A stretch of 61,898 nucleotides of DNA, filler included, from Deltaproteobacteria bacterium (lineage in GTDB: Bacteria > JACQOV01), in the NCBI GenBank assembly GCA_016202395.1. It is 5 parts of 5 records of this genome, joined end to end, with 100 filler letters (N's around TTAATTAATTAA, not from the genome) between each part and the next. Parts side by side here need not be neighbours in the genome. Positions count along the whole stretch, not along the records: positions 4,616 to 27,468 come from JACQOV010000089.1; 4 more parts are not named here. One strand, written 5' to 3'. Under the pieces are notes generated by a model. It did no database searches. It saw nothing but the letters and a program-made list of their open reading frames with translations, and was not told the origin of the DNA. This document shows, in pieces, positions 1 to 61,898 of the stretch. Both the position numbers and the translations under genes were made by a program. The first letter of the stretch is position 1. Every line of letters starts with the position of its first letter.

Positions 1-30
1 CGGGCACGCTCCCTTCGCCAAGAGGGGTAC

Positions 31-92
31 CCCAAAAATCTTGCGGCGTTCGCTCAAAAAACATTCCCGTGAACTTTTCCCACTGAATCAGT
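31..92. repeat. End module ('A' type) of a dispersed MITE-like repeat family, cut by the window start
   Basis: CCCAAAAATCTTGCGGCGTTCGCTCAAAAAACATTCCCGTGAAC closely matches the reverse complement of 24583-24624 and the motifs at 4694-4750 and 53092-53142. Confidence 0.7.
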
Positions 93-139
93 CAGAAATT
101 TCTTGTGTGAGCGAGAAGAACTTCTTGGCCATCCTCAAC

Positions 140-168
140 TTGACAGAGGAGGGGGGGGGCGGTAACGT
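140..168 (+). promoter_or_regulatory. Putative sigma-70 promoter with a G9 tract in the spacer
   Basis: TTGACA (140-145), 17 nt spacer, TAACGT (163-168), upstream of ATG 180. Confidence 0.45.
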
Positions 169-179
169 CCCTTGCGAAG

Positions 180-1214
180 ATGTCCTCTATAAATTCCCAA
201 GAATTGAGTGCGGCGCTTCAAGGCGATTCCAAAACACGCGTGGAATCGTTGCAAAAAGCGCTTCGTCGGCTAGGTTTGGAAACGAAGATTCACCCGATCT
301 CAATTTTTCCAAATCTATTCCTTTTATGGATCCTTTGGACCCTACTGGAGTTCATGGCGACCTATTTTCTCTTCCATTTCCAACCCATTCCCAGTGGAAT
401 ATTGGCTCTCTTAGGATATCTTGGCCTCCGTTTTACACTGCAGGGGCAATTCCCTTTAGAGCCCATCCTGCCTCTTCGAACAGGATATAACCTTCAGGCG
501 GTATTGAAAGGGGAGAGGGCGGATAATAAAAAAGAAATGGTCCTTTTTGCCCATCATGATCCTGGCCGCTCCTTTTTGAGTCCATTTCCATCTTTGGCTT
601 TTAAACTTTTTTACTCTTCTCATTGGGTAGTTCTGCTTTGCGCCATTTTGACTTACGCCCTTCCCAGTTGGATCTGGCCTTACGCCGCATTAGCATCCAG
701 TATTTATCTTTTGCTGATTATGATTCTCGTTGGGATTCGTGATTTTAAAAGGTCGTCTTTTGTATCTCAACGCTCGAGCATTTCAGTGGTATTGGATCTA
801 GCGGAATATTTTTCAGCGAATAAACCGCAAGGGATCGATCTCCATCTTTGGTTTACCGATGGAGGCGAATCGGGGGGGAGGGGGATCCGCGAGGTTTTTA
901 AATTTTACGATCTCAAATCCCACGAGTCGGACCTCATCTGGATTCAGATCGAGGATTTTGCAAAAGAACCCACTCTTATTGCGGAACAGGGAATCCCTCG
1001 GCCGGTCCCTTCCTTCGATCTTTCAATGATTCAAGAGATTTTGAAAGAGCCCAACTTGCGGCAGATCCGATCTGAAAAGTATCGTTCTGTCCCTTTGGAA
1101 TCTTATGTGTTGGCCTCTCGGTCGATCCCCACGTTGGTTTTGAGCGGGTTTAACGACACGGCGCTCGCCGCCACTTTTCTCCGGAAATTGACTGAAGTGT
1201 GGGATCAAAATTAA
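180..1214 (+). CDS. Membrane-anchored M28-family peptidase-like protein (degenerate active site)
   Basis: 344 aa; TM segments; 'NLQAVL...VLFAHHD' and 'LWFTDGGESGGRG' resemble the M28 AHxD and FTxxEExG motifs. Confidence 0.55.
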   Translation: MSSINSQELSAALQGDSKTRVESLQKALRRLGLETKIHPISIFPNLFLLWILWTLLEFMATYFLFHFQPIPSGILALLGYLGLRFTLQGQFPLEPILPLRTGYNLQAVLKGERADNKKEMVLFAHHDPGRSFLSPFPSLAFKLFYSSHWVVLLCAILTYALPSWIWPYAALASSIYLLLIMILVGIRDFKRSSFVSQRSSISVVLDLAEYFSANKPQGIDLHLWFTDGGESGGRGIREVFKFYDLKSHESDLIWIQIEDFAKEPTLIAEQGIPRPVPSFDLSMIQEILKEPNLRQIRSEKYRSVPLESYVLASRSIPTLVLSGFNDTALAATFLRKLTEVWDQN

Positions 1215-1287
1215 AGCCACCGAGCGGAATCGGACCGCTGACCTGACGATTACGAATCGTCTGCTCTGCCAACTGAGCTACGGTGGC
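1215..1287 (-). tRNA. tRNA-Thr (anticodon CGT)
   Basis: Reverse complement GCCACCG-TAGCTCAGTTGGCAGAGC-AGACGA-TTCGTAA-TCGTC-AGGTC-AGCGG-TCCGATT-CCGCT-CGGTGGC-T folds as a cloverleaf; CCA not encoded. Confidence 0.93.
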
Positions 1288-1293
1288 GCGACG

Positions 1294-3335
<2,042 letters not shown>

Positions 3336-3421
3336 TCAATCGTAATGAGCGAAAGCTGTACGGTAAACGAATCTCTAAGCGCCCCTGGGAATTTGACTAT
3401 TCAAAAGGATTTTTCGGAAGC

Positions 3422-3479
3422 TTGACAGCAGATTTAGGGGTGTTATAATAGATACACAGAAGTTAATAAATGAATTAAC
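3422..3479 (+). promoter_or_regulatory. Consensus sigma-70 promoter and candidate operator of the AbiE-like operon
   Basis: TTGACA (3422-27), TGnTATAAT (3441-49), palindrome GTTAAT-N6-ATTAAC (3462-79). Confidence 0.7.
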
Positions 3480-3480
3480 C

Positions 3481-4164
3481 ATGCTGAATCTATCCTTAAT
3501 CGAAGAATTATCCCGAAGGCTGAAGATCGCGCCGTTGAATATTATCCGCGAGCATTTAGAAATGGAGACTCTCTACAGTTTGAGTCGGTCAGCGCTTTCA
3601 GAACATATCCTTTTTTATGGAGGGACTGCTTTAAGACTCGCATATCAAAGTTTCCGCTATTCGGAAGATTTAGATTTCCTCTTTATCCATAAAACTCCCT
3701 CTTTAAAGAAGGGGCTCGAGCAGATCATGCAACAGGTCACCTTTGAGAATCCTGGGACGACTCTAGAAGATGTCTTTGAAAAACGCTGGACCTTATTTGG
3801 GCTTTTGCATATTCGGCATGAACTTCTTAAACATCCCATCCGCATGAAGATCGAGATCCATAAAAAAGTAAATGGGATAGACAATGAGAATGTTCTTTTG
3901 ACAAGCCCTGTCTCAACCCGGCAAGTTATTTTAAAGGTCGCCACACCCCAGGCAATCCTCGCCTTAAAAGCTAAGACATTGGAATCCAGAAAGCAGCCGA
4001 GGGATTGGTTTGATTATTGGTATTTATGCCAGAGACTTCGTTTTATTCCTCAAACAACCCTTCAGCTTCCTTTTCCTAAGCGGCTTTTCAAGAATGAACT
4101 CCAGCGATGGCTGCCTAGAGATCAGTGGAAGGCGATTGATTTGGCAGGAGGATTCTATGGTTAA
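3481..4164 (+). CDS. Nucleotidyltransferase AbiEii/AbiGii-family toxin (type IV TA)
   Basis: FYGGTALRL...RYSEDLDF, KIEI, 'LALK..L.SR..PRDWFD' motifs. Confidence 0.9.
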   Translation: MLNLSLIEELSRRLKIAPLNIIREHLEMETLYSLSRSALSEHILFYGGTALRLAYQSFRYSEDLDFLFIHKTPSLKKGLEQIMQQVTFENPGTTLEDVFEKRWTLFGLLHIRHELLKHPIRMKIEIHKKVNGIDNENVLLTSPVSTRQVILKVATPQAILALKAKTLESRKQPRDWFDYWYLCQRLRFIPQTTLQLPFPKRLFKNELQRWLPRDQWKAIDLAGGFYG

Positions 4165-4306
4165 GCGTATGAACATTAACTTTTGGGAATTCAAGAAGGC
4201 CTTAGAAAAAACAGAGAAATCCTATTTTCATATTTCGGATCTTATAAAATTTTATTCTTCTTCCAAAAACTGCCTGTTTCCTCTTTTCCCTTTTCAGGCG
4301 CCTTGA
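4157..4306 (+). pseudogene. Truncated AbiEi-like antitoxin (N-terminal ~35 aa only)
   Basis: Overlaps the toxin stop, has a GGAGG RBS; 'KALEKTEKSYFHISDL' parallels the N-terminus of the intact partner at 51616, then runs into unrelated antisense sequence. Confidence 0.55.
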
Positions 4307-4515
4307 CAGCGGCAGAACTCTTTTTTCCGACAATTGAGGCCCCTTGATATTTCTGCAGCATCGCATTGCTGTCCAACCCGAGAAAATCGGCGTATTGTTT
4401 CAGGAAACTTCTCGCGTAAAGGCCGCTGGGAAGTTTTTCAATTTCGCCCGCTTCGAGATTTTCCAGAATGCGGATATTAATTTTGGTCACCAGTGAAACA
4501 TCCTCTAAGGAAAGC
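4242..4515 (-). CDS. RodZ-like HTH protein, partial (5' end in gap, C-terminal part missing)
   Basis: LSLEDVSLVTKINIRILENLEAG...LP..LYARSFLKQYADFLGLD is the RodZ/HTH_25 signature. Confidence 0.75.
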
Positions 4516-4615
4516 NNNNNNNNNNNNNNNNNNNNNNNNNNNNNNNNNNNNNNNNNNNNTTAATTAATTAANNNNNNNNNNNNNNNNNNNNNNNNNNNNN
4601 NNNNNNNNNNNNNNN
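4516..4615. other. Artificial contig spacer
   Basis: N44-TTAATTAATTAA-N44 (stops in all six frames). Confidence 0.99.
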
Positions 4616-4620
4616 AGCTA

Positions 4621-4775
4621 CCTGTCCCCAGGTGGGTCGTATTTGCTAGAGCGACCCCTGTGGGGACAGTTAGCAAAGCCAAACTGTCCCCATGGGTCAA
4701 AAATCTTGTGAGTGAAGCGAGAAAAAACATTCCCACGAACTTTTCCCACCGACCATTCAAAAATCTTGTGAATGA
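4621..4775. repeat. CTGTCCCC-type hairpin cluster followed by 'B' end module of the MITE-like family
   Basis: CTGTCCCCA / TGGGGACAG / CTGTCCCCA alternating inverted repeats; GGGTCAAAAATCTTGTGAGTGAAGCGAGAAAAAACATTCCC nearly identical to 53092-53132. Confidence 0.7.
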
Positions 4776-4787
4776 ATCTACAGAGGT

Positions 4788-5447
4788 TCAGTGAAGGATT
4801 CGGGAGAGTTTGGATTGGAAGTCGCGACGGTAAAAACGGCGAAGCTCTTGAAGAAGCGCGGGTAGGTCCGCGCAACGCAAAAATTCCTCCTCCAAATAAA
4901 CACAATATCGATAGGCCAGCTTATTGGCAAACTCATAACGTTTCAAAGCTTCCCCATCCAATCCTTCAATCCATTGAGGCTCCGCGAAAAGTTGTTGGAA
5001 AACCTTGGCCGGAAAGCGCCCCTTATTTTGAACGGCAAGGTGGAAAACGGTCGTCAAATATTTATCGACCTCCCCTTGGAGCTCCAAACTGAGTTGTGAA
5101 ACAGGACGCCGCTTCCTCAAGCTCCATAGGAGATAGACAAAATGACTGATTTCTTCGATGACGGTTAGGAAATCTTCGAGATTCTCCCGGTCTAAAACTT
5201 TCAGTGGAGAGATCTGCTCAAACGCCTCGAATCGCTCCGATTTAAAAAAAACTCCAACCTGAGCCTTCCCTTCTTCTTCTAAGAGATAGACCCCTTCTTT
5301 GATATCTTTGGAAAATCTTCGGAGCGTCTCTTCGTTAAGAAGATATCTCGTTATTTGAGGAACCTCCTCAACATCGTAAATCCTTTCGATGGAACGCTGA
5401 AGTTTTTCAAAACCTTGCGCGACCTTTTCTGGAATAAAGAGGCTCAT
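4788..5447 (-). CDS. Conserved hypothetical protein
   Basis: 219 aa with 'IEEISHFVYL...SQLSLELQGEVDKY' (zincin-like residues); coupled to the upstream gene by ATGA. Confidence 0.75.
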   Translation of the reverse strand: MSLFIPEKVAQGFEKLQRSIERIYDVEEVPQITRYLLNEETLRRFSKDIKEGVYLLEEEGKAQVGVFFKSERFEAFEQISPLKVLDRENLEDFLTVIEEISHFVYLLWSLRKRRPVSQLSLELQGEVDKYLTTVFHLAVQNKGRFPAKVFQQLFAEPQWIEGLDGEALKRYEFANKLAYRYCVYLEEEFLRCADLPALLQELRRFYRRDFQSKLSRILH

Positions 5448-6070
5448 TGGATAAAATCCTTATGGAGAGATTCCATCGGAATAACCCCTCGGTCCGAAAG
5501 CATGCGAGCCAGTCGCTCACTCCGAGTGCGAATCCACCGCTCGTAAAGACGGAGCAGCCCCGTATCGGTGGAAATAGAGCTCCGCTCGCTCACCTCGGAT
5601 AATACGTCAACAAAAAGGGAGAAACGATGAGAAAGATCTCCAAAAAGTTCATCCGTTTTCATCGGATGATAATGGGTAAAGATCTGGGAGAGGCACCCAT
5701 AAGCCTTCCCCCCCAATGCCATGTAGTAATCCACGTCAATCAACTTGCGACTGAGACTATCCGGGAAAAAACCGGCGACAAAAAGGGTGAAATCCCCCAT
5801 TTGTTTAAGACTTTTCACTCTCTCCCCAAACTCCGCCGTCAAAGCATGCAACCACCGAAAGGCAAGCGCCTCCTCCTGATCTTTGGGATAGAGATTCTCG
5901 GTGCGGGAATAATCGAGAAGCAGGCTAATGATATACTGTTTCACGACAGGAAGGGTCTGGGCCTTTTGGCTTTGGAGAGCTTGCGTTACTAACCCCCCAA
6001 AGTACTCCCCTAAATCCTTTTCAGTGGTCAATGAGGTTTTGTCTCTCGTCACATCTACCCCCTTTCTCAT
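5444..6070 (-). CDS. Conserved hypothetical protein
   Basis: 208 aa with 'LKQMGDFTLFVAGFF.DSL.RKLIDVDYYMALGG.AY' and 'LLRLYERW.RT.S'; start uncertain. Confidence 0.75.
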   Translation of the reverse strand: MRKGVDVTRDKTSLTTEKDLGEYFGGLVTQALQSQKAQTLPVVKQYIISLLLDYSRTENLYPKDQEEALAFRWLHALTAEFGERVKSLKQMGDFTLFVAGFFPDSLSRKLIDVDYYMALGGKAYGCLSQIFTHYHPMKTDELFGDLSHRFSLFVDVLSEVSERSSISTDTGLLRLYERWIRTRSERLARMLSDRGVIPMESLHKDFIQ

Positions 6071-6358
6071 CGTTTCTGATCGTTTACAGAAAAAGTACAG
6101 AAAAAGAAGGTCCGCTTGAGTGTAGCATCTTTAGAAAAACAGGGTCAACGCGCGCTGCGTCGAAATACGGGGTGAACTGTTACCTTTTGACACATCTACG
6201 AAACTCCTTAAATTCTATCCCTTTTCCGACAATTCTGAACACAGCTATGCAACATTTTCATGTAGGGGGCTTAAACACTGAATGAACAGGAGAGCAGTTT
6301 TATCCATAAAATCATTTATTTTCATATAGTTATACATTAAACGTCCCGAGACGCTTTC

Positions 6359-6375
6359 TTGGCATGACTCTTGCA
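6359..6375 (+). promoter_or_regulatory. Sigma-54 (-24/-12) promoter
   Basis: TTGGCATG-ACTC-TTGCA matches TGGCACG-N4-TTGC with exact GG/GC spacing; AT-rich IHF-like tract at 6300-6340. Confidence 0.8.
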
Positions 6376-6419
6376 GAGATTCCTTCAGTAGAAGAGGTCA
6401 ACGTTCGCTGCTGAAGAAA

Positions 6420-6511
6420 GCTGCACGAACGGGCAAACCCTCCGAAAGGGGGGGACGCAAAGTCACCAGCCCTAAGGCTATGAGGCCGGGTAGTGGGACC
6501 GCCGAAGCAGC
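6420..6511 (+). ncRNA. Cyclic di-GMP-I (GEMM) riboswitch
   Basis: GGGCAAACC-CTCC-GAAA-GGGG-GGGACGCAAAG...CCTAA...GGTAG...GCCGAA; P1 GCTGC/GCAGC; GAAA tetraloop. Confidence 0.9.
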
Positions 6512-6512
6512 C

Positions 6513-8279
6513 ATGAAACTCTCAAAGGTCATTCAAAGCCTTCTCCTAAGCCTCCTCGCCCTCAGTGGAATCGGTTATGCGATGCCCCCCGACCCCACGA
6601 TTTTGAATGAGGCCGACGAATCGATGATGGAAGAAGCAACCACGAATGAAAAACGAGCTGCTCTTTCCACCGTTTCTGTCCCTTTGACCCTCGGGGAGTG
6701 GGAAGCCTTAGCGATCCTGATCGAATTCCCCAATGAGTCGATGATTAAAACCAATAAAGATTTTCAAGAGCTCCTTTTTGGGAGTATCTCCACCGGGAGT
6801 GTGCGGGAGTATTACGAAGAGGCCTCCTACGGAAAGTTTCACCTGACCGGAGAGACGGTAGGAATCTATGGAGCCGGCAATAGCGCTAGTTACTATGCTA
6901 ACGATAAGTACGGTTTTGGCGGGTATCCCAAGAATGCCGCTCGACTCATTGAAGAGGCCGTTGACGCCACAATCGCCTCAGGAGTCGACTGTTCTCGCTA
7001 CGACAATAATGGTGACGGAGAGGTCGATGCCATCTTCATCGTTCATGCGGGGCAAGGAGCGGAACAGAGCGGGAAAAGTTCTCACCTCTGGTCTCATCGA
7101 GGTCGTATCAGCTCCAGTGGCGGCAAGGTCAGAAATTGCGGTGGAGTGCGAGTCGATAGCTACATCATTGGACCTGAGCTTTCCGGATCGAGTAGCATTG
7201 CTACGATCGGAGTGTTGGCCCATGAATTTGGCCATATTCTGGGACTTCCGGATCTCTACGATCTAGACCAAACCTCCCTGGGAGTAGGTCGATGGGATAT
7301 TATGTCTTACGGCGCCTGGAACAATGGCGGGAAAACACCCGCTCATTTCTCTGCTTGGTCGAAGGCCAAACTCGGTTGGTTTGAGCCTACTTTGATTACC
7401 GAGGACCGATTGGGAGAAAGCATCGCTCCTCTTTACGCAGAGCCGGCTGTTTACAAGATTTGGGCCAATGGCGTCCCTTCGGATGAATATTTCTTGATCG
7501 AGAATCGTCAAAAGGTGGGATTCGATACTTACCTGCCGGGCTCTGGTTTAATCGCTCTCCATGTAGATGAAGCTCAATCGAACAACAATAATGAATGTAT
7601 CAGCTTAGGGTGTGATCAACGATTTCTAGTTTCACTGGTTCAAGCGGATGGAAGATACGATCTAGAGCTCAAGAAAAACTACGGGGACGCGAGTGATCCC
7701 TTCACGAATGGAGGCGTTCCATTGGTGGCTTATAACGGCGTCCGAAGTCCTGTGGAAATTGCCAACATTAGCATGGGAACAGAAATGATCGTGGCCGACC
7801 TTCGAATGAGCACAGCCCCTCTGATTCTTTCGGTTCCTCCCAGTGAAGCAGCTCCCAATCAAACTTACGAATATACTCCTACAACCGTTTCTTCAGGTTC
7901 CTCGGTCTCTTGGAATCTTGCCAAGGGTCCTTCAGGGATGTCCGTGAATGAAGCAACGGGAGGGGTTTCTTGGGCCCCGGATGACAGTCAAATGGGGGAT
8001 CATCTGATTCAACTCGAAGGAACGAGCGCCGAAGGGGAATCCACAACCCAAGAATGGCTCTTAACCGTAACGTATGGTGGGATGGCCCCCACCACGAATG
8101 ACGACAGCGCAGGAGGTTGCTCAACTGCAGGGGTTAGTCTGACCGCAGGATCCCACCCTAGCAACAGCGCTCTCCTAAGTTGGATCATGATATTCCTTCC
8201 AGGATTCGCAATCCTCATCCTCCGGCGGCTCCGGTTGCTCCGAGCGTATGTCAAGGCAGCCCTCCGAGTTAAGAGGTAA
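6513..8279 (+). CDS. Secreted M6-family (immune inhibitor A-like) metalloprotease with putative Ig domain and MYXO-CTERM-like tail
   Basis: Signal peptide; SVREYYEEASYG, VHAGQGAE, HEFGHILGLPDLYD, WDIMSYG.W, EYFLIENRQ; C-terminal GGCS + TM + RRLR. Start moved to ATG 6513 after the riboswitch. Confidence 0.92.
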   Translation: MKLSKVIQSLLLSLLALSGIGYAMPPDPTILNEADESMMEEATTNEKRAALSTVSVPLTLGEWEALAILIEFPNESMIKTNKDFQELLFGSISTGSVREYYEEASYGKFHLTGETVGIYGAGNSASYYANDKYGFGGYPKNAARLIEEAVDATIASGVDCSRYDNNGDGEVDAIFIVHAGQGAEQSGKSSHLWSHRGRISSSGGKVRNCGGVRVDSYIIGPELSGSSSIATIGVLAHEFGHILGLPDLYDLDQTSLGVGRWDIMSYGAWNNGGKTPAHFSAWSKAKLGWFEPTLITEDRLGESIAPLYAEPAVYKIWANGVPSDEYFLIENRQKVGFDTYLPGSGLIALHVDEAQSNNNNECISLGCDQRFLVSLVQADGRYDLELKKNYGDASDPFTNGGVPLVAYNGVRSPVEIANISMGTEMIVADLRMSTAPLILSVPPSEAAPNQTYEYTPTTVSSGSSVSWNLAKGPSGMSVNEATGGVSWAPDDSQMGDHLIQLEGTSAEGESTTQEWLLTVTYGGMAPTTNDDSAGGCSTAGVSLTAGSHPSNSALLSWIMIFLPGFAILILRRLRLLRAYVKAALRVKR

Positions 8280-8281
8280 TC

Positions 8282-9985
8282 CTACAAAAGATCCCCATTT
8301 GGGAAACCCGGAGTGGCTCGCTGACGAACAAAATCTGCTGCCTCACTATCGGTATCCACCCCATCGATCCTCCGCGCAATCGCTTCATCTTCAACGCTAG
8401 AGGCATCCCCATCCTGAGGGAGTCCCCCCTCGACTCCAACCCGAACCGTATCCACCAATTCCCCAAGATTGTTTCTCAATTCAATCGTAATCTTATTCAG
8501 ATTGTCCCCGGTAGGATTCCCAATAACGAGATAGCTCTGAGATTCAAAGTGAGCGATCGACGAGCCTACGCCACTAAACCGCTCCGTTCCACTCCCTTCG
8601 CCCAAGATATCCACTTCATCCGTTCCATCCAGCATATGAATCGACCAACCGGTGAGATCCACAGGCTCTAGACTTGCGTTGAAAAGCTCAATCCATTCGT
8701 CCGACCCTGTGATGGAACCGGTGCCAGGGGTGTTGTTGAAACTCACACCATCCCCTCCGGAGCTATCACCCCAATCTTGTTGGGGATCGACCACCATTTC
8801 ATTGATGACAACATAGCCCGCAAGCTCCGGCTGCGGCTCCAATTCAGGCTCTGACTCTGGCTCGGGCTCTGGCTCAGAATCGGGGTTCCCTTCACCACAC
8901 GGCTCGGCACAGGCATCCTCTTCACTGTCTATTTCCTGCTCATCGCTTGTTTCCTCCCCATCTGGAGAGGATTCCTCGATATCGGACGCTTCGGGCTCCG
9001 CCTCACCCTCCTCAACGCCTGGATCCTCGCCGGCCTCCCCTGTTTCATCTGTTTCTTTCTCCTGGCCACATAACTCTACACAAGAACCCGCTGGATGGAC
9101 CGTCGTAAAGTGAAATCCCAGCTCCCCTGTGGGAGGAGCTCCCCCCTCCGTCATCGATTGGCCATACCGATCTACAATCCCTGAAGGGATCCCTATCGTG
9201 TATTCCATCCCCATCGCAAGGGGCTGCAAAGGGACCAGCGTCAGAAGGCTTGAGGAACGGGAGAGCCGCGAGCTAAACCGGATGGGCCCGCTAGAATCCA
9301 TCCACTCGATAGCCTGTAACCCTTCAGAATTTGGATCCAGAGACTTCGAAAACTGGACAGAGACGACCGCGCTTGTCTCAACTCCGATGGAGCCTTCCGG
9401 AGGGGTCACCGACACAATCTCGATAGGATCGGATGCGAATGTCGATCCGGTTGTAAATTGAAAAACGAGATCCTCGTCCCCCATCCGATTTCCGCTCAAA
9501 TCTCTAATCTCCGAATCTATCTCTATGGTATAGATCGTCTCAGGTTCCCACTGAAAGTAAGGTTGGAAACGAATCTCTGTAAAATCTTCGCCCGAGGTCC
9601 AACTCCCTTCAACCGATTCATCTGCCACCCACACATGAATCGTCGGATAAGAGAGGGATAGAGGATCCATCGGCTCTGAAAAAGCGATTTCAAGAGGGGC
9701 ATCCAGAACGACCCGTTCCGCTTCATCCGTTGGAGAGATAGAAACCACCAGAGGCGCCTGGTTATCGACGGTAGGACTTGGAGATTTTTCAAAATAGTCG
9801 AGCTGGGGCTCGCAACCTAAAATTCCAACTAGTACAAACGCAATAAATGCTGTTATACTTCGTTGCCCTCCTCGGCCACTCGTTGCGGCGTACGCTACAA
9901 AGTACGCCTCACTCGGGCCTCGGAGGGCGCCTCGTCTAACAGACATTTCTTGCGTTTGTAGAGATGTCACTTCCACAGACTTCAC
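8282..9985 (-). CDS. Lipoprotein with two bacterial Ig-like (Big_5) domains, acidic linker and lamin-tail-like domain
   Basis: Lipobox ILGC; 'P.VVSISP...IAFSEPMDP.S' twice; VVINEM...DEWIELFN...VDLTGW...ATPGFPN; GTG start overlapping upstream TGA. Confidence 0.8.
   Translation of the reverse strand: MKSVEVTSLQTQEMSVRRGALRGPSEAYFVAYAATSGRGGQRSITAFIAFVLVGILGCEPQLDYFEKSPSPTVDNQAPLVVSISPTDEAERVVLDAPLEIAFSEPMDPLSLSYPTIHVWVADESVEGSWTSGEDFTEIRFQPYFQWEPETIYTIEIDSEIRDLSGNRMGDEDLVFQFTTGSTFASDPIEIVSVTPPEGSIGVETSAVVSVQFSKSLDPNSEGLQAIEWMDSSGPIRFSSRLSRSSSLLTLVPLQPLAMGMEYTIGIPSGIVDRYGQSMTEGGAPPTGELGFHFTTVHPAGSCVELCGQEKETDETGEAGEDPGVEEGEAEPEASDIEESSPDGEETSDEQEIDSEEDACAEPCGEGNPDSEPEPEPESEPELEPQPELAGYVVINEMVVDPQQDWGDSSGGDGVSFNNTPGTGSITGSDEWIELFNASLEPVDLTGWSIHMLDGTDEVDILGEGSGTERFSGVGSSIAHFESQSYLVIGNPTGDNLNKITIELRNNLGELVDTVRVGVEGGLPQDGDASSVEDEAIARRIDGVDTDSEAADFVRQRATPGFPNGDLL
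9829..9972. mobile_element. 144-bp palindromic MITE-like repeat inside the lipoprotein 5' coding region
   Basis: Reverse complement differs from 39132-39274 by 4 substitutions and 1 indel; sub-terminal IR TACAAACGCAA(T/G)AAATG; central GCGTAC..GTACGC hairpin; CTAG end. Confidence 0.9.
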
Positions 9986-11487
9986 TCGAATCTCTCCTTC
10001 CTCAGATGGAGTGAGAAAAATCCTCCCGTCCAACCATCGAGAAGAGCGGTGAGCTCCTCAATCTGAAGTTGCAAGTCGTTTTTCTGGAGTGGATCTTCCG
10101 GCCTCGACATCAAAAGCTCCCACTGCAATCGACGCCGTTGGTAGTAAACCTTGGTGACCTGATCCAAAATATCCCCGCGCAGCTCTACCAAATCTTCTAC
10201 CTGTTTGGCTACCGAAAGCTCGTCAGAATCATAAATTAAACGATCGAGATTCCATTCGAGATCCAGATCGTACTGAATCGATTCTCCATCAGAACCACTG
10301 ATATCCGAGGTTTCAGGGGCCACGATAATCACCTGAGTGGTCGAACTGCCAAAAAGAGTGTCATCCACAGAAAAACCGGTGTCCCGATCCCGATCATAGG
10401 TCACACCCACGTTTAACTGAGGAAGCCAAGACTTTTTGCGAACCCTGCGTCGCCACGAATTGGGGAATTTTTGAGAGACCTGAGCGTATTGGATGGCCGC
10501 TTGATGAACCTGTTCAATCGTTGGCTCATCGGAGAAGGGATTCTCTTTTTCTGGAATGGGCGACGCAGTCACCTCCCGTTTAAAAAACTTGAGATTAACA
10601 TCAACATTCCAAACCTTTTGTTCCGTTAAAGCCCAAAGTCGTTGAGGATCCCAAAAAAGCCGGGTGACCTCTCGAATCGGCTCCGGAAAGGCTTTCCACG
10701 ATTGACCTTCATCGACAGAAAGAAGAGTTCCAACGTTCGAATAGTAAGCGAGCCATCCTTGGTTAGAAACAGCGATAGCATCGATCCCTCCAGAAGCTAG
10801 GAGGTGAGCTTGTTTCCCATCCCACGCAAAGAAGCCCGCTTTAGAGCGAAAGTAGATCTTTTGAAACTCGGTCACGATCTCGAAAACCGATTTTGTAGAA
10901 AAAACCCTCGTGGCGTGATCTTTGGCGATCTGATAGATCCCATCCTCGGCCCCAACGAAAAGGGTCGATTGCGTTGAATCGTAGGCCAGATCGAAAATCT
11001 CTTTCTGATTTAAAATTCCACTCCAAGGCCGCCATACCGGATTTTGCCAATCTCGCACAAAAAGCCCCTCATTCGACCCCACCCAAAGATGATCGGCAGA
11101 GATCGCCGCAGAGGTGAGTTCCCACTCCCCTACCGTCGAGAAGGGAAGGGCCTGCCACGTTTCCCCATTGCTAAGTGAGAGATAAATCCCACGGGAAATC
11201 ACGGCGAGAACAATAGAGGGGTCGAAGGGATCAACGGCCATGTCGAGAACCGGCCCTCTCCCCACCGGAATCGAGAGGACAGACTTCGCCTCCAAGGTCT
11301 TAGGATCCCACCGATAAATCCCCTGGGAGGCTCCAATCAAAATCGAGTCTTCATAGGCTCGCATGATCGTCCGATAGTCTTGGTCCACAATCCTCAGCTC
11401 CACACGATCCCAGCCTTGTGTGTCACCGGCCAGAGCCTGGGACCCCCAAAGCAAGAGCGCCACTCTGATCCACTTCAATTTTTTCAT
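9982..11487 (-). CDS. Secreted beta-propeller protein with conserved helical C-terminal domain
   Basis: Signal peptide; S.D.G.TW (BNR-like) and 'LWVGS..GLF' blades; C-terminal 'WRRRVRKKSWLPQL...V.KVYYQRRRLQ...LD.WTGG.FS'. Confidence 0.7.
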   Translation of the reverse strand: MKKLKWIRVALLLWGSQALAGDTQGWDRVELRIVDQDYRTIMRAYEDSILIGASQGIYRWDPKTLEAKSVLSIPVGRGPVLDMAVDPFDPSIVLAVISRGIYLSLSNGETWQALPFSTVGEWELTSAAISADHLWVGSNEGLFVRDWQNPVWRPWSGILNQKEIFDLAYDSTQSTLFVGAEDGIYQIAKDHATRVFSTKSVFEIVTEFQKIYFRSKAGFFAWDGKQAHLLASGGIDAIAVSNQGWLAYYSNVGTLLSVDEGQSWKAFPEPIREVTRLFWDPQRLWALTEQKVWNVDVNLKFFKREVTASPIPEKENPFSDEPTIEQVHQAAIQYAQVSQKFPNSWRRRVRKKSWLPQLNVGVTYDRDRDTGFSVDDTLFGSSTTQVIIVAPETSDISGSDGESIQYDLDLEWNLDRLIYDSDELSVAKQVEDLVELRGDILDQVTKVYYQRRRLQWELLMSRPEDPLQKNDLQLQIEELTALLDGWTGGFFSLHLRKERFE

Positions 11488-11592
11488 CTCAATTACTCTA
11501 TCGATCGCTGGAGGCCCAATGTTGCGTGGCCCAACAAAAAAATTTCAAGGCAGGTTTATTGAGGCGGCATTTCGATGCAAATTAGGGGAACT

Positions 11593-12867
11593 CTAAAGGC
11601 CGGTCCGTTCTCCTTTGAAGAGATTCCAGCTCCTGAGATAATCCAAAGCTCGGCGAACCTGAACATCGGCTAGCATTGGATTCTCTTCGACTTTCTGCGC
11701 ATTCCCTTGTGTTTCAATATGGCCCTGCAGATTCTCCTCACGAAGGGATGGGGGGATGGAATTTTGAACGATCTCCCCGGCTTCTACCACGATGTCGGGG
11801 GTAATCCCTTTGGCCTGAATCGATCGGCCGTTGGGGGTATAATAAAGAGCCGTGGTGAGTCGAAGCCCAGAACCATCGGCCAGCTGAAAGATCGTTTGGA
11901 CAGAGCCTTTCCCAAAGGTCTGTGTTCCCAGAACAACGGCCCGTTTGTGATCTTGAAGGGCTCCCGCCACAATCTCGGAGGCTGAAGCGCTTCCCGAGTT
12001 CACCAAAACAACCATCGGGAAACCGACGTAGCTCCCTTGAGGTTGAGCCTCGAAGCGAGTCTCACTCCCTTCTTGTCGACCCCGAGTATAAACAATGAGC
12101 CCCGACTCCAAGAAAAGATCGGAGACGCCCACTGCCTGATCCATCAATCCGCCAGGATTATTCCTCAGGTCAAGGATCAATCCGCGAACTCCCCCCTCCT
12201 CCTTGGCAAGCCTCTTCATATTCTCTTCTAGATCGGCCGTGGTCCTAGCGTGAAAACTCGCAATCCGGATGTAAGGATAACCGGCCTCTAAGACCTCCGC
12301 CCGAACACTGGGGATACGAATCACCGCTCGAGCCACCGTGATCTCCATCGGCTGATCTACCCCTTCTCTCAAGATGAAGAGCTTCACACGGGTCCCCTTC
12401 GGCCCCCGAAGCTTCTCCACGGCATCAAATAATGTCATATTCTGTGTCGACTCCTCATCAATCCTCAAGACCTTATCCCCAGCCTCAATTCCCGCCTCAA
12501 AAGCGGGGGTTCCCTCAATGGGGGAGATGACGGTTAAGATCCCATCCCGAATGGCGATCTCGATTCCTAATCCTTCAAAGCTCCCCTTAATGGCAATCTC
12601 CATGTCCTCGTTAGACTTCGGCGGCAGAAAAGAGGAGTGAGGATCCAGATCGGAGATCATTCCTTGAATGGCCCCATAGATGAGCTTCTCGTCATCGACC
12701 TCTTCCACATAATGGTCTTTAACCTTCTTGAGCACATCGGAAAAAATCTCGAGCCTCTCGTATGTTTCTCGAGTGACCGCCTCCACATGTTGCTGCCACC
12801 CCACGTACAAGAGACAAGTGAGAGCTAAAACCACCGCTATCGCATAACTGAACTTCCGCCGATCCAT
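11593..12867 (-). CDS. ctpA: Carboxyl-terminal processing protease (S41, PDZ)
   Basis: LDPHS, GLGIEI, ILDLRNNPGG, SASASEIVAGALQD, TFGKGSVQ. Confidence 0.95.
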   Translation of the reverse strand: MDRRKFSYAIAVVLALTCLLYVGWQQHVEAVTRETYERLEIFSDVLKKVKDHYVEEVDDEKLIYGAIQGMISDLDPHSSFLPPKSNEDMEIAIKGSFEGLGIEIAIRDGILTVISPIEGTPAFEAGIEAGDKVLRIDEESTQNMTLFDAVEKLRGPKGTRVKLFILREGVDQPMEITVARAVIRIPSVRAEVLEAGYPYIRIASFHARTTADLEENMKRLAKEEGGVRGLILDLRNNPGGLMDQAVGVSDLFLESGLIVYTRGRQEGSETRFEAQPQGSYVGFPMVVLVNSGSASASEIVAGALQDHKRAVVLGTQTFGKGSVQTIFQLADGSGLRLTTALYYTPNGRSIQAKGITPDIVVEAGEIVQNSIPPSLREENLQGHIETQGNAQKVEENPMLADVQVRRALDYLRSWNLFKGERTGL

Positions 12868-12893
12868 TTTATTTCTCCTCCTTGATAAAAAAC

Positions 12894-14099
12894 CTAACGA
12901 CCCAACCAGTCCAACGGATCCGTTGCTTTTCCGTTGAAACGAATCTCAAAATAAAGATAGGCCCCCTTTATAGAACCTGTATCTCCAACAAGTCCCACCA
13001 CCTCCCCTTTCGACACCGTGTCCCCAACCTGTTTCAAAATCTCAGAGAGATGGGAGGAAACGGTATGATAACCTCCGCCGTGATCAATAATCAAGGCCTT
13101 GCCATAACCATCGAGCCAATCAGCGTAGATCACTTGCCCCGCATGAATCGCGCGGACCTCAGCCCCCATCGCCGCAGCAATATCGATCCCACTGCGAAAA
13201 TACGGCTGCTGCAACCCCGGCTCGAACGCTTGACCGAAAGTGCCAATGATCTTTCCTGCAGCCGGCAGTTCCAATCCCCCTTTGCGGTCCGCAAACGTCG
13301 GAGAGAGCCTCTTCTTAAGATTCGCCTCCACTTCCTGAATCAACGTTTCGATATCCTTTGAGGATTGTTCCAATTCGACAATGGCCTTGCGAGAAAGTTC
13401 CTTTTGGCGACGAAGGGAAGCCAAGAAACTCAATTTCTTCCCTCTCTCTTTGGCCAAAAGATCCTGAAGCCCTCGCATCTCGTTAAATAAAACGGTGAGC
13501 TGCTCATTCTGCGTCTGCAGCGCTTGCTCCTGATTCTGGAGCTCAATTAGCGAAAGGGAGAGTTGTTCAAGCGTCTTGAGATCCTGCGCGATGATGGCTT
13601 GAGAGAACTCCAGACGACGGGCCGCTGAAGAGAGGGAATCGGCAGAAAAAAGGACCCGCAAGATTCCACCGCGCGTCGCTTTGTAAAAAGAGCGGACCCG
13701 AAGCATGCTCCTTCCCCGAAGGTCCTGAATGTTCGTTTGCAGAATTTCAATATTCTCTTCCGTTTGGTTTTTCTCTTCATTCAATCGATCCCAATTCTTT
13801 TGCAAAGTGGCCAGTTCCCGCTCATTGGTCTCAATCTGTTTGTCGATCTTCGTGAGATTCCCCAAGAGAGAGCGTTCCTTCTGCTCCAGCTGCTTCACCT
13901 CCCCCTTCTTTTTCTGAAGATTTTCTTGGATTTCTTTCAATCGACTCCGATTGGCCTCTAATGCCTTGAGTTCTTCTGCGGGCTCTGTTTGCGGATCGGC
14001 CCACGTCCCAGAGAGGGACCCGCCGACGCAAAAGAGAAAGAGCAGGGCAAACGCTACCTTTTGAGGAAACGGCCTATGGAGAAAAAGCTTCCAAAACAT
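12894..14099 (-). CDS. envC: Murein hydrolase activator, coiled coil + M23 domain
   Basis: Long coiled coil; GIDIAA...G.VIYADWLDGYG..LIIDHG...LYFEIR; follows ftsEX; start uncertain. Confidence 0.88.
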   Translation of the reverse strand: MFWKLFLHRPFPQKVAFALLFLFCVGGSLSGTWADPQTEPAEELKALEANRSRLKEIQENLQKKKGEVKQLEQKERSLLGNLTKIDKQIETNERELATLQKNWDRLNEEKNQTEENIEILQTNIQDLRGRSMLRVRSFYKATRGGILRVLFSADSLSSAARRLEFSQAIIAQDLKTLEQLSLSLIELQNQEQALQTQNEQLTVLFNEMRGLQDLLAKERGKKLSFLASLRRQKELSRKAIVELEQSSKDIETLIQEVEANLKKRLSPTFADRKGGLELPAAGKIIGTFGQAFEPGLQQPYFRSGIDIAAAMGAEVRAIHAGQVIYADWLDGYGKALIIDHGGGYHTVSSHLSEILKQVGDTVSKGEVVGLVGDTGSIKGAYLYFEIRFNGKATDPLDWLGR

Positions 14100-14959
14100 C
14101 CGACAATGGCTCCCAGGGCCATGAGCCCTAAAAGAGTAGGTAAAGAAAGAAACGAGAACTGTGGAAAACCTAGGGCTAAAGCCCAAGAAATCCCAAACCG
14201 CATTAAAACAAACTGGTAGAGCCCCCACGCTAAACCGAGAGCGATGGCGGCTCCTCCTACTCCCAAAACAACCCCTTCAAAAAGAAATGGGATACGAATG
14301 AAGAAACGAGTTGCCCCCACCAGTTGCATGATCTCGATCTCTTCCCTCCGTGTAAAAACCGACAAACGGATTGTGTTGGCAATGATCAGGAGGCAGGCGA
14401 AACAGAGTGCAATGGCTAGGCCAATCCATCCCCAACGAAACCAGGTGAGAACATCGAGAAATCGCTCTGTCCACCCTTGGCCATAGTGCACTTCTTCCAC
14501 TTCCGGCAAATCGAGGAATCGTCCTGCCAATTGTTGGACTTGGGCGGGTGTAGGATTCGGATTTTTAAGCGAGATCTCGAAATAAGCAGGCAGAGGATTC
14601 TCCGGGAGGTTTTCTAAAAGAGAGGCTTTGTCTCCTAACTCCCGTTTGAATTGAACGAGGGCCTCTTCTTTAGAAACGTGTTGAATCTTATCGATCTCGC
14701 TCCATCGTCTCCAACCCCCCTCCAATCGTTGGACATCGTCAGGGAGAAGTCCCTCTTTCAAAAAGATCGTGACCGATACTTTTTTCCCCCATTGGACGGC
14801 GGCTCCCTCGAGGTTCTGATAAAGGATCCCGAAGATCACAACGATCAGGAAGGCAAGCCCAATGGTAGCGAGCCCCATGCTGTGGAGCAAAAACCGATGC
14901 CTAAAATGCAACAACGACTGGCGAAAAAGGTAGAAAAATTGAAATAAGAATTTTTTCAT
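14054..14959 (-). CDS. ftsX: Cell division permease
   Basis: NPLP, IIANTIRL...RREEIEIMQLVGAT..FIRIPFLFEG. Confidence 0.95.
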   Translation of the reverse strand: MKKFLFQFFYLFRQSLLHFRHRFLLHSMGLATIGLAFLIVVIFGILYQNLEGAAVQWGKKVSVTIFLKEGLLPDDVQRLEGGWRRWSEIDKIQHVSKEEALVQFKRELGDKASLLENLPENPLPAYFEISLKNPNPTPAQVQQLAGRFLDLPEVEEVHYGQGWTERFLDVLTWFRWGWIGLAIALCFACLLIIANTIRLSVFTRREEIEIMQLVGATRFFIRIPFLFEGVVLGVGGAAIALGLAWGLYQFVLMRFGISWALALGFPQFSFLSLPTLLGLMALGAIVGCFGSFFSIGRFLKR

Positions 14960-15630
14960 TGGATAAAACTATTTTGGATGATTTTTCCTGCTTGTAAAGT
15001 GATCGTAGGATGGGGAAAACGCCCCATCAGATATCGATTATGAGTCGCAAAAAGAACGATGGTTCCACTGGCGCGAGCCTCCTCCAGATATCGCACCACC
15101 TCTTCACTAATCTCAGGATCCAGATTCCCTGTGGGTTCATCGGCAAGGATGACGCGCGGCTCACGAACGATCGCTCGGGCAATGGCAAGCCGCTGTTGTT
15201 CCCCACCGGAGAGTTGATACGGATAACGTTTCGCCTTATCCGCGAGCCCCACCCTTCCAAGGGCGTTTTCAACCTTTTGGCGAATCTCCTGGGGCGAAGT
15301 CCCCAACACTTGCAGAACGAAAGAGACATTCCCATAAATCGTTTGATGGGGCAAAAGCTTAAAATCCTGGAAGATAAACCCCACCTGACGTCGCAACAAC
15401 GCCAGCCGCCTCCCTTTAAGGCGCGAGACATTCTGCCCTTCAATGAGAACTTGTCCTTGGGTTGGCTTTTCAGCGCCAAAGAGAAGTTTAAGCAGTGTTG
15501 TCTTCCCCGAGCCACTCGGGCCAGTCAAATAAACAAAATTCCCTGGAGGGAGCTCAAAATTCACGTCTTCTAGCGCCACGACACTGGGTTTGTAAACTTT
15601 GGAAAGGTGAAACACTTGAACCACATTCAC
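14956..15630 (-). CDS. ftsE: Cell division ATP-binding protein
   Basis: [38 protein letters not shown]; upstream of ftsX. Confidence 0.95.
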
Positions 15631-15713
15631 AGTGTATCATTCTCCACAAAAAATTTAAAGATGATCCTTAATTCCTGTTGCAGCTTTATGCCATCATTCC
15701 ATTACAACTAGCT

Positions 15714-15800
15714 CGTCATCCCCGCGAAAGCGGGGAACCAGAATTGGATTCCCACTTTCGTGGGAATGACATGCATTCCCGTTTGCACGGGAATAACGGC
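15714..15800. repeat. Cluster of three CGTCAT-type REP palindromes (ATTCCC-N8-GGGAAT form)
   Basis: CGTCATCCCCGCGAAAGCGGGGAACCAG; TGGATTCCCACTTTCGTGGGAATGAC; ATTCCCGTTTGCACGGGAATAACG. Confidence 0.85.
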
Positions 15801-15895
15801 CGACCCCAAGAAAGCGTTTGTTGCTTCAGCGGATTAAAAAAACTTGCGGTTTGGGGGAGAATTTGCTTTATTGAGTGGGCACAAAGGGGGGCAAA

Positions 15896-17062
15896 ATGGG
15901 CCAAAATAACGATCCGACAAAGGGTGTTTTTCTTTGTCTGTTTGTCTGTTTGTTTGTTTGTCTGTCTGTCTGGGCCGCCGGTTTAGCACAGGCTCACGGG
16001 ATTCAGTATCACCACTCCGATCATCTCGGTTCTACCGGAATTGTTACCGACAACAATAGAGAAGTGGTGGAACAAACCCTTTATTCCCCTTTTGGAGAAC
16101 TCCTCCAAGAAGTTGTCATTGCGAGGGACCCCGCCTTGGCGGGGGACCGAAGCAATCTCCCAACAAACCACCTCTTTACCTCCCAAGAGCTCGACCACGA
16201 ATCCAACCTCCACTATTACGGCGCCCGGTATGACGATTCGATCCTCTCCCGATTCTTAAGCCGCGATCCCATTTTGTCAGAACCTCCTTATGCCTATGTG
16301 CGCAACAATCCCATTCGATGGTTCGATTCGACCGGTCAGAGCCCTGAGGATCCAGTTCTAAAGCTCACGCGAGAGATTTGCCAGTTGGCAAGGAATGCTC
16401 AGGCCGGTGTCCCTGGAGCGGAGGAGCAATTGCAAGCCGCCCGCCACGCCTTGGAGCGAGCATTGGATCCACACCTGGAGATTGGTGAGGTTCCTCCCGA
16501 ACCGATGCTTGAGAGTGAGATGCCGTTCAGTGGGACGTCGTTGGATCATGCTCAATACTTGGCAGATCAGATTCACTCCATGTTGTCTCAGCCCACCATT
16601 CCAGAAGCGTTGGCAGGAATCCCAGAACGCTTGGCTGAGTTGCAAAATCTTATCTCGGATGGAGCAATCACGAACGATGGAGTGATTGAATTGATAAGGC
16701 TTAAGAATATTGCCTGGTGGTTTGTGGGGATGCCTGGAGACAGTGGGATGATCTCTGTGGATTCAATCGACCCACTCCCTGGCTTTGGTATTTCAGAGGA
16801 TCTGGCTGGCATGCCTCCGTTGACCTCGCTCGATAACGATCCGTTACTTGAACAATTACCGGGGCATGGAATGACTCCATCGATCCCCACACGAAATATC
16901 ACCCCTTCCACCCCAACGATGCCGGGAACGCTGCCCTTCCCCGTCACTGAGCTCCCCTCGTGGGGTCAACTGATTTATGCATCGGGAGTCTTACTCGCTC
17001 CCATCCTCGGCCCTGAAATCCTGCCGCAGCCATCGGCTGTCCTTGCCCCCGCTGTTCCGTAA
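15896..17062 (+). CDS. Signal-peptide mini-Rhs protein 1 (Rhs repeat-associated core + unique C-terminus)
   Basis: Hydrophobic leader ending AQA; YHHSDHLGS, YSPFGE, FTSQELD.ES.LHYYGARYDD....RFLSRDP, YAYVRNNPIRWFDSTG. Confidence 0.88.
   Translation: MGQNNDPTKGVFLCLFVCLFVCLSVWAAGLAQAHGIQYHHSDHLGSTGIVTDNNREVVEQTLYSPFGELLQEVVIARDPALAGDRSNLPTNHLFTSQELDHESNLHYYGARYDDSILSRFLSRDPILSEPPYAYVRNNPIRWFDSTGQSPEDPVLKLTREICQLARNAQAGVPGAEEQLQAARHALERALDPHLEIGEVPPEPMLESEMPFSGTSLDHAQYLADQIHSMLSQPTIPEALAGIPERLAELQNLISDGAITNDGVIELIRLKNIAWWFVGMPGDSGMISVDSIDPLPGFGISEDLAGMPPLTSLDNDPLLEQLPGHGMTPSIPTRNITPSTPTMPGTLPFPVTELPSWGQLIYASGVLLAPILGPEILPQPSAVLAPAVP
15933..15972 (+). repeat. Tetranucleotide SSR (TYTG)x10 in the signal-peptide coding region
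   Basis: tttg tctg tttg tctg tttg tttg tttg tctg tctg tctg. Confidence 0.9.
16115..16159. repeat. REP-like palindrome in frame inside the Rhs core
   Basis: GTCATTGCGAG-GGA-CCCCGCC-TT-GGCGGGG-GAC-CGAAGCAATCTC, 45 bp = 15 codons. Confidence 0.8.
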
Positions 17063-17136
17063 TCAACGAAAATGAAAGTGGAGTCAGGGATCAACGTTGG
17101 ACAGCGTGTGGTCGAGGAAGTGACGGCCGATCGGCT

Positions 17137-17238
17137 TTAATCTTTCTGAAGCATTTTGTTAATATGAGTGTACAGAAAGACTCTCTGAACAGCTTCTTGG
17201 ATGTCCAAAAGAAATTCGCGATCCCCCCTCTTAGACAT
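17137..17238 (-). pseudogene. Truncated HEPN/DUF86 (HepT-like) toxin
   Basis: ATG overlaps the MNT 3' end; MSKRGDREFLLDIQEAVQRVFLYT is a DUF86-type N-terminus; stop after 33 codons. Confidence 0.7.
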
Positions 17239-17533
17239 AAATCAGACTCCGTCGGATACTCTCTGCAATCTCCTTGATTCGAATACTTGCAACGCCTTCT
17301 GGGGTCAGAATGTCCAGTTTTTCCCCTAGTTTTTCTTCTAAATAATCTATCATTTGAAAAAACTTAAACCCGATAGGCCGATCCAATTCCACCAACAGAT
17401 CCACATCACTTCCCTCGCGAGCCGTGCCAGTGGCATAGGAACCAAAGAGGGCCAGTTTTTGCACTCCATACGCGCTTTTCAGTTGGGGCTGGATTTTTTT
17501 AAGGATCTCAAGGATTTTACTTTTTGTCAGCAT
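17231..17533 (-). CDS. Minimal nucleotidyltransferase (MNT antitoxin family)
   Basis: YGVQKLALFGSYA.G.A...SDVDLLVE; 100 aa from ATG 17533. Confidence 0.9.
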   Translation of the reverse strand: MLTKSKILEILKKIQPQLKSAYGVQKLALFGSYATGTAREGSDVDLLVELDRPIGFKFFQMIDYLEEKLGEKLDILTPEGVASIRIKEIAESIRRSLIYV

Positions 17534-17669
17534 ACTTGGGACTACTTTATCAAACGTTCTATCATGATGTAAATAGCCGTATTGATTCAGCACATCGCCT
17601 CCTATATCAACGAGATTGTGTGGACGTTGAGGATGGATCCGAAGGGATCTCTTCAGGATATCACGGCAT

Positions 17670-19637
17670 TTATTGAGCCTGCACGAGTTGAAAATCGGTG
17701 CGACGGCGTGCCACATCCACTTTTGCAACCTGCACCGTCACCGAATCCCCCAGTCGAAATGTTTTTCCTGTCCGACGCCCTTTCAAAATTTGATGTTCTT
17801 CCACAAAATAATAGCGATCATTAGGTAACGTGCTAATGTGGGCAAGCCCTTCCACAAAAAGATCGTTTAACTCCACAAAAATTCCAAAGGAGACAACCCC
17901 GCTCACATATCCGGGATAAACCTCGCCCAGTCTGTCAACCATAAATTGGACCTTTTTGAGATCGACGATCTCTCGTTCGGCCTCCACCGCAATTCGTTCG
18001 CGGCGGGAGGTGTGTTTCGCAATCTCGGGGAGCTGTTTTTTCCAATGCTCTTTCTTCTTCTCACTCATTCGTGAAGAACCAAAAACTTCGCGAAGCAAAC
18101 GATGCACAATCAGATCGGGGTAACGTCGAATGGGGGATGTAAAATGGGCATAATACTGCGCTGCCAGGCCAAAATGCCCCGAATTCTCTTCGCTATAGCG
18201 CGCCTGCTTCATGGTGCGAAGCATTAAGAGATTAACCGTTCGCTCATAGGGCTTCCCTTCCACGGATGAAACAATTTTTTGAAATAACTTGGGCTCTAAC
18301 TTTTTCGTCCTCTTCAAATCAGTTTGTATTCCAATCGCTCCTAAGAAGAGAGAGAAATTCTTGACCTTGAGCGGATCGGGCTCTTCGTGAATGCGATAGA
18401 GAAAAGGGAGACCCAATTTTGACATGTGCCAAGCCACTGTTTCATTGGCCGCCAACATGAACTCCTCGATGATCCGATGGGCCACATTGCGCTCCGCACG
18501 AATAATGTTCTCAGGCTTTCCCTCAATGTCGAGCAAAATCTCAGGCTCGGGAAGATCGAAATCGATGCTCCCCCTCTCGACCCTTCGAGCCCGAAGCCGT
18601 GTAAAGAGCCTCTCCATGAGTTCAAAATTCGGGATCAAACTAGGATAGCGGTTGCGAGTCTCTGGATCTTTATCGACTAAAATTTTGCGAACCTCGGTGT
18701 AAGTCATTCGCGCTCGGCTGTGAATGACACTCGGATAAATCTGGTAGTGGGCAACTCCTCCTCGTGCGTCAAAAAGCATCTCTGTCGTCATCGTGAGTCG
18801 ATCGACATCGGGTTTAAGGCTGCAAATCCCTGTGGAGAGCGGGGTTGGAAGCATGTGGATCGCTCGATCCGGGAAGTAGACGCTGGTGCCGCGTTGATAA
18901 GCCTCTTCGTCCAAGGCGGTTCCGGGACGGACATAGTGACTCACATCGGCAATCGAAACCCACAAACGGATGTTATCGCCAGTCTGTTGAACGGCCACCG
19001 CATCATCAAAATCACGGGCGTTCTCGCCGTCGATCGTCACAAAGGGGATCGAACGGAGATCTTTTCGCCCTTGGACCTCTGTCTCCGAAAGCGCATCTGA
19101 GATTGCCTCAGCCTCGCTTAAGGCCCTTGGAGAAAACTCCATGGGGAGGCCGTGCTCATGAGCGACCACCGCCACCTCCACATCGGGGTTATTGATATCC
19201 CCAAGGATCGAGAGAATCTCCCCCTGAGCCTCTTTTGTTCCATCGGGGTATTGAGTGATCTCAACGGTCACGATATCGCCCATTTGAGGCGAGTGGCGCT
19301 GCTCTCTTCCAAGCCAGATGGGGTCAGGGAACCGTTCATCTAAGGGGATCACAGAAGCCCGTCGGCCCTTTTGTTCGTAGCGTCCTACAATGGTTTTGTG
19401 CACTCGAGATAGGATACGAACGATCCGCCCCTCTCGCCGCCCTCCCTGGCGTGTTCGCTCAATGGTGGCTAAAACCTGATCCTCATGCCAAGCCCCTCCC
19501 AAAGCAGGGGAACGAATAAAGACATCTTCACCGTCAGGGCCTTCCGGACAAACAAAGCCGTAGCCATCGCGGTGGCGTTCCAGAACACCTGTTACTTTCT
19601 CCCCTCCAGGGGCTTTTTTAAACTGTTTTCTTGACAT
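17670..19637 (-). CDS. rnr: Ribonuclease R
   Basis: GYGFV cold-shock domain, TIDGENARDFDDA, IEEFMLAAN, HFTSPIRRYPDL, S1 domain. Confidence 0.97.
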   Translation of the reverse strand: MSRKQFKKAPGGEKVTGVLERHRDGYGFVCPEGPDGEDVFIRSPALGGAWHEDQVLATIERTRQGGRREGRIVRILSRVHKTIVGRYEQKGRRASVIPLDERFPDPIWLGREQRHSPQMGDIVTVEITQYPDGTKEAQGEILSILGDINNPDVEVAVVAHEHGLPMEFSPRALSEAEAISDALSETEVQGRKDLRSIPFVTIDGENARDFDDAVAVQQTGDNIRLWVSIADVSHYVRPGTALDEEAYQRGTSVYFPDRAIHMLPTPLSTGICSLKPDVDRLTMTTEMLFDARGGVAHYQIYPSVIHSRARMTYTEVRKILVDKDPETRNRYPSLIPNFELMERLFTRLRARRVERGSIDFDLPEPEILLDIEGKPENIIRAERNVAHRIIEEFMLAANETVAWHMSKLGLPFLYRIHEEPDPLKVKNFSLFLGAIGIQTDLKRTKKLEPKLFQKIVSSVEGKPYERTVNLLMLRTMKQARYSEENSGHFGLAAQYYAHFTSPIRRYPDLIVHRLLREVFGSSRMSEKKKEHWKKQLPEIAKHTSRRERIAVEAEREIVDLKKVQFMVDRLGEVYPGYVSGVVSFGIFVELNDLFVEGLAHISTLPNDRYYFVEEHQILKGRRTGKTFRLGDSVTVQVAKVDVARRRTDFQLVQAQ

Positions 19638-19659
19638 GGTTCTTAAAAGACTCTACTTT
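19631..19659 (+). promoter_or_regulatory. Sigma-70 promoter of tRNA-Leu, overlapping the divergent rnr start codon
   Basis: TTGACA-17 nt-TACTTT. Confidence 0.6.
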
Positions 19660-19678
19660 CTAACCCACCTTCTTTAAT

Positions 19679-19762
19679 GCCGAGGTGGCGGAATTGGCAG
19701 ACGCTCTAGCCTCAGGAGCTAGTGGTCGAAAGGCCGTAGGGGTTCAACTCCCCTCCTCGGCA
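19679..19762 (+). tRNA. tRNA-Leu (anticodon CAG)
   Basis: GCCGAGG/CCTCGGC acceptor stem, CTAGC-CTCAGGA-GCTAG anticodon arm, long variable arm GGTC-GAAA-GGCC, GGTTCAACT T-loop. Confidence 0.96.
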
Positions 19763-19810
19763 AATTAGCTCACCTAAATACTCGAAATCCCATCAAAAAT
19801 CAATTGGATT

Positions 19811-20764
19811 TTAGCGAGGGGTGCTATTGAGCAAACGAATAGAGGGAAATTCCGTCTCGGCATGAAAATGGGTGAGGCGTTCGAATTCACGATAGCGGGA
19901 AAGAATTTGCTCGGCATTAAGACTGAGCATACGATTGAAACTAAAATCCTCCACGTTGAAGGAGGCTAAAACGGACCCAAAAACCACCGCTTTTCGAAGA
20001 GAGGTGGACGTCACCTGTCCTACAGAACTCAAGTATCCCATGAAGCCTCCCGCAAAGGTGTCCCCGGCTCCTGTTGGATCGTAAATTTTCTCCAGCGGAT
20101 AAGCAGGGGCTGAAAAAACCTCCTCCTTAGAAAAGAGCAACGATCCATATTCCCCCTGCTTAATAACCAACCACTCCGGGCCCAAAGTCAGTATCTTTCG
20201 AGCGGCACGCACGAGATTAGCCTCTTGAGCGTATTGACGGGCCTCCCCTTCATTCATAAAAACGATATCGACGCGACGAAAAAGATCGGTAAGAACAGAG
20301 GGCTTTCCTTGGATCCAAAAATTCATCGTGTCACAAGCAACCAGCTCGGGGTCTTTAACTTGCTCTAAGACCTGGATCTGAAGCTCGGGATCGATGTTTG
20401 CCAAGAAAACATAAGGGGTGGAACGGTGAGACTTCGGAATTTCGGGCCGAAATTTTTCAAAAACATTGAGTTGCGTCTCTAAGGTTTGAGCCGCGTTCAG
20501 ATCATATCCGTACTTTCCTTGCCAGAAGAAGGTTTTTCCGCTTTGACGTTGAACGCCAGAAACATCCACTCCTCTATTCCGGAGAAGATCCAATGTTGTT
20601 TCTGGAAAATCTTCCCCTACCACGGCAACCATCTTAAGCTCAGAAAAAAAACTTGAGGCGATTGAAAAATAAGTAGCCGATCCCCCTAAGGCTCGTTCTA
20701 CTTTTCCAAAAGGGGTTTCTACCGAGTCAAATGCCATGGATCCAACAACCAGTATCGGTTTCAT
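19811..20764 (-). CDS. PfkB-family sugar/nucleoside kinase
   Basis: LGGSATYF, DTMNFWI, DPTGAGDTFAGGF. Confidence 0.93.
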   Translation of the reverse strand: MKPILVVGSMAFDSVETPFGKVERALGGSATYFSIASSFFSELKMVAVVGEDFPETTLDLLRNRGVDVSGVQRQSGKTFFWQGKYGYDLNAAQTLETQLNVFEKFRPEIPKSHRSTPYVFLANIDPELQIQVLEQVKDPELVACDTMNFWIQGKPSVLTDLFRRVDIVFMNEGEARQYAQEANLVRAARKILTLGPEWLVIKQGEYGSLLFSKEEVFSAPAYPLEKIYDPTGAGDTFAGGFMGYLSSVGQVTSTSLRKAVVFGSVLASFNVEDFSFNRMLSLNAEQILSRYREFERLTHFHAETEFPSIRLLNSTPR

Positions 20765-20774
20765 TTAAAACTCC

Positions 20775-21056
20775 TCACTTTTTAAAGAGATTTTCAAAAC
20801 GTTGAGGCCCCATCGAATCCTTCTTTCCCTCTCCCCTCTTGGGATTCAGCGCGCCCCGAAAATAATCACAGAAATTAGCCCTCTCCTTATCGCTCACCCA
20901 CTCCGCCTGAGATTCCCGACACTGGTGATGAGCTTTCTCATCGTAGAATTCACATTGGAAACAGCAATGAAGATCCGCTCCGCAACGATCACAAACATCC
21001 CTTCTCCCAATCGACTTTTGAGGGATCTCCCCACTACAAGCATAACATGGAGTCAT
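20775..21056 (-). CDS. Small Cys-rich conserved hypothetical protein
   Basis: CxxC...C..CGADLHCC.QC.FYD...C.E......DKERANFCDYF. Confidence 0.8.
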   Translation of the reverse strand: MTPCYACSGEIPQKSIGRRDVCDRCGADLHCCFQCEFYDEKAHHQCRESQAEWVSDKERANFCDYFRGALNPKRGEGKKDSMGPQRFENLFKK

Positions 21057-21171
21057 TTCTCTCCCTTTTCCTGATGGTCCACATTGACTTCTCAAAAAGC
21101 TTTTGATAAGGAGTCAGTGACAGTTGGGAATATTGGCATAAAACCCCCTTTAAGGCAAGAAGGAGAAATCT

Positions 21172-22974
21172 ATGAATTATGAATTCGGAAGCATCCCGGG
21201 AATGTTCTGGAAACAGGTTGAGAAGAGTCCCAAAAAGCCCGCTTTCAAATATAAAAAGGGGGATGGTTGGACTGACGTCACTTGGGAGGAGGCCGGAAAG
21301 ATTGTTAAAGAGATGGCTTCAGGACTCCTTGAGTTGGGGCTGAAACCCGGAGAAAAAGTCGCCATCCTTTCGGCAACACGGTACGAATGGATTCTTGTGG
21401 ACATGGCGATTCTCTCTTGCGGCGGCGTTTCGATTCCAATTTACCCCAGCAATACTCCGGAACAAGCTGCCTACGTCATTCAAGATTCGGAGTCTCGATT
21501 CGCTTTTGTCGAAAATAAGGACCAACTCGAAAAAATTGTTAGCACTAAAAATCAACTCCCGGATCTAGAAAAAGTTATTGTAATCGTTCCGAATGGCGCC
21601 ACTCTACTCAATTGGGTGATAACATTGCGTCAGCTCCAAGAAAAAGGGGCTGCTCAAATTTCAAAGAACAGTTCCGAGATGCATGCCCGCACCCAATCGA
21701 TTGATCCTCAACAAGAGGCAACCTACGTCTACACCTCGGGGACGACAGGCCCCCCCAAAGGAGTGGTCCAAACGCATCTGAATCACATCGCCATGGCGAC
21801 CAATCTCAGCAAATCGGTCCCCATCCATAAAGAGGATATTCAGTTAATTTTCCTCCCACTGGCTCATTCCTTTGCTCGAGCTTTGGAATTTCATCATATC
21901 TATGGAGGATACCAACTCGCTTTTGCGGAGAGTATCGAAAAGGTGGTGCAAAACCTTCAAGAGGTGCGCCCCCACATGATGGGAAGTGTCCCCCGGATCT
22001 TTGAAAAGGCTCACACCGCGATCCTCAGCAAAATTAGCGCGGGGTCTCCCTTAAAGAAAGCGATCTTCAACTGGGCCTATGCCGTGGGGAAAGAGGTCAG
22101 TGAATGTCGACAAAATAAAAAAGTCCCCTCGATTCTCACTCAGATTAAGCATATCCTTGCGCACAAGCTTGTTTTCTCAAAAATCCACCAAACCTTTGGA
22201 GGACGGATCCGCTTCTTCATCTCGGGGGGAGCGCCTCTATCGAAAGAGATCGCTCTGTTCTTCCACGCTCTAGGGATGCAAATCCTGGAAGGCTACGGGC
22301 TGACCGAAACCTGCCCTGCAACCCATGTAAATCGTCTGGACAACTACAAATTCGGCACCGTCGGCCCTGCCATTCCGGAGGTGGAGGTCAAGATCGCCTC
22401 GGATGGAGAGATCCTGGTCAAAGGCCCCAATATTGCCAAAGGGTACTTTAAGAAACTGGAGGCAACTCGCGAGGCATGGGATCCCGATGGATGGTTCCAT
22501 ACAGGCGACATCGGCGAGATCGATAAAGATGGGTTCCTTAAAATCACGGATCGCAAAAAGGACCTCATTGTGACCGCCGGGGGTAAAAACGTGGCGCCTC
22601 AGAATATTGAAAATCTATTGAAGACCGATCCTTATATTAGCCAAGTGATGGTCTACGGCGATCGTAAACCGTATCTCACAGCGCTGATCACGCTGGACGA
22701 AGCTCAGGTCAAGAAGTTTGCTCACGACAAAGGGATCCAAAATGGAAAGGATTTCGAGGAGCTTGCCAAACATCCCGAGGTCTTAAGGTTAGTGGAAGGA
22801 ATTGTTCAAAATAAGAACAAAGAGCTCGCTTCTTACGAGTCGATCAAGAAGTTTAAGATCCTTCCCGCAGACTTCACACAAGAGACAGGGGAACTCACTC
22901 CAACTCTAAAGGTAAAAAGAAAAGTGGTTTCGGAGAAGTATAAAGATTTGATTGAGAGAATGTATCAGGCTTAG
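21172..22974 (+). CDS. Long-chain fatty acid-CoA ligase (AMP-binding)
   Basis: YTSGTTGPPKGV, EGYGLTET, GWFHTGDIG, ITDRKKDL, GELTPTLKVKR. Confidence 0.95.
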   Translation: MNYEFGSIPGMFWKQVEKSPKKPAFKYKKGDGWTDVTWEEAGKIVKEMASGLLELGLKPGEKVAILSATRYEWILVDMAILSCGGVSIPIYPSNTPEQAAYVIQDSESRFAFVENKDQLEKIVSTKNQLPDLEKVIVIVPNGATLLNWVITLRQLQEKGAAQISKNSSEMHARTQSIDPQQEATYVYTSGTTGPPKGVVQTHLNHIAMATNLSKSVPIHKEDIQLIFLPLAHSFARALEFHHIYGGYQLAFAESIEKVVQNLQEVRPHMMGSVPRIFEKAHTAILSKISAGSPLKKAIFNWAYAVGKEVSECRQNKKVPSILTQIKHILAHKLVFSKIHQTFGGRIRFFISGGAPLSKEIALFFHALGMQILEGYGLTETCPATHVNRLDNYKFGTVGPAIPEVEVKIASDGEILVKGPNIAKGYFKKLEATREAWDPDGWFHTGDIGEIDKDGFLKITDRKKDLIVTAGGKNVAPQNIENLLKTDPYISQVMVYGDRKPYLTALITLDEAQVKKFAHDKGIQNGKDFEELAKHPEVLRLVEGIVQNKNKELASYESIKKFKILPADFTQETGELTPTLKVKRKVVSEKYKDLIERMYQA

Positions 22975-24569
22975 CTTTTCTTCAAAAGGGTGTCTCTAAG
23001 AAATCGGTCGTCTTTGCGGAGATAATCGATATTATAGTGAAGCCCGCGGCTTTCCTGTCGCTGCATGGCGGATCGGACAATCAGATCCGCTACCTGGCTT
23101 AAGTTGCGAAGTTCGATGAGATCCCCCGTGACGGTAAAGTTCCAATAATATTCGTCGATCTCTTTCATGAGATTGTCTATCCGGTGACGCGCCCGCATCA
23201 GACGCTTGTTGGAACGAACGATCCCAACATAATTCCATAGCGTTCGACGGATCTCATCCCAATTGTGAGCAATAACCACCTCTTCATCGCTGTCACGCGC
23301 CCCCCCTGGATTCCAAGGCGGAACATCTGGAAGCGCCTCCTGGGCGATATCCTTATCATACTCTCCTCGAATCTCTTCAGCGATCCGATGGGCAAAAACG
23401 ATGGCCTCTAAAAGGGAGTTGCTCGCCAATCGGTTCGCTCCATGGAGCCCCGTGCAAGCAACCTCCCCACACGCAAACAACCTTGGAGTCGTCGTTTCCC
23501 CCTTAAGATTGGTAACCACGCCGCCACAAGCATAGTGAGCCGCAGGAACCACCGGAACAGGCTCCTGGACCATATCGATTCCCAGAGAAAGGCATTTCTC
23601 ATAAATATTGGGAAACCTCTTCTTAATAAATTCGGGGTTCAGGTGAGTCACATCGAGATAAACACAATCATTGCCAGTCCGCTTAATTTCATGATCGATG
23701 GCACGGGCCACAATATCCCGGGGAGCCAGCTCTTTCATCGGATGATGGCGCTCCATGAAAGCCTCTCCATGGGCCAGTCGAAGAATCCCTCCCTCTCCTC
23801 GAACCGCCTCCGAGATCAAAAAAGATTTTGCATGCGGATGATAAAGACAGGTGGGATGAAATTGAATAAATTCCATGTTGGCAATATCGGCGCCGGCGCG
23901 GTAAGCCATCGCCACACCATCCCCTGTGGCAACATCCGGATTACTGGTGTAGAGATAAACCTTCCCTAATCCCCCCGTTGCTAACACCGTGAAATGACTC
24001 AGAAAGGTGTCAATCTGACCCGTCCCGCGATTGAGAATGTAAGCTCCAACGCCACGGTTGATTCCTCTGCCTAAACCGAATTTCTCCGTTGTAATGAGAT
24101 CGACCGCAATGTGATTTTCAAAAATCCGAATTCGAGGCGCTTTCTCCACCGCCTCGACCAAAGCGCGTTGGATCTCGCGTCCCGTAAAATCCTCCGCATG
24201 AAGGATCCGGCGTTGTGAATGTCCCCCCTCTCGCCCTAAATCGTAAGCGACCTCCTCTGCATTACGACTAAAAGAGACTCCGATCTCTATCAGCTCACGG
24301 ACCCGGATCGGCCCTTCTTCAACAACCGATTGAACCACCTCTTCGTGACAAAGGCCATCTCCCGCTCGAAGGGTATCTTGGATGTGAGATTCAAAGGTGT
24401 CCTCCTTGCTAAAAACGGAGGCAATTCCTCCTTGAGCAAAGTAGGTGCTCGAAAGAAAGCGATCCTCTTTCATGACAACAATGACATCACAGAATTGGGC
24501 CAACTTGAGCGCTGCGCTCAATCCCCCAATCCCGCCTCCAATCACCAACACCGAACTCCGATACTCCAT
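22971..24569 (-). CDS. nadB: L-aspartate oxidase
   Basis: AQGGIA, REGGHS.RRILH, EFIQFHPT, GLHGANRLASNSLLE, ESRGLHY. Confidence 0.97.
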   Translation of the reverse strand: MEYRSSVLVIGGGIGGLSAALKLAQFCDVIVVMKEDRFLSSTYFAQGGIASVFSKEDTFESHIQDTLRAGDGLCHEEVVQSVVEEGPIRVRELIEIGVSFSRNAEEVAYDLGREGGHSQRRILHAEDFTGREIQRALVEAVEKAPRIRIFENHIAVDLITTEKFGLGRGINRGVGAYILNRGTGQIDTFLSHFTVLATGGLGKVYLYTSNPDVATGDGVAMAYRAGADIANMEFIQFHPTCLYHPHAKSFLISEAVRGEGGILRLAHGEAFMERHHPMKELAPRDIVARAIDHEIKRTGNDCVYLDVTHLNPEFIKKRFPNIYEKCLSLGIDMVQEPVPVVPAAHYACGGVVTNLKGETTTPRLFACGEVACTGLHGANRLASNSLLEAIVFAHRIAEEIRGEYDKDIAQEALPDVPPWNPGGARDSDEEVVIAHNWDEIRRTLWNYVGIVRSNKRLMRARHRIDNLMKEIDEYYWNFTVTGDLIELRNLSQVADLIVRSAMQRQESRGLHYNIDYLRKDDRFLRDTLLKKS

Positions 24570-24579
24570 ACCTTTATCT

Positions 24580-24750
24580 TTCGTTCACCGGAATGTTTTT
24601 TAGCGAACGTCGCGAGATTTTTGGCTGATTCGGTTTCTCTTGCTTGGCCTCGCGGGTGGCATGGGGCGGGGGACCCCCAGGCGCGCGGACTATGGAGCAC
24701 GCCTGGGGGAAGCCCCATGACAGGACCCGCGAGGCCAAGCAATGAACGAA
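24580..24750. mobile_element. MITE-like repeat: 'A' end module plus long GC hairpin core
   Basis: Outer stem TTGCTTGGCCTCGCGGGT/ACCCGCGAGGCCAAGCAA; core is the reverse complement of 28200-28276; bounded by TTCGTTCA/TGAACGAA. Confidence 0.75.
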
Positions 24751-24781
24751 TTGACAAAAAATCTATCTATTTCGTATACTT

Positions 24782-25378
24782 ATGTCAATGTTTTCACTCC
24801 GCGCATTTTGCTTCCTTCTTGGAGTAGGGTTAGGTATCCATGGGTTCGCTTTGGCAGAATCGCTCTATAGCTACACCGATGAACAAGGGGTCCTCCACAT
24901 CTCCAATCTCCCAACAGATCCCCGTTACCGGCTGTTGCCCCCAGGAACTCTCTCTAAAAAATTCGGACGCCGATGGTCCCCCTCTCCCTCCCATTTCCGA
25001 TCCGAGATTGAGATCGCTTCCTCCCTCTATGACATCCCCAAAGCTCTTGTCAAAGCCGTGATTAAAGTGGAGTCCGATTTCGACCCCTATGCGATCTCCA
25101 CAAAAGGGGCCATGGGGTTGATGCAGCTGATGCCCGACACCGCTATTGCGATGAGTGTCAATGATGTCTATAATCCTCGAGAGAACATCCTGGGTGGAAC
25201 CCGTTATTTGCGACATCTCATGAACCGATTTGAGGAGGATCTGGCGCTGACGTTAGCCGCCTATCATGCGGGGGAAACGCGCGTCTCAATCTACGGAACG
25301 ATTCCACCAATTCCTCAAACGCATGATTATGTGGATCAAGTGCTTTATTATTATCAATACTACTTAGGGGAAGATTAA
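24782..25378 (+). CDS. Lytic transglycosylase (SLT) with N-terminal DUF4124-like domain
   Basis: Y.YTDEQGVLHISN; AVIKVESDFDP.A.S.KGAMGLMQLMP; LAAYHAG. Confidence 0.92.
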   Translation: MSMFSLRAFCFLLGVGLGIHGFALAESLYSYTDEQGVLHISNLPTDPRYRLLPPGTLSKKFGRRWSPSPSHFRSEIEIASSLYDIPKALVKAVIKVESDFDPYAISTKGAMGLMQLMPDTAIAMSVNDVYNPRENILGGTRYLRHLMNRFEEDLALTLAAYHAGETRVSIYGTIPPIPQTHDYVDQVLYYYQYYLGED

Positions 25379-25382
25379 GCGA

Positions 25383-25988
25383 ATGGCTGTAAAAAACAAA
25401 ACGTGGCTCAACCTTCCGAACACCGTCAGTTTGATTCGCGTGGCTTTGATCCCCATTCTAGTTTTGATGCTCATCGAAATCAAAGTCACTTCTCATCCCG
25501 ATAGGAACGCCTTTTGGAGCTATATCACAGCAACCCTTTTTGCTCTACTGGCCTTAACAGACACACTCGATGGTTATCTTGCCAGAAAATATCAACAGGT
25601 GACCGCGTTCGGAAAGCTGATCGATCCTGTTGCCGATAAACTTCTTTTTACCGCAGCTTTGGTGATGCTGATTCCTTTAGAGAGAATCCCCGCTTGGATG
25701 GTGGTCGTTCTGTTAGGTCGGGATCTCGCTGTAACCGGTTTAAGGCTGGTGGCCGCCTCCGAGGGGAAAGAGATCCCTGTCTCAGGATTTGGAAAATCTA
25801 AAACCACATTTACGGCGATCGCCACCACGGCTTTGATGGCTCATCATCACCCCTGGAACCTTTTTTCCATGCATCTATTGGGGATGCTCGTCCTTTGGAT
25901 TGCTTTAATCCTTTCGGTGGGATCCGGAATCGATTACAGCCGTCAGTTTTATCGTGTCATGACAGAACCACATGGGGGGAAAAGATGA
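25383..25988 (+). CDS. pgsA: CDP-diacylglycerol--glycerol-3-phosphate 3-phosphatidyltransferase
   Basis: NLPN..S..R, TD.LDGYLARK...VT.FGKLIDPVADK. Confidence 0.93.
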   Translation: MAVKNKTWLNLPNTVSLIRVALIPILVLMLIEIKVTSHPDRNAFWSYITATLFALLALTDTLDGYLARKYQQVTAFGKLIDPVADKLLFTAALVMLIPLERIPAWMVVVLLGRDLAVTGLRLVAASEGKEIPVSGFGKSKTTFTAIATTALMAHHHPWNLFSMHLLGMLVLWIALILSVGSGIDYSRQFYRVMTEPHGGKR

Positions 25989-26518
25989 AACTTAAGATAG
26001 GATCCAAAGCCCCTGATTTTAATCTTCCTGGCGCTGACGGGAAAAGTTACACTCTGGATAGTTTTAAGGATAAGGCCATCTTGGCGATCGTCTTTAGCTG
26101 TAACCATTGCCCCTATGTGCAAGCCTATGAGTCACGAATGATGGACATCCAAAGAGACTACGCGGACCGCGACACGCAACTCGTCGCGATCAACTCCAAC
26201 GAAACAAAAAATTATCCCGAAGATAGCTTTGAAAAAATGGCCCGTCGAGCGAAAGAGAAAAGATATAACTTTCCGTATTTAAGGGATGAGGATCAATCCG
26301 TAGCCCATGCTTACGATGCCGCCTGCACTCCAGAATTTTTTGTTTTTGACAAGAAACGACAACTTCAATACCACGGCCGCCTCGATGATAATCATGAAAA
26401 TCCAGCCCAAGTGACAAAACGCTATCTTCGAGACGCCTTCGAGGCTTTGCTCATGGGAAAGATGCCTCCCTTACAAGAAGTTCATCCCATCGGCTGCTCC
26501 ATCAAATGGAGCCGTTAG
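25985..26518 (+). CDS. Thioredoxin/AhpC-TSA family protein
   Basis: FSCNHCPYV, AINSN, FPYLRDEDQ.VA.AY.A.CTPEFF, IGCSIKW. Confidence 0.92.
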   Translation: MKLKIGSKAPDFNLPGADGKSYTLDSFKDKAILAIVFSCNHCPYVQAYESRMMDIQRDYADRDTQLVAINSNETKNYPEDSFEKMARRAKEKRYNFPYLRDEDQSVAHAYDAACTPEFFVFDKKRQLQYHGRLDDNHENPAQVTKRYLRDAFEALLMGKMPPLQEVHPIGCSIKWSR

Positions 26519-26520
26519 CC

Positions 26521-27468
26521 TTAGTGGGAGCCCATCCCAAAAACAAGGTATGCGACGCCGGCGCCGAGTCGGTCTGATCCAGCATCGGCAAGCGGGGCGC
26601 CGATGAGAATATCATCAACGCCATCGCCATTCACATCCCCTGCAGAAGCGAGCCCCACCCCAGCATGGTCATCATGGGCGTCATTCCCAATCAGCTTCAC
26701 ATCCGCCTGAGAAAGATCAATGACGCCTGAGGAAAACTGGGACCTTCCCCAGATGAGATAAGCCGCTCCTCCACTTCCATTGATCAAATAATTCATGGGA
26801 GCGCCTATTAGGAAATCAGAGAAACCATCCTCATTCACGTCCCCAGCCTCTGAAACGCCAACTCCTGCCCAGTCATTGGCCGATTCTCCAACAAATTTTA
26901 CCGTTGGGAAAAAGGAATCTGATAGGCTGGTGTGGATCCTTGCCTCACTTCGAGTTTTTGCGGCAATCTCCATTCCAGGGATCAGATAAGCGGCTCCAGA
27001 ATTCTCTCCGCCAGCGTTATTCCCATAAGCCCCGATGAGGATGTCGTCATACCCATCCCCATCGACATCCCCCGCAGTGGATACTCCATAAGCCAAATCG
27101 GAGGCCTGCTCTCCATTCCACCGAACAGCCGCTTGAGAAAGGGGGAAATCGTTAGTAAGATTCGTTCCTCCAAAAATGAGATAGACAAGCCCCCTTTGAG
27201 ATTCGTTGATCTCATCTCTCATGCCGGCAGCCCCAATCAAGAGGTCACTAAAACCATCGCCATTCACATCCCCTGCCTGGCTCACAGACACACCGACTAA
27301 ATCCTGGGAGCTCTCGGCCGAAAATTTCACGTCGGCCTCTTGGGTAGTATAAAAATTGGAATTCAAAGGCCCCCAGAAAAGATAGGCAGCCCCTGAAAGA
27401 TCTCCCACGGTATCTTCTAAAGGGCTTCCGATAAGCACATCGTGATAACCATCCCCATTCACATCCCC
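26521..27468 (-). CDS. FG-GAP (integrin alpha-like beta-propeller) repeat protein, 5' end in gap
   Basis: Five GDV(N/D)xDGxxDxLIGA...G.AYL repeats. Confidence 0.9.
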   Translation of the reverse strand, partial: GDVNGDGYHDVLIGSPLEDTVGDLSGAAYLFWGPLNSNFYTTQEADVKFSAESSQDLVGVSVSQAGDVNGDGFSDLLIGAAGMRDEINESQRGLVYLIFGGTNLTNDFPLSQAAVRWNGEQASDLAYGVSTAGDVDGDGYDDILIGAYGNNAGGENSGAAYLIPGMEIAAKTRSEARIHTSLSDSFFPTVKFVGESANDWAGVGVSEAGDVNEDGFSDFLIGAPMNYLINGSGGAAYLIWGRSQFSSGVIDLSQADVKLIGNDAHDDHAGVGLASAGDVNGDGVDDILIGAPLADAGSDRLGAGVAYLVFGMGSH

Positions 27469-27568
27469 NNNNNNNNNNNNNNNNNNNNNNNNNNNNNNNN
27501 NNNNNNNNNNNNTTAATTAATTAANNNNNNNNNNNNNNNNNNNNNNNNNNNNNNNNNNNNNNNNNNNN
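27469..27568. other. Artificial contig spacer
   Basis: N44-TTAATTAATTAA-N44. Confidence 0.99.
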
Positions 27569-27593
27569 GTCAAGGCATTATAACTATCTGTTC

Positions 27594-28046
27594 TTAAAAG
27601 ATTTTTAGTATCTCCTCGATGTGACCATCCACTTTGACCTTGGGATAAATCTTATTAATCTTCCCTTCAGGATTGATAACGAAAGTAGTTCGCTCAATTC
27701 CCATGTAGGTCTTGCCATACATGCTTTTCTCTTTATAAACACCGTACTCCTTGGACACTTTGGCCTCTTTGTCAGCCAACAAAGTAAAGGGAAGACGGTA
27801 CTTCTTGGCGAACTTTTGATGGGAGATCTCATCGTCTGGAGAAACTCCAAGGATCTCCACCCCTTTTTTGCTGAACTGACTGTGATTGTCGCGAAAATCA
27901 CAGGCCTCTTTGGTGCAGCCGGGAGTATCGTCTTTCGGATAAAAATAAAGGATCACTGTTTTTCCTTTAAAATCCTCAAGTCGATACTTTTTTCCTGTGG
28001 AATCGGGAAGTGTGAAACTGGGAGCTTTTGTTCCTTCTTGAACCAT
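27594..28046 (-). CDS. bcp: Thioredoxin-dependent thiol peroxidase
   Basis: LYFYPKDDTPGCTKEACDFRD, ERTTFVI. Confidence 0.95.
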   Translation of the reverse strand: MVQEGTKAPSFTLPDSTGKKYRLEDFKGKTVILYFYPKDDTPGCTKEACDFRDNHSQFSKKGVEILGVSPDDEISHQKFAKKYRLPFTLLADKEAKVSKEYGVYKEKSMYGKTYMGIERTTFVINPEGKINKIYPKVKVDGHIEEILKIF

Positions 28047-28107
28047 GGCCTTTTCCCTCCTTCTTTTCTTCTATAACAAAGTCCACCCCCATTCGTCAAT
28101 TGATTAT

Positions 28108-28402
28108 TGATTCACTGGGGTATTTTCCCCTAAACGAACGTTACGAATTTTTTGGGGGCTCCCGTCTAGGCGAAGAAAAAGCGTCCTCGGAAAGACCCAC
28201 GGGTCCTGTCATGGGGCTTCCCCCAGGCGTGCTCCACGGTCCGCGCGCCTGGGGGGCCCCCGCTCCATCCCACCCGTGGGTCTTTCCGAGGCGGCTTGTG
28301 CTGTCTGAGCCCGAAGGGCGAGTTCACAAGCCGAGCGATCTGAGCCTTAAGACGGGTCAAAAAAATCGTGAGAGAGTGAGGGGAAAATACCCCAGTGAAT
28401 CA
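28108..28402. mobile_element. 295-bp MITE-like element with perfect 24-bp terminal inverted repeats
   Basis: TGATTCACTGGGGTATTTTCCCCT (28108-31) / AGGGGAAAATACCCCAGTGAATCA (28379-402); internal hairpins. Confidence 0.85.
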
Positions 28403-28447
28403 GTATAGTTTTGACAATGGTTACGGGATCGAATAGGCTCCATTTTC

Positions 28448-29062
28448 ATGAAATCATCTCGCACTCCTAAAATTGTGGGGGTGACAGGATCGATTGGGAG
28501 TGGTAAATCAACGGTGGCCCACATGTTCGAGAAGTTAGGGGCCTACCGAATCGATGCCGATGAGATTGCAGCAGAGGTTTTGAGACCAGCGACAAAAGTT
28601 TTTAGTCAAGTTAAAAAATCATTTGGTTCTCGAATACTCACCGCCGATAAGAAATCGATCGACCGCCATAAATTAGCCGAGGTCGTTTTTCGTGATTCAG
28701 AGGCGAGAGAGAAACTGAACGCTCTGACTCACCCCGCTATCGTTGAAAAGATGATGAAGAGGGTTGAAGAAGCCTCAAAAAAACAATCGGTGATCGTTCT
28801 CGATATCCCTCTTTTGCTGGAGAGGGGCTCTAGCCTTGAGCTTCAGCCCACTGTTGTCGTGTATTCAGATCTTGAGATTCGAAGGAATCGAATCCAGGAA
28901 AAGACGGGCTGGAGCCCTGAGCATATCGAACAGCGGATGGCGGCACAACGCCCTCTCTTAGAAAAAGTAAGTGAGGCTCAGTTCGTGATCAACAATTCGG
29001 GTTCTCTTGGAGCGACTCAAAAACAGGTCCAGGCTCTTTGGCCTCATTTACGAGGGCAATAG
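28448..29062 (+). CDS. coaE: Dephospho-CoA kinase
   Basis: GVTGSIGSGKST, IDAD, IDR.KL...VF.D, LN.LTHP, DIPLL.E. Confidence 0.95.
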   Translation: MKSSRTPKIVGVTGSIGSGKSTVAHMFEKLGAYRIDADEIAAEVLRPATKVFSQVKKSFGSRILTADKKSIDRHKLAEVVFRDSEAREKLNALTHPAIVEKMMKRVEEASKKQSVIVLDIPLLLERGSSLELQPTVVVYSDLEIRRNRIQEKTGWSPEHIEQRMAAQRPLLEKVSEAQFVINNSGSLGATQKQVQALWPHLRGQ

Positions 29063-29066
29063 GTGT

Positions 29067-29867
29067 TTAACGCCGAGTTGCCTTTTTGAGACGCTTGGCC
29101 AGAGTTGAAACGATCATGGGAGAGAGTCGACCGTAACGATCCACAAGTTTAACAAAAGCGCTTCCCACCACAACCCCATCGGCGATTTGGGATACTTCGC
29201 TTACCTGCTCTGGCTTGGAAAGGCCAAAGCCGATAGCGACCGGTTGAGGAGAGAGTTTCTTCACCTGTCTTAAGAACGGGATGACACCGGCAGGCAGTGT
29301 TTGACGGGAGCCAGTAACCCCTTTGAGAGACACGGTGTAAAGGAAACCGGTTGTGGCTTTTGCTAAAGCCTCAATCCTCTCTGGAGGGCTGGTAGGGGCC
29401 ACTAGCATCACCAAGGCAAGCCCGTTTTCAGCGCATTTTTTGTGGAGGGTCGCGGATTCTTCCAGTGTAAGATCGGGGATAATGAGGCCATCGACCTCGA
29501 CCTCCGCGATCGTCTTCAAGAAGCGATCCAATCCTTGACTCAAGATTGGATTGCAATAACTCATGAGAAGGAGGGGGGTCACAATCTTTCTTCTTAATCG
29601 ATAAACCAGTTCAGGAATGGAATCGATAGAGAATCCTTTTTCCAAAGCCAGTTGAGAGGATCGCTGAATGACAGGACCATCGGCCAAAGGATCTGAAAAT
29701 GGGATCCCCAATTCGATGAGATCGGCTCCTGCTTCACTAAGACTTAAAACTAAACGCTCCGTCATGGCAAGATCGGGATGGCCTGCCGTGAGAAATGCAA
29801 TCAAAGCGGCCTCATTGCGATTCTTCGTCGCTGTGAAAGCAAGATCAATTCTTTGAAGCCCCTTCAT
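29067..29867 (-). CDS. trpA: Tryptophan synthase alpha chain
   Basis: [30 protein letters not shown]. Confidence 0.97.
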
Positions 29868-31057
29868 TTTTTCTCCTCAAGCGCCGCCACCGATTGAACG
29901 TCCTTATCCCCTCTCCCGGAGAGATTGACCACCACGACCGATTCCTCCTTGAACTGTCGAGCCCTCTTTTTGAGATAGGCCACAGCATGAGCGGTTTCCA
30001 ACGCGGGAATAATCCCCTCCATCTCTGCTAGATAGTGGAGCCCTTCTAAGGCTTCGCTGTCGGTCACGTTGTCGACCTCCATACGCCCTTCGTCTTTAAG
30101 AAAACTCAATTCGGGCCCTACACCCGGGTAATCGAGCCCTGCAGAAATAGAATGGGCGGGGTGAATTTGGCCCGAGGAATCTTGTAAAACGTAGCTTCGA
30201 GTCCCGTGAAGGATTCCAGGCCGGCCCCGCTCTAGTGAGGCTCCATGCTTTCCGCTGTGAAGTCCAAGCCCCCCCGCTTCCACTCCGATCATCCGGACCT
30301 GTTTGTCTTCAATAAAGGGGTAGAAAAGTCCCATCGCGTTGCTCCCCCCTCCCACGCAAGCCATTAAGGCATCGGGAAGTTTCCCCTCTTTTTTGACGAT
30401 CTGTTTTCGGACCTCTTTTCCAATCACTGACTGAAAATCTCGCACCATCATCGGATAAGGATGCGGCCCTGCCACACTCCCAATAAGATAGTAAGTGGTG
30501 TCGACGTTAGTAACCCAATCGCGGATCGCTTCGTTCATCGCATCCTTGAGCGTTCGGGTTCCAGATTGGACGGAATGCACCTTGGCCCCCAGGAGTTTCA
30601 TCCGAAAGACATTCAATGCTTGTCGATGGATATCCTCTTCCCCCATGTAGATTTCACAACGAATGCCAAAAAGCGCTGCGACGGTGGCCGTTGCAACCCC
30701 ATGCTGCCCTGCCCCCGTTTCAGCGATAATCCGTTTCTTTCGCATCTTCTGAGCGAGAAGGGCTTGACCCACCGTGTTGTTGATCTTGTGGGCTCCGGTA
30801 TGACAAAGGTCTTCCCTTTTGAGATAGACTCGAAGCCGAAGTTCTTGAGAGAGTCGCTGCGCAAAGTAAAGAGGGGTCGGCCGGCCTGCATATTCCTGCA
30901 AGTAATAGTGAAACTCTTTCTTAAAAATGGCGCTTTTTGCAACTTGCCGATAGGCCTCTTCCAACTCCGTCAGAGGAGCCATGAGAGTCTCGGGGACAAA
31001 CTTTCCCCCGTACGGTCCAAAATGCCCTTTTTCATCCGGCCATCGATATTGTTTCAT
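29864..31057 (-). CDS. trpB: Tryptophan synthase beta chain
   Basis: [45 protein letters not shown]. Confidence 0.98.
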
Positions 31058-31070
31058 GCTTCTTTGCCTC

Positions 31071-31249
31071 AGGGCACCTCTAAAAACTATCTTCTACTGC
31101 AAAATCATGCTCTGGCCTGCGACTGCGTCGGATTTCACAAAAAGTCCTCAACGTACCTTCCAGGTACGTTTCCGGGCTTTTTGCTCATCCTCCTTGTCTC
31201 GGCTCAGATCATGATTTTTCGTCACGAACATAGTTTTTAGAGGTGCCCT
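31071..31249. mobile_element. 179-bp MITE with perfect 20-bp terminal inverted repeats
   Basis: AGGGCACCTCTAAAAACTAT / ATAGTTTTTAGAGGTGCCCT; central ACGTACC-TTCCA-GGTACGT hairpin. Confidence 0.88.
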
Positions 31250-31259
31250 TCCTTTACAA

Positions 31260-31359
31260 NNNNNNNNNNNNNNNNNNNNNNNNNNNNNNNNNNNNNNNNN
31301 NNNTTAATTAATTAANNNNNNNNNNNNNNNNNNNNNNNNNNNNNNNNNNNNNNNNNNNN
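31260..31359. other. Artificial contig spacer
   Basis: N44-TTAATTAATTAA-N44. Confidence 0.99.
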
Positions 31360-32358
31360 CCTCAGAACACGTTACATGTTGTTCCCGCAACATCTATGAG
31401 TCGAGGAGGTATTCGATTAGAGTATGAGGGTTCAGGTAGACCTTGGGACATCAACACGGGGAGTAGCTCGAGCGCTTTGTATGGGAAGCTTGGGTTTGAC
31501 TATGGTGGGGATACGAGGATGGTGTTAACGAATGACGGTCGAGTAGGAATTGGTTCTGTGGCCGATCCTGGGAACGCACTGCATGTGGTTCCTGGACCGA
31601 ATGAAGGGAGTCGAGGAGGGATTCGTTTGGAGTATGAGGGTTCAGGTAGACCTTGGGACATCAACACGGGGAGTAGCTCGAGCGCTTTGTATGGGAAGCT
31701 GGGGTTTGACTATGGTGGGGATACAAGAATGATATTAACAAGTACAGGGAACTTAGGCATTGGTAATCCAACCGGTGATCCAGAAAATCTTTTACACGTG
31801 AAAGGAACTCGAGCAGGAAATCGGGCTGGAATTCGGATTGAGTATAGCGGAGGGAGCGGCCCTTGGGATCTCAACACGGGGGATAGTTCGAGCGCTTTAT
31901 ATGGGAATCTGGGGTTTGACTATGGTGGCGATTCGAAGATGGTGTTAACAAGTACGGGAAATTTAGGCGTTGGAACGCCAGATCCAACTGAAAGACTGGT
32001 TGTTGCGGGCAATGTTCAAGCGGACAGCTATCTTTGCAACAGCTCGCGGGAGTTGAAGAAGGATGTTGCGAGTCTCACAGAAAAGGATTATTCGAAAGTT
32101 CTCGAAACCATCAACCAACTCGAAGTCGTTCGTTATCGTTACAAAGAAGACTCCGCCGAAGACAAACTCCACATCGGCTTGATCGCCGAGGATTCTCCCA
32201 AAGACATCCTTTCCCAAGACGGCAAATCCGTGAGCCTCTACGATTCCGTTGGCTATCTCCTCGCCAGCACCAAAGCTTTGATCCAACAAAACGAAGGGCT
32301 CGCAAAAGAGCTGACGGCATTGAAGGGAGAAATCCAAGCCATCAGAGCTTCCAGATAA
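31360..32358 (+). CDS. Fibre-like repeat protein with C-terminal intramolecular chaperone (Peptidase S74) domain, 5' end in gap
   Basis: G(N/R)VGIG...P...LHV repeats at 70-aa period; SSRELKKDV...L..I..L....YRYK...HIGLIAED.P; terminal coiled coil; frame open to the gap. Confidence 0.88.
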   Translation, partial: PQNTLHVVPATSMSRGGIRLEYEGSGRPWDINTGSSSSALYGKLGFDYGGDTRMVLTNDGRVGIGSVADPGNALHVVPGPNEGSRGGIRLEYEGSGRPWDINTGSSSSALYGKLGFDYGGDTRMILTSTGNLGIGNPTGDPENLLHVKGTRAGNRAGIRIEYSGGSGPWDLNTGDSSSALYGNLGFDYGGDSKMVLTSTGNLGVGTPDPTERLVVAGNVQADSYLCNSSRELKKDVASLTEKDYSKVLETINQLEVVRYRYKEDSAEDKLHIGLIAEDSPKDILSQDGKSVSLYDSVGYLLASTKALIQQNEGLAKELTALKGEIQAIRASR

Positions 32359-32363
32359 CCCCC
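32321..32363 (+). repeat. 43-bp direct repeat, copy 1 (3' end of the S74 gene)
   Basis: TGAAGGGAGAAATCCA(A/G)GCCATCAGAGCTTCCAGATAACCCCC also at 33704-33746. Confidence 0.92.
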
Positions 32364-32440
32364 TCTCACTCCCCCTTATTCTAAGGGGGAGTATAAGAGA
32401 GTAGCTCTCCCTTATCCTAAAGGAGAGGATAAGGAGGAGT
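32359..32440. repeat. Paired REP-like hairpins
   Basis: ACTCCCCCTTA-TTC-TAAGGGGGAGT and CCTTATCCT-AAAGGAG-AGGATAAGG. Confidence 0.65.
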
Positions 32441-32448
32441 ATTAACGC

Positions 32449-32477
32449 TTGACATTATTAACGTAACGCGTTACTAT
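32449..32477 (+). promoter_or_regulatory. higBA promoter with operator palindrome
   Basis: TTGACA-17 nt-TACTAT; perfect palindrome GTAACGCGTTAC (32463-74). Confidence 0.8.
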
Positions 32478-32491
32478 CAAAGAGTATCTCA

Positions 32492-32773
32492 ATGATTCAG
32501 TCTTTTGCTTGCAAGGAGACAAAGAAGGTCTTCAACCGTGAGTATTCGAGGAAGTTCCCATCGGATATTCATCGCCGGGCGATGAGGAAGCTATGGGTGC
32601 TCCATGCAGTAAAGGAACTCAAGGAGTTGCGTATTCCACCTGCGAATCGCCTAGAGGCTCTGCAAGGGGAGCGGGAAGGTCAGCACAGCATTCGCATTAA
32701 CGATCAGTGGCGCATCTGCTTTAGGTGGGACCGAGGGAATGCGCATGATGTGGAAATTATCGATTACCATTAG
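32492..32773 (+). CDS. higB: HigB toxin (RelE superfamily, plasmid maintenance killer)
   Basis: MIQSF..KET...LRIPPANRLEAL.G.R.GQHSIRINDQWRICF.W....V.IIDYH. Confidence 0.95.
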   Translation: MIQSFACKETKKVFNREYSRKFPSDIHRRAMRKLWVLHAVKELKELRIPPANRLEALQGEREGQHSIRINDQWRICFRWDRGNAHDVEIIDYH

Positions 32774-32785
32774 GAGGGAGTTAGC

Positions 32786-33085
32786 ATGGCCAAGCGAAAG
32801 ATTTCACCGATTCATCCTGGGGAGATTCTGTTGGAGGAGTTCTTAACCCCGATGAGGATTAGTCAGTATCGGCTCGCAAAAGATATTCACGTTCCGGCCC
32901 GCCGTATCAATGAAATCGTCCACGGGAAAAGAGCGATTACCGCAGACACGGCCCTCCGATTAGGTCGCTATTTTAGTATGTCTCCTGAATTCTGGACGAA
33001 CCTTCAAGCCCATCATGATATCGAGGTGGAAAAAGAAAGGATCGCTGAGGATTTGGAGGAGAAGGTTCGGATTCGCGCCGCCTAA
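32786..33085 (+). CDS. higA: HigA antitoxin
   Basis: IHPGEILLEEFL.P..ISQYRLA...RINEIV.GKRAITADTALRL. Confidence 0.95.
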   Translation: MAKRKISPIHPGEILLEEFLTPMRISQYRLAKDIHVPARRINEIVHGKRAITADTALRLGRYFSMSPEFWTNLQAHHDIEVEKERIAEDLEEKVRIRAA

Positions 33086-33189
33086 CGAGTTCGCTAAAGG
33101 GCTGGTTCAATTGAAGAGTGAGCTTCAGGGGGTCGTCTTATTTGAGAAATTTGCCTTTTATGATAGATTCATAGGTGGGAGGTTATCGT

Positions 33190-33378
33190 ATGGCGGGAGT
33201 TAAACAACAGGCAATCCAGATGATCCAAGCGCTTCCTGAAGAAGTAACCATGGATGACGTTATGGCAGAGCTGTATTTCAAAATGCAGGTGGATGAAGGA
33301 TTAAAGGAACTCGATGAGGGGAAGGGGATCCCTCATGAGGAAGTTGAGAAGCGGATGGCTCGATGGCTCAAAGAATAA
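33190..33378 (+). CDS. Small putative antitoxin
   Basis: K......I..LPEE.T.DD.M..LY....V..GL.....G..IPHEEV; GGAGG RBS; overlaps downstream toxin. Confidence 0.8.
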   Translation: MAGVKQQAIQMIQALPEEVTMDDVMAELYFKMQVDEGLKELDEGKGIPHEEVEKRMARWLKE

Positions 33379-33656
33379 GGTGGTCACCCCGTGCTGCCAA
33401 CAATTTTGAAGCGATCTGTGATTACATCGCTAAAGACTCTGAATATTATGCCGTCCTTTTTGCGAAGAGAATTAATAAGATTGTAAAATCCATTACTCTT
33501 TTTCCTCAGTCAGGAAGAATCGTGCCAGAATATGGAAATGAGAATCTCCGAGAGAAGATCTATGAGAATTATAGGATCGTTTATCGTCTTGAGGGGAATT
33601 TCATTGAAATTGTGGCTATTTGTCATGGAATGAATCCTCTGGAAAATATTTTGTAG
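33363..33656 (+). CDS. RelE/ParE-family toxin
   Basis: IRWS..A......I..YIA.DS...FP.SGRIVPE....LRE....NYRIVY. Confidence 0.9.
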   Translation: MAQRIRWSPRAANNFEAICDYIAKDSEYYAVLFAKRINKIVKSITLFPQSGRIVPEYGNENLREKIYENYRIVYRLEGNFIEIVAICHGMNPLENIL

Positions 33657-33703
33657 AAACTATAGGGATCCGTTCGGAACCAGCACCAAAGAACTGGCTG
33701 GGC

Positions 33704-33746
33704 TGAAGGGAGAAATCCAGGCCATCAGAGCTTCCAGATAACCCCC
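33704..33746 (+). repeat. 43-bp direct repeat, copy 2
   Basis: 1 mismatch to 32321-32363. Confidence 0.92.
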
Positions 33747-33798
33747 ACTGTCTGGTTGTGGATTGACAAGTACTTCCAGCCATTGTTATCTTGAAACC

Positions 33799-34233
33799 AT
33801 GGAAGATTTTGGCTATTCAGAAAGAGTTCGGGGGATTTTCGAGCGGGCGGCGTTTGTGAACGACGTTGGGATTGAGTTGCAAGGCTTGGGGGAAGGATGG
33901 TGTGAAACCTCGCTCAAACTCCTTCCAAAGCACTTACAGCAAGACAATGTGGTTCATGCGGGAGTAGTGGCAACGATGGCCGATCATACGGCAGGGGCGG
34001 CGGCGGGGACTCTCATCCAGGATGACCAGATCGTTTTGACCGCTGAATTTAAGATCAATCTCCTTCGACCCGGCCGTGGTGGGAAGCTTCGGTGTCATTC
34101 GAAGGTATTAAAGCCGGGAAGGATGTTCACCGTGGTGGAATCGGACGTTTTTTGCAATTGGGATGGGGAAGAGAAGAGGGTGGCCAAGGCGTTAGTGACT
34201 CTGGCGGTTGTTAGCAAAGATAGGAGGTCATAG
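33799..34233 (+). CDS. PaaI-family thioesterase
   Basis: Q...VHAGVVATMADH.AG, TAEFKINLLRP. Confidence 0.9.
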   Translation: MEDFGYSERVRGIFERAAFVNDVGIELQGLGEGWCETSLKLLPKHLQQDNVVHAGVVATMADHTAGAAAGTLIQDDQIVLTAEFKINLLRPGRGGKLRCHSKVLKPGRMFTVVESDVFCNWDGEEKRVAKALVTLAVVSKDRRS

Positions 34234-34235
34234 AG

Positions 34236-34754
34236 ATGGAATTCGCTCCCGATGTGGCGATGTTGACTTGGAAGAACGAATCTTTAACACTCGGCCAATT
34301 TAAGAATAAAAAAATCTGGTTGGCCTTCTTCCGTTATGCGGCCTGTCCCCTTTGCAATCTGCGGATTCATGAGATGATCCAGCGTTATGACGAGCTTAAG
34401 AAGAAAGGGGTGCAGATCCTCGCCGTTTTTCAATCGAGCCCCGAGTCGATTGCCGAGTACGTAGGGAAACAGAGCCCTCCTTTCCCTCTGATTGCCGATC
34501 CCAAAGAGAGGCTCTATCAGATTTTTGGCCTCAAAAAAGGGTGGTGGGCTTTTGTTCATCCGGGAAACACCCCTTTGTTGGCTAAAGCGATCTGGAAACG
34601 ATTGGGAGGAATGAAGCCGGAAGGGACGGTGAATCGGATCCCTGGGGATTTCTTGATGAACCCGGGGCTTCGAGTCTCCCGCGTTTACCATGGGAACAAG
34701 GTGGGAGATCACATCCCGTGGTCGGAAGTGGAACAATTCGTCAAAGAGCCTTAG
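34236..34754 (+). CDS. Peroxiredoxin-like (AhpC/TSA) protein
   Basis: FFRYAACPLCNL, FPLIADP...LY, PGDFL, GDH. Confidence 0.85.
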   Translation: MEFAPDVAMLTWKNESLTLGQFKNKKIWLAFFRYAACPLCNLRIHEMIQRYDELKKKGVQILAVFQSSPESIAEYVGKQSPPFPLIADPKERLYQIFGLKKGWWAFVHPGNTPLLAKAIWKRLGGMKPEGTVNRIPGDFLMNPGLRVSRVYHGNKVGDHIPWSEVEQFVKEP

Positions 34755-34910
34755 GAGGTTGTTGAAAAATCCATGTTTTGGCAGGCTGTTCAAAAAGCTC
34801 CAGCTGCGAGGCGGCCGACCGAGGCCGAGTGAGGCGTACTTGGTTAGTACGCCGCAACGAGTGCCGAGGGAGGCCAACGAAGCAGATGGACTTTTTCAAC
34901 AGCCTGTTAG
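34751..34910. mobile_element. MITE-like repeat with CAGGCTGTT(G/C)AAAAAG inverted repeats
   Basis: IR 34782-97 / 34891-906; extra outer AGGTTGTTGAAAAA; TTAG at both ends; core GAGTGAGGCGTAC-N7-GTACGCCGCAACGAGTG shared with the 9829/39132 family. Confidence 0.85.
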
Positions 34911-36157
34911 GTGTTCTCAATGGCCTGAACTCGTTCTAGGGTTGTAGGATGACTGTAATAGTAGAAGCTGTAGAGAGGATGTGGGGTTAAGTTTGAGAGG
35001 TTTTCTTTGGAAAGTTTCACGAGGGAAGAGGCCATGCTCGCTTTATCTCCAACCACCTCCACCGAAAAGCGATCTGCCTCATACTCATGCTTCCGTGAGA
35101 GATAATTGGAAAGCGGGGTTAGAAAAAAGGTAAAGTGGCCTCCGAAAAGGGAGAAGAGGACCAGCGCTTTGTAGGGAGCTAGAGAACCGGCTCGGAAGGC
35201 TCCATAAAGAGGTTCCCATTCGATCGCAAGCGAGAGGATCCAAAACCCGATCCCCTCAATGACAAAACTGAGAATCAGATGCTTCTGGATGTGCCGTTTT
35301 TTATTATGCCCCATCTCATGCCCTAGAACCGCCACGATCTCCGACTCTGAAAGCTGCGATTGCAAGGTGTCGAAAAGGACGATACGACGAAACCGACCGA
35401 TCCCTGCGAAGTAGGCATTCGAGTGGGAGGACCTTTTCGAACCGTCGATGGTGAAGATTCCTGAGAGTTTGAATCGGATTTTTTGAGCCAGTTCCAGGAT
35501 TCTATTTTTAAGCTCTCCATTAGGAAGAGGCGTGAATTTATTGAAAAGGGGGGCCAGGAACGTCGGATAAACCGCCGCGACAAAAAGCTCAAACCCAAAA
35601 ACCGAGAGGAAAGCCCAGAGCCACCACAGAGGCCCGCTCACTTCGTAAAGCCAGAAAATTAAAAAGAGGATCGGGAGGCCAAAGGCGGCTCCTAAAGCCA
35701 GCATCTTGAGTTGGTCGAGAAAAAAGAGCTTGGCCGTCATTTTATTGAACCCGAATTTTTTCTCGATCACAAAGTTGGAGTAGAGTGAAACGGGAATGCC
35801 GGTGAGTAGAAGGATGAATCCTATCGCGAGACAGTAGGCCACGGAAAAAATAAGGGTTGAGGAGTCCAGATAGGAAGAGAGAAAACCGTCTAGGGCGGAA
35901 AAGCCTCCCCAAAGGATCACAGCCCAAAGGAAGGGGACCTTTAGCCAACGGATCACTACTCCAAACCACGATCTTTCAAGCGTGTAGCGGATGCTTTTCT
36001 GATAGCGCTCCCCATCCATCTTGTCTTTAAAGTAAGCGGGGATCTTCCCTTGATGCTTTCGGGTGTGCGCCATGTTGAGAAACGTCAGGGCCGTTTCAGC
36101 GACCTGGTGGGTGAAATAGAGCGCCACGAATATCCAAAAAAAGGTGCTGGATGTCAT
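34907..36157 (-). CDS. M48-family (Ste24-like) membrane metalloprotease
   Basis: PLFNKF.PL, DGSKRS.HSNAYF.G, HEMGH, EYEADRF, SHP...ER. Confidence 0.95.
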   Translation of the reverse strand: MTSSTFFWIFVALYFTHQVAETALTFLNMAHTRKHQGKIPAYFKDKMDGERYQKSIRYTLERSWFGVVIRWLKVPFLWAVILWGGFSALDGFLSSYLDSSTLIFSVAYCLAIGFILLLTGIPVSLYSNFVIEKKFGFNKMTAKLFFLDQLKMLALGAAFGLPILFLIFWLYEVSGPLWWLWAFLSVFGFELFVAAVYPTFLAPLFNKFTPLPNGELKNRILELAQKIRFKLSGIFTIDGSKRSSHSNAYFAGIGRFRRIVLFDTLQSQLSESEIVAVLGHEMGHNKKRHIQKHLILSFVIEGIGFWILSLAIEWEPLYGAFRAGSLAPYKALVLFSLFGGHFTFFLTPLSNYLSRKHEYEADRFSVEVVGDKASMASSLVKLSKENLSNLTPHPLYSFYYYSHPTTLERVQAIENT

Positions 36158-36163
36158 AGCTTT

Positions 36164-37117
36164 CTAGGAAGATCGGCTCGCTTGCAAGGTTGCGGTAAAA
36201 CCGTTGTCCGAGTCCCCCGGCTCCGCCGCCAATTGGAAAGCCTGGACGAGTTCATAAATCTGTGTCGCGTCCGTGATGTCCTCTGTGAAGACAACCCCGT
36301 TGGTCATGTCAAAGTCGATGGTAAAGGTCCAAGAGTTAGCCAAGACCTCCGATTCTGTGAGCTGGATGTCTTCTGTTGTGAGATCGGCGCTAAAGATCGG
36401 GATTGTTTGGTTCCCCAGGCCATCCTCGCTTCCCGCATAGTCCACAACCGTATCGTATTGGATGGGGGCGCTGGGACGCGTTGTGAGTGTGCAGCCCTCC
36501 GTTGCCGTGCACCATTTAAAATCGGTGTCCGTAGAGGCCTTGTAAAGGAGATCCCCCTTTTTAAAATCGGTTCCATCGATATCCCCGTAAACAGTTCGAA
36601 TCGTGTGGGTTCCCACGAGGCCCGCGGCGACCCCATCTACTTCGGCCAGCGTGAAGGTGGTATCGATATAGCCGAAGTAGATCTCGATCGCGCGAGCATA
36701 GGCTCGATCGTCTTCGGGAAAAGCGGCCCCTTCGCAACAGACGATCGTCCCTGCAACCGTGAGTTGCTGGCCGAGATCAAAGCTGAGGAGGTCTTCTTGA
36801 GGGAAGGAGGTGATTGGAGAGGGATCGGTGATCTCTCCCACGATAGGGCCCAGGCTGTAACCGCTGCCGTTGATGCCGACCTGAATCCCAGCATAGTAGA
36901 CGACCCCTGTGACGCTGTTGGGTGTTAAGCAGCCGTCCGCACTCACACCACAATCCTCTGTTTCTAGACTTTGCCGAAGGATACTGGGAGGGCTTCCTGA
37001 GGTTAGGTCTGAGCTTTTAAGGGTTGTATTGGCCGAAATTCTTTTCGACGCATCATCGATGCTACAGGCCCATACGCTTAAAGCTATTAGGCAAGAGACG
37101 GAGATAGTTTTTTTCAT
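36164..37117 (-). CDS. Acidic hypothetical lipoprotein
   Basis: MKK + hydrophobic + VWAC lipobox-like; GGAGG RBS; paired Cys. Confidence 0.7.
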   Translation of the reverse strand: MKKTISVSCLIALSVWACSIDDASKRISANTTLKSSDLTSGSPPSILRQSLETEDCGVSADGCLTPNSVTGVVYYAGIQVGINGSGYSLGPIVGEITDPSPITSFPQEDLLSFDLGQQLTVAGTIVCCEGAAFPEDDRAYARAIEIYFGYIDTTFTLAEVDGVAAGLVGTHTIRTVYGDIDGTDFKKGDLLYKASTDTDFKWCTATEGCTLTTRPSAPIQYDTVVDYAGSEDGLGNQTIPIFSADLTTEDIQLTESEVLANSWTFTIDFDMTNGVVFTEDITDATQIYELVQAFQLAAEPGDSDNGFTATLQASRSS

Positions 37118-37188
37118 GGGGACCTCCTGGTATATTTGTGAGGGGTATTATACAATAAATCTCTCGAAATAAAAAAGAGGAGGAATCG

Positions 37189-37680
37189 ATGCCGTCTTTT
37201 GATGTTGTGAGTGAGGTGGATAAGCAAGAGTTAAGCAACGCCTTGAATCAGACTCGTAAAGAGCTCCAGATTCGCTATGATCTCAAGCAAACAAAGAGCG
37301 AGATTCAGGAAGATCCTAAGCAAAACGAACTTCTTGTGGTCAGTGACAACGAGTTTACACTGAAGCAGGTAACCGATGTTTTGATGGAGAGGATGGCTAA
37401 GCGAGGGATCCCTCTAAAAAATATTCGCCTGGGGGATGTGGATTCTGGATCGTTGGGGCGTGTGAAGCGGAAGGTCGCGATTCAGCAAGGGATTCCTCAG
37501 GAGACTGCCAAGCAGATCGTCAAGCGAGTCAAAGAGAGTGGAATGAAACTTCAAGGGGCCATCCAAGGCGACAAGATCCGGATTTCCGGCAAGAAGAGAG
37601 ACGATCTTCAAGAAATGATCGCCGTCTTCCGGAAAGAGGATCTGGGAATCGCCCTTCAATTCAACAATTTTTTGGATTAA
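37189..37680 (+). CDS. yajQ: YajQ-family nucleotide/c-di-GMP-binding protein
   Basis: MPSFDVVSEVD.QE..NA..Q, IQGD..RISGKKRDDLQ, LQFNNF.D. Confidence 0.95.
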   Translation: MPSFDVVSEVDKQELSNALNQTRKELQIRYDLKQTKSEIQEDPKQNELLVVSDNEFTLKQVTDVLMERMAKRGIPLKNIRLGDVDSGSLGRVKRKVAIQQGIPQETAKQIVKRVKESGMKLQGAIQGDKIRISGKKRDDLQEMIAVFRKEDLGIALQFNNFLD

Positions 37681-37712
37681 GAACGAGGTCACGCTATTTA
37701 AGAATTCAATTT

Positions 37713-37769
37713 GTCATTCCCGTGCAAACGGGAATCCAGAACGTCATTCCCCTGAAAAGGGGGATCCAG
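37713..37769. repeat. Two tandem GTCATTCCC-type REPs upstream of GIY-YIG gene
   Basis: GTCATTCCCGTGCAAACGGGAATCCAG and CGTCATTCCCCTGAAAAGGGGGATCCAG. Confidence 0.88.
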
Positions 37770-37779
37770 TAGTTTTATC

Positions 37780-38085
37780 ATGTCTAAACAACCCGCGGTC
37801 TATATTCTTGCTAGCAAGCGAAACGGCACCCTTTACATCGGGGTCACGAGCGATCTTCCCAAACGTGTTTGGGAGCATAGAAACGATGAAGTCGAGGGTT
37901 TCACGAAGAGATACGGAGTTCATCGCTTGGTTTATTACGAGTTGCATGAGGACATGGAGTCGGCTATTCGTAGGGAAAAACAGGTAAAGAAATGGAATAG
38001 GGCCTGGAAGTTGGAATGGATCGAGAAGCAGAATCCTGAGTGGAGAGATTTGTGGGAGGAGATTCTTTGGAGCAGGGGTTTTTGA
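37780..38085 (+). CDS. GIY-YIG nuclease family protein
   Basis: VYILAS.RNGTLYIGVTSDL..RV.EH, FTKRY.V..LVYYE, AI.REKQ.K.W.R.WK, NP.W.DL. Confidence 0.95.
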   Translation: MSKQPAVYILASKRNGTLYIGVTSDLPKRVWEHRNDEVEGFTKRYGVHRLVYYELHEDMESAIRREKQVKKWNRAWKLEWIEKQNPEWRDLWEEILWSRGF

Positions 38086-38102
38086 AGAGTTCAGAAGAGG
38101 GG

Positions 38103-38180
38103 CTGGATCCCCGCTTTCGCGGGGATGACGGTGGACGCAGGAATGACGATGAACGTGGGGATGACAATGAACGCGGAATG
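38103..38180. repeat. Inverted REP copy plus degenerate 18-bp tandem repeats
   Basis: CTGGATCCCCGCTTTCGCGGGGATGACG; units start at 38118, 38136, 38154, 38172. Confidence 0.8.
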
Positions 38181-38237
38181 GCAAAATTCACCCGCTCATT
38201 TTGGAGAAGAGACATCGAAATCTTTGTTTGAGAGGGG

Positions 38238-39107
38238 TTAAGCTGCTGAGTATTTCTTGAACCATTTGTCAGATTCCTCAACGATGGTGTTCCAAAAGGC
38301 GGGTTGGAGGGACCAGTGCCCCCAGCCTTGGAGCTCCACATAACGTTTGAGCCCGCCGAGCCGTTCATACGATTTTCGTGTCAGATGGGGCGGAAGGATT
38401 TTGTCTTTCTCTTGATTAAAGACGATGACGGGGACTGTATTCTTTTCGAGGGGGACCGCAGGGGGTGTGTGTGTTTGGCTGAAGAGATGACGCAGGCTCA
38501 CCTTTTTTGCAATCATCGGATCGTTTTTCCAAAGATCGACGAAAGTGAAGTCTCGAGGATCGAGGAGATCCTCAAACTTGAGAAATCGCTCTATAGAGAT
38601 ACGGAAATGCCCCAGGATCGGCTCTGTCCACTGGAGGAGCCGATAGAGGAGTTTGAGACGGACCGATCGATCGATGGCCTGCGTTGCCTCTGACAGATCC
38701 CAAAGGTTAATGCAGGCGATGGCTTGAACCTTCGCCCCAGCCGCGGCTGCGTAGTAGGTGAGGGCCCCTCCTAAACTCCCTCCCATCATAAATCGGGGGC
38801 CACTAAAATTTTGCCTGGTCCATTCTACGGTGTCGAGGATATTCTGAACCGCCTCTGAAACGGTGTAATCCCCACGCCGTCCTCCCGAGAATCCATTCCC
38901 TTTTTGGTCCGGCAGCACCACCGTGTAACCGAGTCGATAGAACCGCATCGCTGGGATCACAAAGAGCCGGCAATAACTCGCCATCCCATGGTTGTAGATT
39001 AAAACGGGGCTCGATTTTTCTTTTTGAGGGTAGACGTCCAAATGGATATCGACCCCCGCGGAGCGAATTGGAGTGGTGGTTCGAAGGCTGTCTTCGTATT
39101 TTTCCAT
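38238..39107 (-). CDS. Alpha/beta hydrolase (lysophospholipase-like)
   Basis: HG, D.KGNGFS.GRRG, GGSLGG nucleophile, C-terminal D and H. Confidence 0.88.
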   Translation of the reverse strand: MEKYEDSLRTTTPIRSAGVDIHLDVYPQKEKSSPVLIYNHGMASYCRLFVIPAMRFYRLGYTVVLPDQKGNGFSGGRRGDYTVSEAVQNILDTVEWTRQNFSGPRFMMGGSLGGALTYYAAAAGAKVQAIACINLWDLSEATQAIDRSVRLKLLYRLLQWTEPILGHFRISIERFLKFEDLLDPRDFTFVDLWKNDPMIAKKVSLRHLFSQTHTPPAVPLEKNTVPVIVFNQEKDKILPPHLTRKSYERLGGLKRYVELQGWGHWSLQPAFWNTIVEESDKWFKKYSAA

Positions 39108-39131
39108 CGTCTAATACAAACGTCATTATTA

Positions 39132-39274
39132 AAGTGACATCTCTACAAACGCAAGAAATGTCTGTTAGACAAGGCGCCCGACGAGGCCCGAGTGAGGCGT
39201 ACTTTGTAGGTACGCCGCAACGAGTGGCCGAGGAGGGCAACGCAGTATAACAGCATTTATTGCGTTTGTACTAG
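39132..39274. mobile_element. 143-bp intergenic copy of the 9829-9972 repeat
   Basis: Near-identical; its CTAG end provides the TAG stop of the upstream oxidoreductase gene. Confidence 0.9.
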
Positions 39275-40926
39275 ATGGTTTTTTCGGGATTGAGTAATCG
39301 ATCTGGATCAAGTTGAGACTTAATCTGTCGAAGGACCTGAATACCAAGCTCTGTTTTCTCCTGTTTCATCCAAGGGCGATGATCGTACCCCACGCCATGA
39401 TGATGACTCACCGTTCCGCCGTTCTCCATGATCGTGTCGGTCGCGAGTTTTTTGATCTCATCCCATTGCCGGAGCTCTTCATTTTTTCTTTGCACCGCGA
39501 TGAGCGTAAAATAGAGAGAGGCTCCATCGGCGTAAGCGTGCGAGAGATGGCAACCGACGGTCACTTTTTCTCCGGTCTTCTTTTCTCTCTCTTGAAAACC
39601 GGCTCCCATCCGCCCATGCAATCGCTCCAGCCCTGACCACAACGCGGCGGTCTCTAGGGTGTCGATAAAGAAGGAGTGATCCATAAAATCGTCGCGCAAA
39701 TAAGGGAGGGCAAAGCGATTTTGAAGCCATTTCATCCCAATCTTTTCACTGAGCCCCTTGGAAAGAACGGCCGCTCCATTTTTCTGAAGCGATTCTCGAA
39801 TGAGGGACTCCTGTCGAAGCGACTCCTCCCGGTTTCCCTCTGTGGTCAGGAGAAGAAGGGACGGGGCGCTCCCCGCTTTTTTCACCCGGAGCCAGAGAGA
39901 GAAGGCCGCCTCTTTCCAGCCTGACATCGGTTGCATCTTCCGGAAAAGGGCGGTTTCCGTGGGGTCAGAAAGGCGAAGGATGCTGGGGTGAAGTCCAGCC
40001 TGGATCATTTTTCGAACGGCATGGACTCCGACTCCGAAATCGTTGAAGAAGGCCCCCACGAATCGCTGAGTTTGTGGAAGAGGAGCGATCTTTACCGTGA
40101 TCTCCGTAAGGATGCCGTAGATCCCCTCGGATCCGACCCAGATCTCTTTCAAAGAAGGGCCTGCGGCCGAGGCTGGCACGGCCCGTGTTTCCATGGCGCC
40201 GCGAGGGGTTTGGGCCTTGAGCGAGACCACGAGTTTGTCGATTCGGCCGTATTTTGTGGAGTTTTGGCCTGCAGAGCGTGTGGCCACCCAACCTCCCAAG
40301 GTCGAAAATTCAAACGATTGAGGAAAATGGCCCAACGTGTACCCTCTTTCGTGGAGCGCGGCTTCCAGTTCGGGGCCAAGGATTCCGGGTTGAAATGTGG
40401 CTGTCCGAGAGATTTCGTCTAACGAGAGGAGCTTATTGAGTTTTCGTAAGCTAATGACAAGGATCGGTTTGTCAGAGGGTCCCACACATTCCGTCCCCCC
40501 CACCACCCCACTTCCTCCCCCAAAAGGGATCAAGGTAATCCCAAAGAGAGAAGCGTCTTCAAAGAGAAATTGGAGGTCCCGTTCGTCCTGGAGGAATAGA
40601 ACTCCATCGGGATAGCGATCGATTTTGCCCGCTCGAATCCGGACAAGATCCCGATAGCTTTTTCCAACAGTGTGGATAACACGCTGCGCTTTGTCCACGG
40701 AGAGCCCTTTATTGGACCAGCGATCGATAAAATCTCTTTGGAGCTTGGATTCTGGAACGGCGTGTTGCCCGATGTCGATGGCTGTGGTTTTTGTGGGGAG
40801 ATCCGAAAGGCGAAATTCTTGAACCAGGGCCTTTAGCGCATGCTCTGTTGTGGCTCGATCGTAAACGATATCTTCATAGCCCCAACCCCAATACCGCGCT
40901 TTTCGTGAGTTTCCAGTCGATGACAC
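39271..40926 (-). CDS. FAD-binding oxidoreductase, alkyldihydroxyacetonephosphate synthase-like
   Basis: WGWG, PFGGGS.VVGG, GHFPQSFEFSTLGGWVATRSAG, GSEG..G, SHHHGVG, LDP...LNP. Confidence 0.92.
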   Translation of the reverse strand: MSSTGNSRKARYWGWGYEDIVYDRATTEHALKALVQEFRLSDLPTKTTAIDIGQHAVPESKLQRDFIDRWSNKGLSVDKAQRVIHTVGKSYRDLVRIRAGKIDRYPDGVLFLQDERDLQFLFEDASLFGITLIPFGGGSGVVGGTECVGPSDKPILVISLRKLNKLLSLDEISRTATFQPGILGPELEAALHERGYTLGHFPQSFEFSTLGGWVATRSAGQNSTKYGRIDKLVVSLKAQTPRGAMETRAVPASAAGPSLKEIWVGSEGIYGILTEITVKIAPLPQTQRFVGAFFNDFGVGVHAVRKMIQAGLHPSILRLSDPTETALFRKMQPMSGWKEAAFSLWLRVKKAGSAPSLLLLTTEGNREESLRQESLIRESLQKNGAAVLSKGLSEKIGMKWLQNRFALPYLRDDFMDHSFFIDTLETAALWSGLERLHGRMGAGFQEREKKTGEKVTVGCHLSHAYADGASLYFTLIAVQRKNEELRQWDEIKKLATDTIMENGGTVSHHHGVGYDHRPWMKQEKTELGIQVLRQIKSQLDPDRLLNPEKTI

Positions 40927-40974
40927 AAGATCTTTTTATCGCATTGGATTACGTCGGTCAAGCGGCTCCGAGCG

Positions 40975-42279
40975 TTAAAAACCGATCGGAGGAATTTTGG
41001 GGGAAGACCAATGCAGGTTTTCCTCAGAAGACCGGTGAGAGAATTTTGTGGGAGATCCCTGGGGATGGCCCAACGATCCAAACCTCAATTCGCCGGTTTC
41101 AATGGGAATCGACGTCTTTAGGGAAATGGTAAACAGAAAAGCTCCCACGGCCCAAATGCCAGCGCACACCTGAATCTCAATCAGCGAGGGGGTGTATTCC
41201 ACAATATCTCCGAGGGGTGAAGGGATAAATCCAGGGATGATCAATCCCATCCCCTTTTCGATCCAAATACCAACAATAGCCAACACGCATGCCATGTTGA
41301 GATACCCCCTGTTCTCCCTCAGTTCTGGAATGGAGAAAATCAGGGTGGCGATCACATTAAATGCGACAGCGGTCCAAATGTAAGGCACGAGGAGATTGTG
41401 TCCATCAAGACCTAAAAATAAATATCTTGCCGAACTCGAGTGAGCGGAGTCCGTGTAGAATTCCTTGAATATTTCACAACCCAAAAGAAATAGGTTGATA
41501 ATAAGCGCCACCGTTGTAATCCTTTTTAGGATTACGTAAGCCTCGTCTTTAACAGGGAAAGAGGCGGTTTTTTGCATAATCTGGAGGGTGAGCAATATCA
41601 GAGAAGGGCCAACGGCGAAGGCAGAGGCCAAAAAACGAGGAGCCAGGATAGCTGTGTTCCAAAAGGGCCGGCCGCCAAGACCGCAGTATAAAAAAGCGGT
41701 AACGGTGTGGATGCTGATGGCCCAGAAGATCGAGATGTAGACGAATGGCTTGTAATAATTATCATCGGGAGGCTCCCCCATGTACTTTTTGTACAACAGA
41801 TAACTTGGGATGTGCAGGCTGAGCAACAAATAGACATTTAAAACAATGACATCCCAAGACAGAATGGAGAGTGGCCAATTCATCTTGCCGATAAAGGGGA
41901 TAATGTGCCACAGCCGATCAGGTCTCCCCATATCCACCATCACAAATAAAAGACACATAATGACGGCGGCAATAGCAAGAAACTCCCCAACGAAAACAAT
42001 CTCCTTTACCGCTTTTATTTTGTAAATGTAGGCAGGTATCACTAGCATGACCGCTGCGGCCGCCAGTCCCACAATATAGGTGAAGTTTGCGATGTAGGCT
42101 CCCCATGAAACCTGATCGGTCATGTTGGTGACAATCAACCCTTTTTCCATTTGCTGGAGATAGCCGTTAATCCCTATCAAGATCATTATGCCCAAAAAAG
42201 TCAGCCACAGGAAATAGATTCTTGGGCCGCTCGTCACTTGTTTAAAGAGATCTTTCCAAAGCTGGATGTAGTTTCCCAT
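40975..42279 (-). CDS. NrfD/PsrC/DsrP-family membrane subunit
   Basis: M.DQVSWG.YIANF, DMGRPDR.WH, SIHTVTAFL, IEKG.GL..PG; about 10 TM helices. Confidence 0.9.
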   Translation of the reverse strand: MGNYIQLWKDLFKQVTSGPRIYFLWLTFLGIMILIGINGYLQQMEKGLIVTNMTDQVSWGAYIANFTYIVGLAAAAVMLVIPAYIYKIKAVKEIVFVGEFLAIAAVIMCLLFVMVDMGRPDRLWHIIPFIGKMNWPLSILSWDVIVLNVYLLLSLHIPSYLLYKKYMGEPPDDNYYKPFVYISIFWAISIHTVTAFLYCGLGGRPFWNTAILAPRFLASAFAVGPSLILLTLQIMQKTASFPVKDEAYVILKRITTVALIINLFLLGCEIFKEFYTDSAHSSSARYLFLGLDGHNLLVPYIWTAVAFNVIATLIFSIPELRENRGYLNMACVLAIVGIWIEKGMGLIIPGFIPSPLGDIVEYTPSLIEIQVCAGIWAVGAFLFTISLKTSIPIETGELRFGSLGHPQGSPTKFSHRSSEENLHWSSPKIPPIGF

Positions 42280-42288
42280 AATTTTTCC

Positions 42289-43227
42289 TCAATCAAAAAA
42301 GTAATAGAATCTGGGTTGTGTTCCCAATTCTTCCTTAAGCACGTAAATCCTTTTATTTTGGATAATGCCATAGACGTCGCTGTTCTTGTCTAAAATATTT
42401 CCGAATTTTCGGGATCCCGTGGGACAGATTTCCACGCAAGCGGGAAGTTTGCCCACACGAGTCCGATGGAGACAGAAGGTGCATTTTTCCATCACCCCTT
42501 TGGATCGGATACGATTGGAAAGATAACCCTGGTCGGGGTTGATATCGTCCGGATCGATTTGGGGGGTGGCAAAATTGAAGCGCCTTGCTTCGTAGGGGCA
42601 AGCGGCCTCGCAATAACGACATCCAATGCACCAGTCTTGGTCGATCACCACGATGCCATCTTTTTGTTGCCAGGTGGCCCCCACCGGACAAACCTTGACA
42701 CAGGGGGGCTTGCGACATTGGTGACATTGCACAGGCATATAAAATTTGCCTTCCGCTGGCACCTCCTCATGATCATAATAGATATTTGCCTTTTCCAAAT
42801 CGAAGGACCCCTTTGGCAATTCCAATACCTTGATATATTGTATCTGTGGATCGCGGGATTGATTGTTTTCCTTCACGCAGGCATAAACACAGCGACGACA
42901 ACCAATGCACTTGGACAAGTTTAAGCAATAGACAAACTCAACCCCTTCCATCGGTTGAGGATCGGTAATCTTAACGTCCACGCCGTAACGCTCTTTTGTT
43001 TTTGCTTCAATGCTTGCAAAAATCTCTTTTTTTTCTGCCTTGGTGAGTTCCTTATAATGTTTTCTGAAAAATTCTTCCCAGGATAATGCTTGGGCCGCTT
43101 TGGCGGGAGAGAGCGCGGCGATCCCGACCACGGAGGCCAGACCTTTAAGAAAAGTGCGCTTGGACAAAAGGGTTCTCAACTTTTTTTCTGCAAGCTTTTC
43201 TAATCTTTTCAGGGCGTCTTTTTTCAT
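42289..43227 (-). CDS. 4Fe-4S dicluster protein (NrfC/DsrO-like) with Tat-like leader
   Basis: CIGCRRC...C, CHQC..PPC..VCP, CIGCRYC..ACP, KCTFC...PAC...CP; SKRTFLK. Confidence 0.92.
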   Translation of the reverse strand: MKKDALKRLEKLAEKKLRTLLSKRTFLKGLASVVGIAALSPAKAAQALSWEEFFRKHYKELTKAEKKEIFASIEAKTKERYGVDVKITDPQPMEGVEFVYCLNLSKCIGCRRCVYACVKENNQSRDPQIQYIKVLELPKGSFDLEKANIYYDHEEVPAEGKFYMPVQCHQCRKPPCVKVCPVGATWQQKDGIVVIDQDWCIGCRYCEAACPYEARRFNFATPQIDPDDINPDQGYLSNRIRSKGVMEKCTFCLHRTRVGKLPACVEICPTGSRKFGNILDKNSDVYGIIQNKRIYVLKEELGTQPRFYYFFD

Positions 43228-43231
43228 TTTC

Positions 43232-43840
43232 TTAATCCTGCTCCTTTTTGCTTTTTGGCAAATCTGGAGGCGGCTCGGGTTTTAAAGGCTTGAATTTGGG
43301 ATCATGAGCATTATGACAATAGGCGCATGAATAAACGTTTCGGACGCCGTTCCAGCTACCGATCGTTTTCCCATGGAAATTTCTTTTCCAATCCCGTAGT
43401 TGGGTGCCGTGGCATTCGCCGCATAAAAGAAACGATTCATTAAAACTTATTTTCCTGCCGGAGCTCAGTCTGAGTTTATTATAATTTTTTTCCATATGAC
43501 AGGCTAAACACCAGCGATTGGGATCATCCGTTTTTGGGGGATGTTTGCTGATAGTTTCGTGTTCTTCTGTGAGAATGCGCGGAGTACTGTTGTAATTCTT
43601 CGGTCCGACATGGCACTCGTCGCATCGATACATTTCAATTTCTGATGTTCTCTTGATGGGGATTTGATTGTCGTCCAGGAAAGGACGGTCGGTTCCGCTT
43701 TCTTGAGAATTCTCTTGTTCCGCAGATAGAATCGGTAAGGGGAGGGGTAGGAAAAAACCAAGAAATAGGATGCAGAAAAGCACTTTAGAAAACGGCATGT
43801 TAGAGGCGTAATGGGTCGATTTTAAAGGAGCTTTTTGCAT
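43232..43840 (-). CDS. Tetraheme c-type cytochrome
   Basis: CDECH, CLACH, CGECH, CAYCH; hydrophobic leader. Confidence 0.9.
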   Translation of the reverse strand: MQKAPLKSTHYASNMPFSKVLFCILFLGFFLPLPLPILSAEQENSQESGTDRPFLDDNQIPIKRTSEIEMYRCDECHVGPKNYNSTPRILTEEHETISKHPPKTDDPNRWCLACHMEKNYNKLRLSSGRKISFNESFLLCGECHGTQLRDWKRNFHGKTIGSWNGVRNVYSCAYCHNAHDPKFKPLKPEPPPDLPKSKKEQD

Positions 43841-43883
43841 AACCTTCTCTCTTAAAGGCTATACTAAACTGCATGAAGGAAGT

Positions 43884-43919
43884 ATGACGTCGGTCATCTT
43901 GCAAACTGATCTAGATCAT
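43884..43919. promoter_or_regulatory. Two Crp/Fnr-type palindromic boxes
   Basis: TGAC-GTCG-GTCA (43885-96) and TGAT-CTAG-ATCA (43907-18), 22 bp apart, upstream of the cytochrome operon. Confidence 0.55.
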
Positions 43920-43925
43920 AGCTGT

Positions 43926-44011
43926 AGAGGATGGGGTCAGTTTTAAGTTTTTAAGTAACGCTGACCCCATCCTCTTAATCGTTACTTAAAAACTTAAAAC
44001 TGACCCCATCC
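43926..44011. repeat. Perfect 32-bp inverted repeat with an internal alternative arm
   Basis: GGATGGGGTCAGTTTTAAGTTTTTAAGTAACG (43929-60) / exact complement (43980-44011); CTGACCCCATCCTCT (43961-75). Confidence 0.9.
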
Positions 44012-44019
44012 GGCGAAGA

Positions 44020-44334
44020 TTAACCGACGCCGAGTTGGAGTTTAGCGGCCTCGCTCATCATTCCCATATTCCATGGAGGATCCCAAACCACTTCGACTTT
44101 AGCAGAGGTGACCCCTTCCACGGTGGCAATTTTATTTTCCACTTCGGGTGGAAGGGACTGGGCGACGGGACAAGCGGGGGAGGTGAGCGTCATCCGGATG
44201 AGAGCCTCCCCTGATTCATTCACGTGAATCTCATAGATCAATCCCAATTCATGGATGTTGACGGGGATCTCCGGGTCGTAGCAGGTTTGTAGAGTTTCGA
44301 TGATGGCTTGTTTTGTTTTTTCGATGTCAGTCAT
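44020..44334 (-). CDS. sufT: Fe-S assembly DUF59 protein
   Basis: L...YDPEIPVNI.ELGLIY, MTLTSPACPVA, VVWDPPW...MMSEAAKL.LG. Confidence 0.88.
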   Translation of the reverse strand: MTDIEKTKQAIIETLQTCYDPEIPVNIHELGLIYEIHVNESGEALIRMTLTSPACPVAQSLPPEVENKIATVEGVTSAKVEVVWDPPWNMGMMSEAAKLQLGVG

Positions 44335-44349
44335 AGAATTCTCACCTCT

Positions 44350-44424
44350 CCGTTCATGGTGAGCGTGTCGAACCATGAACGGGCAATTTAACCGTTCGTC
44401 CTTCGACAAGCTCAGGATGAACGG
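44350..44424. repeat. REP doublet (CTTCGACAAGCTCAG family)
   Basis: CCGTTCATGGTGAGCGTGTCGAACCATGAACGG and CCGTTCGTCCTTCGACAAGCTCAGGATGAACGG. Confidence 0.85.
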
Positions 44425-44427
44425 TCT

Positions 44428-44889
44428 TTACTCCTCCGGTTTCTCGGTGGAAACGGTCTCTTTTTTCCCTTCGAGCGCCGCATTCAGAGTGTGCCAAGCC
44501 AGCGTGGCGCATTTCACACGCATCGGAAATTCTCGAACCCCTGCAAACACAATCAATTTTCCCATGTCGGAAGGGGGTGGAATGTTCAGATCGCAGGTGA
44601 CCATCTCCTGAAATTTTTTGGAGAGGCTCTGAGTTTGCTTTATGGTTTTTCCATTAATAATTGTTGTCATGAGGGAACCGGAGGCCTTCGAGATGGCGCA
44701 TCCGGATCCTTCGAACCCAATCTCTTGGATCGTCTCGCCGTGGACTCTGAGATAAACTGTAATCTTATCGCCACAAAGAGGGTTATAGCCCTCCGCCGTT
44801 TGGTTGGCGCCAGCGGGTCTGTGGAAGTTCTGGGGATTCCGATTGTGGTCGAGAATCACCTGCTGGTAGAGTTCAGAGAGTTCCGACAT
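44428..44889 (-). CDS. sufU: SUF system NifU-family protein
   Basis: LYQQVILDH..NP.N, NPLCGD, GCAISKAS, FPMRVKCATLAWH. Confidence 0.95.
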   Translation of the reverse strand: MSELSELYQQVILDHNRNPQNFHRPAGANQTAEGYNPLCGDKITVYLRVHGETIQEIGFEGSGCAISKASGSLMTTIINGKTIKQTQSLSKKFQEMVTCDLNIPPPSDMGKLIVFAGVREFPMRVKCATLAWHTLNAALEGKKETVSTEKPEE

Positions 44890-46121
44890 TATCCAAAAAC
44901 CTCCCATACTTTTTTGAGTGCCTTCACCAAAGCCTCGATCTCTTCAAAAGTGTTGTAGACGCCAAAGGAGGCTCGGGCGGTGGCGGGGACTCCAAAATGT
45001 TGCATCACCGGCATCGCGCAGTGATGGCCGGTCCGAATCGCAACCCCTTCTTGGTCCACAATCGTCCCGATATCGTGAGGATGGATTCCTTCCATCACAA
45101 AATTGAGGACCGCCGCTTTTTCTCGGGCCGTGCCGATCAGTCGCAGCCTAGGGACTTGCGAGAGCGACTTTGTGGCCTCTTTCAGGAGCGCTTCCTCGTG
45201 TTGGCCCATGTTTTCAATTCCGATCGATTGAATAAAATCGATGGCCGCTCCAAGGCCGATCACTCCTGCAATATCCGGTGTCCCCGCCTCAAATTTGTAA
45301 GGGATGACGTTGTAGAGAGTCTTTTCAAAGGTCACCGCGCTAATCATGTCGCCGCCGCCTTGATAAGGAGGCATCTCTTCCAGGAGTTTTGCTTTGCCGT
45401 AGAGAACTCCTATCCCGGTGGGGCCGTACATTTTGTGTCCAGAAAACGCATAAAATTCGCAATCGAGATCTTGAACATCGATCTTGAGATGCGCAACGGC
45501 TTGAGCGCCGTCGACAAGCACTGGGATGCCATGGCGGTGAGCTCTCTCGATGATCTTTTTGATAGGGTTGATGGTCCCGAGGGCGTTTGAAACATGGGCG
45601 ATGGCAACCAGCTTTGTCTTTTTGGAAAGGAGTTTTTTGAACTCGTCGAGGATCAACTCGCCGGCATCATTCATCGGAATGACACGGAGCCTCGCCCCTT
45701 TTTCTTGGCAGAGGATTTGCCAAGGGACGATGTTGGAGTGGTGCTCCATTTCAGAGAGGACGATTTCATCGTCTTTCTTTACTTGAACTCGCCCAAAGGT
45801 TTGAGCCACCAGATTGATCGCCTCTGTCGTGCCACGGACAAAGAGGATTTCACGAACCTCTCGAGCGTTGATAAAATGTTTCACCTGGGTCCGCGTCTCT
45901 TCAAACTCCGCAGTGGCAAGCTCGCTCAAATAATGGACACCTCGATGGATATTGGCGTTTTCTGTTCTGTAATACCGCTCCAACGCATCGATCACCCCTT
46001 GGGGCTTCTGAGTGGTTGCCGCATTGTCTAGATAAACTAAAGTTTTTCCATGGACTTTCTGCTTTAAGATCGGGAAATCCTCTCGCACCCGGTCGACATC
46101 GAACGGAATTGCCGGTCTCAT
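44889..46121 (-). CDS. sufS: Cysteine desulfurase
   Basis: YLDNAATTQKP, EHHSNIVPW, FSGHKMYGPTG, RTGHHCA; start at ATGA overlap with sufD. Confidence 0.97.
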   Translation of the reverse strand: MRPAIPFDVDRVREDFPILKQKVHGKTLVYLDNAATTQKPQGVIDALERYYRTENANIHRGVHYLSELATAEFEETRTQVKHFINAREVREILFVRGTTEAINLVAQTFGRVQVKKDDEIVLSEMEHHSNIVPWQILCQEKGARLRVIPMNDAGELILDEFKKLLSKKTKLVAIAHVSNALGTINPIKKIIERAHRHGIPVLVDGAQAVAHLKIDVQDLDCEFYAFSGHKMYGPTGIGVLYGKAKLLEEMPPYQGGGDMISAVTFEKTLYNVIPYKFEAGTPDIAGVIGLGAAIDFIQSIGIENMGQHEEALLKEATKSLSQVPRLRLIGTAREKAAVLNFVMEGIHPHDIGTIVDQEGVAIRTGHHCAMPVMQHFGVPATARASFGVYNTFEEIEALVKALKKVWEVFG

Positions 46122-47419
46122 CGAAGCTCCTCCTCGGCGTGGCCGAGTCGTTGCAACAGGAGTATCTCGAGATAGGTTTCTAGCGGGCCATAAGCCAATC
46201 GTTGAATCATGTCGCTTGCGAAAGCGTACGTCAACAGGGTGCGCGCCTCGGCCTCTCCCATTCCACGAGATCGGAGATAAAAGAGTTGATTCTCGTCCAA
46301 ACGACCGATCGTGGCGCCATGATTGCATCTCACATCGTCCGCATGAATTTCAAGCAAAGGTTTGGTGTTCATCTTGGCATCGTCTGAGAGAAGAAGATTC
46401 TTATTCGTTTGCTGAGCCCGAATCTTTTGGGCATTAGGGCGGACGACGATTCTTCCATTGAACACCCCGTTCGATTTGCCGTCTAAGATCCCCTTGTAAA
46501 GTTCATCGCTCGTCGAATGCGGCTTGGCGTGATCGATGAGGGTTTGGTTGTCGACATGTTGGTTATCGCTCGCCATGGTGAGGCCATTCAATGTGACCTC
46601 GCTCCCTTCGGCATCCAGAAGAGCGCGAACATCATTCCGTGTGATTTTCCCTCCGAGTGAGATGACATGGGAACTCGCGCGGCTATCTCGGTTCTGATGA
46701 ATGAAAAGGGTGGAGAGGTGAAAAGCCTCTGCGCTCTCTTCTTGGATCTTGCACGAATGAATCCTTGCGTTTTCTCCAAGAACGATTTCTGTCACCGCGT
46801 TGGTCCAATAGGAACCATCCCCAATGTAGGTTTCCACGATGCGCGCTTCCGAACCCTCCTCAGCGATAACGAGCGTTCGGGGATGGGAGACCGCCGCCGC
46901 GCCATTGGACTGAGAGAAATAGACGAGATGGATCGGATGTTCGAGCGTTATCCCTTTGGGGAGGTAGAGGAAGGCCCCCTCTTGGAAGAAGGCGGTGTTG
47001 ATGGCAATGAAAGGGTTGTTTTGATCTTTCGCATATCGCGAAAGATAGGGTTCGACCCGTTTAGGATTGTTTTGTAAAATCGTTGCCAGATTGTCAACGA
47101 TCACTCCCTGGGGAAGAGGCTCTGTCGAAGAAAGTTTTGGGCAATGGTATCCATTCACAAAAACGCGCCGAATGGCATGAATGCCTGAAAAGGTGAGGTG
47201 CTTTCTTTTTTCAAAAGGGACTAAAAGTTCTTTTCTTTCGGCTAATCGAAAAGGGGCGCCCACGATCGGCTCAACGTCGGTGTACTTCCATTCTTCTTGC
47301 TCGGAGGTGGGGTAGGGGAGTTGAGCGAGACTCTGGAAGGCCTCTTTCCGGATCCGATCGATCCAAGAATTGCCAGTTACTTTGAAATCTCTCTCTAATT
47401 GTTGGGTCAGTGGTTCCAT
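46118..47419 (-). CDS. sufD: Fe-S cluster assembly protein
   Basis: EEWKYT, FNG.I.V...AQK, P.LEI.ADDV.C.HGAT.G.LD..QLFYL.SRG. Confidence 0.95.
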   Translation of the reverse strand: MEPLTQQLERDFKVTGNSWIDRIRKEAFQSLAQLPYPTSEQEEWKYTDVEPIVGAPFRLAERKELLVPFEKRKHLTFSGIHAIRRVFVNGYHCPKLSSTEPLPQGVIVDNLATILQNNPKRVEPYLSRYAKDQNNPFIAINTAFFQEGAFLYLPKGITLEHPIHLVYFSQSNGAAAVSHPRTLVIAEEGSEARIVETYIGDGSYWTNAVTEIVLGENARIHSCKIQEESAEAFHLSTLFIHQNRDSRASSHVISLGGKITRNDVRALLDAEGSEVTLNGLTMASDNQHVDNQTLIDHAKPHSTSDELYKGILDGKSNGVFNGRIVVRPNAQKIRAQQTNKNLLLSDDAKMNTKPLLEIHADDVRCNHGATIGRLDENQLFYLRSRGMGEAEARTLLTYAFASDMIQRLAYGPLETYLEILLLQRLGHAEEELR

Positions 47420-48168
47420 TCTCGCACCCAGGTGTAACCTTTCTCCTCGAGTTGGGTCGCCAAATCTTTTCCTCCTGAGGTGACGATCTTTCCGTCGGAA
47501 AGAACATGGACATAATCCGGAACGATGTAGTTTAAAAGCCTCTGATAATGGGTGATGAGGAGGATCGCATTCTCTTTTTTCCTTAAGCTGTTAACCCCTT
47601 CGGCAACCACTTTCAACGCATCGATATCGAGCCCCGAGTCCGTTTCATCCAAAACCGCAAGCTTGGGGTCCAAAACGGCCATCTGAACGATCTCATTTTT
47701 CTTCTTTTCTCCTCCGGAGAATCCGACGTTGACGGGCCGATTCAAAAGGGACTCCTCGATTTTAAGAAGTTTGAGTTTCTCTCGAACACAGCTCAAAAAA
47801 TCGATGGCATCGAGTTCCTCCAAGCCGCGGTATTTTCGGACCGCATTCAAGGCCGCTTTTAAGAAATAAGAATTGGTGATCCCTGGAATGTCCACCGGAT
47901 ATTGAAACGCGAGGAAGATCCCTTCGCGAGCCCGTTGTTCCGGGGACATCTCTAGCAAGTTTTTCCCATTAAAGAGAATCTCCCCTTGAGTGACCGCGTA
48001 AGTGGCTCTTCCCGCTAACACGTTGGCCAACGTGCTTTTGCCGGAGGCGTTCGGGCCCATAATCGCGTGAACCTCTCCCGCATTCATTTTCAGGTGGATC
48101 CCTTTCAAAATCTCTTTTCCATCGACCTGGGCATGAAGATTTCGGATTTCTAACATCGTCTCCTCCAT
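47407..48168 (-). CDS. sufC: Fe-S cluster assembly ATPase
   Basis: HAIMGPN.SGKST, FLAFQYP, GFSGGEKK.NE, LDETDSGLDIDA, ITHYQRLL. Confidence 0.97.
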   Translation of the reverse strand: MEETMLEIRNLHAQVDGKEILKGIHLKMNAGEVHAIMGPNASGKSTLANVLAGRATYAVTQGEILFNGKNLLEMSPEQRAREGIFLAFQYPVDIPGITNSYFLKAALNAVRKYRGLEELDAIDFLSCVREKLKLLKIEESLLNRPVNVGFSGGEKKKNEIVQMAVLDPKLAVLDETDSGLDIDALKVVAEGVNSLRKKENAILLITHYQRLLNYIVPDYVHVLSDGKIVTSGGKDLATQLEEKGYTWVREWNH

Positions 48169-49614
48169 TTATCCTACCGCTCCTTCTAAGCTCACCCCCA
48201 ATAACTTCTGGGCCTCCACCGCAAACTCCATCGGGAGCTCTTTAAAAACCGTTTTGCAAAAGCCATTGACAACGAGATTCACGGCGTCTTCTTGAGAAAG
48301 CCCTCGACTCCGGCAGTAGAAGAGCTGATCCTCGCTGATTTTAGAGGTGGAGGCCTCGTGTTCGAGTTGTGAAGAGCTGTTATTCACTTCCACATAGGGG
48401 AAGGTGTGCGCGCCGCATTTGTCACCCAGCAAGAGAGAGTCGCACTGAGAGTAGTTTCGAGCCCCCGCGGCTCGCTTTAAGATTCGGACCAACCCTCGGT
48501 AGGTGTTCTGGCCGTGTCCTCCAGAGATCCCTTTGGAGATAATGGTGCTCCGAGTGTTTTTCCCGATGTGGATCATCTTGGTTCCGGTGTCGGCTTGTTG
48601 ATAGTGGTTGGCGAGCGCCACCGAGTAAAATGCCCCTACCGAGTTGTCTCCGGCCAAAATACAACCGGGATATTTCCAGGTGATGGCAGAGCCCGTTTCC
48701 ACTTGCGTCCAAGAGATTTTGGAGTTTTTCCCCGCGCATTTTCCGCGTTTAGTAACAAAATTGTAGATTCCCCCTTTCCCATTTTTATCGCCAGGGTACC
48801 AGTTTTGAATCGTGGAGTATTTGATCTCGGCGTTATCGAGGGCAATGAGCTCCACCACCGCGGCATGGAGTTGATTCTCATCCCGCATCGGAGCGGTGCA
48901 ACCTTCCAGGTAGCTCACGTAGCTCCCCTCGTCGGCGATAATGAGGGTTCGCTCGAACTGTCCCGTATTGGCAGCATTGATCCGAAAGTAAGTCGAGAGC
49001 TCCATCGGAGAGCGAACCCCTTTCGGGACGTAGCAGAAGGAACCGTCGCTGAAGACGGCGGAGTTTAAAGAGGCGAAGAAGTTGTCGTTGTGGGGGACCA
49101 CCGTTCCAAGATATTTCTTCACAAGATCGGGATGTTTTTGAACCGCCTCAGAGAAAGAACAGAAGATAATCCCCAGCTCCGCAAGTTTCTCTTTGAATGT
49201 GGTTGCAACGGAAACGCTATCAAATACCGCATCGACAGCCACTCCAGAGAAACGCTTTTGCTCTTCGATTGAGATCCCTAATTTTTCAAAAGTTTTTCGA
49301 ATCTCTGGATCCACTTCATCGAGGCTCTTGAGCTCCTGCCTCTTTTTAGGGGCGGAATAGTAGGTGATGGCTTGATAGTCGATGGGGCCGTAATGGACGT
49401 TGGCCCACTTCGGTTCCTTTAGGGTGAGCCAATGTCGATAAGCGCGCAGCCTCCATTCCAACATCCACTCGGGCTCGCCCTTCTTTTCAGAGAGGAGCTG
49501 AATGATCTTTTCATCGAGGCCTGAGGGGATCCTTTCTTCCTCAATATCGGTGACAAAGCCCCACTGGTACTCCTCTTCGGTGATCTCTTTTAAAGTTTTT
49601 GCCTCTTCTTGCAT
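48169..49614 (-). CDS. sufB: Fe-S cluster assembly protein
   Basis: [44 protein letters not shown]. Confidence 0.98.
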
Positions 49615-49635
49615 AGTTCTTTCTCCGATCTCTTT

Positions 49636-50058
49636 TCAACTCGCGTTGCTCATCGCGAGGTTTTCGATCGTCATCTCCACCAGTAGCTCATGGAGTTTCC
49701 GATTGAGCTCATAAAAAGGATCTTTGATCAAACAGTCGTTCCATTGAGGGCAGGTAATTTTTGCGTCGCGAAAGCATTCCGCCACCGCCAACGGCCCCTC
49801 AAAGATTTGAGCAATATCGGCCACCGTGATGTCGGAGGCCTTTTTGGCTAGAACGTAGCCTCCGTTCACGCCATAGAGCGATTTAAGGAAGCCCCTTCGA
49901 GACAGCTCTTGCATCACTTTTGCGAGAAGGGGATAGGGGATGTGATAAATTTCGGCCACTTCACGCGTGTTGATGTGTCTTGCTTTTTCTTTCTCTTTCA
50001 AGCACATGTGTTCTAAGGCTAGAAGGGCGTATTCCGTTTTTCGATTCAGGTGTAACAT
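49636..50058 (-). CDS. Rrf2-family regulator of the suf operon
   Basis: EYAL.AL, S..G..GGY.LA, FEGP...EC......C.....C (3 Cys). Confidence 0.92.
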   Translation of the reverse strand: MLHLNRKTEYALLALEHMCLKEKEKARHINTREVAEIYHIPYPLLAKVMQELSRRGFLKSLYGVNGGYVLAKKASDITVADIAQIFEGPLAVAECFRDAKITCPQWNDCLIKDPFYELNRKLHELLVEMTIENLAMSNAS

Positions 50059-50088
50059 GAGCGGACCTCCATAATGGGGCTGCTTTTC

Positions 50089-50115
50089 AATATAAGACTA
50101 TAAAAGTCCTATATT
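50089..50115. promoter_or_regulatory. Rrf2/IscR-type operator
   Basis: AATATAAGACT-ATAAA-AGTCCTATATT inverted repeat 30 nt upstream of the regulator. Confidence 0.75.
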
Positions 50116-50119
50116 AAAG

Positions 50120-50716
50120 TCAAGTTCTAGAAAGGGCTTTTTGGATTAAAGCCAAAGCCTCTGCGGGGAGTTTGAGTTGAAGGGCCACTTGATGACCACG
50201 GGGGGTCATCTTTTTCCAGGTTTTCTGTAAAATCTCGATCACCTTTTCTTCGTTGTGCTTCTTTGAGAAGTCAGCAAAATAGTATTCCAAAAAAACCAAA
50301 CAGATCGCATCTTCCAAAAGCTGAACTTCCGGATCGCCTTTAAGCCCTTTCTTCCAAAGTAGATCTTGCACTCGCTGGGTGGTTTTCTCGTCATATCCCA
50401 CCTCGCGAAGAATCTCACCGGCCTTTTTCGCGTGGAGACCAAAGAGGGTGGTTCGCCATTGATGGTAGCCTTTTCGATCCATCGGGAATTGGCCTCGAGG
50501 GATCTTCCAGCGACAGATGTGTTGGCAGCGAGCTGCCAAGCGCAAGGGCTCGGAGGCGTTGGGCTCCAACCGTTCCAGCCACCCCGACATGCGTTGAGCG
50601 TAGAGCCATTCCTTAGGCCATTCTTTCCCTTGAAAGATCTCTTTGTTGGGATCTTCGCGGTTGGCCGCATCGAATTTTTCGAGCGCCGCTTTGTATCGTT
50701 TCTCGTCAACCATCAT
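50120..50716 (-). CDS. DUF4202-like protein
   Basis: D.AN.EDPN, LAAR.QH..RW...R..FP..R.GY..WR, LED..CLVFL, KTW.KM. Confidence 0.85.
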   Translation of the reverse strand: MMVDEKRYKAALEKFDAANREDPNKEIFQGKEWPKEWLYAQRMSGWLERLEPNASEPLRLAARCQHICRWKIPRGQFPMDRKGYHQWRTTLFGLHAKKAGEILREVGYDEKTTQRVQDLLWKKGLKGDPEVQLLEDAICLVFLEYYFADFSKKHNEEKVIEILQKTWKKMTPRGHQVALQLKLPAEALALIQKALSRT

Positions 50717-50842
50717 GAGTGATAATGGTATCAGGCTTAAAGCGTTCGTTCAATGATTTAAGGCGGAGATAATTTTTAGAAACCACTTGAAATCACTATG
50801 TAAGATATTGCTTGTTATTAATGTTTATGTTAATATGTAACA

Positions 50843-51619
50843 ATGTCGCTTGCGGTCATTCAACAACATGCTGAGGAGAAAGGGGTTTCTTTCGAAGAAT
50901 CCGCGCAGATTTTTATGCAGGCGATTGTGCTCAAGCACCTTGCCCTCCCCACAGCTCGGTTGATAGGAGGGGGAGCATTGGTTTTTGGGCATGGCAATCC
51001 TCGCTTCTCAGAGGATGTCGATTTAACGCAAGTCTCCGACCCCAGACAGCTCGAAACAGGGCTTCGAAACGCAGCGGCCGAACTAGAAAAATGGTTTGGA
51101 AAATCGGTTACACTTTCCTCTCCTAAGTCCGATCGACGAACATGGCGCCTCCTCTGTCGATTATCTCCCGCTCGGACTCTCCGTCTCCATGTAGATTCTC
51201 AGCCTTACCCTGCCTATACGGTGCATGCCGTGGTTATACAGTTCCCATCCATTCCAAGTTTTGTTTGCGAATCGATAGGGCTTGAGGAGATCATGGCAGA
51301 GAAAATGATCGCCGTTGCGAATCGACGTTACCTCGGAGGGAGAGATCTTTTTGATCTTTGGTTCCATTGGCTTCGTCAAGATCATTGGGAAGAAATGCTC
51401 CCTACGATTCGTAGCCTTGTTATTAAAAAGCTAAAGGACCGCTCGATAACCCCTGAATTATGGATTCGCAATTTATCGGAACGTTTATCTCCAGGAAAAT
51501 CTCTAAAACGAGCAGAGGAAGAATGGAGACGCTATCTTCCTGTGGAATTTCAGAAGAAGCTTGTTCATCAAGAGATTCTAAAGGCTTGCTATCGATTGCC
51601 AGAGGTATTTTCGGAATGA
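50843..51619 (+). CDS. Nucleotidyltransferase AbiEii/AbiGii-family toxin
   Basis: LIGGGAL...HG.PRFSEDVDL, EIMAEK..A...R....RDLFDL; TGTTA...TAACA inverted repeat upstream. Confidence 0.88.
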   Translation: MSLAVIQQHAEEKGVSFEESAQIFMQAIVLKHLALPTARLIGGGALVFGHGNPRFSEDVDLTQVSDPRQLETGLRNAAAELEKWFGKSVTLSSPKSDRRTWRLLCRLSPARTLRLHVDSQPYPAYTVHAVVIQFPSIPSFVCESIGLEEIMAEKMIAVANRRYLGGRDLFDLWFHWLRQDHWEEMLPTIRSLVIKKLKDRSITPELWIRNLSERLSPGKSLKRAEEEWRRYLPVEFQKKLVHQEILKACYRLPEVFSE

Positions 51620-52200
51620 TGTTAATCGATTTCATTCAGTTTTTGAGAGAGATCTCTCGAAAACACCACAAAAGGATTTTCTTGCTTCGAGAAATTGTAG
51701 CGCTTACAGGAGAATCTCCCGCCTCGATCGGGATGACTCTTCTTCGAGCTCAGAAAAAGGGGCTTGTTACGCGAGTCAAAAAATACTGGATCAACCAAAT
51801 GGACCCGCCTCAACTTGAGGAATTGGCTTTTACCCTAGCTTCCCCGTCGTATATCTCTTTTGAGAGCGCTCTTTATCGACATCAAATTCTTTCTCAATCT
51901 CCTCGAGGCGGACTCACTGTTGCGACGCGGTCAAGGCCGCGATGCATTACGACCTCGCTAGGGACCCTTCAGTTGATTCATCTGAAGCCCGCTTTGTTCT
52001 TTGGCTACGATTCGAATCGAGTCGCTCTCCCCGAGAAAGCGTGGTTAGACCTTTTATATATTCGAGGTCTTCAAGGCCGCAAGGGAGTGATCTCCGAGAA
52101 GTTTTATTTAGAGCATCTTAATCAAAAGCGTCTGGTTCGTTTTGAAAAAAAGTTTCCCGCTTGGGTTCGCCAGCTTCGTAAATCTTTAAAAGATGTTTGA
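51616..52200 (+). CDS. AbiEi-like antitoxin
   Basis: PSYISFESAL..H.IL.Q, LFFGY, A.PEKA.LDLLY; ATGA overlap with toxin. Confidence 0.85.
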   Translation: MMLIDFIQFLREISRKHHKRIFLLREIVALTGESPASIGMTLLRAQKKGLVTRVKKYWINQMDPPQLEELAFTLASPSYISFESALYRHQILSQSPRGGLTVATRSRPRCITTSLGTLQLIHLKPALFFGYDSNRVALPEKAWLDLLYIRGLQGRKGVISEKFYLEHLNQKRLVRFEKKFPAWVRQLRKSLKDV

Positions 52201-52280
52201 AATCATTGTGTTTTGTGGTATCTCAAGGTCCTGCCAACAGTTTATTTGAATTTTGATAAGTTCTGTGGTAGTTAAAGCAT

Positions 52281-52884
52281 ATGGAACCTATTCGAAAACC
52301 GATCCAAAAGATCGCCTTAATTTCTGCTAAGCCTAGATTTCCTGAACAAATTGGTCAGATTGTTATGTGTGAAAATGCTTTGCCCTTAATTGGAACAATC
52401 CTTAGAAATCATGGATATGATGTTGAGGTATACATAGAACGAATTGCACCTATAAAATGGGATCGAGTCCTTAATTCTGATCTTGTGGGTTTTTCAGCGG
52501 TTACTTGTACGGCCAATCGAACTTATGAAATGGCACAACACATTCGAACGTGTAGAAAAATCAATTTGGTTCTAGGAGGCCCTCATGCTTCGATGTTACC
52601 TAATGATGCTCTGACTCACTTTGACTATGTTGTTAGGGATGAAGGAGAAGAAACCATAATAGAATTACTGGATGCTTTAAATCAGGATGGTGATTTATCA
52701 AAAATCGGCGGCCTCTCTTATAGAAATAGTCAACCGAGACCTGTTCATAATCCTAGTAGAAGATATCTAGAAAAATTTGAGACGATCCCTGATCTTACTT
52801 TAGTCGATGGGTATGAAAAAATAACTAGTTTGAAATTATTTTCACTAAGGAAACACCATACCCACTTTTTAGAAACTTCTAGAG
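52281..52884 (+). CDS. B12-binding radical SAM protein, 3' end in gap
   Basis: DLVGFS, VLGGPHAS..P, DYVVR.EGEET..EL, ETSR at the break. Confidence 0.85.
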
Positions 52885-52984
52885 NNNNNNNNNNNNNNNN
52901 NNNNNNNNNNNNNNNNNNNNNNNNNNNNTTAATTAATTAANNNNNNNNNNNNNNNNNNNNNNNNNNNNNNNNNNNNNNNNNNNN
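52885..52984. other. Artificial contig spacer
   Basis: N44-TTAATTAATTAA-N44. Confidence 0.99.
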
Positions 52985-53146
52985 GCTGCTTTGCGAAGCC
53001 TACAGTGGCCAGCCCGCATTGCTGCGCAAAGCGCTGCTGGCGGGCTAGGCGAGAAATGCTAGCGAGTTCAGAGACCTACCTCCCTTGAGAGGGGTCAAAA
53101 ATCTTGCGAGTGAAGCGAGAAAAAACATTCCCGTGAACTTTTGCAC
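52985..53146. repeat. Partial MITE-like element ending in the 'B' module
   Basis: Hairpins (AGCCCGC...GCGGGCT) then GGGTCAAAAATCTTGCGAGTGAAGCGAGAAAAAACATTCCCGTGAACTTTT. Confidence 0.7.
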
Positions 53147-53261
53147 CAATAGGTCCAAATTTTTTTTGGAGTCGCTCAGGGAATATCCTGACTTAAAAAC
53201 GAGGGGTGGGCAAGCGCCTCGCGTTTCTGAAAAGACTTTTTTGGGGTATGATCACTCCCTC

Positions 53262-54182
53262 ATGAAAGCTCGATATATATCCCTTCAATCTCTCCTCCCC
53301 TGGCCACAAGGGAGACGACCCATCGATTGGAAAAACTGCTTTGAAAGAAAGGCCTCCTTAGAGGTGGAGATTGGTTTTGGAAACGGAGAACATTTGGTGA
53401 GATTGGCCCAAAAATGTCCGAATAGAAACTTCGTAGGGATTGAAGCGAGTTGGGAATCGGTTCAAAGAGCGCTCCGCCGAACAGCTCAAGCGCGCATTTT
53501 CAACGTGCGCCTGATTTTAGTGGACGCGCGAACCGCTTTCGATCGGCTTTTTAAAGAGAAATCGATCGATCGAATCTATGCTCTCTACCCTTGCCCCTGG
53601 CCCAAAAAGCGGCACGTAAAGCATCGTCTCTTTTCCAATGCTTTTCTCAAAGTGCTCAACAGCCGTCTTGTAAAAAACGGGGAAATTCAGATCGTGACCG
53701 ATCAGAAGCCGTATGTGGAATGGCTCAAAGAGCAAATCCAGAAAACAGGATTGCAAATGAAATGGGGTTCTGCCCCCGCCCGATTCGACACCAAATATGA
53801 ACGAAAATGGCAAACTCAGGGACAACAGGATTTTTTTGAGATTATTTTGCGAAAAGAAAAACACATCCCTATTCCCACGAAGGAGGATATTTCATTGAAA
53901 ACCTATCGCCTTAAAAAATTCAACTCCGAACGGTTTCAACCTAAAGAGGTTCGGGGAAAGATCACGATTCAGTTCAAGGAATTTTTATACGATCCCCAAC
54001 GGAAAAAAGGGATGATTCGCGCTGTGGTGGTGGAAGAGAATCTGCTGCAAAATCTCTGGATTGAAATCGCGCCTGAGGCAAAAGGCTGGCGGATTCGGCC
54101 CGCTTCAGGATGCAGCATGATCCCCACGCTCGGTGTTCAACGCGCCCTGGATGCCATCTATCAAGCAGCAACTGTTCCATAG
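53262..54182 (+). CDS. trmB: tRNA (guanine-N7)-methyltransferase with C-terminal extension
   Basis: VEIGFGNG, NFVGIE, YPCPWPKKRH.K.RL, VTD...Y, TKYERKW. Confidence 0.92.
   Translation: MKARYISLQSLLPWPQGRRPIDWKNCFERKASLEVEIGFGNGEHLVRLAQKCPNRNFVGIEASWESVQRALRRTAQARIFNVRLILVDARTAFDRLFKEKSIDRIYALYPCPWPKKRHVKHRLFSNAFLKVLNSRLVKNGEIQIVTDQKPYVEWLKEQIQKTGLQMKWGSAPARFDTKYERKWQTQGQQDFFEIILRKEKHIPIPTKEDISLKTYRLKKFNSERFQPKEVRGKITIQFKEFLYDPQRKKGMIRAVVVEENLLQNLWIEIAPEAKGWRIRPASGCSMIPTLGVQRALDAIYQAATVP
54132..54155 (+). repeat. 24-bp direct repeat, copy 1 (trmB 3' end)
   Basis: GGTGTTCAACGCGCCCTGGATGCC identical at 58193-58216. Confidence 0.9.
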
Positions 54183-54202
54183 CTCATTCAACCTTCACGA
54201 CC

Positions 54203-54239
54203 TTGACTCAGAACGTTAATTGTATTAGAATCTATTACA
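54203..54239 (+). promoter_or_regulatory. Promoter and operator of the RHH-PIN operon
   Basis: TTGACT-17 nt-TAGAAT; imperfect palindrome TGTATTAGA-A-TCTATTACA. Confidence 0.65.
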
Positions 54240-54257
54240 GATGCCTAAAAGGAAATT

Positions 54258-54476
54258 ATGAGACAAACCATTACCATCAGTATTCCTGAAGAAGTCAAAG
54301 AAGAACTTGACGCATTAACTGAACAGGAAGGGATTTCTCGCAGTGATATTGTCCGCGAATCTCTGCGGGATTATCTGTTTTTTCTCAAGTTTCGCAACCT
54401 GCGCGCGAAATTAATGGCCAAAGCTGAAGCACGAGGGATCTACACCGACGAAGATGTCTTCGACCGCGTTTCCTAA
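54258..54476 (+). CDS. Ribbon-helix-helix (CopG) antitoxin
   Basis: TITISIP....ELD.....EG.SRSDIVRESL; GI.TDEDVF. Confidence 0.9.
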   Translation: MRQTITISIPEEVKEELDALTEQEGISRSDIVRESLRDYLFFLKFRNLRAKLMAKAEARGIYTDEDVFDRVS

Positions 54477-54479
54477 TCC

Positions 54480-54884
54480 ATGAAGCTCCTCCTCGATACC
54501 AACGTCTTAATTGCAGCCGTCATTACAAGAGGATTCTGCGCTGAACTCTTTGAGCACTGTGTGCGCTCCCACACATTGATTACGTCGAAATTTATCATTA
54601 AAGAATTCCACGAAAAGATGATCTCCAAATTTTACTTCTCTAAAAAGGAAGCCAAAGAAGTAGAAAATTTGATTTTTTCCAGGATGGAGATTGTGAAACC
54701 GCTCCCCGTAGAACCCTCGGAATGTCCAGATCCTAACGACACAGAAGTCTTGGGAACAGCTCTCGAAGGGGAATGCCAATTTCTCATTACGGGAGACAAA
54801 GCCCTCATAAAATTAGGCCATTTCGAAGGGGTTGAAATCCTATCCCCCAGCCAGTTCTGGAGAAGAGAATCCTTTTCTCAATAA
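54480..54884 (+). CDS. PIN-domain toxin
   Basis: LLDTNVLIAA, DP.D..VL..A, LITGDK.L. Confidence 0.92.
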   Translation: MKLLLDTNVLIAAVITRGFCAELFEHCVRSHTLITSKFIIKEFHEKMISKFYFSKKEAKEVENLIFSRMEIVKPLPVEPSECPDPNDTEVLGTALEGECQFLITGDKALIKLGHFEGVEILSPSQFWRRESFSQ

Positions 54885-54959
54885 TTCTCAACATATCATT
54901 AGAAATCTAAAGACTATGAAGAGGTTGAGATACATCGGTAACAGTGGGGGTACCGGAAC

Positions 54960-55158
54960 CTAAACCCAGTAGATTTTGATGAGGTTGGCCACCTTCTTAA
55001 AATCAGGATCGCCCGTCACAAGAATAGCGCTGTGATTTAGAGTGGTTACCAAAGCAAAGGCATCTCCAAATGAAATAGGGTATTCCCCCTTAAGTTCTGC
55101 AGCTTGATAAACGATCGAACTTGAGGAGGGCGTGGCTATCAAAAACGTGCACTGTCAT
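54960..55158 (-). pseudogene. VapC/PIN toxin with internal deletion and frameshift
   Basis: ATG 55158 gives MTVHVFDSHALLKF; another frame continues directly as YQAAELK..YPISFGDAFA.....LVTGDPDF; the middle of the domain is missing. Confidence 0.78.
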
Positions 55159-55163
55159 GGAGA

Positions 55164-55403
55164 TTAAGCAAAATCCTTCTTCCTAAATCTCAACAATGTC
55201 CGGCTCAACGAAGGATGACTTGGCAAAATCCCTTCCCATTCAGACACTTTGCGCCGCCCCCTCTCGGGCAAAAGATAAACAATCCCCCCATATTCGAAAA
55301 CGCGGACACGGGACCCTCCTTTAATGCGAAGTTTCTCTCGCAAAGCCAAGGGCAAGACGATTTGCCCCTTCTCATAGACTTTTAACTCTAATGCCTTAGC
55401 CAT
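55164..55403 (-). CDS. AbrB/MazE/SpoVT-family antitoxin
   Basis: KV.EKGQIVLP..LREKL.I..G..V. Confidence 0.88.
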   Translation of the reverse strand: MAKALELKVYEKGQIVLPLALREKLRIKGGSRVRVFEYGGIVYLLPERGRRKVSEWEGILPSHPSLSRTLLRFRKKDFA

Positions 55404-55483
55404 GATGGTTTAACTTCAAGCACTAAAAGTATAACTTCTGTTAGTTTCTGCCAAGGCCCTGCCACGAGGGAGGAAGTTCTCAC

Positions 55484-55573
55484 TCGCCAGTCGGTTGAAC
55501 GAAAGTGCTGGGGCCTCTTCCTCCAAAGAAATACCGGATTCCGATGGCTCTGTTAAAGTCGAATTGGGCATCG
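55484..55573 (-). repeat. 90-bp orphan copy of the 3' end of the 58237-58731 gene
   Basis: 2 mismatches to 58241-58330; followed by its own in-frame TGA (55480-82). Confidence 0.93.
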
Positions 55574-55604
55574 CGAAGACCCTAAATAATTATAGATTTG
55601 GGAT

Positions 55605-56795
55605 CTAATCTTGCATCCAGCGAAGAGGTGAATTCAGTAAAAATTCTTCCAAGGGCATCCCCTGCCCTCCCACCAGCAGCTTTCGATGGGGATGAAAATG
55701 GTCCGAAAAAGCCTCCATCCCCGCAAGGACCTCTTTTCTGCGCCCACTTTTCACCTCAATAGCAACGCTTTTCTTTCCATCCCACAATATGAAATCGACT
55801 TCCATTCCTCGTTCCCTCCAGTAAAAAACCTCTATATTCGTCCCCACCACGCTATTCAGAAGATGAGCTCCTATCGCCGACTCTACAAGACGCCCCCAGA
55901 AATTTCGATCCTGTTGCGCCTCTGCCAAAGAAAGTGGAGACTGAGCCGTGATTAATGCGGTATTCAAAACGCAAAACTTGGGACTCGAAGACCGTTGCCG
56001 AACTCGCCGTTGCGAAAACTTCATCAATCCCGTTAGCATCCCGGCGCTAGAAAGCAAATCGAGATAATGGGCTAGAGTGGTCGTATTCCCCACATCCTGC
56101 AACTGCCCCAACATTTTTTGATAGGAAAGAATCTGGCCCGAATAATCGCAACCTAATTGGAATAGGCGTCTTAAAAGAGCAGGCTTATCGACCCGAGTCA
56201 TTAACAAAATGTCACGGGATATCGTCGTCTCAATCAAAGACTCGATGATGTAACGGGACCAACGCTGGCAATCTGCGACTAAACTTGCGCTTCCAGGATA
56301 CCCACCAAAGTAGATGTACTGTTCTAGCGTCCAACCAAAAGCTTTCCGCATCTCATCGAAAGACCAATGGCTCACAGGAATAATCTCGAATCGGCCTGCT
56401 AAACTTTCAGTCAATCCTGTTTGAATATGCAACCGAGCCGATCCCAATAGAACCACCTTCAGGGGGATCTCTCTAGCGGTATCCTCATCCCAAAGACGCT
56501 TTACCCCCTCCGACCAATGGGTAATTTTCTGAACCTCATCTAGAACTAAAATCCCCTCTTTTCCTGGCTGAATTTTAAGCCTCCCCAACTCCCACTGCTC
56601 TTCCAGCCATTGTCCCCCTGCTATAGGGGGCTCATCCGCAGAAGCATAATGGACAGGGGTATCGAGCTGTGCCATGACTTGCCGCACCAACGTGGTTTTT
56701 CCGGTTTGTCGAGGACCGGTCAACACCTGGATAAAACGGCGTGGCTCTTTCAGCCTTAAAAACAAGATGTTACAGGTGGAACGTTTAAATTCCAT
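55605..56795 (-). CDS. AAA_14 ATPase with DUF4143 (PD-(D/E)xK-like) C-terminus
   Basis: GPRQTGKTT, LDEVQK, ESLAGRF, GGYP, YWRE...EVDF, AIEVKSG. Confidence 0.92.
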   Translation of the reverse strand: MEFKRSTCNILFLRLKEPRRFIQVLTGPRQTGKTTLVRQVMAQLDTPVHYASADEPPIAGGQWLEEQWELGRLKIQPGKEGILVLDEVQKITHWSEGVKRLWDEDTAREIPLKVVLLGSARLHIQTGLTESLAGRFEIIPVSHWSFDEMRKAFGWTLEQYIYFGGYPGSASLVADCQRWSRYIIESLIETTISRDILLMTRVDKPALLRRLFQLGCDYSGQILSYQKMLGQLQDVGNTTTLAHYLDLLSSAGMLTGLMKFSQRRVRQRSSSPKFCVLNTALITAQSPLSLAEAQQDRNFWGRLVESAIGAHLLNSVVGTNIEVFYWRERGMEVDFILWDGKKSVAIEVKSGRRKEVLAGMEAFSDHFHPHRKLLVGGQGMPLEEFLLNSPLRWMQD

Positions 56796-56847
56796 AATTT
56801 TACTCAATATGCTTAGTAAAATTACTCAATTGTATGAGTAATGTCAA
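56796..56847. promoter_or_regulatory. Tandem TTACTCA-N6-TGAGTAA palindromes over the ATPase promoter
   Basis: AATTTTACTCA-ATATGC-TTAGTAAAATT and ATTACTCA-ATTGTA-TGAGTAAT; minus-strand TTGACA at 56842-47. Confidence 0.7.
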
Positions 56848-56960
56848 GGTTTAGCGGCCGAAGTTTTTTGTTATTTTCACGAAATCTTGAAATCCAGCCA
56901 TTGACAACGGGGGTTTGATTTGCAACGGTTGGCTTCAAAGTAAGCAAGGGGGGGCATCAC

Positions 56961-58172
56961 ATGGGTAGTCGTTTTTGGGGTAACAGTCTGTTTTTTCTCT
57001 GTCTGTCTGCGATAGCTGGGACCGCATACGCTGAGGATAGCCCCATTCAATACTTTCATTCCGATCACCTCGGCTCTGCGAGCCTTGTTACCAATCGAAA
57101 CGCCCGCGTCGTGGAATCCATTGCTTACACCCCTTTTGGCGAAATCTTAACCCCTCACCCCTTCGACTCTGCTCAGGGCATGCCTTCTCCCTCTCCCCAG
57201 AGGGGAGAGGAAAGAGGTGAGGGGGCGACTCCTTACCTTTTCACCGGCCAAGAGGTCGACCGCGAATCCGATCTCTACAACTACGGCGCCCGTTTCTACG
57301 ACCCTGCTCTCGCTCGATTTACCAGCGTCGATCCTATCCTTTCGGAGCCGCCTTACGCCTACGTTTGGAATAACCCAATCGGTCTGACCGACCCTACAGG
57401 ACGAGCCAGCGAAGGCTCTGTTCAGGCCTTGATGCGACAGATACCTTTCCTCGCAAGGCAGGCGAAAGCGGGTGTAGAGGGAGCTCAAGAACAGCTCGAA
57501 GCGGCAAGGGAAGAACTTACAAACAGGATTAACCACCCCCCTCGTGAAATGAGGAACACATCACCTGGTGAATCAATAATTCCTCCAAACGACCCATTTT
57601 CAAGCCTCGCACCCAGAGAGAGAGCAATAATGGAACGGCAAAGAGAGATGCTTAACGAGTATCGGAGAGAGTTCGGGAGAGAGCTTCGGGTAGGTGATCT
57701 CACAGCCCACATGCAGGAAGCAAGCTCGAGCGAGGATCCGGACCTTGTTCCCTGGCTTTTTGAGGTGCGGTTTATCGTGTACTATTTTGGGGATCTGCAC
57801 GGTTTGCGAAATCACGGAGGGATTATTGATGAATTCAACATCGTAGAACTCGATGACGGGCCGATGGTGTTTCCGGCAATACCGGGGGCCTCGGCGCCAA
57901 CGATTATGGGCGGGAACATCTCTACTTTCGGTGTTCGCTATCTGATTTACCAAACCCTAGCAGTAGTGAATCTGCCATGGGATATCGGACGCGAAACCCT
58001 TTCCACTTCGTACACCCCGACTTATACCTTTCCTGGCAGCCTCCCTCCCGTTAACGGTGAGATGTTAATCAAGTTCCTGCGAGACTACATCAATCGGCTC
58101 AACTCACCCGCGCCAACCTCCTCTACCGCGCAGGGGGCTCCTCCCCCCTTACCTGTGTATGCACTGCCTTAA
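56961..58172 (+). CDS. Signal-peptide mini-Rhs protein 2
   Basis: Leader ending AYA; YFHSDHLGS, YTPFGE, FTGQEVDRESDLYNYGARFYDP...RFTSVDP, YAYVWNNPIGLTDPTG. Confidence 0.9.
   Translation: MGSRFWGNSLFFLCLSAIAGTAYAEDSPIQYFHSDHLGSASLVTNRNARVVESIAYTPFGEILTPHPFDSAQGMPSPSPQRGEERGEGATPYLFTGQEVDRESDLYNYGARFYDPALARFTSVDPILSEPPYAYVWNNPIGLTDPTGRASEGSVQALMRQIPFLARQAKAGVEGAQEQLEAAREELTNRINHPPREMRNTSPGESIIPPNDPFSSLAPRERAIMERQREMLNEYRREFGRELRVGDLTAHMQEASSSEDPDLVPWLFEVRFIVYYFGDLHGLRNHGGIIDEFNIVELDDGPMVFPAIPGASAPTIMGGNISTFGVRYLIYQTLAVVNLPWDIGRETLSTSYTPTYTFPGSLPPVNGEMLIKFLRDYINRLNSPAPTSSTAQGAPPPLPVYALP
57151..57225. repeat. Nested REP-like palindrome in frame inside the Rhs core
   Basis: CCCCTCACC...GGTGAGGGG enclosing CCTTCGACTCTGCTCAGGG and CCTCTCCCC-AGA-GGGGAGAGG; about 25 codons. 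Confidence 0.82.
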
Positions 58173-58192
58173 CCGCTAAGCTATCCAGATTT

Positions 58193-58216
58193 GGTGTTCA
58201 ACGCGCCCTGGATGCC
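58193..58216 (+). repeat. 24-bp direct repeat, copy 2 (displaced trmB tail)
   Basis: Identical to 54132-54155; continues as GVQRALDA-VYNAA versus GVQRALDA-IYQAA in trmB. Confidence 0.9.
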
Positions 58217-58236
58217 GTTTACAACGCGGCATTCCC

Positions 58237-58731
58237 CTATTCGCCAGTCGGTTGAACGAAAGTGCTGGGGCCTCTTCCTCCAAAGAAATACCGGATTCCG
58301 ATGGCTCCGTTAAAGTCGAATTGGGCGTCGGGAATGAAATCAAAAACAGGGGCCAATTCCACAAAGAGATCCACGGGGGCCTCTTCCAAAAGATATTCTA
58401 ACCCCACCGGAGCGCGAAGACCCAGCGAATCCTCATCCCCGATGGTAGTGCGAAACCCCGCTCCATAATAGATGGGGAGTTTTCCCGAAGAGAGCTGAAA
58501 CCACGAGCGATGGATCAAAAAATCGGAATGGACGTACCACAAGTCATCCCGCTCTCCAAACGTCCAACTGGTTGCGGCATCAACCGCCATCGAATCATTG
58601 AGCCAATATTTTCCGCTAATGCCGGTAATCTCCCCTCCAAAGATCCCTATCCCCATCTTTTCCTGCCACGCTTGGGCAGAACAAACGAAACTGAGCAGAA
58701 CAAACATAAAAATAAGCCATTGTCTCTTCAT
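58237..58731 (-). CDS. Small outer-membrane beta-barrel-like protein (DUF3996-like)
   Basis: Signal peptide; G.G...G..TG.S.KYW, Y.G.G, LG.R.P.G..Y, D.F.E.AP, GIRY.F. Confidence 0.72.
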   Translation of the reverse strand: MKRQWLIFMFVLLSFVCSAQAWQEKMGIGIFGGEITGISGKYWLNDSMAVDAATSWTFGERDDLWYVHSDFLIHRSWFQLSSGKLPIYYGAGFRTTIGDEDSLGLRAPVGLEYLLEEAPVDLFVELAPVFDFIPDAQFDFNGAIGIRYFFGGRGPSTFVQPTGE

Positions 58732-58749
58732 GGTTTGCCTCCTTTTAGA

Positions 58750-59181
58750 TCAACCCTTTGCAAAAGGGATGTGAGAAAGAACAATAAAGGTGCCGGTGCC
58801 GTGGCCGATGAGGCGCCCGTTGCCATCGTAGAGATGCATCTCGGCAATGTCGAGTCGTTTTCCTTTCTTGATCAGCTTCCCCACCGAGCGCAGAGAGGTT
58901 TTTTGCGCAGGCTCTAGAAAACGGATCGAAAGCTCGGAGGTAGCGACCCAACAGCCGGTCTCCTGAGCCGCAGCCGATGTGAACCAACCGGCGTTATCGA
59001 TCATCGTTGCGTAAACGCCGCCGTGAATCCCATCCAAGGCATGATCGAAGTTGGGGTTGTAGGGCATATCGAACACCGCGTTCCCCTCCTCCGTATAGGA
59101 AAGTGTCATCCCAAAGGTCTTGGCAATTCGGGCGCTATGGTTAAAAACATCCATCAATTGTTTCTGAAGTTCTGTGGCCAT
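58750..59181 (-). CDS. PaaI-family thioesterase
   Basis: IHGGVYATMIDNAG, T.EL.IRFL.P. Confidence 0.9.
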   Translation of the reverse strand: MATELQKQLMDVFNHSARIAKTFGMTLSYTEEGNAVFDMPYNPNFDHALDGIHGGVYATMIDNAGWFTSAAAQETGCWVATSELSIRFLEPAQKTSLRSVGKLIKKGKRLDIAEMHLYDGNGRLIGHGTGTFIVLSHIPFAKG

Positions 59182-59261
59182 AGAGTTTCGTTACCTGGAT
59201 ATAGCACTTTTAACAGGCCTCTTGCAACCCGGATTGTTTTCGATTATCACTATCAGAACTT

Positions 59262-60461
59262 ATGCGAATAGCCGATCGTATCTGGATTTCGGCGATTTTC
59301 TTTTTAAGCCTTCAATGGACTTTCTTAAAATTCGGCGGGATCGCTCTGCCTGCTCCATGGAACGCCCTAGCTCCAGGATTGGCGATTTTTGGAGCAGCGT
59401 TTATCCTTTCTTGGGCGGCAGAATTGGCCCAATTTGAGATTCCTCAATCGTTAGCCGTGGTTTTTCTGGCTTTAATCGCGGTATTGCCCGAATATGCCGT
59501 CGACATGTACTTCGCGTGGGAGGCAGGGAAAGATCCGCAGTATATCCATTATGCCACAGCGAATATGACAGGGGCCAATCGGCTTCTCATCGGTGTGGGT
59601 TGGGCCGCTGTGGTTTTTGCCTATTTCTTCAGAACCAAAAAAGGGGAGGTGGCCCTTTCTCAAGCCAACCGTTCCGAACTCTTTGTTCTGACCGTTGCCA
59701 CGGCCTATTCCTTCATCATCCCGATGAAGGGGACCCTTTCTTGGATCGACTCCATCGTGCTCCTGCTCCTCTTTTCTTGGTACGTCTCCCAAGCCATCCG
59801 ATCTCATCACGAGGAACCTGAGGTGGAAGGGCCGATTGCGGGGATTGCAAAGTGGCCTCGCGCCTCTCGACTGGGCATCACCCTCTTTTTCTTCCTTTTC
59901 TCAGGTTACACCATTTTTATCTCCGCAGAACCGTTCGCCGAGGGGATCTTAGAAGCGGGCCGCCATTGGGGGATTGAGGAATTTATTCTGGTGCAGTGGC
60001 TCGCTCCCCTTGCCTCCGAATCCCCTGAGTTTATTGTTGCGATCATCTTTGCGCTGAGAGCCCAAGCGGCATTGAGCCTCTCTACGCTGATCTCTTCTAA
60101 AGTAAACCAATGGACATTGTTGATTGGAATGCTCCCCTTGGTCTATAACCTCTCACTCGGCAAGATCGCTCCCATGGTTCTAGACACACGGCAAGCCGAA
60201 GAGATCTTTCTAACCTCCGCGCAATCGTTGTTTGCCATCGTGGTGGTGGCTAATCTTCGTTTCTCGATTACCGAAGCGCTTCTCCTTTTTGTTCTTTTTA
60301 GCACGCAAGTCTTCTTCACGTCGACAGAGGCGCGCACCGTTTATGCCTTTGTGTATTTAGCGCTTGCCATCGGTTGGGTGTTTATCGTCAAGGATAATCT
60401 GAAAGGGCTAAGATCGATGTTCCAAGCGGCCGGCCGCCCTGCAAGAAAACCGTCATCCTGA
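59262..60461 (+). CDS. Sodium:calcium (cation) antiporter family protein
   Basis: Alpha repeats AVLPEYAVD...ANMTGANR and APLASE.PE...SSKVNQWT. Confidence 0.88.
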   Translation: MRIADRIWISAIFFLSLQWTFLKFGGIALPAPWNALAPGLAIFGAAFILSWAAELAQFEIPQSLAVVFLALIAVLPEYAVDMYFAWEAGKDPQYIHYATANMTGANRLLIGVGWAAVVFAYFFRTKKGEVALSQANRSELFVLTVATAYSFIIPMKGTLSWIDSIVLLLLFSWYVSQAIRSHHEEPEVEGPIAGIAKWPRASRLGITLFFFLFSGYTIFISAEPFAEGILEAGRHWGIEEFILVQWLAPLASESPEFIVAIIFALRAQAALSLSTLISSKVNQWTLLIGMLPLVYNLSLGKIAPMVLDTRQAEEIFLTSAQSLFAIVVVANLRFSITEALLLFVLFSTQVFFTSTEARTVYAFVYLALAIGWVFIVKDNLKGLRSMFQAAGRPARKPSS

Positions 60462-60498
60462 GCCAAAAGCAAAGAATCCCGTGACTACGGATAGACCT

Positions 60499-60879
60499 TC
60501 ATTGGACCCCCATCATTTGTCGAGAAGCGTAAAAACCTAAATAGACAACGACCAAACACAAAATGTTATTCAACAAAATATTCAACACCGCATCTCCGAC
60601 CTGGCCAATTCTTATCAGTTCCAGTGTTTCCAAAGAGTAATTCGAAAAAGTGGTGAATGCTCCTATAAAACCGACGAATACGGTTAGTTTGAGTTGTGTG
60701 GGAAGAGGGAAACGATCAAAAAAGGGCCATAACAAACCCATTAGGAAAGAACCGAACACATTGACAACCAGCGTTCCCCATGGGAAAAAGCCGCTCACGT
60801 AGCGTTGCGCCACATCAAAAACCTTATATCGAGTAACGGCCCCCATCGCGCCCCCCACTGCAATCCAGAATAAGGTCAC
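60499..60879 (-). CDS. crcB: Fluoride efflux channel Fluc
   Basis: GGA.GA..RY, FPWGTL.VN..GSF..G, GFIGAFTTFS; GTG start after GGGAGGGG. Confidence 0.93.
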   Translation of the reverse strand: MTLFWIAVGGAMGAVTRYKVFDVAQRYVSGFFPWGTLVVNVFGSFLMGLLWPFFDRFPLPTQLKLTVFVGFIGAFTTFSNYSLETLELIRIGQVGDAVLNILLNNILCLVVVYLGFYASRQMMGVQ

Positions 60880-61004
60880 CGTCCCCTCCCACTCATGTTC
60901 TGTTCTTTCTCCGGTAAGGGAACAGCATGGACACTTGACGCCGATATTGCTCGTTAGGCAACAACTCCATGGTTGACCCATTTTGGATCGGAGCGGGTCT
61001 TGTG

Positions 61005-61898
61005 TCAAGCATAACCGTGCTGTTTGAACCATTTCCAGGCCGATGTGGCGGCTTCTCGAACGGGACGAGGAGAATAGCCAAGCTCTTTACGAGCCCGCTC
61101 ACTCGAAAAGTAATGAGGGACGTAAGCAAAGGCGATAGCGGCGGAGTTGATTTCAGGTTCTTTGTGGGTCACTTTCCCCCAAAGATCGCCCATTCGACCA
61201 ATCCCTCCAAGAACCCAATGGGGCGTGATGCCCAGAGGCTTTCGAGCCCCCGTGATTTCAGCAAACAAAGTGAAGGCTTCAAAATAGGTAAGGTTCTCCC
61301 CTCCAAGGATATAGCAACAACCGATTCTCCCCCTTTCGGCCGCGGCAAGGATTCCCCAAGCGACATCGCGGACATCCACGATGTTGTTCCCCTCTGGAGG
61401 GGCGAGCCATGCACGTCCTTTAGCCACATGGAGAAGAGCTCGTCCCGACGAGGGCCTCCAATCCCACGGCCCCAGCATCAGAGCAGGATTGACTATGACA
61501 GCGTTCAAACCTTTTGCAACCTCTTCTTGGAGGACCTGTTCTGCCTCTCGTTTCGTGATGACATAGGGGGTTAAAACGTTGCGATCATCGGGGGGGCATT
61601 CCTCATCGGCTGGATTCTCTTGGGTGCGAATCCCCAAAGCATCGACGCTCGAAACATGAACCATTCGGACGCCGTTTTCTCGCGCGGCTTGAGCCACATG
61701 ACGAGTCCCTCCCACATTGATCGCCCGAAACTCATCGAGCTGCGTCCAGCCAATCTCTACCTTGGCCGCGGAGTGAACGACAAGATTCACCCCTTGAATC
61801 GCTTTTCGAATCGAATCGGCATCTCGAACATCGCCATAAAACTTTTCCACTTGGAGATTTTCAAGAGGTCTAGAATCCGAACTTTTACGTACGAGTAC
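61005..61898 (-). CDS. NAD-dependent epimerase/dehydratase (dihydroflavonol reductase/HpnA-like), 5' end outside window
   Basis: GDVRD, V.HSAA, NV.GT, HVSS, Y..TK, VNP....GP.D, VDVRDVA; frame open to 61898. Confidence 0.9.
   Translation of the reverse strand, partial: VLVRKSSDSRPLENLQVEKFYGDVRDADSIRKAIQGVNLVVHSAAKVEIGWTQLDEFRAINVGGTRHVAQAARENGVRMVHVSSVDALGIRTQENPADEECPPDDRNVLTPYVITKREAEQVLQEEVAKGLNAVIVNPALMLGPWDWRPSSGRALLHVAKGRAWLAPPEGNNIVDVRDVAWGILAAAERGRIGCCYILGGENLTYFEAFTLFAEITGARKPLGITPHWVLGGIGRMGDLWGKVTHKEPEINSAAIAFAYVPHYFSSERARKELGYSPRPVREAATSAWKWFKQHGYA

What the first reader, a model, noticed from the sequence alone, without database searches (positions are those of the whole stretch)
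15896..17062. Mini-Rhs family: Sec signal fused directly to the Rhs core, no YD barrel, no immunity gene
Established: Rhs proteins normally have long YD-repeat shells, use T6SS, Tc or other delivery domains, self-cleave after DPxG and are followed by an immunity gene. Seen: two ~400-aa paralogues (here and 56961-58172) go from signal peptide straight to HSDHLGS. Both keep the two Asp motifs (RF.S.DP and D(S/P)TG), share DPILSEPPYAYV.NNP, and share a helix after the cleavage site (LAR.A.AGV.GA.EQL.AAR..L) before diverging into acidic, Pro-rich tails. They have a similar leader (CAA.GGGGGGCA..ATGGG) and lie in TA-rich patches. Inference: an undescribed secreted auto-processing protein family using the Rhs core as a stand-alone release protease; my best candidate for a new system here.
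Basis: partly seen in the sequence, partly recalled or inferred. Interest (0 to 1): 0.78.

Follow-up and report, generated by a model that had tools for sequence, protein, structure and literature searches.

The report
Cage-less, signal-peptide Rhs-core protein family
Two small exported proteins keep only the self-cutting end piece of the large Rhs toxin cage, fused to variable tails, and belong to a sizeable unstudied family that could show whether this piece works without its cage.

Summary
ORFs 15896-17062 (388 aa) and 56961-58172 (403 aa) each run from a signal-peptide-like leader straight into the last ~110 residues of an Rhs cage. TIGR03696 scores 60 and 72 bits against a cut-off of 32.5. 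Each is followed by an unrelated ~240-aa tail. There are no YD repeats and no same-strand downstream ORF.

They are not decaying fragments. Synonymous sites are saturated (pS 0.76) while pN is 0.34. R111, D124 and D144, the Rhs aspartic-autoprotease residues, are invariant in 55 of 55 aligned relatives.

An exhaustive search shows a real family. On a core tree, 43 clusters (38 with a leader, 5 with apparently miscalled starts) form one group that holds both genes and no long Rhs. Twelve members carry accessions from what appears to be one 'Deltaproteobacteria' MAG. Tails are hypervariable, about 240 aa, mostly acidic and without known domains.

Best reading: Sec-exported, self-cleaving polymorphic effectors, a cage-less variant of Rhs. 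Export, cleavage and toxicity are inferred, not shown.

Corrections:
- The genes are not in TA-rich patches.
- The shared 'leader' is a G-run ribosome-binding site.
- The two genes lie on different contigs of a draft assembly.

Five literature searches found no description of this architecture.

The parts
15886..15891 (+). G-run ribosome-binding site of gene 1, 4 nt before the ATG.
   Evidence: Sequence read. Gene 2 has the same kind of G-run.
15896..17062 (+). Gene 1: cage-less Rhs-core protein, 388 aa plus stop.
   Evidence: ORF. TIGR03696 at 60.1 bits, cut-off 32.5. Family membership.
15896..15994 (+). Gene 1 signal-peptide-like leader, residues 1-33, with AQA before the likely cut.
   Evidence: Hydrophobic 19-mer mean of 2.6. 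My own rule. AF2 helix at residues 7-30. SignalP was not run.
15929..15972 (+). Imperfect TGTY/TTTGTCTG tandem repeat that encodes the hydrophobic core of the gene 1 leader (LCLFVCLFVCLSV).
   Evidence: Tandem Repeats Finder: period 4 with 9.5-10.2 copies, period 8 with 5 copies at 90% matches.
15995..16336 (+). Gene 1 last YD-type hairpins plus the Rhs repeat-associated core, residues 34-147, ending in DSTG.
   Evidence: Aligns to the last ~110 residues of solved Rhs/Tc cages, for example 8qja 1770-1877 of 1879 and YenC2 582-692/694. TIGR03696 hit.
16130..16177 (+). Variable loop of the gene 1 core, carrying a repeat-element-like peptide (VIARDPALAGDRSNLP).
   Evidence: Alignment. Contains a 6-bp GC hairpin, but the overall fold z is only -1.3.
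16226..16228 (+). Gene 1 codon for R111, the conserved Arg of the Rhs autoprotease site.
   Evidence: Invariant in 55 of 55. Lies 13 residues before D124, as R2103 lies before D2116 in the teneurin-like protein (PMC13018210, passages).
16265..16267 (+). Gene 1 codon for D124, the first catalytic Asp (RDPIL).
   Evidence: Invariant in 55 of 55. Corresponds to the first D of the DP(I/L)G...D(P/S)xG motif (PMC11461821, passages).
16325..16336 (+). Gene 1 DSTG: the second catalytic Asp (D144) and the presumed cleavage site.
   Evidence: D144 and G147 are invariant in 55 of 55. D144 aligns with the Asp that is Ala in the pre-autoproteolysis RhsP entry 8h8b and Asp in the cleaved entry 8h8a.
16352..16465 (+). 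Gene 1 helical hairpin after the site, residues 153-190. This is the only part of the tail shared with gene 2.
   Evidence: BLASTP. AF2 helices 153-169 and 175-190, block-mean pLDDT 88-97.
16337..17059 (+). Gene 1 variable C-terminal region, residues 148-388. It has helices to ~277, a Pro-rich stretch of low model confidence at 279-345, and a hydrophobic helix at 355-371.
   Evidence: AF2. No relatives other than itself. No Pfam or NCBIfam family. Nothing in the Atlas or by fold search.
56948..56954 (+). G-run ribosome-binding site of gene 2, 6 nt before the ATG.
   Evidence: Sequence read.
56961..58172 (+). Gene 2: cage-less Rhs-core protein, 403 aa plus stop.
   Evidence: ORF. TIGR03696 at 72.1 bits. 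Nearest relative P0017, 76% identical over the core.
56961..57032 (+). Gene 2 signal-peptide-like leader, residues 1-24, with AYA before the likely cut.
   Evidence: AF2 helix at residues 3-20. The leader is itself similar to those of P0014 and P0017.
57033..57401 (+). Gene 2 last YD-type hairpins plus the Rhs core, residues 25-147. R111 is at 57291-57293, D124 at 57330-57332, and D144 with DPTG at 57390-57401.
   Evidence: Invariant columns. Profile hit at E 5.4e-58.
57138..57233 (+). Gene 2 core loop with a repeat-element-like insert (coordinates approximate), peptide TPHPFDSAQGMPSPSPQRGEERGEGATP.
   Evidence: Contains a perfect 9-bp hairpin CCTCTCCCC/GGGGAGAGG, with overall z of -1.3. Similar loops are found in 14 of 40 clade members by my pattern.
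57402..58169 (+). Gene 2 variable C-terminal region, residues 148-403: a helical hairpin at 154-191, more helices to ~284, then low model confidence.
   Evidence: AF2. The only tail relative is P0017, 37% identical over 94 aa at E 3.5e-14 among 57 tails. Nothing else was found.

Best explanation
Genes 1 and 2 are members of a lineage-expanded family of small exported proteins that are Rhs proteins without the cage. Each has four parts:
- a Sec-type signal peptide;
- the last one or two YD hairpins;
- the ~80-residue Rhs repeat-associated core, with its Arg and two-Asp autoprotease site and PxxxxD(P/S)xG;
- a hypervariable C-terminal domain of ~240 aa.

The most likely mechanism has three steps.
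1. The precursor is exported by Sec and the leader is removed.
2. The core folds and cuts its own chain at or just after D(P/S)xG, as in Rhs, TcC and teneurin-like proteins.
3. The variable domain is freed, or held non-covalently, in the periplasm or outside the cell. There it acts as a polymorphic effector, probably an antagonistic one in at least part of the family.

Shown by the sequences and searches: the architecture, its recurrence, purifying selection on the N-terminal module, invariance of the catalytic residues, and hypervariability of the tails.

Inferred: export, cleavage, release, and any toxic activity. How the product would cross an outer membrane is unknown.
For: **Architecture.** ORFs. 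TIGR03696 is above its cut-off in both. Residues 35-147 align to the extreme C-terminal ~110 residues of solved Rhs, TcC and Tse15 cages.

**Catalytic site.** R111, D124, D144 and G147 are invariant in 55 of 55 aligned family members. Their spacing, R+13 to D and D+20 to D, matches the site described in the literature (PMC13018210 and PMC11461821, passages).

**Selection.** Over 177 aligned codons pS is 0.758 (saturated) and pN is 0.341.

**Family.**
- Of 159 stored hits, 51 have a signal-peptide-like leader followed directly by the core under my rule. I added 5 more by eye.
- On a tree of the 159 cores, a group of 43 (SH-like support 94) holds 38 leader-bearing members, 5 whose starts look miscalled, both window genes, and no long Rhs.
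- The leader label needs 15 changes on that tree, against 46.2 +/- 2.8 when shuffled.
- Longer cluster members restore the leader for the 2 proteins checked, P0160 and P0161.
- 12 of 20 members looked up carry accessions in the run MBI4208085-MBI4209821, all named 'Deltaproteobacteria bacterium'. The two filed as hypothetical proteins show locus tags HY538_.

**Polymorphic tails.** 57 tails fall into 48 BLASTP clusters. In the clade the median tail is 239 aa, range 122-281.

**Link to toxins.** More distant proteins with the same layout carry Ntox28 or Ntox44. Others are followed by small membrane proteins, and L067 also by an orphan tail fragment.
Against: - No signal-peptide predictor was available.
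- AF2 models the core outside a cage with only moderate confidence. Block-mean pLDDT is 53-73 for residues 90-130 and 45-48 around the cleavage site, with pTM 0.30 and 0.32. In every solved structure this segment is packed inside a cage.
- The residue after D(P/S)xG is L, W or F in only 3 of 40 clade members. It is Q in gene 1 and R in gene 2, unlike the canonical DPxG[LWF].
- Neither window gene has a candidate immunity gene.
- No member of the 43-member clade has a recognised toxin domain. The two hits to HTH families, in P0019 and P0062, point elsewhere.
- The tails of genes 1 and 2 have no relatives, families or fold matches, apart from P0017 for gene 2.
- 35 of 40 clade tails are net acidic, and many contain long Pro-rich stretches of low model confidence. 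This is not typical of enzymatic toxins.
- The tree rests on 109 columns and FastTree. The support of 94 is below the tool's star threshold.
Confidence: 0.5

Rival explanations
1. These are exported proteins that are not weapons. The variable acidic, Pro-rich tails would be surface, matrix, adhesion or signalling domains. The Rhs core would serve as a maturation autoprotease or only as a conserved folding or anchoring module. No immunity protein would then be needed.
For: - No immunity-like gene lies beside either window gene.
- L003, a distant form with the same layout, also sits among housekeeping genes with no such neighbour.
- P0024 and P0020 have adjacent accessions on a 2,957-nt contig, which leaves little room for a gene between them.
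- No toxin family is found in the 43-member clade.
- 35 of 40 tails are net acidic, and genes 1 and 2 have segments of ~70-90 residues with low model confidence.
- 12 members appear to come from one MAG, which is many for toxins that lack immunity genes.
Against: - The combination of a conserved N-terminal module with hypervariable tails of uniform length is the hallmark of polymorphic toxins.
- Proteins with the same layout elsewhere carry Ntox28 or Ntox44, or have immunity-like neighbours.
- Strict conservation of the protease residues implies that release of the tail matters.
Confidence: 0.25
2. These are halves of a split Rhs. The small protein would supply the plug, protease and cargo, and would assemble after export with a separately encoded YD shell that lacks its own core, in the way TcB and TcC together build one cage.
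For: - In all solved structures the segment homologous to residues 35-147 is buried in, and closes, a YD cage (preprint 10.1101/2024.02.26.582050, passages).
- AF2 is not confident about this segment alone.
- Tail lengths are tightly bounded at 122-281 aa with a median of 239, as if limited by a cavity.
Against: - The window holds no other Rhs- or YD-like ORF. The profile search of all six frames found the two genes at E 5e-58 and 6e-54, and the next best hit at E 5.6. No ORF in the window exceeds 655 aa.
- Both genes are flanked by divergent and convergent unrelated genes.
- Post-export encapsulation of a 240-aa domain by a pre-formed shell has no precedent that I know of (recalled, not searched).
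- Only 62 kb of a draft genome was visible, so absence of a shell elsewhere is not shown.
Confidence: 0.12
3. These are decaying orphan rhs 3' fragments, or gene-calling artefacts, that start by chance with a hydrophobic stretch.
For: - Short Rhs genes with an intact core and toxin domain but a truncated N-terminal region are common downstream of full-length rhs genes (PMC5727410, passages).
- They were abundant among the 73 fetched loci.
- Gene 1's hydrophobic leader is encoded by a simple tandem repeat.
Against: - Synonymous sites are saturated while the catalytic and structural residues are retained.
- The leader is present in 38 of the 43 clade members, and longer cluster members restore it in the 2 proteins checked.
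- The leaders are themselves similar within sub-groups.
- Both have strong G-run ribosome-binding sites.
Confidence: 0.03

Closest known systems
T6SS Rhs effectors (P. protegens RhsA 7Q97, V. parahaemolyticus RhsP 8H8A/B, A. baumannii Tse15, A. mimigardefordensis VgrG-Rhs 8QJA)
   Same: Shares the Rhs repeat-associated core with the conserved Arg, the two catalytic Asp and PxxxxD(P/S)xG, followed by a variable C-terminal domain.
   Different: - Lacks the ~700-1400-residue YD cage, the N-terminal plug or clade domain, and any PAAR or VgrG link.
- Has a Sec-type leader instead.
- The residue after the motif is Q or R, not L, W or F.
- Has no immunity gene.
- No T6SS genes are in the window.
TcC subunits of Tc toxins (TccC3, YenC2)
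   Same: Shares the homologous C-terminal core and aspartic self-cleavage site. The weak matches span window residues 35-150.
   Different: TcC contributes half of a cage built with TcB and needs TcA for delivery. Nothing of that is present here.
WapA-type Sec-dependent Rhs toxins of Gram-positive bacteria (B. subtilis; S. suis, PMC12704120, seen as search listing and abstract only)
   Same: Shares the Sec signal peptide, the Rhs core, and a polymorphic C-terminal domain.
   Different: WapA proteins keep long YD-repeat regions and wall-binding domains, and have cognate immunity genes (recalled). Here the leader is joined directly to the core.
Orphan rhs-CT cassettes (Salmonella, E. coli, S. 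alvi; PMC5727410 passages; PMC3967940 and PMC7043789 abstracts)
   Same: Both are short ORFs made of a core fragment plus a variable tail.
   Different: Orphans lie downstream of a full-length rhs gene, lack their own export signal, and are paired with immunity genes. Genes 1 and 2 stand alone, have leaders and ribosome-binding sites, and belong to a clade with no long members.
Bacterial teneurin-like proteins (PMC13018210, passages)
   Same: Shares the Rhs-type site (R2103, D2116, D2140). Some carry a Sec signal. They have a small polymorphic C-terminal domain, one of which is toxic from the periplasmic side.
   Different: They are very large proteins with a YD shell, an FN-plug and an NHL domain, and their C-terminal domain is ~15 kDa and hidden in the shell.
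MafB-type toxins of Neisseria (recalled from memory, not checked here)
   Same: Shares the overall logic: signal peptide, a small conserved N-terminal domain, and a polymorphic C-terminal domain.
   Different: The N-terminal domain is unrelated and has no known autoprotease. Immunity genes follow the toxin gene.

Membership tests
Rhs / YD-repeat cage toxins | Long array of YD repeats forming a beta-cage | tested here: not met
   No YD-repeat family is found at E <= 1. The only hit is the 38-residue PF03527 at 14 bits, below its cut-off of 27.9. Only ~30 residues lie between the leader and the core. AF2 shows three strands there.
Rhs / YD-repeat cage toxins | Rhs repeat-associated core domain (TIGR03696) | tested here: met
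   Scores are 60.1 and 72.1 bits against a cut-off of 32.5.
Rhs / YD-repeat cage toxins | Autoprotease residues: conserved Arg, two Asp about 20-24 residues apart, and PxxxxD(P/S)xG | tested here: met
   R111, D124, D144 and G147 are present in both genes and invariant in 55 of 55. The motifs are as given in PMC11461821 and PMC13018210.
Rhs / YD-repeat cage toxins | L, W or F directly after DPxG | tested here: not met
   The residue is Q in gene 1 and R in gene 2. It is L, W or F in 3 of 40 clade members. The canonical form comes from the preprint 10.1101/2024.02.26.582050.
Rhs / YD-repeat cage toxins | Actual self-cleavage at the motif | not testable with these tools
   This needs expression of wild type and Asp mutants.
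Rhs / YD-repeat cage toxins | Delivery module (PAAR, VgrG, TcB/TcA, wall anchor) | tested here: not met
   No such domain is in the proteins or among the neighbours scanned. There is only a signal-peptide-like leader.
Polymorphic toxin systems (Sec-dependent class of Zhang et al. 2012, PMC3482391) | N-terminal signal peptide | tested here: inconclusive
   The heuristic is positive: a charged n-region, a hydrophobic stretch, and AQA or AYA. SignalP or an equivalent was not available.
Polymorphic toxin systems (Sec-dependent class of Zhang et al. 2012, PMC3482391) | Conserved N-terminal part with unrelated C-terminal domains among relatives | tested here: met
   57 tails fall into 48 clusters. 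The gene 1 and gene 2 tails are unrelated.
Polymorphic toxin systems (Sec-dependent class of Zhang et al. 2012, PMC3482391) | Recognisable toxin domain at the C-terminus | tested here: not met
   Neither gene has one. Of the 55 relatives scanned, only P0101 (Ntox44) and P0152 (Ntox28) do, and both lie outside the 43-member clade.
Polymorphic toxin systems (Sec-dependent class of Zhang et al. 2012, PMC3482391) | Cognate immunity gene immediately downstream | tested here: not met
   No same-strand ORF of 50 aa or more follows either gene, and the next genes are convergent. This could not be tested for the closest relatives.
Orphan rhs-CT cassettes | Position downstream of a full-length rhs gene, with no export signal of its own | tested here: not met
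   The upstream genes are a divergent ftsE-like ABC ATPase and a divergent AAA/DUF4143 ATPase. The window holds no other Rhs-like ORF. Leaders are present.

The most novel reading that the evidence does not exclude
The Rhs core would be an autonomous, portable self-cleaving module that needs no cage. One uncultured deltaproteobacterial-type lineage would have built on it a multigene arsenal of Sec-exported effectors, with at least 12 paralogues in one MAG. These effectors have hypervariable ~240-aa domains of wholly unknown folds and are deployed without cognate immunity proteins. That would mean they aim at targets the producer lacks, such as prey, hosts or other phyla, or that they have a non-toxic signalling or adhesive role.
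Probability: 0.3. Interest if true: 0.7.

Novelty: new variant of a known kind. Interest (0 to 1): 0.55.

Why it matters
Work on Rhs, Tc and teneurin proteins treats the C-terminal core as part of the cage. It plugs the shell, and its two Asp cut the cargo inside. A monophyletic, selected family that keeps only this ~110-residue piece behind a signal peptide offers a natural test of whether the protease site is self-sufficient. If it is, it would be a very small self-cleaving release module.

The family also exposes about 40 or more unrelated domains of ~240 aa with no known family. Their uniform length and context mark them as candidate effectors.

The apparent lack of immunity genes, if it holds in complete genomes, would set the family apart from classical polymorphic toxin systems.

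If the proteins prove to be unprocessed or inert, the finding reduces to an annotation note on a sub-family of 'RHS repeat-associated core domain-containing' proteins.

Tried and rejected
**Tail function.**
- Word-indexed searches with the tails alone found only the query itself. These covered gene 1 residues 150-388 and gene 2 residues 150-403, near-length proteins only. Longer and shorter proteins were not searched for the tails.
- ESM Atlas gave no usable hit. The best feature score was 0.76 for gene 1, and TM was at most 0.29.
- Foldseek against the PDB returned only weak Rhs-core matches for both models (E 0.03-0.04) and nothing for the tails.
- A profile comparison of the gene 2 + P0017 tail against the gene 1 tail gave probability 0.1%.

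**Context of relatives.**
- It returned 73 loci that are mostly full-length Rhs genes with orphan arrays.
- Only L003, L012 and L067 show a leader followed by the core, and they are distant relatives.
- The contigs of the 12-paralogue MAG could not be fetched.

**Other checks that led nowhere.**
- In-gene hairpins in the core loops fold no better than shuffles (z -1.3; 24 and 20 of 200 shuffles fold as well).
- Promoter-like sites are not above chance: 3 against 1.3 +/- 1.2, and 2 against 1.4 +/- 1.1. No terminator-like site follows either gene.
- 'TA-rich patches' was rejected.
- The Bdellovibrio Bd0109 'RHS' protein (PMC3818213, passages) is a 550-aa YD-repeat protein and not this architecture.
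Full report
**What is there.**
Gene 1 runs 15896-17062 on the + strand and encodes 388 aa. It also has an upstream GTG at 15875, but only the ATG is preceded by a G-run (GGGGGG at 15886-15891). Gene 2 runs 56961-58172 on the + strand and encodes 403 aa, with a 7-G run at 56948-56954. The proteins are 46% identical over residues 25-219 (E 6e-49), and BLASTP finds no significant match in the rest.

Each begins with a leader that looks like a Sec signal peptide. Gene 1 has MGQNNDPTK, a 21-residue hydrophobic stretch and AQA. Gene 2 has MGSR, a hydrophobic stretch and AYA. The leader runs directly into IQY(H/F)HSDHLGS. No signal-peptide predictor was available, so this call rests on my own rule and on the AF2 N-terminal helices.

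NCBIfam TIGR03696 (Rhs repeat-associated core) matches both proteins above its cut-off, at 60.1 and 72.1 bits against 32.5. Pfam finds no YD-repeat family at E <= 1.

Against solved structures, residues 35-147 align only with the last ~110 residues of Rhs, TcC and Tse15 cages. Examples are 8qja 1770-1877 of 1879 and YenC2 582-692/694. So these proteins keep the closing piece of the cage and nothing of the cage itself.

**Corrections to the observation.**
- The genes are not in TA-rich patches. Their GC is 0.52-0.56 and the flanks are 0.45-0.50.
- The 'similar leader' on the DNA is a G-run ribosome-binding site plus ATGGG.
- The window is not one molecule. N...TTAATTAATTAA...N linkers near 4516-4615, 27468-27569, 31260-31359 and 52885-52984 join five contigs.
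- The spacings equal the contig lengths stored for the two proteins, 22,853 and 8,914 nt. The two genes therefore lie on different contigs of a draft, binned genome.
- A six-frame profile search finds only these two copies in the window, at E 5e-58 and 6e-54, with the next best hit at E 5.6.

**Not debris.**
Over 177 aligned codons, from the leader to the shared helix, the synonymous difference is pS 0.758. That is beyond the Jukes-Cantor limit, so it is saturated. The non-synonymous difference is pN 0.341. The N-terminal module has therefore been held by selection over a long divergence.

In an alignment of 55 family members the invariant columns are P65, G67, R111, F120, D124, Y134, P139, D144 and G147, in gene 1 numbering. 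Gene 2 has the same five from R111 to G147.

R111, D124 and D144 have the spacing of the Rhs aspartic-autoprotease site described in the literature. For a teneurin-like protein it is given as R2103, D2116 and D2140, with two DPxG motifs about twenty residues apart (PMC13018210, passages). For Tse15 it is D1369 and D1391 within DP(I/L)GxxGGx5Yx8D(P/S)xG(L/W) (PMC11461821, passages). D144 aligns with the position that is Asp in the cleaved RhsP entry and Ala in the pre-autoproteolysis entry.

One departure from the canonical site stands out. The residue after the motif is Q in gene 1 and R in gene 2. It is L, W or F in only 3 of 40 clade members.

**A family.**
An exhaustive phmmer search of 1.84 billion representatives gave 41,730 hits at E <= 0.001. 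This reflects the ubiquity of the Rhs core. Most of the best 150, however, are proteins of 320-420 aa in which the core starts at residue ~5-40.

I classified the 159 proteins then held, which are those 150 plus 9 others:

| Class | Number |
|---|---|
| Signal-peptide-like leader directly before the core | 51 |
| Core at the N-terminus, no leader by my rule | 38 |
| Core internal, protein of 700 aa or less | 55 |
| Protein longer than 700 aa | 15 |

I moved five further proteins to the leader class by eye (P0028, P0043, P0075, P0137, P0088).

I then built a FastTree tree of the 159 core segments, using 109 columns. One group of 43 rows has SH-like support of 94, which is below the tool's star threshold. 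It consists of 38 leader-bearing proteins and 5 that begin inside or just before the core. It contains both window genes and no long or internal-core protein. The leader label needs 15 changes on the tree, against 46.2 +/- 2.8 in 300 shuffles.

For the two proteins checked (P0004, one of the 5, and P0016), a longer member of the same 90% cluster restores a typical leader (P0161 and P0160). The other starts may be miscalled, but I did not verify this.

Of 20 members looked up, 12 carry NCBI accessions in the run MBI4208085-MBI4209821, all labelled 'Deltaproteobacteria bacterium'. The two filed as hypothetical proteins show the locus-tag prefix HY538_. I take these 12 to be one MAG with at least 12 paralogues. 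Two of them have adjacent accessions on a 2,957-nt contig. Public records name most of them 'RHS repeat-associated core domain-containing protein'.

**Tails.**
- The regions after the motif are hypervariable. 57 tails fall into 48 single-linkage BLASTP clusters at E <= 1e-3.
- The gene 1 and gene 2 tails beyond the shared helix are unrelated. Smith-Waterman z is -0.57, and the profile comparison gives probability 0.1%.
- Within the 43-member clade the motif was located in 40. There the tails have a median of 239 aa and a range of 122-281. 35 of 40 are net acidic, and 13 of 40 have a membrane-helix-like window.
- AF2 gave mean pLDDT 62.6 and 61.6, with pTM 0.30 and 0.32. In both proteins it models a leader helix, three strands, and a core of moderate confidence that is lowest around the motif. 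A confident helical hairpin follows at residues ~153-191, with block-mean pLDDT 82-98. More helices run to ~280, then a long stretch of low confidence.
- No family, relative or fold was found for either tail. The one exception is that 94 residues of the gene 2 tail are 37% identical to the tail of P0017.

**Link to polymorphic toxins.**
Pfam was run on 55 small relatives:
- P0152 carries Ntox28 (E 4e-13).
- P0101 carries Ntox44 (E 1e-7).
- P0049 carries a nucleotidyltransferase domain.
- P0019 and P0062 carry helix-turn-helix matches.
- The other 50 have nothing beyond weak Rhs matches.

On the tree, P0101, P0152 and P0049 lie outside the 43-member clade, while P0019 and P0062 lie inside it.

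Among the 73 loci fetched from reference genomes, most are full-length Rhs genes with orphan arrays. Three distant loci show a leader followed by the core:
- **L067 (a Patescibacteria MAG).** It has two copies. One carries a LysM domain after the core. It is followed by a small multi-pass membrane protein, an orphan tail fragment and a second membrane protein. This is the classic toxin/immunity array.
- **L012 (Pirellulales).** The protein is followed by a 177-aa protein with an N-terminal hydrophobic stretch.
- **L003 (a Woesearchaeota-labelled MAG).** It sits between housekeeping genes with no such neighbour.

**Surroundings of the two genes.**
Gene 1 lies between a divergent ftsE-type ABC ATPase and a convergent nucleotidyltransferase gene, with RNase R beyond it. 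Gene 2 lies between a divergent AAA/DUF4143 ATPase and a convergent gene for a small exported protein that matches no Pfam family. No T6SS, Tc, PAAR or YD-shell gene is in the window, and the largest ORF is 655 aa. Neither gene has a same-strand downstream ORF of 50 aa or more.

**Interpretation.**
The best-supported reading (0.5) is a cage-less variant of the Rhs polymorphic-effector design. Sec export would be followed by self-cleavage at D(P/S)xG by the conserved Arg and two-Asp site, and then by release of a variable domain. The anatomy, recurrence, selection and hypervariability are shown. Export, cleavage, release and activity are inferred.

The rivals are:
- an exported but non-toxic role for the tails (0.25);
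- a split Rhs that docks onto a separately encoded shell (0.12);
- decaying fragments or artefacts (0.03).

The points against the favoured reading are real:
- AF2 has low confidence in the core outside a cage.
- The residue after the motif is non-canonical.
- Neither locus has an immunity gene.
- No toxin domain is known anywhere in the 43-member clade.

**Novelty.**
Five full-text searches and the passages read returned nothing on a signal peptide fused directly to the Rhs core. The passages came from PMC3482391, PMC5727410, PMC3818213, PMC11461821, PMC13018210 and preprint 10.1101/2024.02.26.582050. The library lacks most subscription journals, and I opened no supplementary files, so a description elsewhere cannot be excluded. 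I rate this a new variant of a known kind, of moderate interest.

**Left unchecked.**
The gene neighbourhoods of the closest relatives, and the rest of this genome, remain unseen.
- The tails were searched only against near-length proteins.

Noticed in passing
window 4516-4615, 27468-27569, 31260-31359, 52885-52984: Runs of N around TTAATTAATTAA join five separate contigs, so the window is a concatenated draft assembly and not one molecule. A 51-nt repeat (94% identical) lies ~75-105 nt inside the starts of contigs 2 and 5, at 4694-4744 and 53092-53142. A shorter copy is at 56-86.
   Followed up: partly
window 15700-15810; copies at 38103-38130 and 37713-37738: The intergenic region upstream of gene 1 holds three REP-like GC hairpins and is strongly structured as single-stranded DNA (-27.3 kcal/mol, z -6.2, 0 of 200 shuffles as good). 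Two of the hairpins recur inverted on another contig, at 96% and 92% complementarity.
   Followed up: partly
window 16130-16177 and ~57138-57233; same loop in P0015, P0017, P0018, P0021, P0022, P0027, P0028, P0030, P0031, P0035, P0036, P0060 and others: The loop between PFGE and (Y)LFTGQE of the core carries peptides that look like translated palindromic repeat elements. There are three types: PSPSPQRGE(G/E)(W/R)GEG, PPL(I/K)KGG.GG and RERSDRSNLPTNH. My pattern finds them in 14 of 40 clade members. I did not resolve whether this is one inherited loop or repeated insertion of repeat elements at a tolerant site.
   Followed up: partly
window 15929-15972: The hydrophobic core of gene 1's leader is encoded by an imperfect tetranucleotide (TGTY) tandem repeat of ~10 copies. 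Slippage by a whole number of units other than a multiple of three would shift the frame. No variant copies were available to test this.
   Followed up: no
window 54132-54170 / 58193-58231 and 55484-55577 / 58241-58334: The 3' end of the methyltransferase gene (85% over 39 nt) and the 3' end of the convergent small exported-protein gene (97% over 94 nt) are each duplicated. The intact junction of the two lies just after gene 2. The PIN and MazE/PIN modules, the AAA/DUF4143 ATPase and gene 2 all lie between the copies. This looks like an insertion hot spot between two convergent genes.
   Followed up: partly
window 17231-17728 (-), 54480-54884 (+), 54960-55403 (-): Toxin-antitoxin-type genes lie near both Rhs-core genes. 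A nucleotidyltransferase (MNT-like) with no HEPN partner visible is convergent with gene 1. A PIN_3 gene and a MazE-like plus short PIN pair lie upstream of gene 2's neighbour.
   Followed up: no
window 31398-31974 and 26597-27471: Three ~210-nt direct repeats (88% and 72% identical to the first) lie at the start of ORF 31396-32358. Five ~200-nt-spaced repeats lie within ORF 26521-27462 (-). These probably encode repeated protein domains.
   Followed up: no
window 9816-9972, 34807-34882, 39132-39287: Another repeat family of 74-78 nt (81-96% identical) occurs in direct and inverted copies on two contigs, near gene ends.
   Followed up: no
L067 1438-3587 and 7387-7890: A Patescibacteria MAG has two proteins with a leader followed by the Rhs core. 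One has a LysM domain after the core. It is followed by a membrane protein, an orphan C-terminal fragment of the same tail type, and a second membrane protein. This is a compact polymorphic toxin/immunity array.
   Followed up: partly
P0019 (residues ~220-355) and P0062 (residues ~200-330): Two members of the 43-member clade have tails with several helix-turn-helix matches (HTH_1 at E 6e-7 and 2e-6, plus others). This is odd for an exported domain.
   Followed up: no
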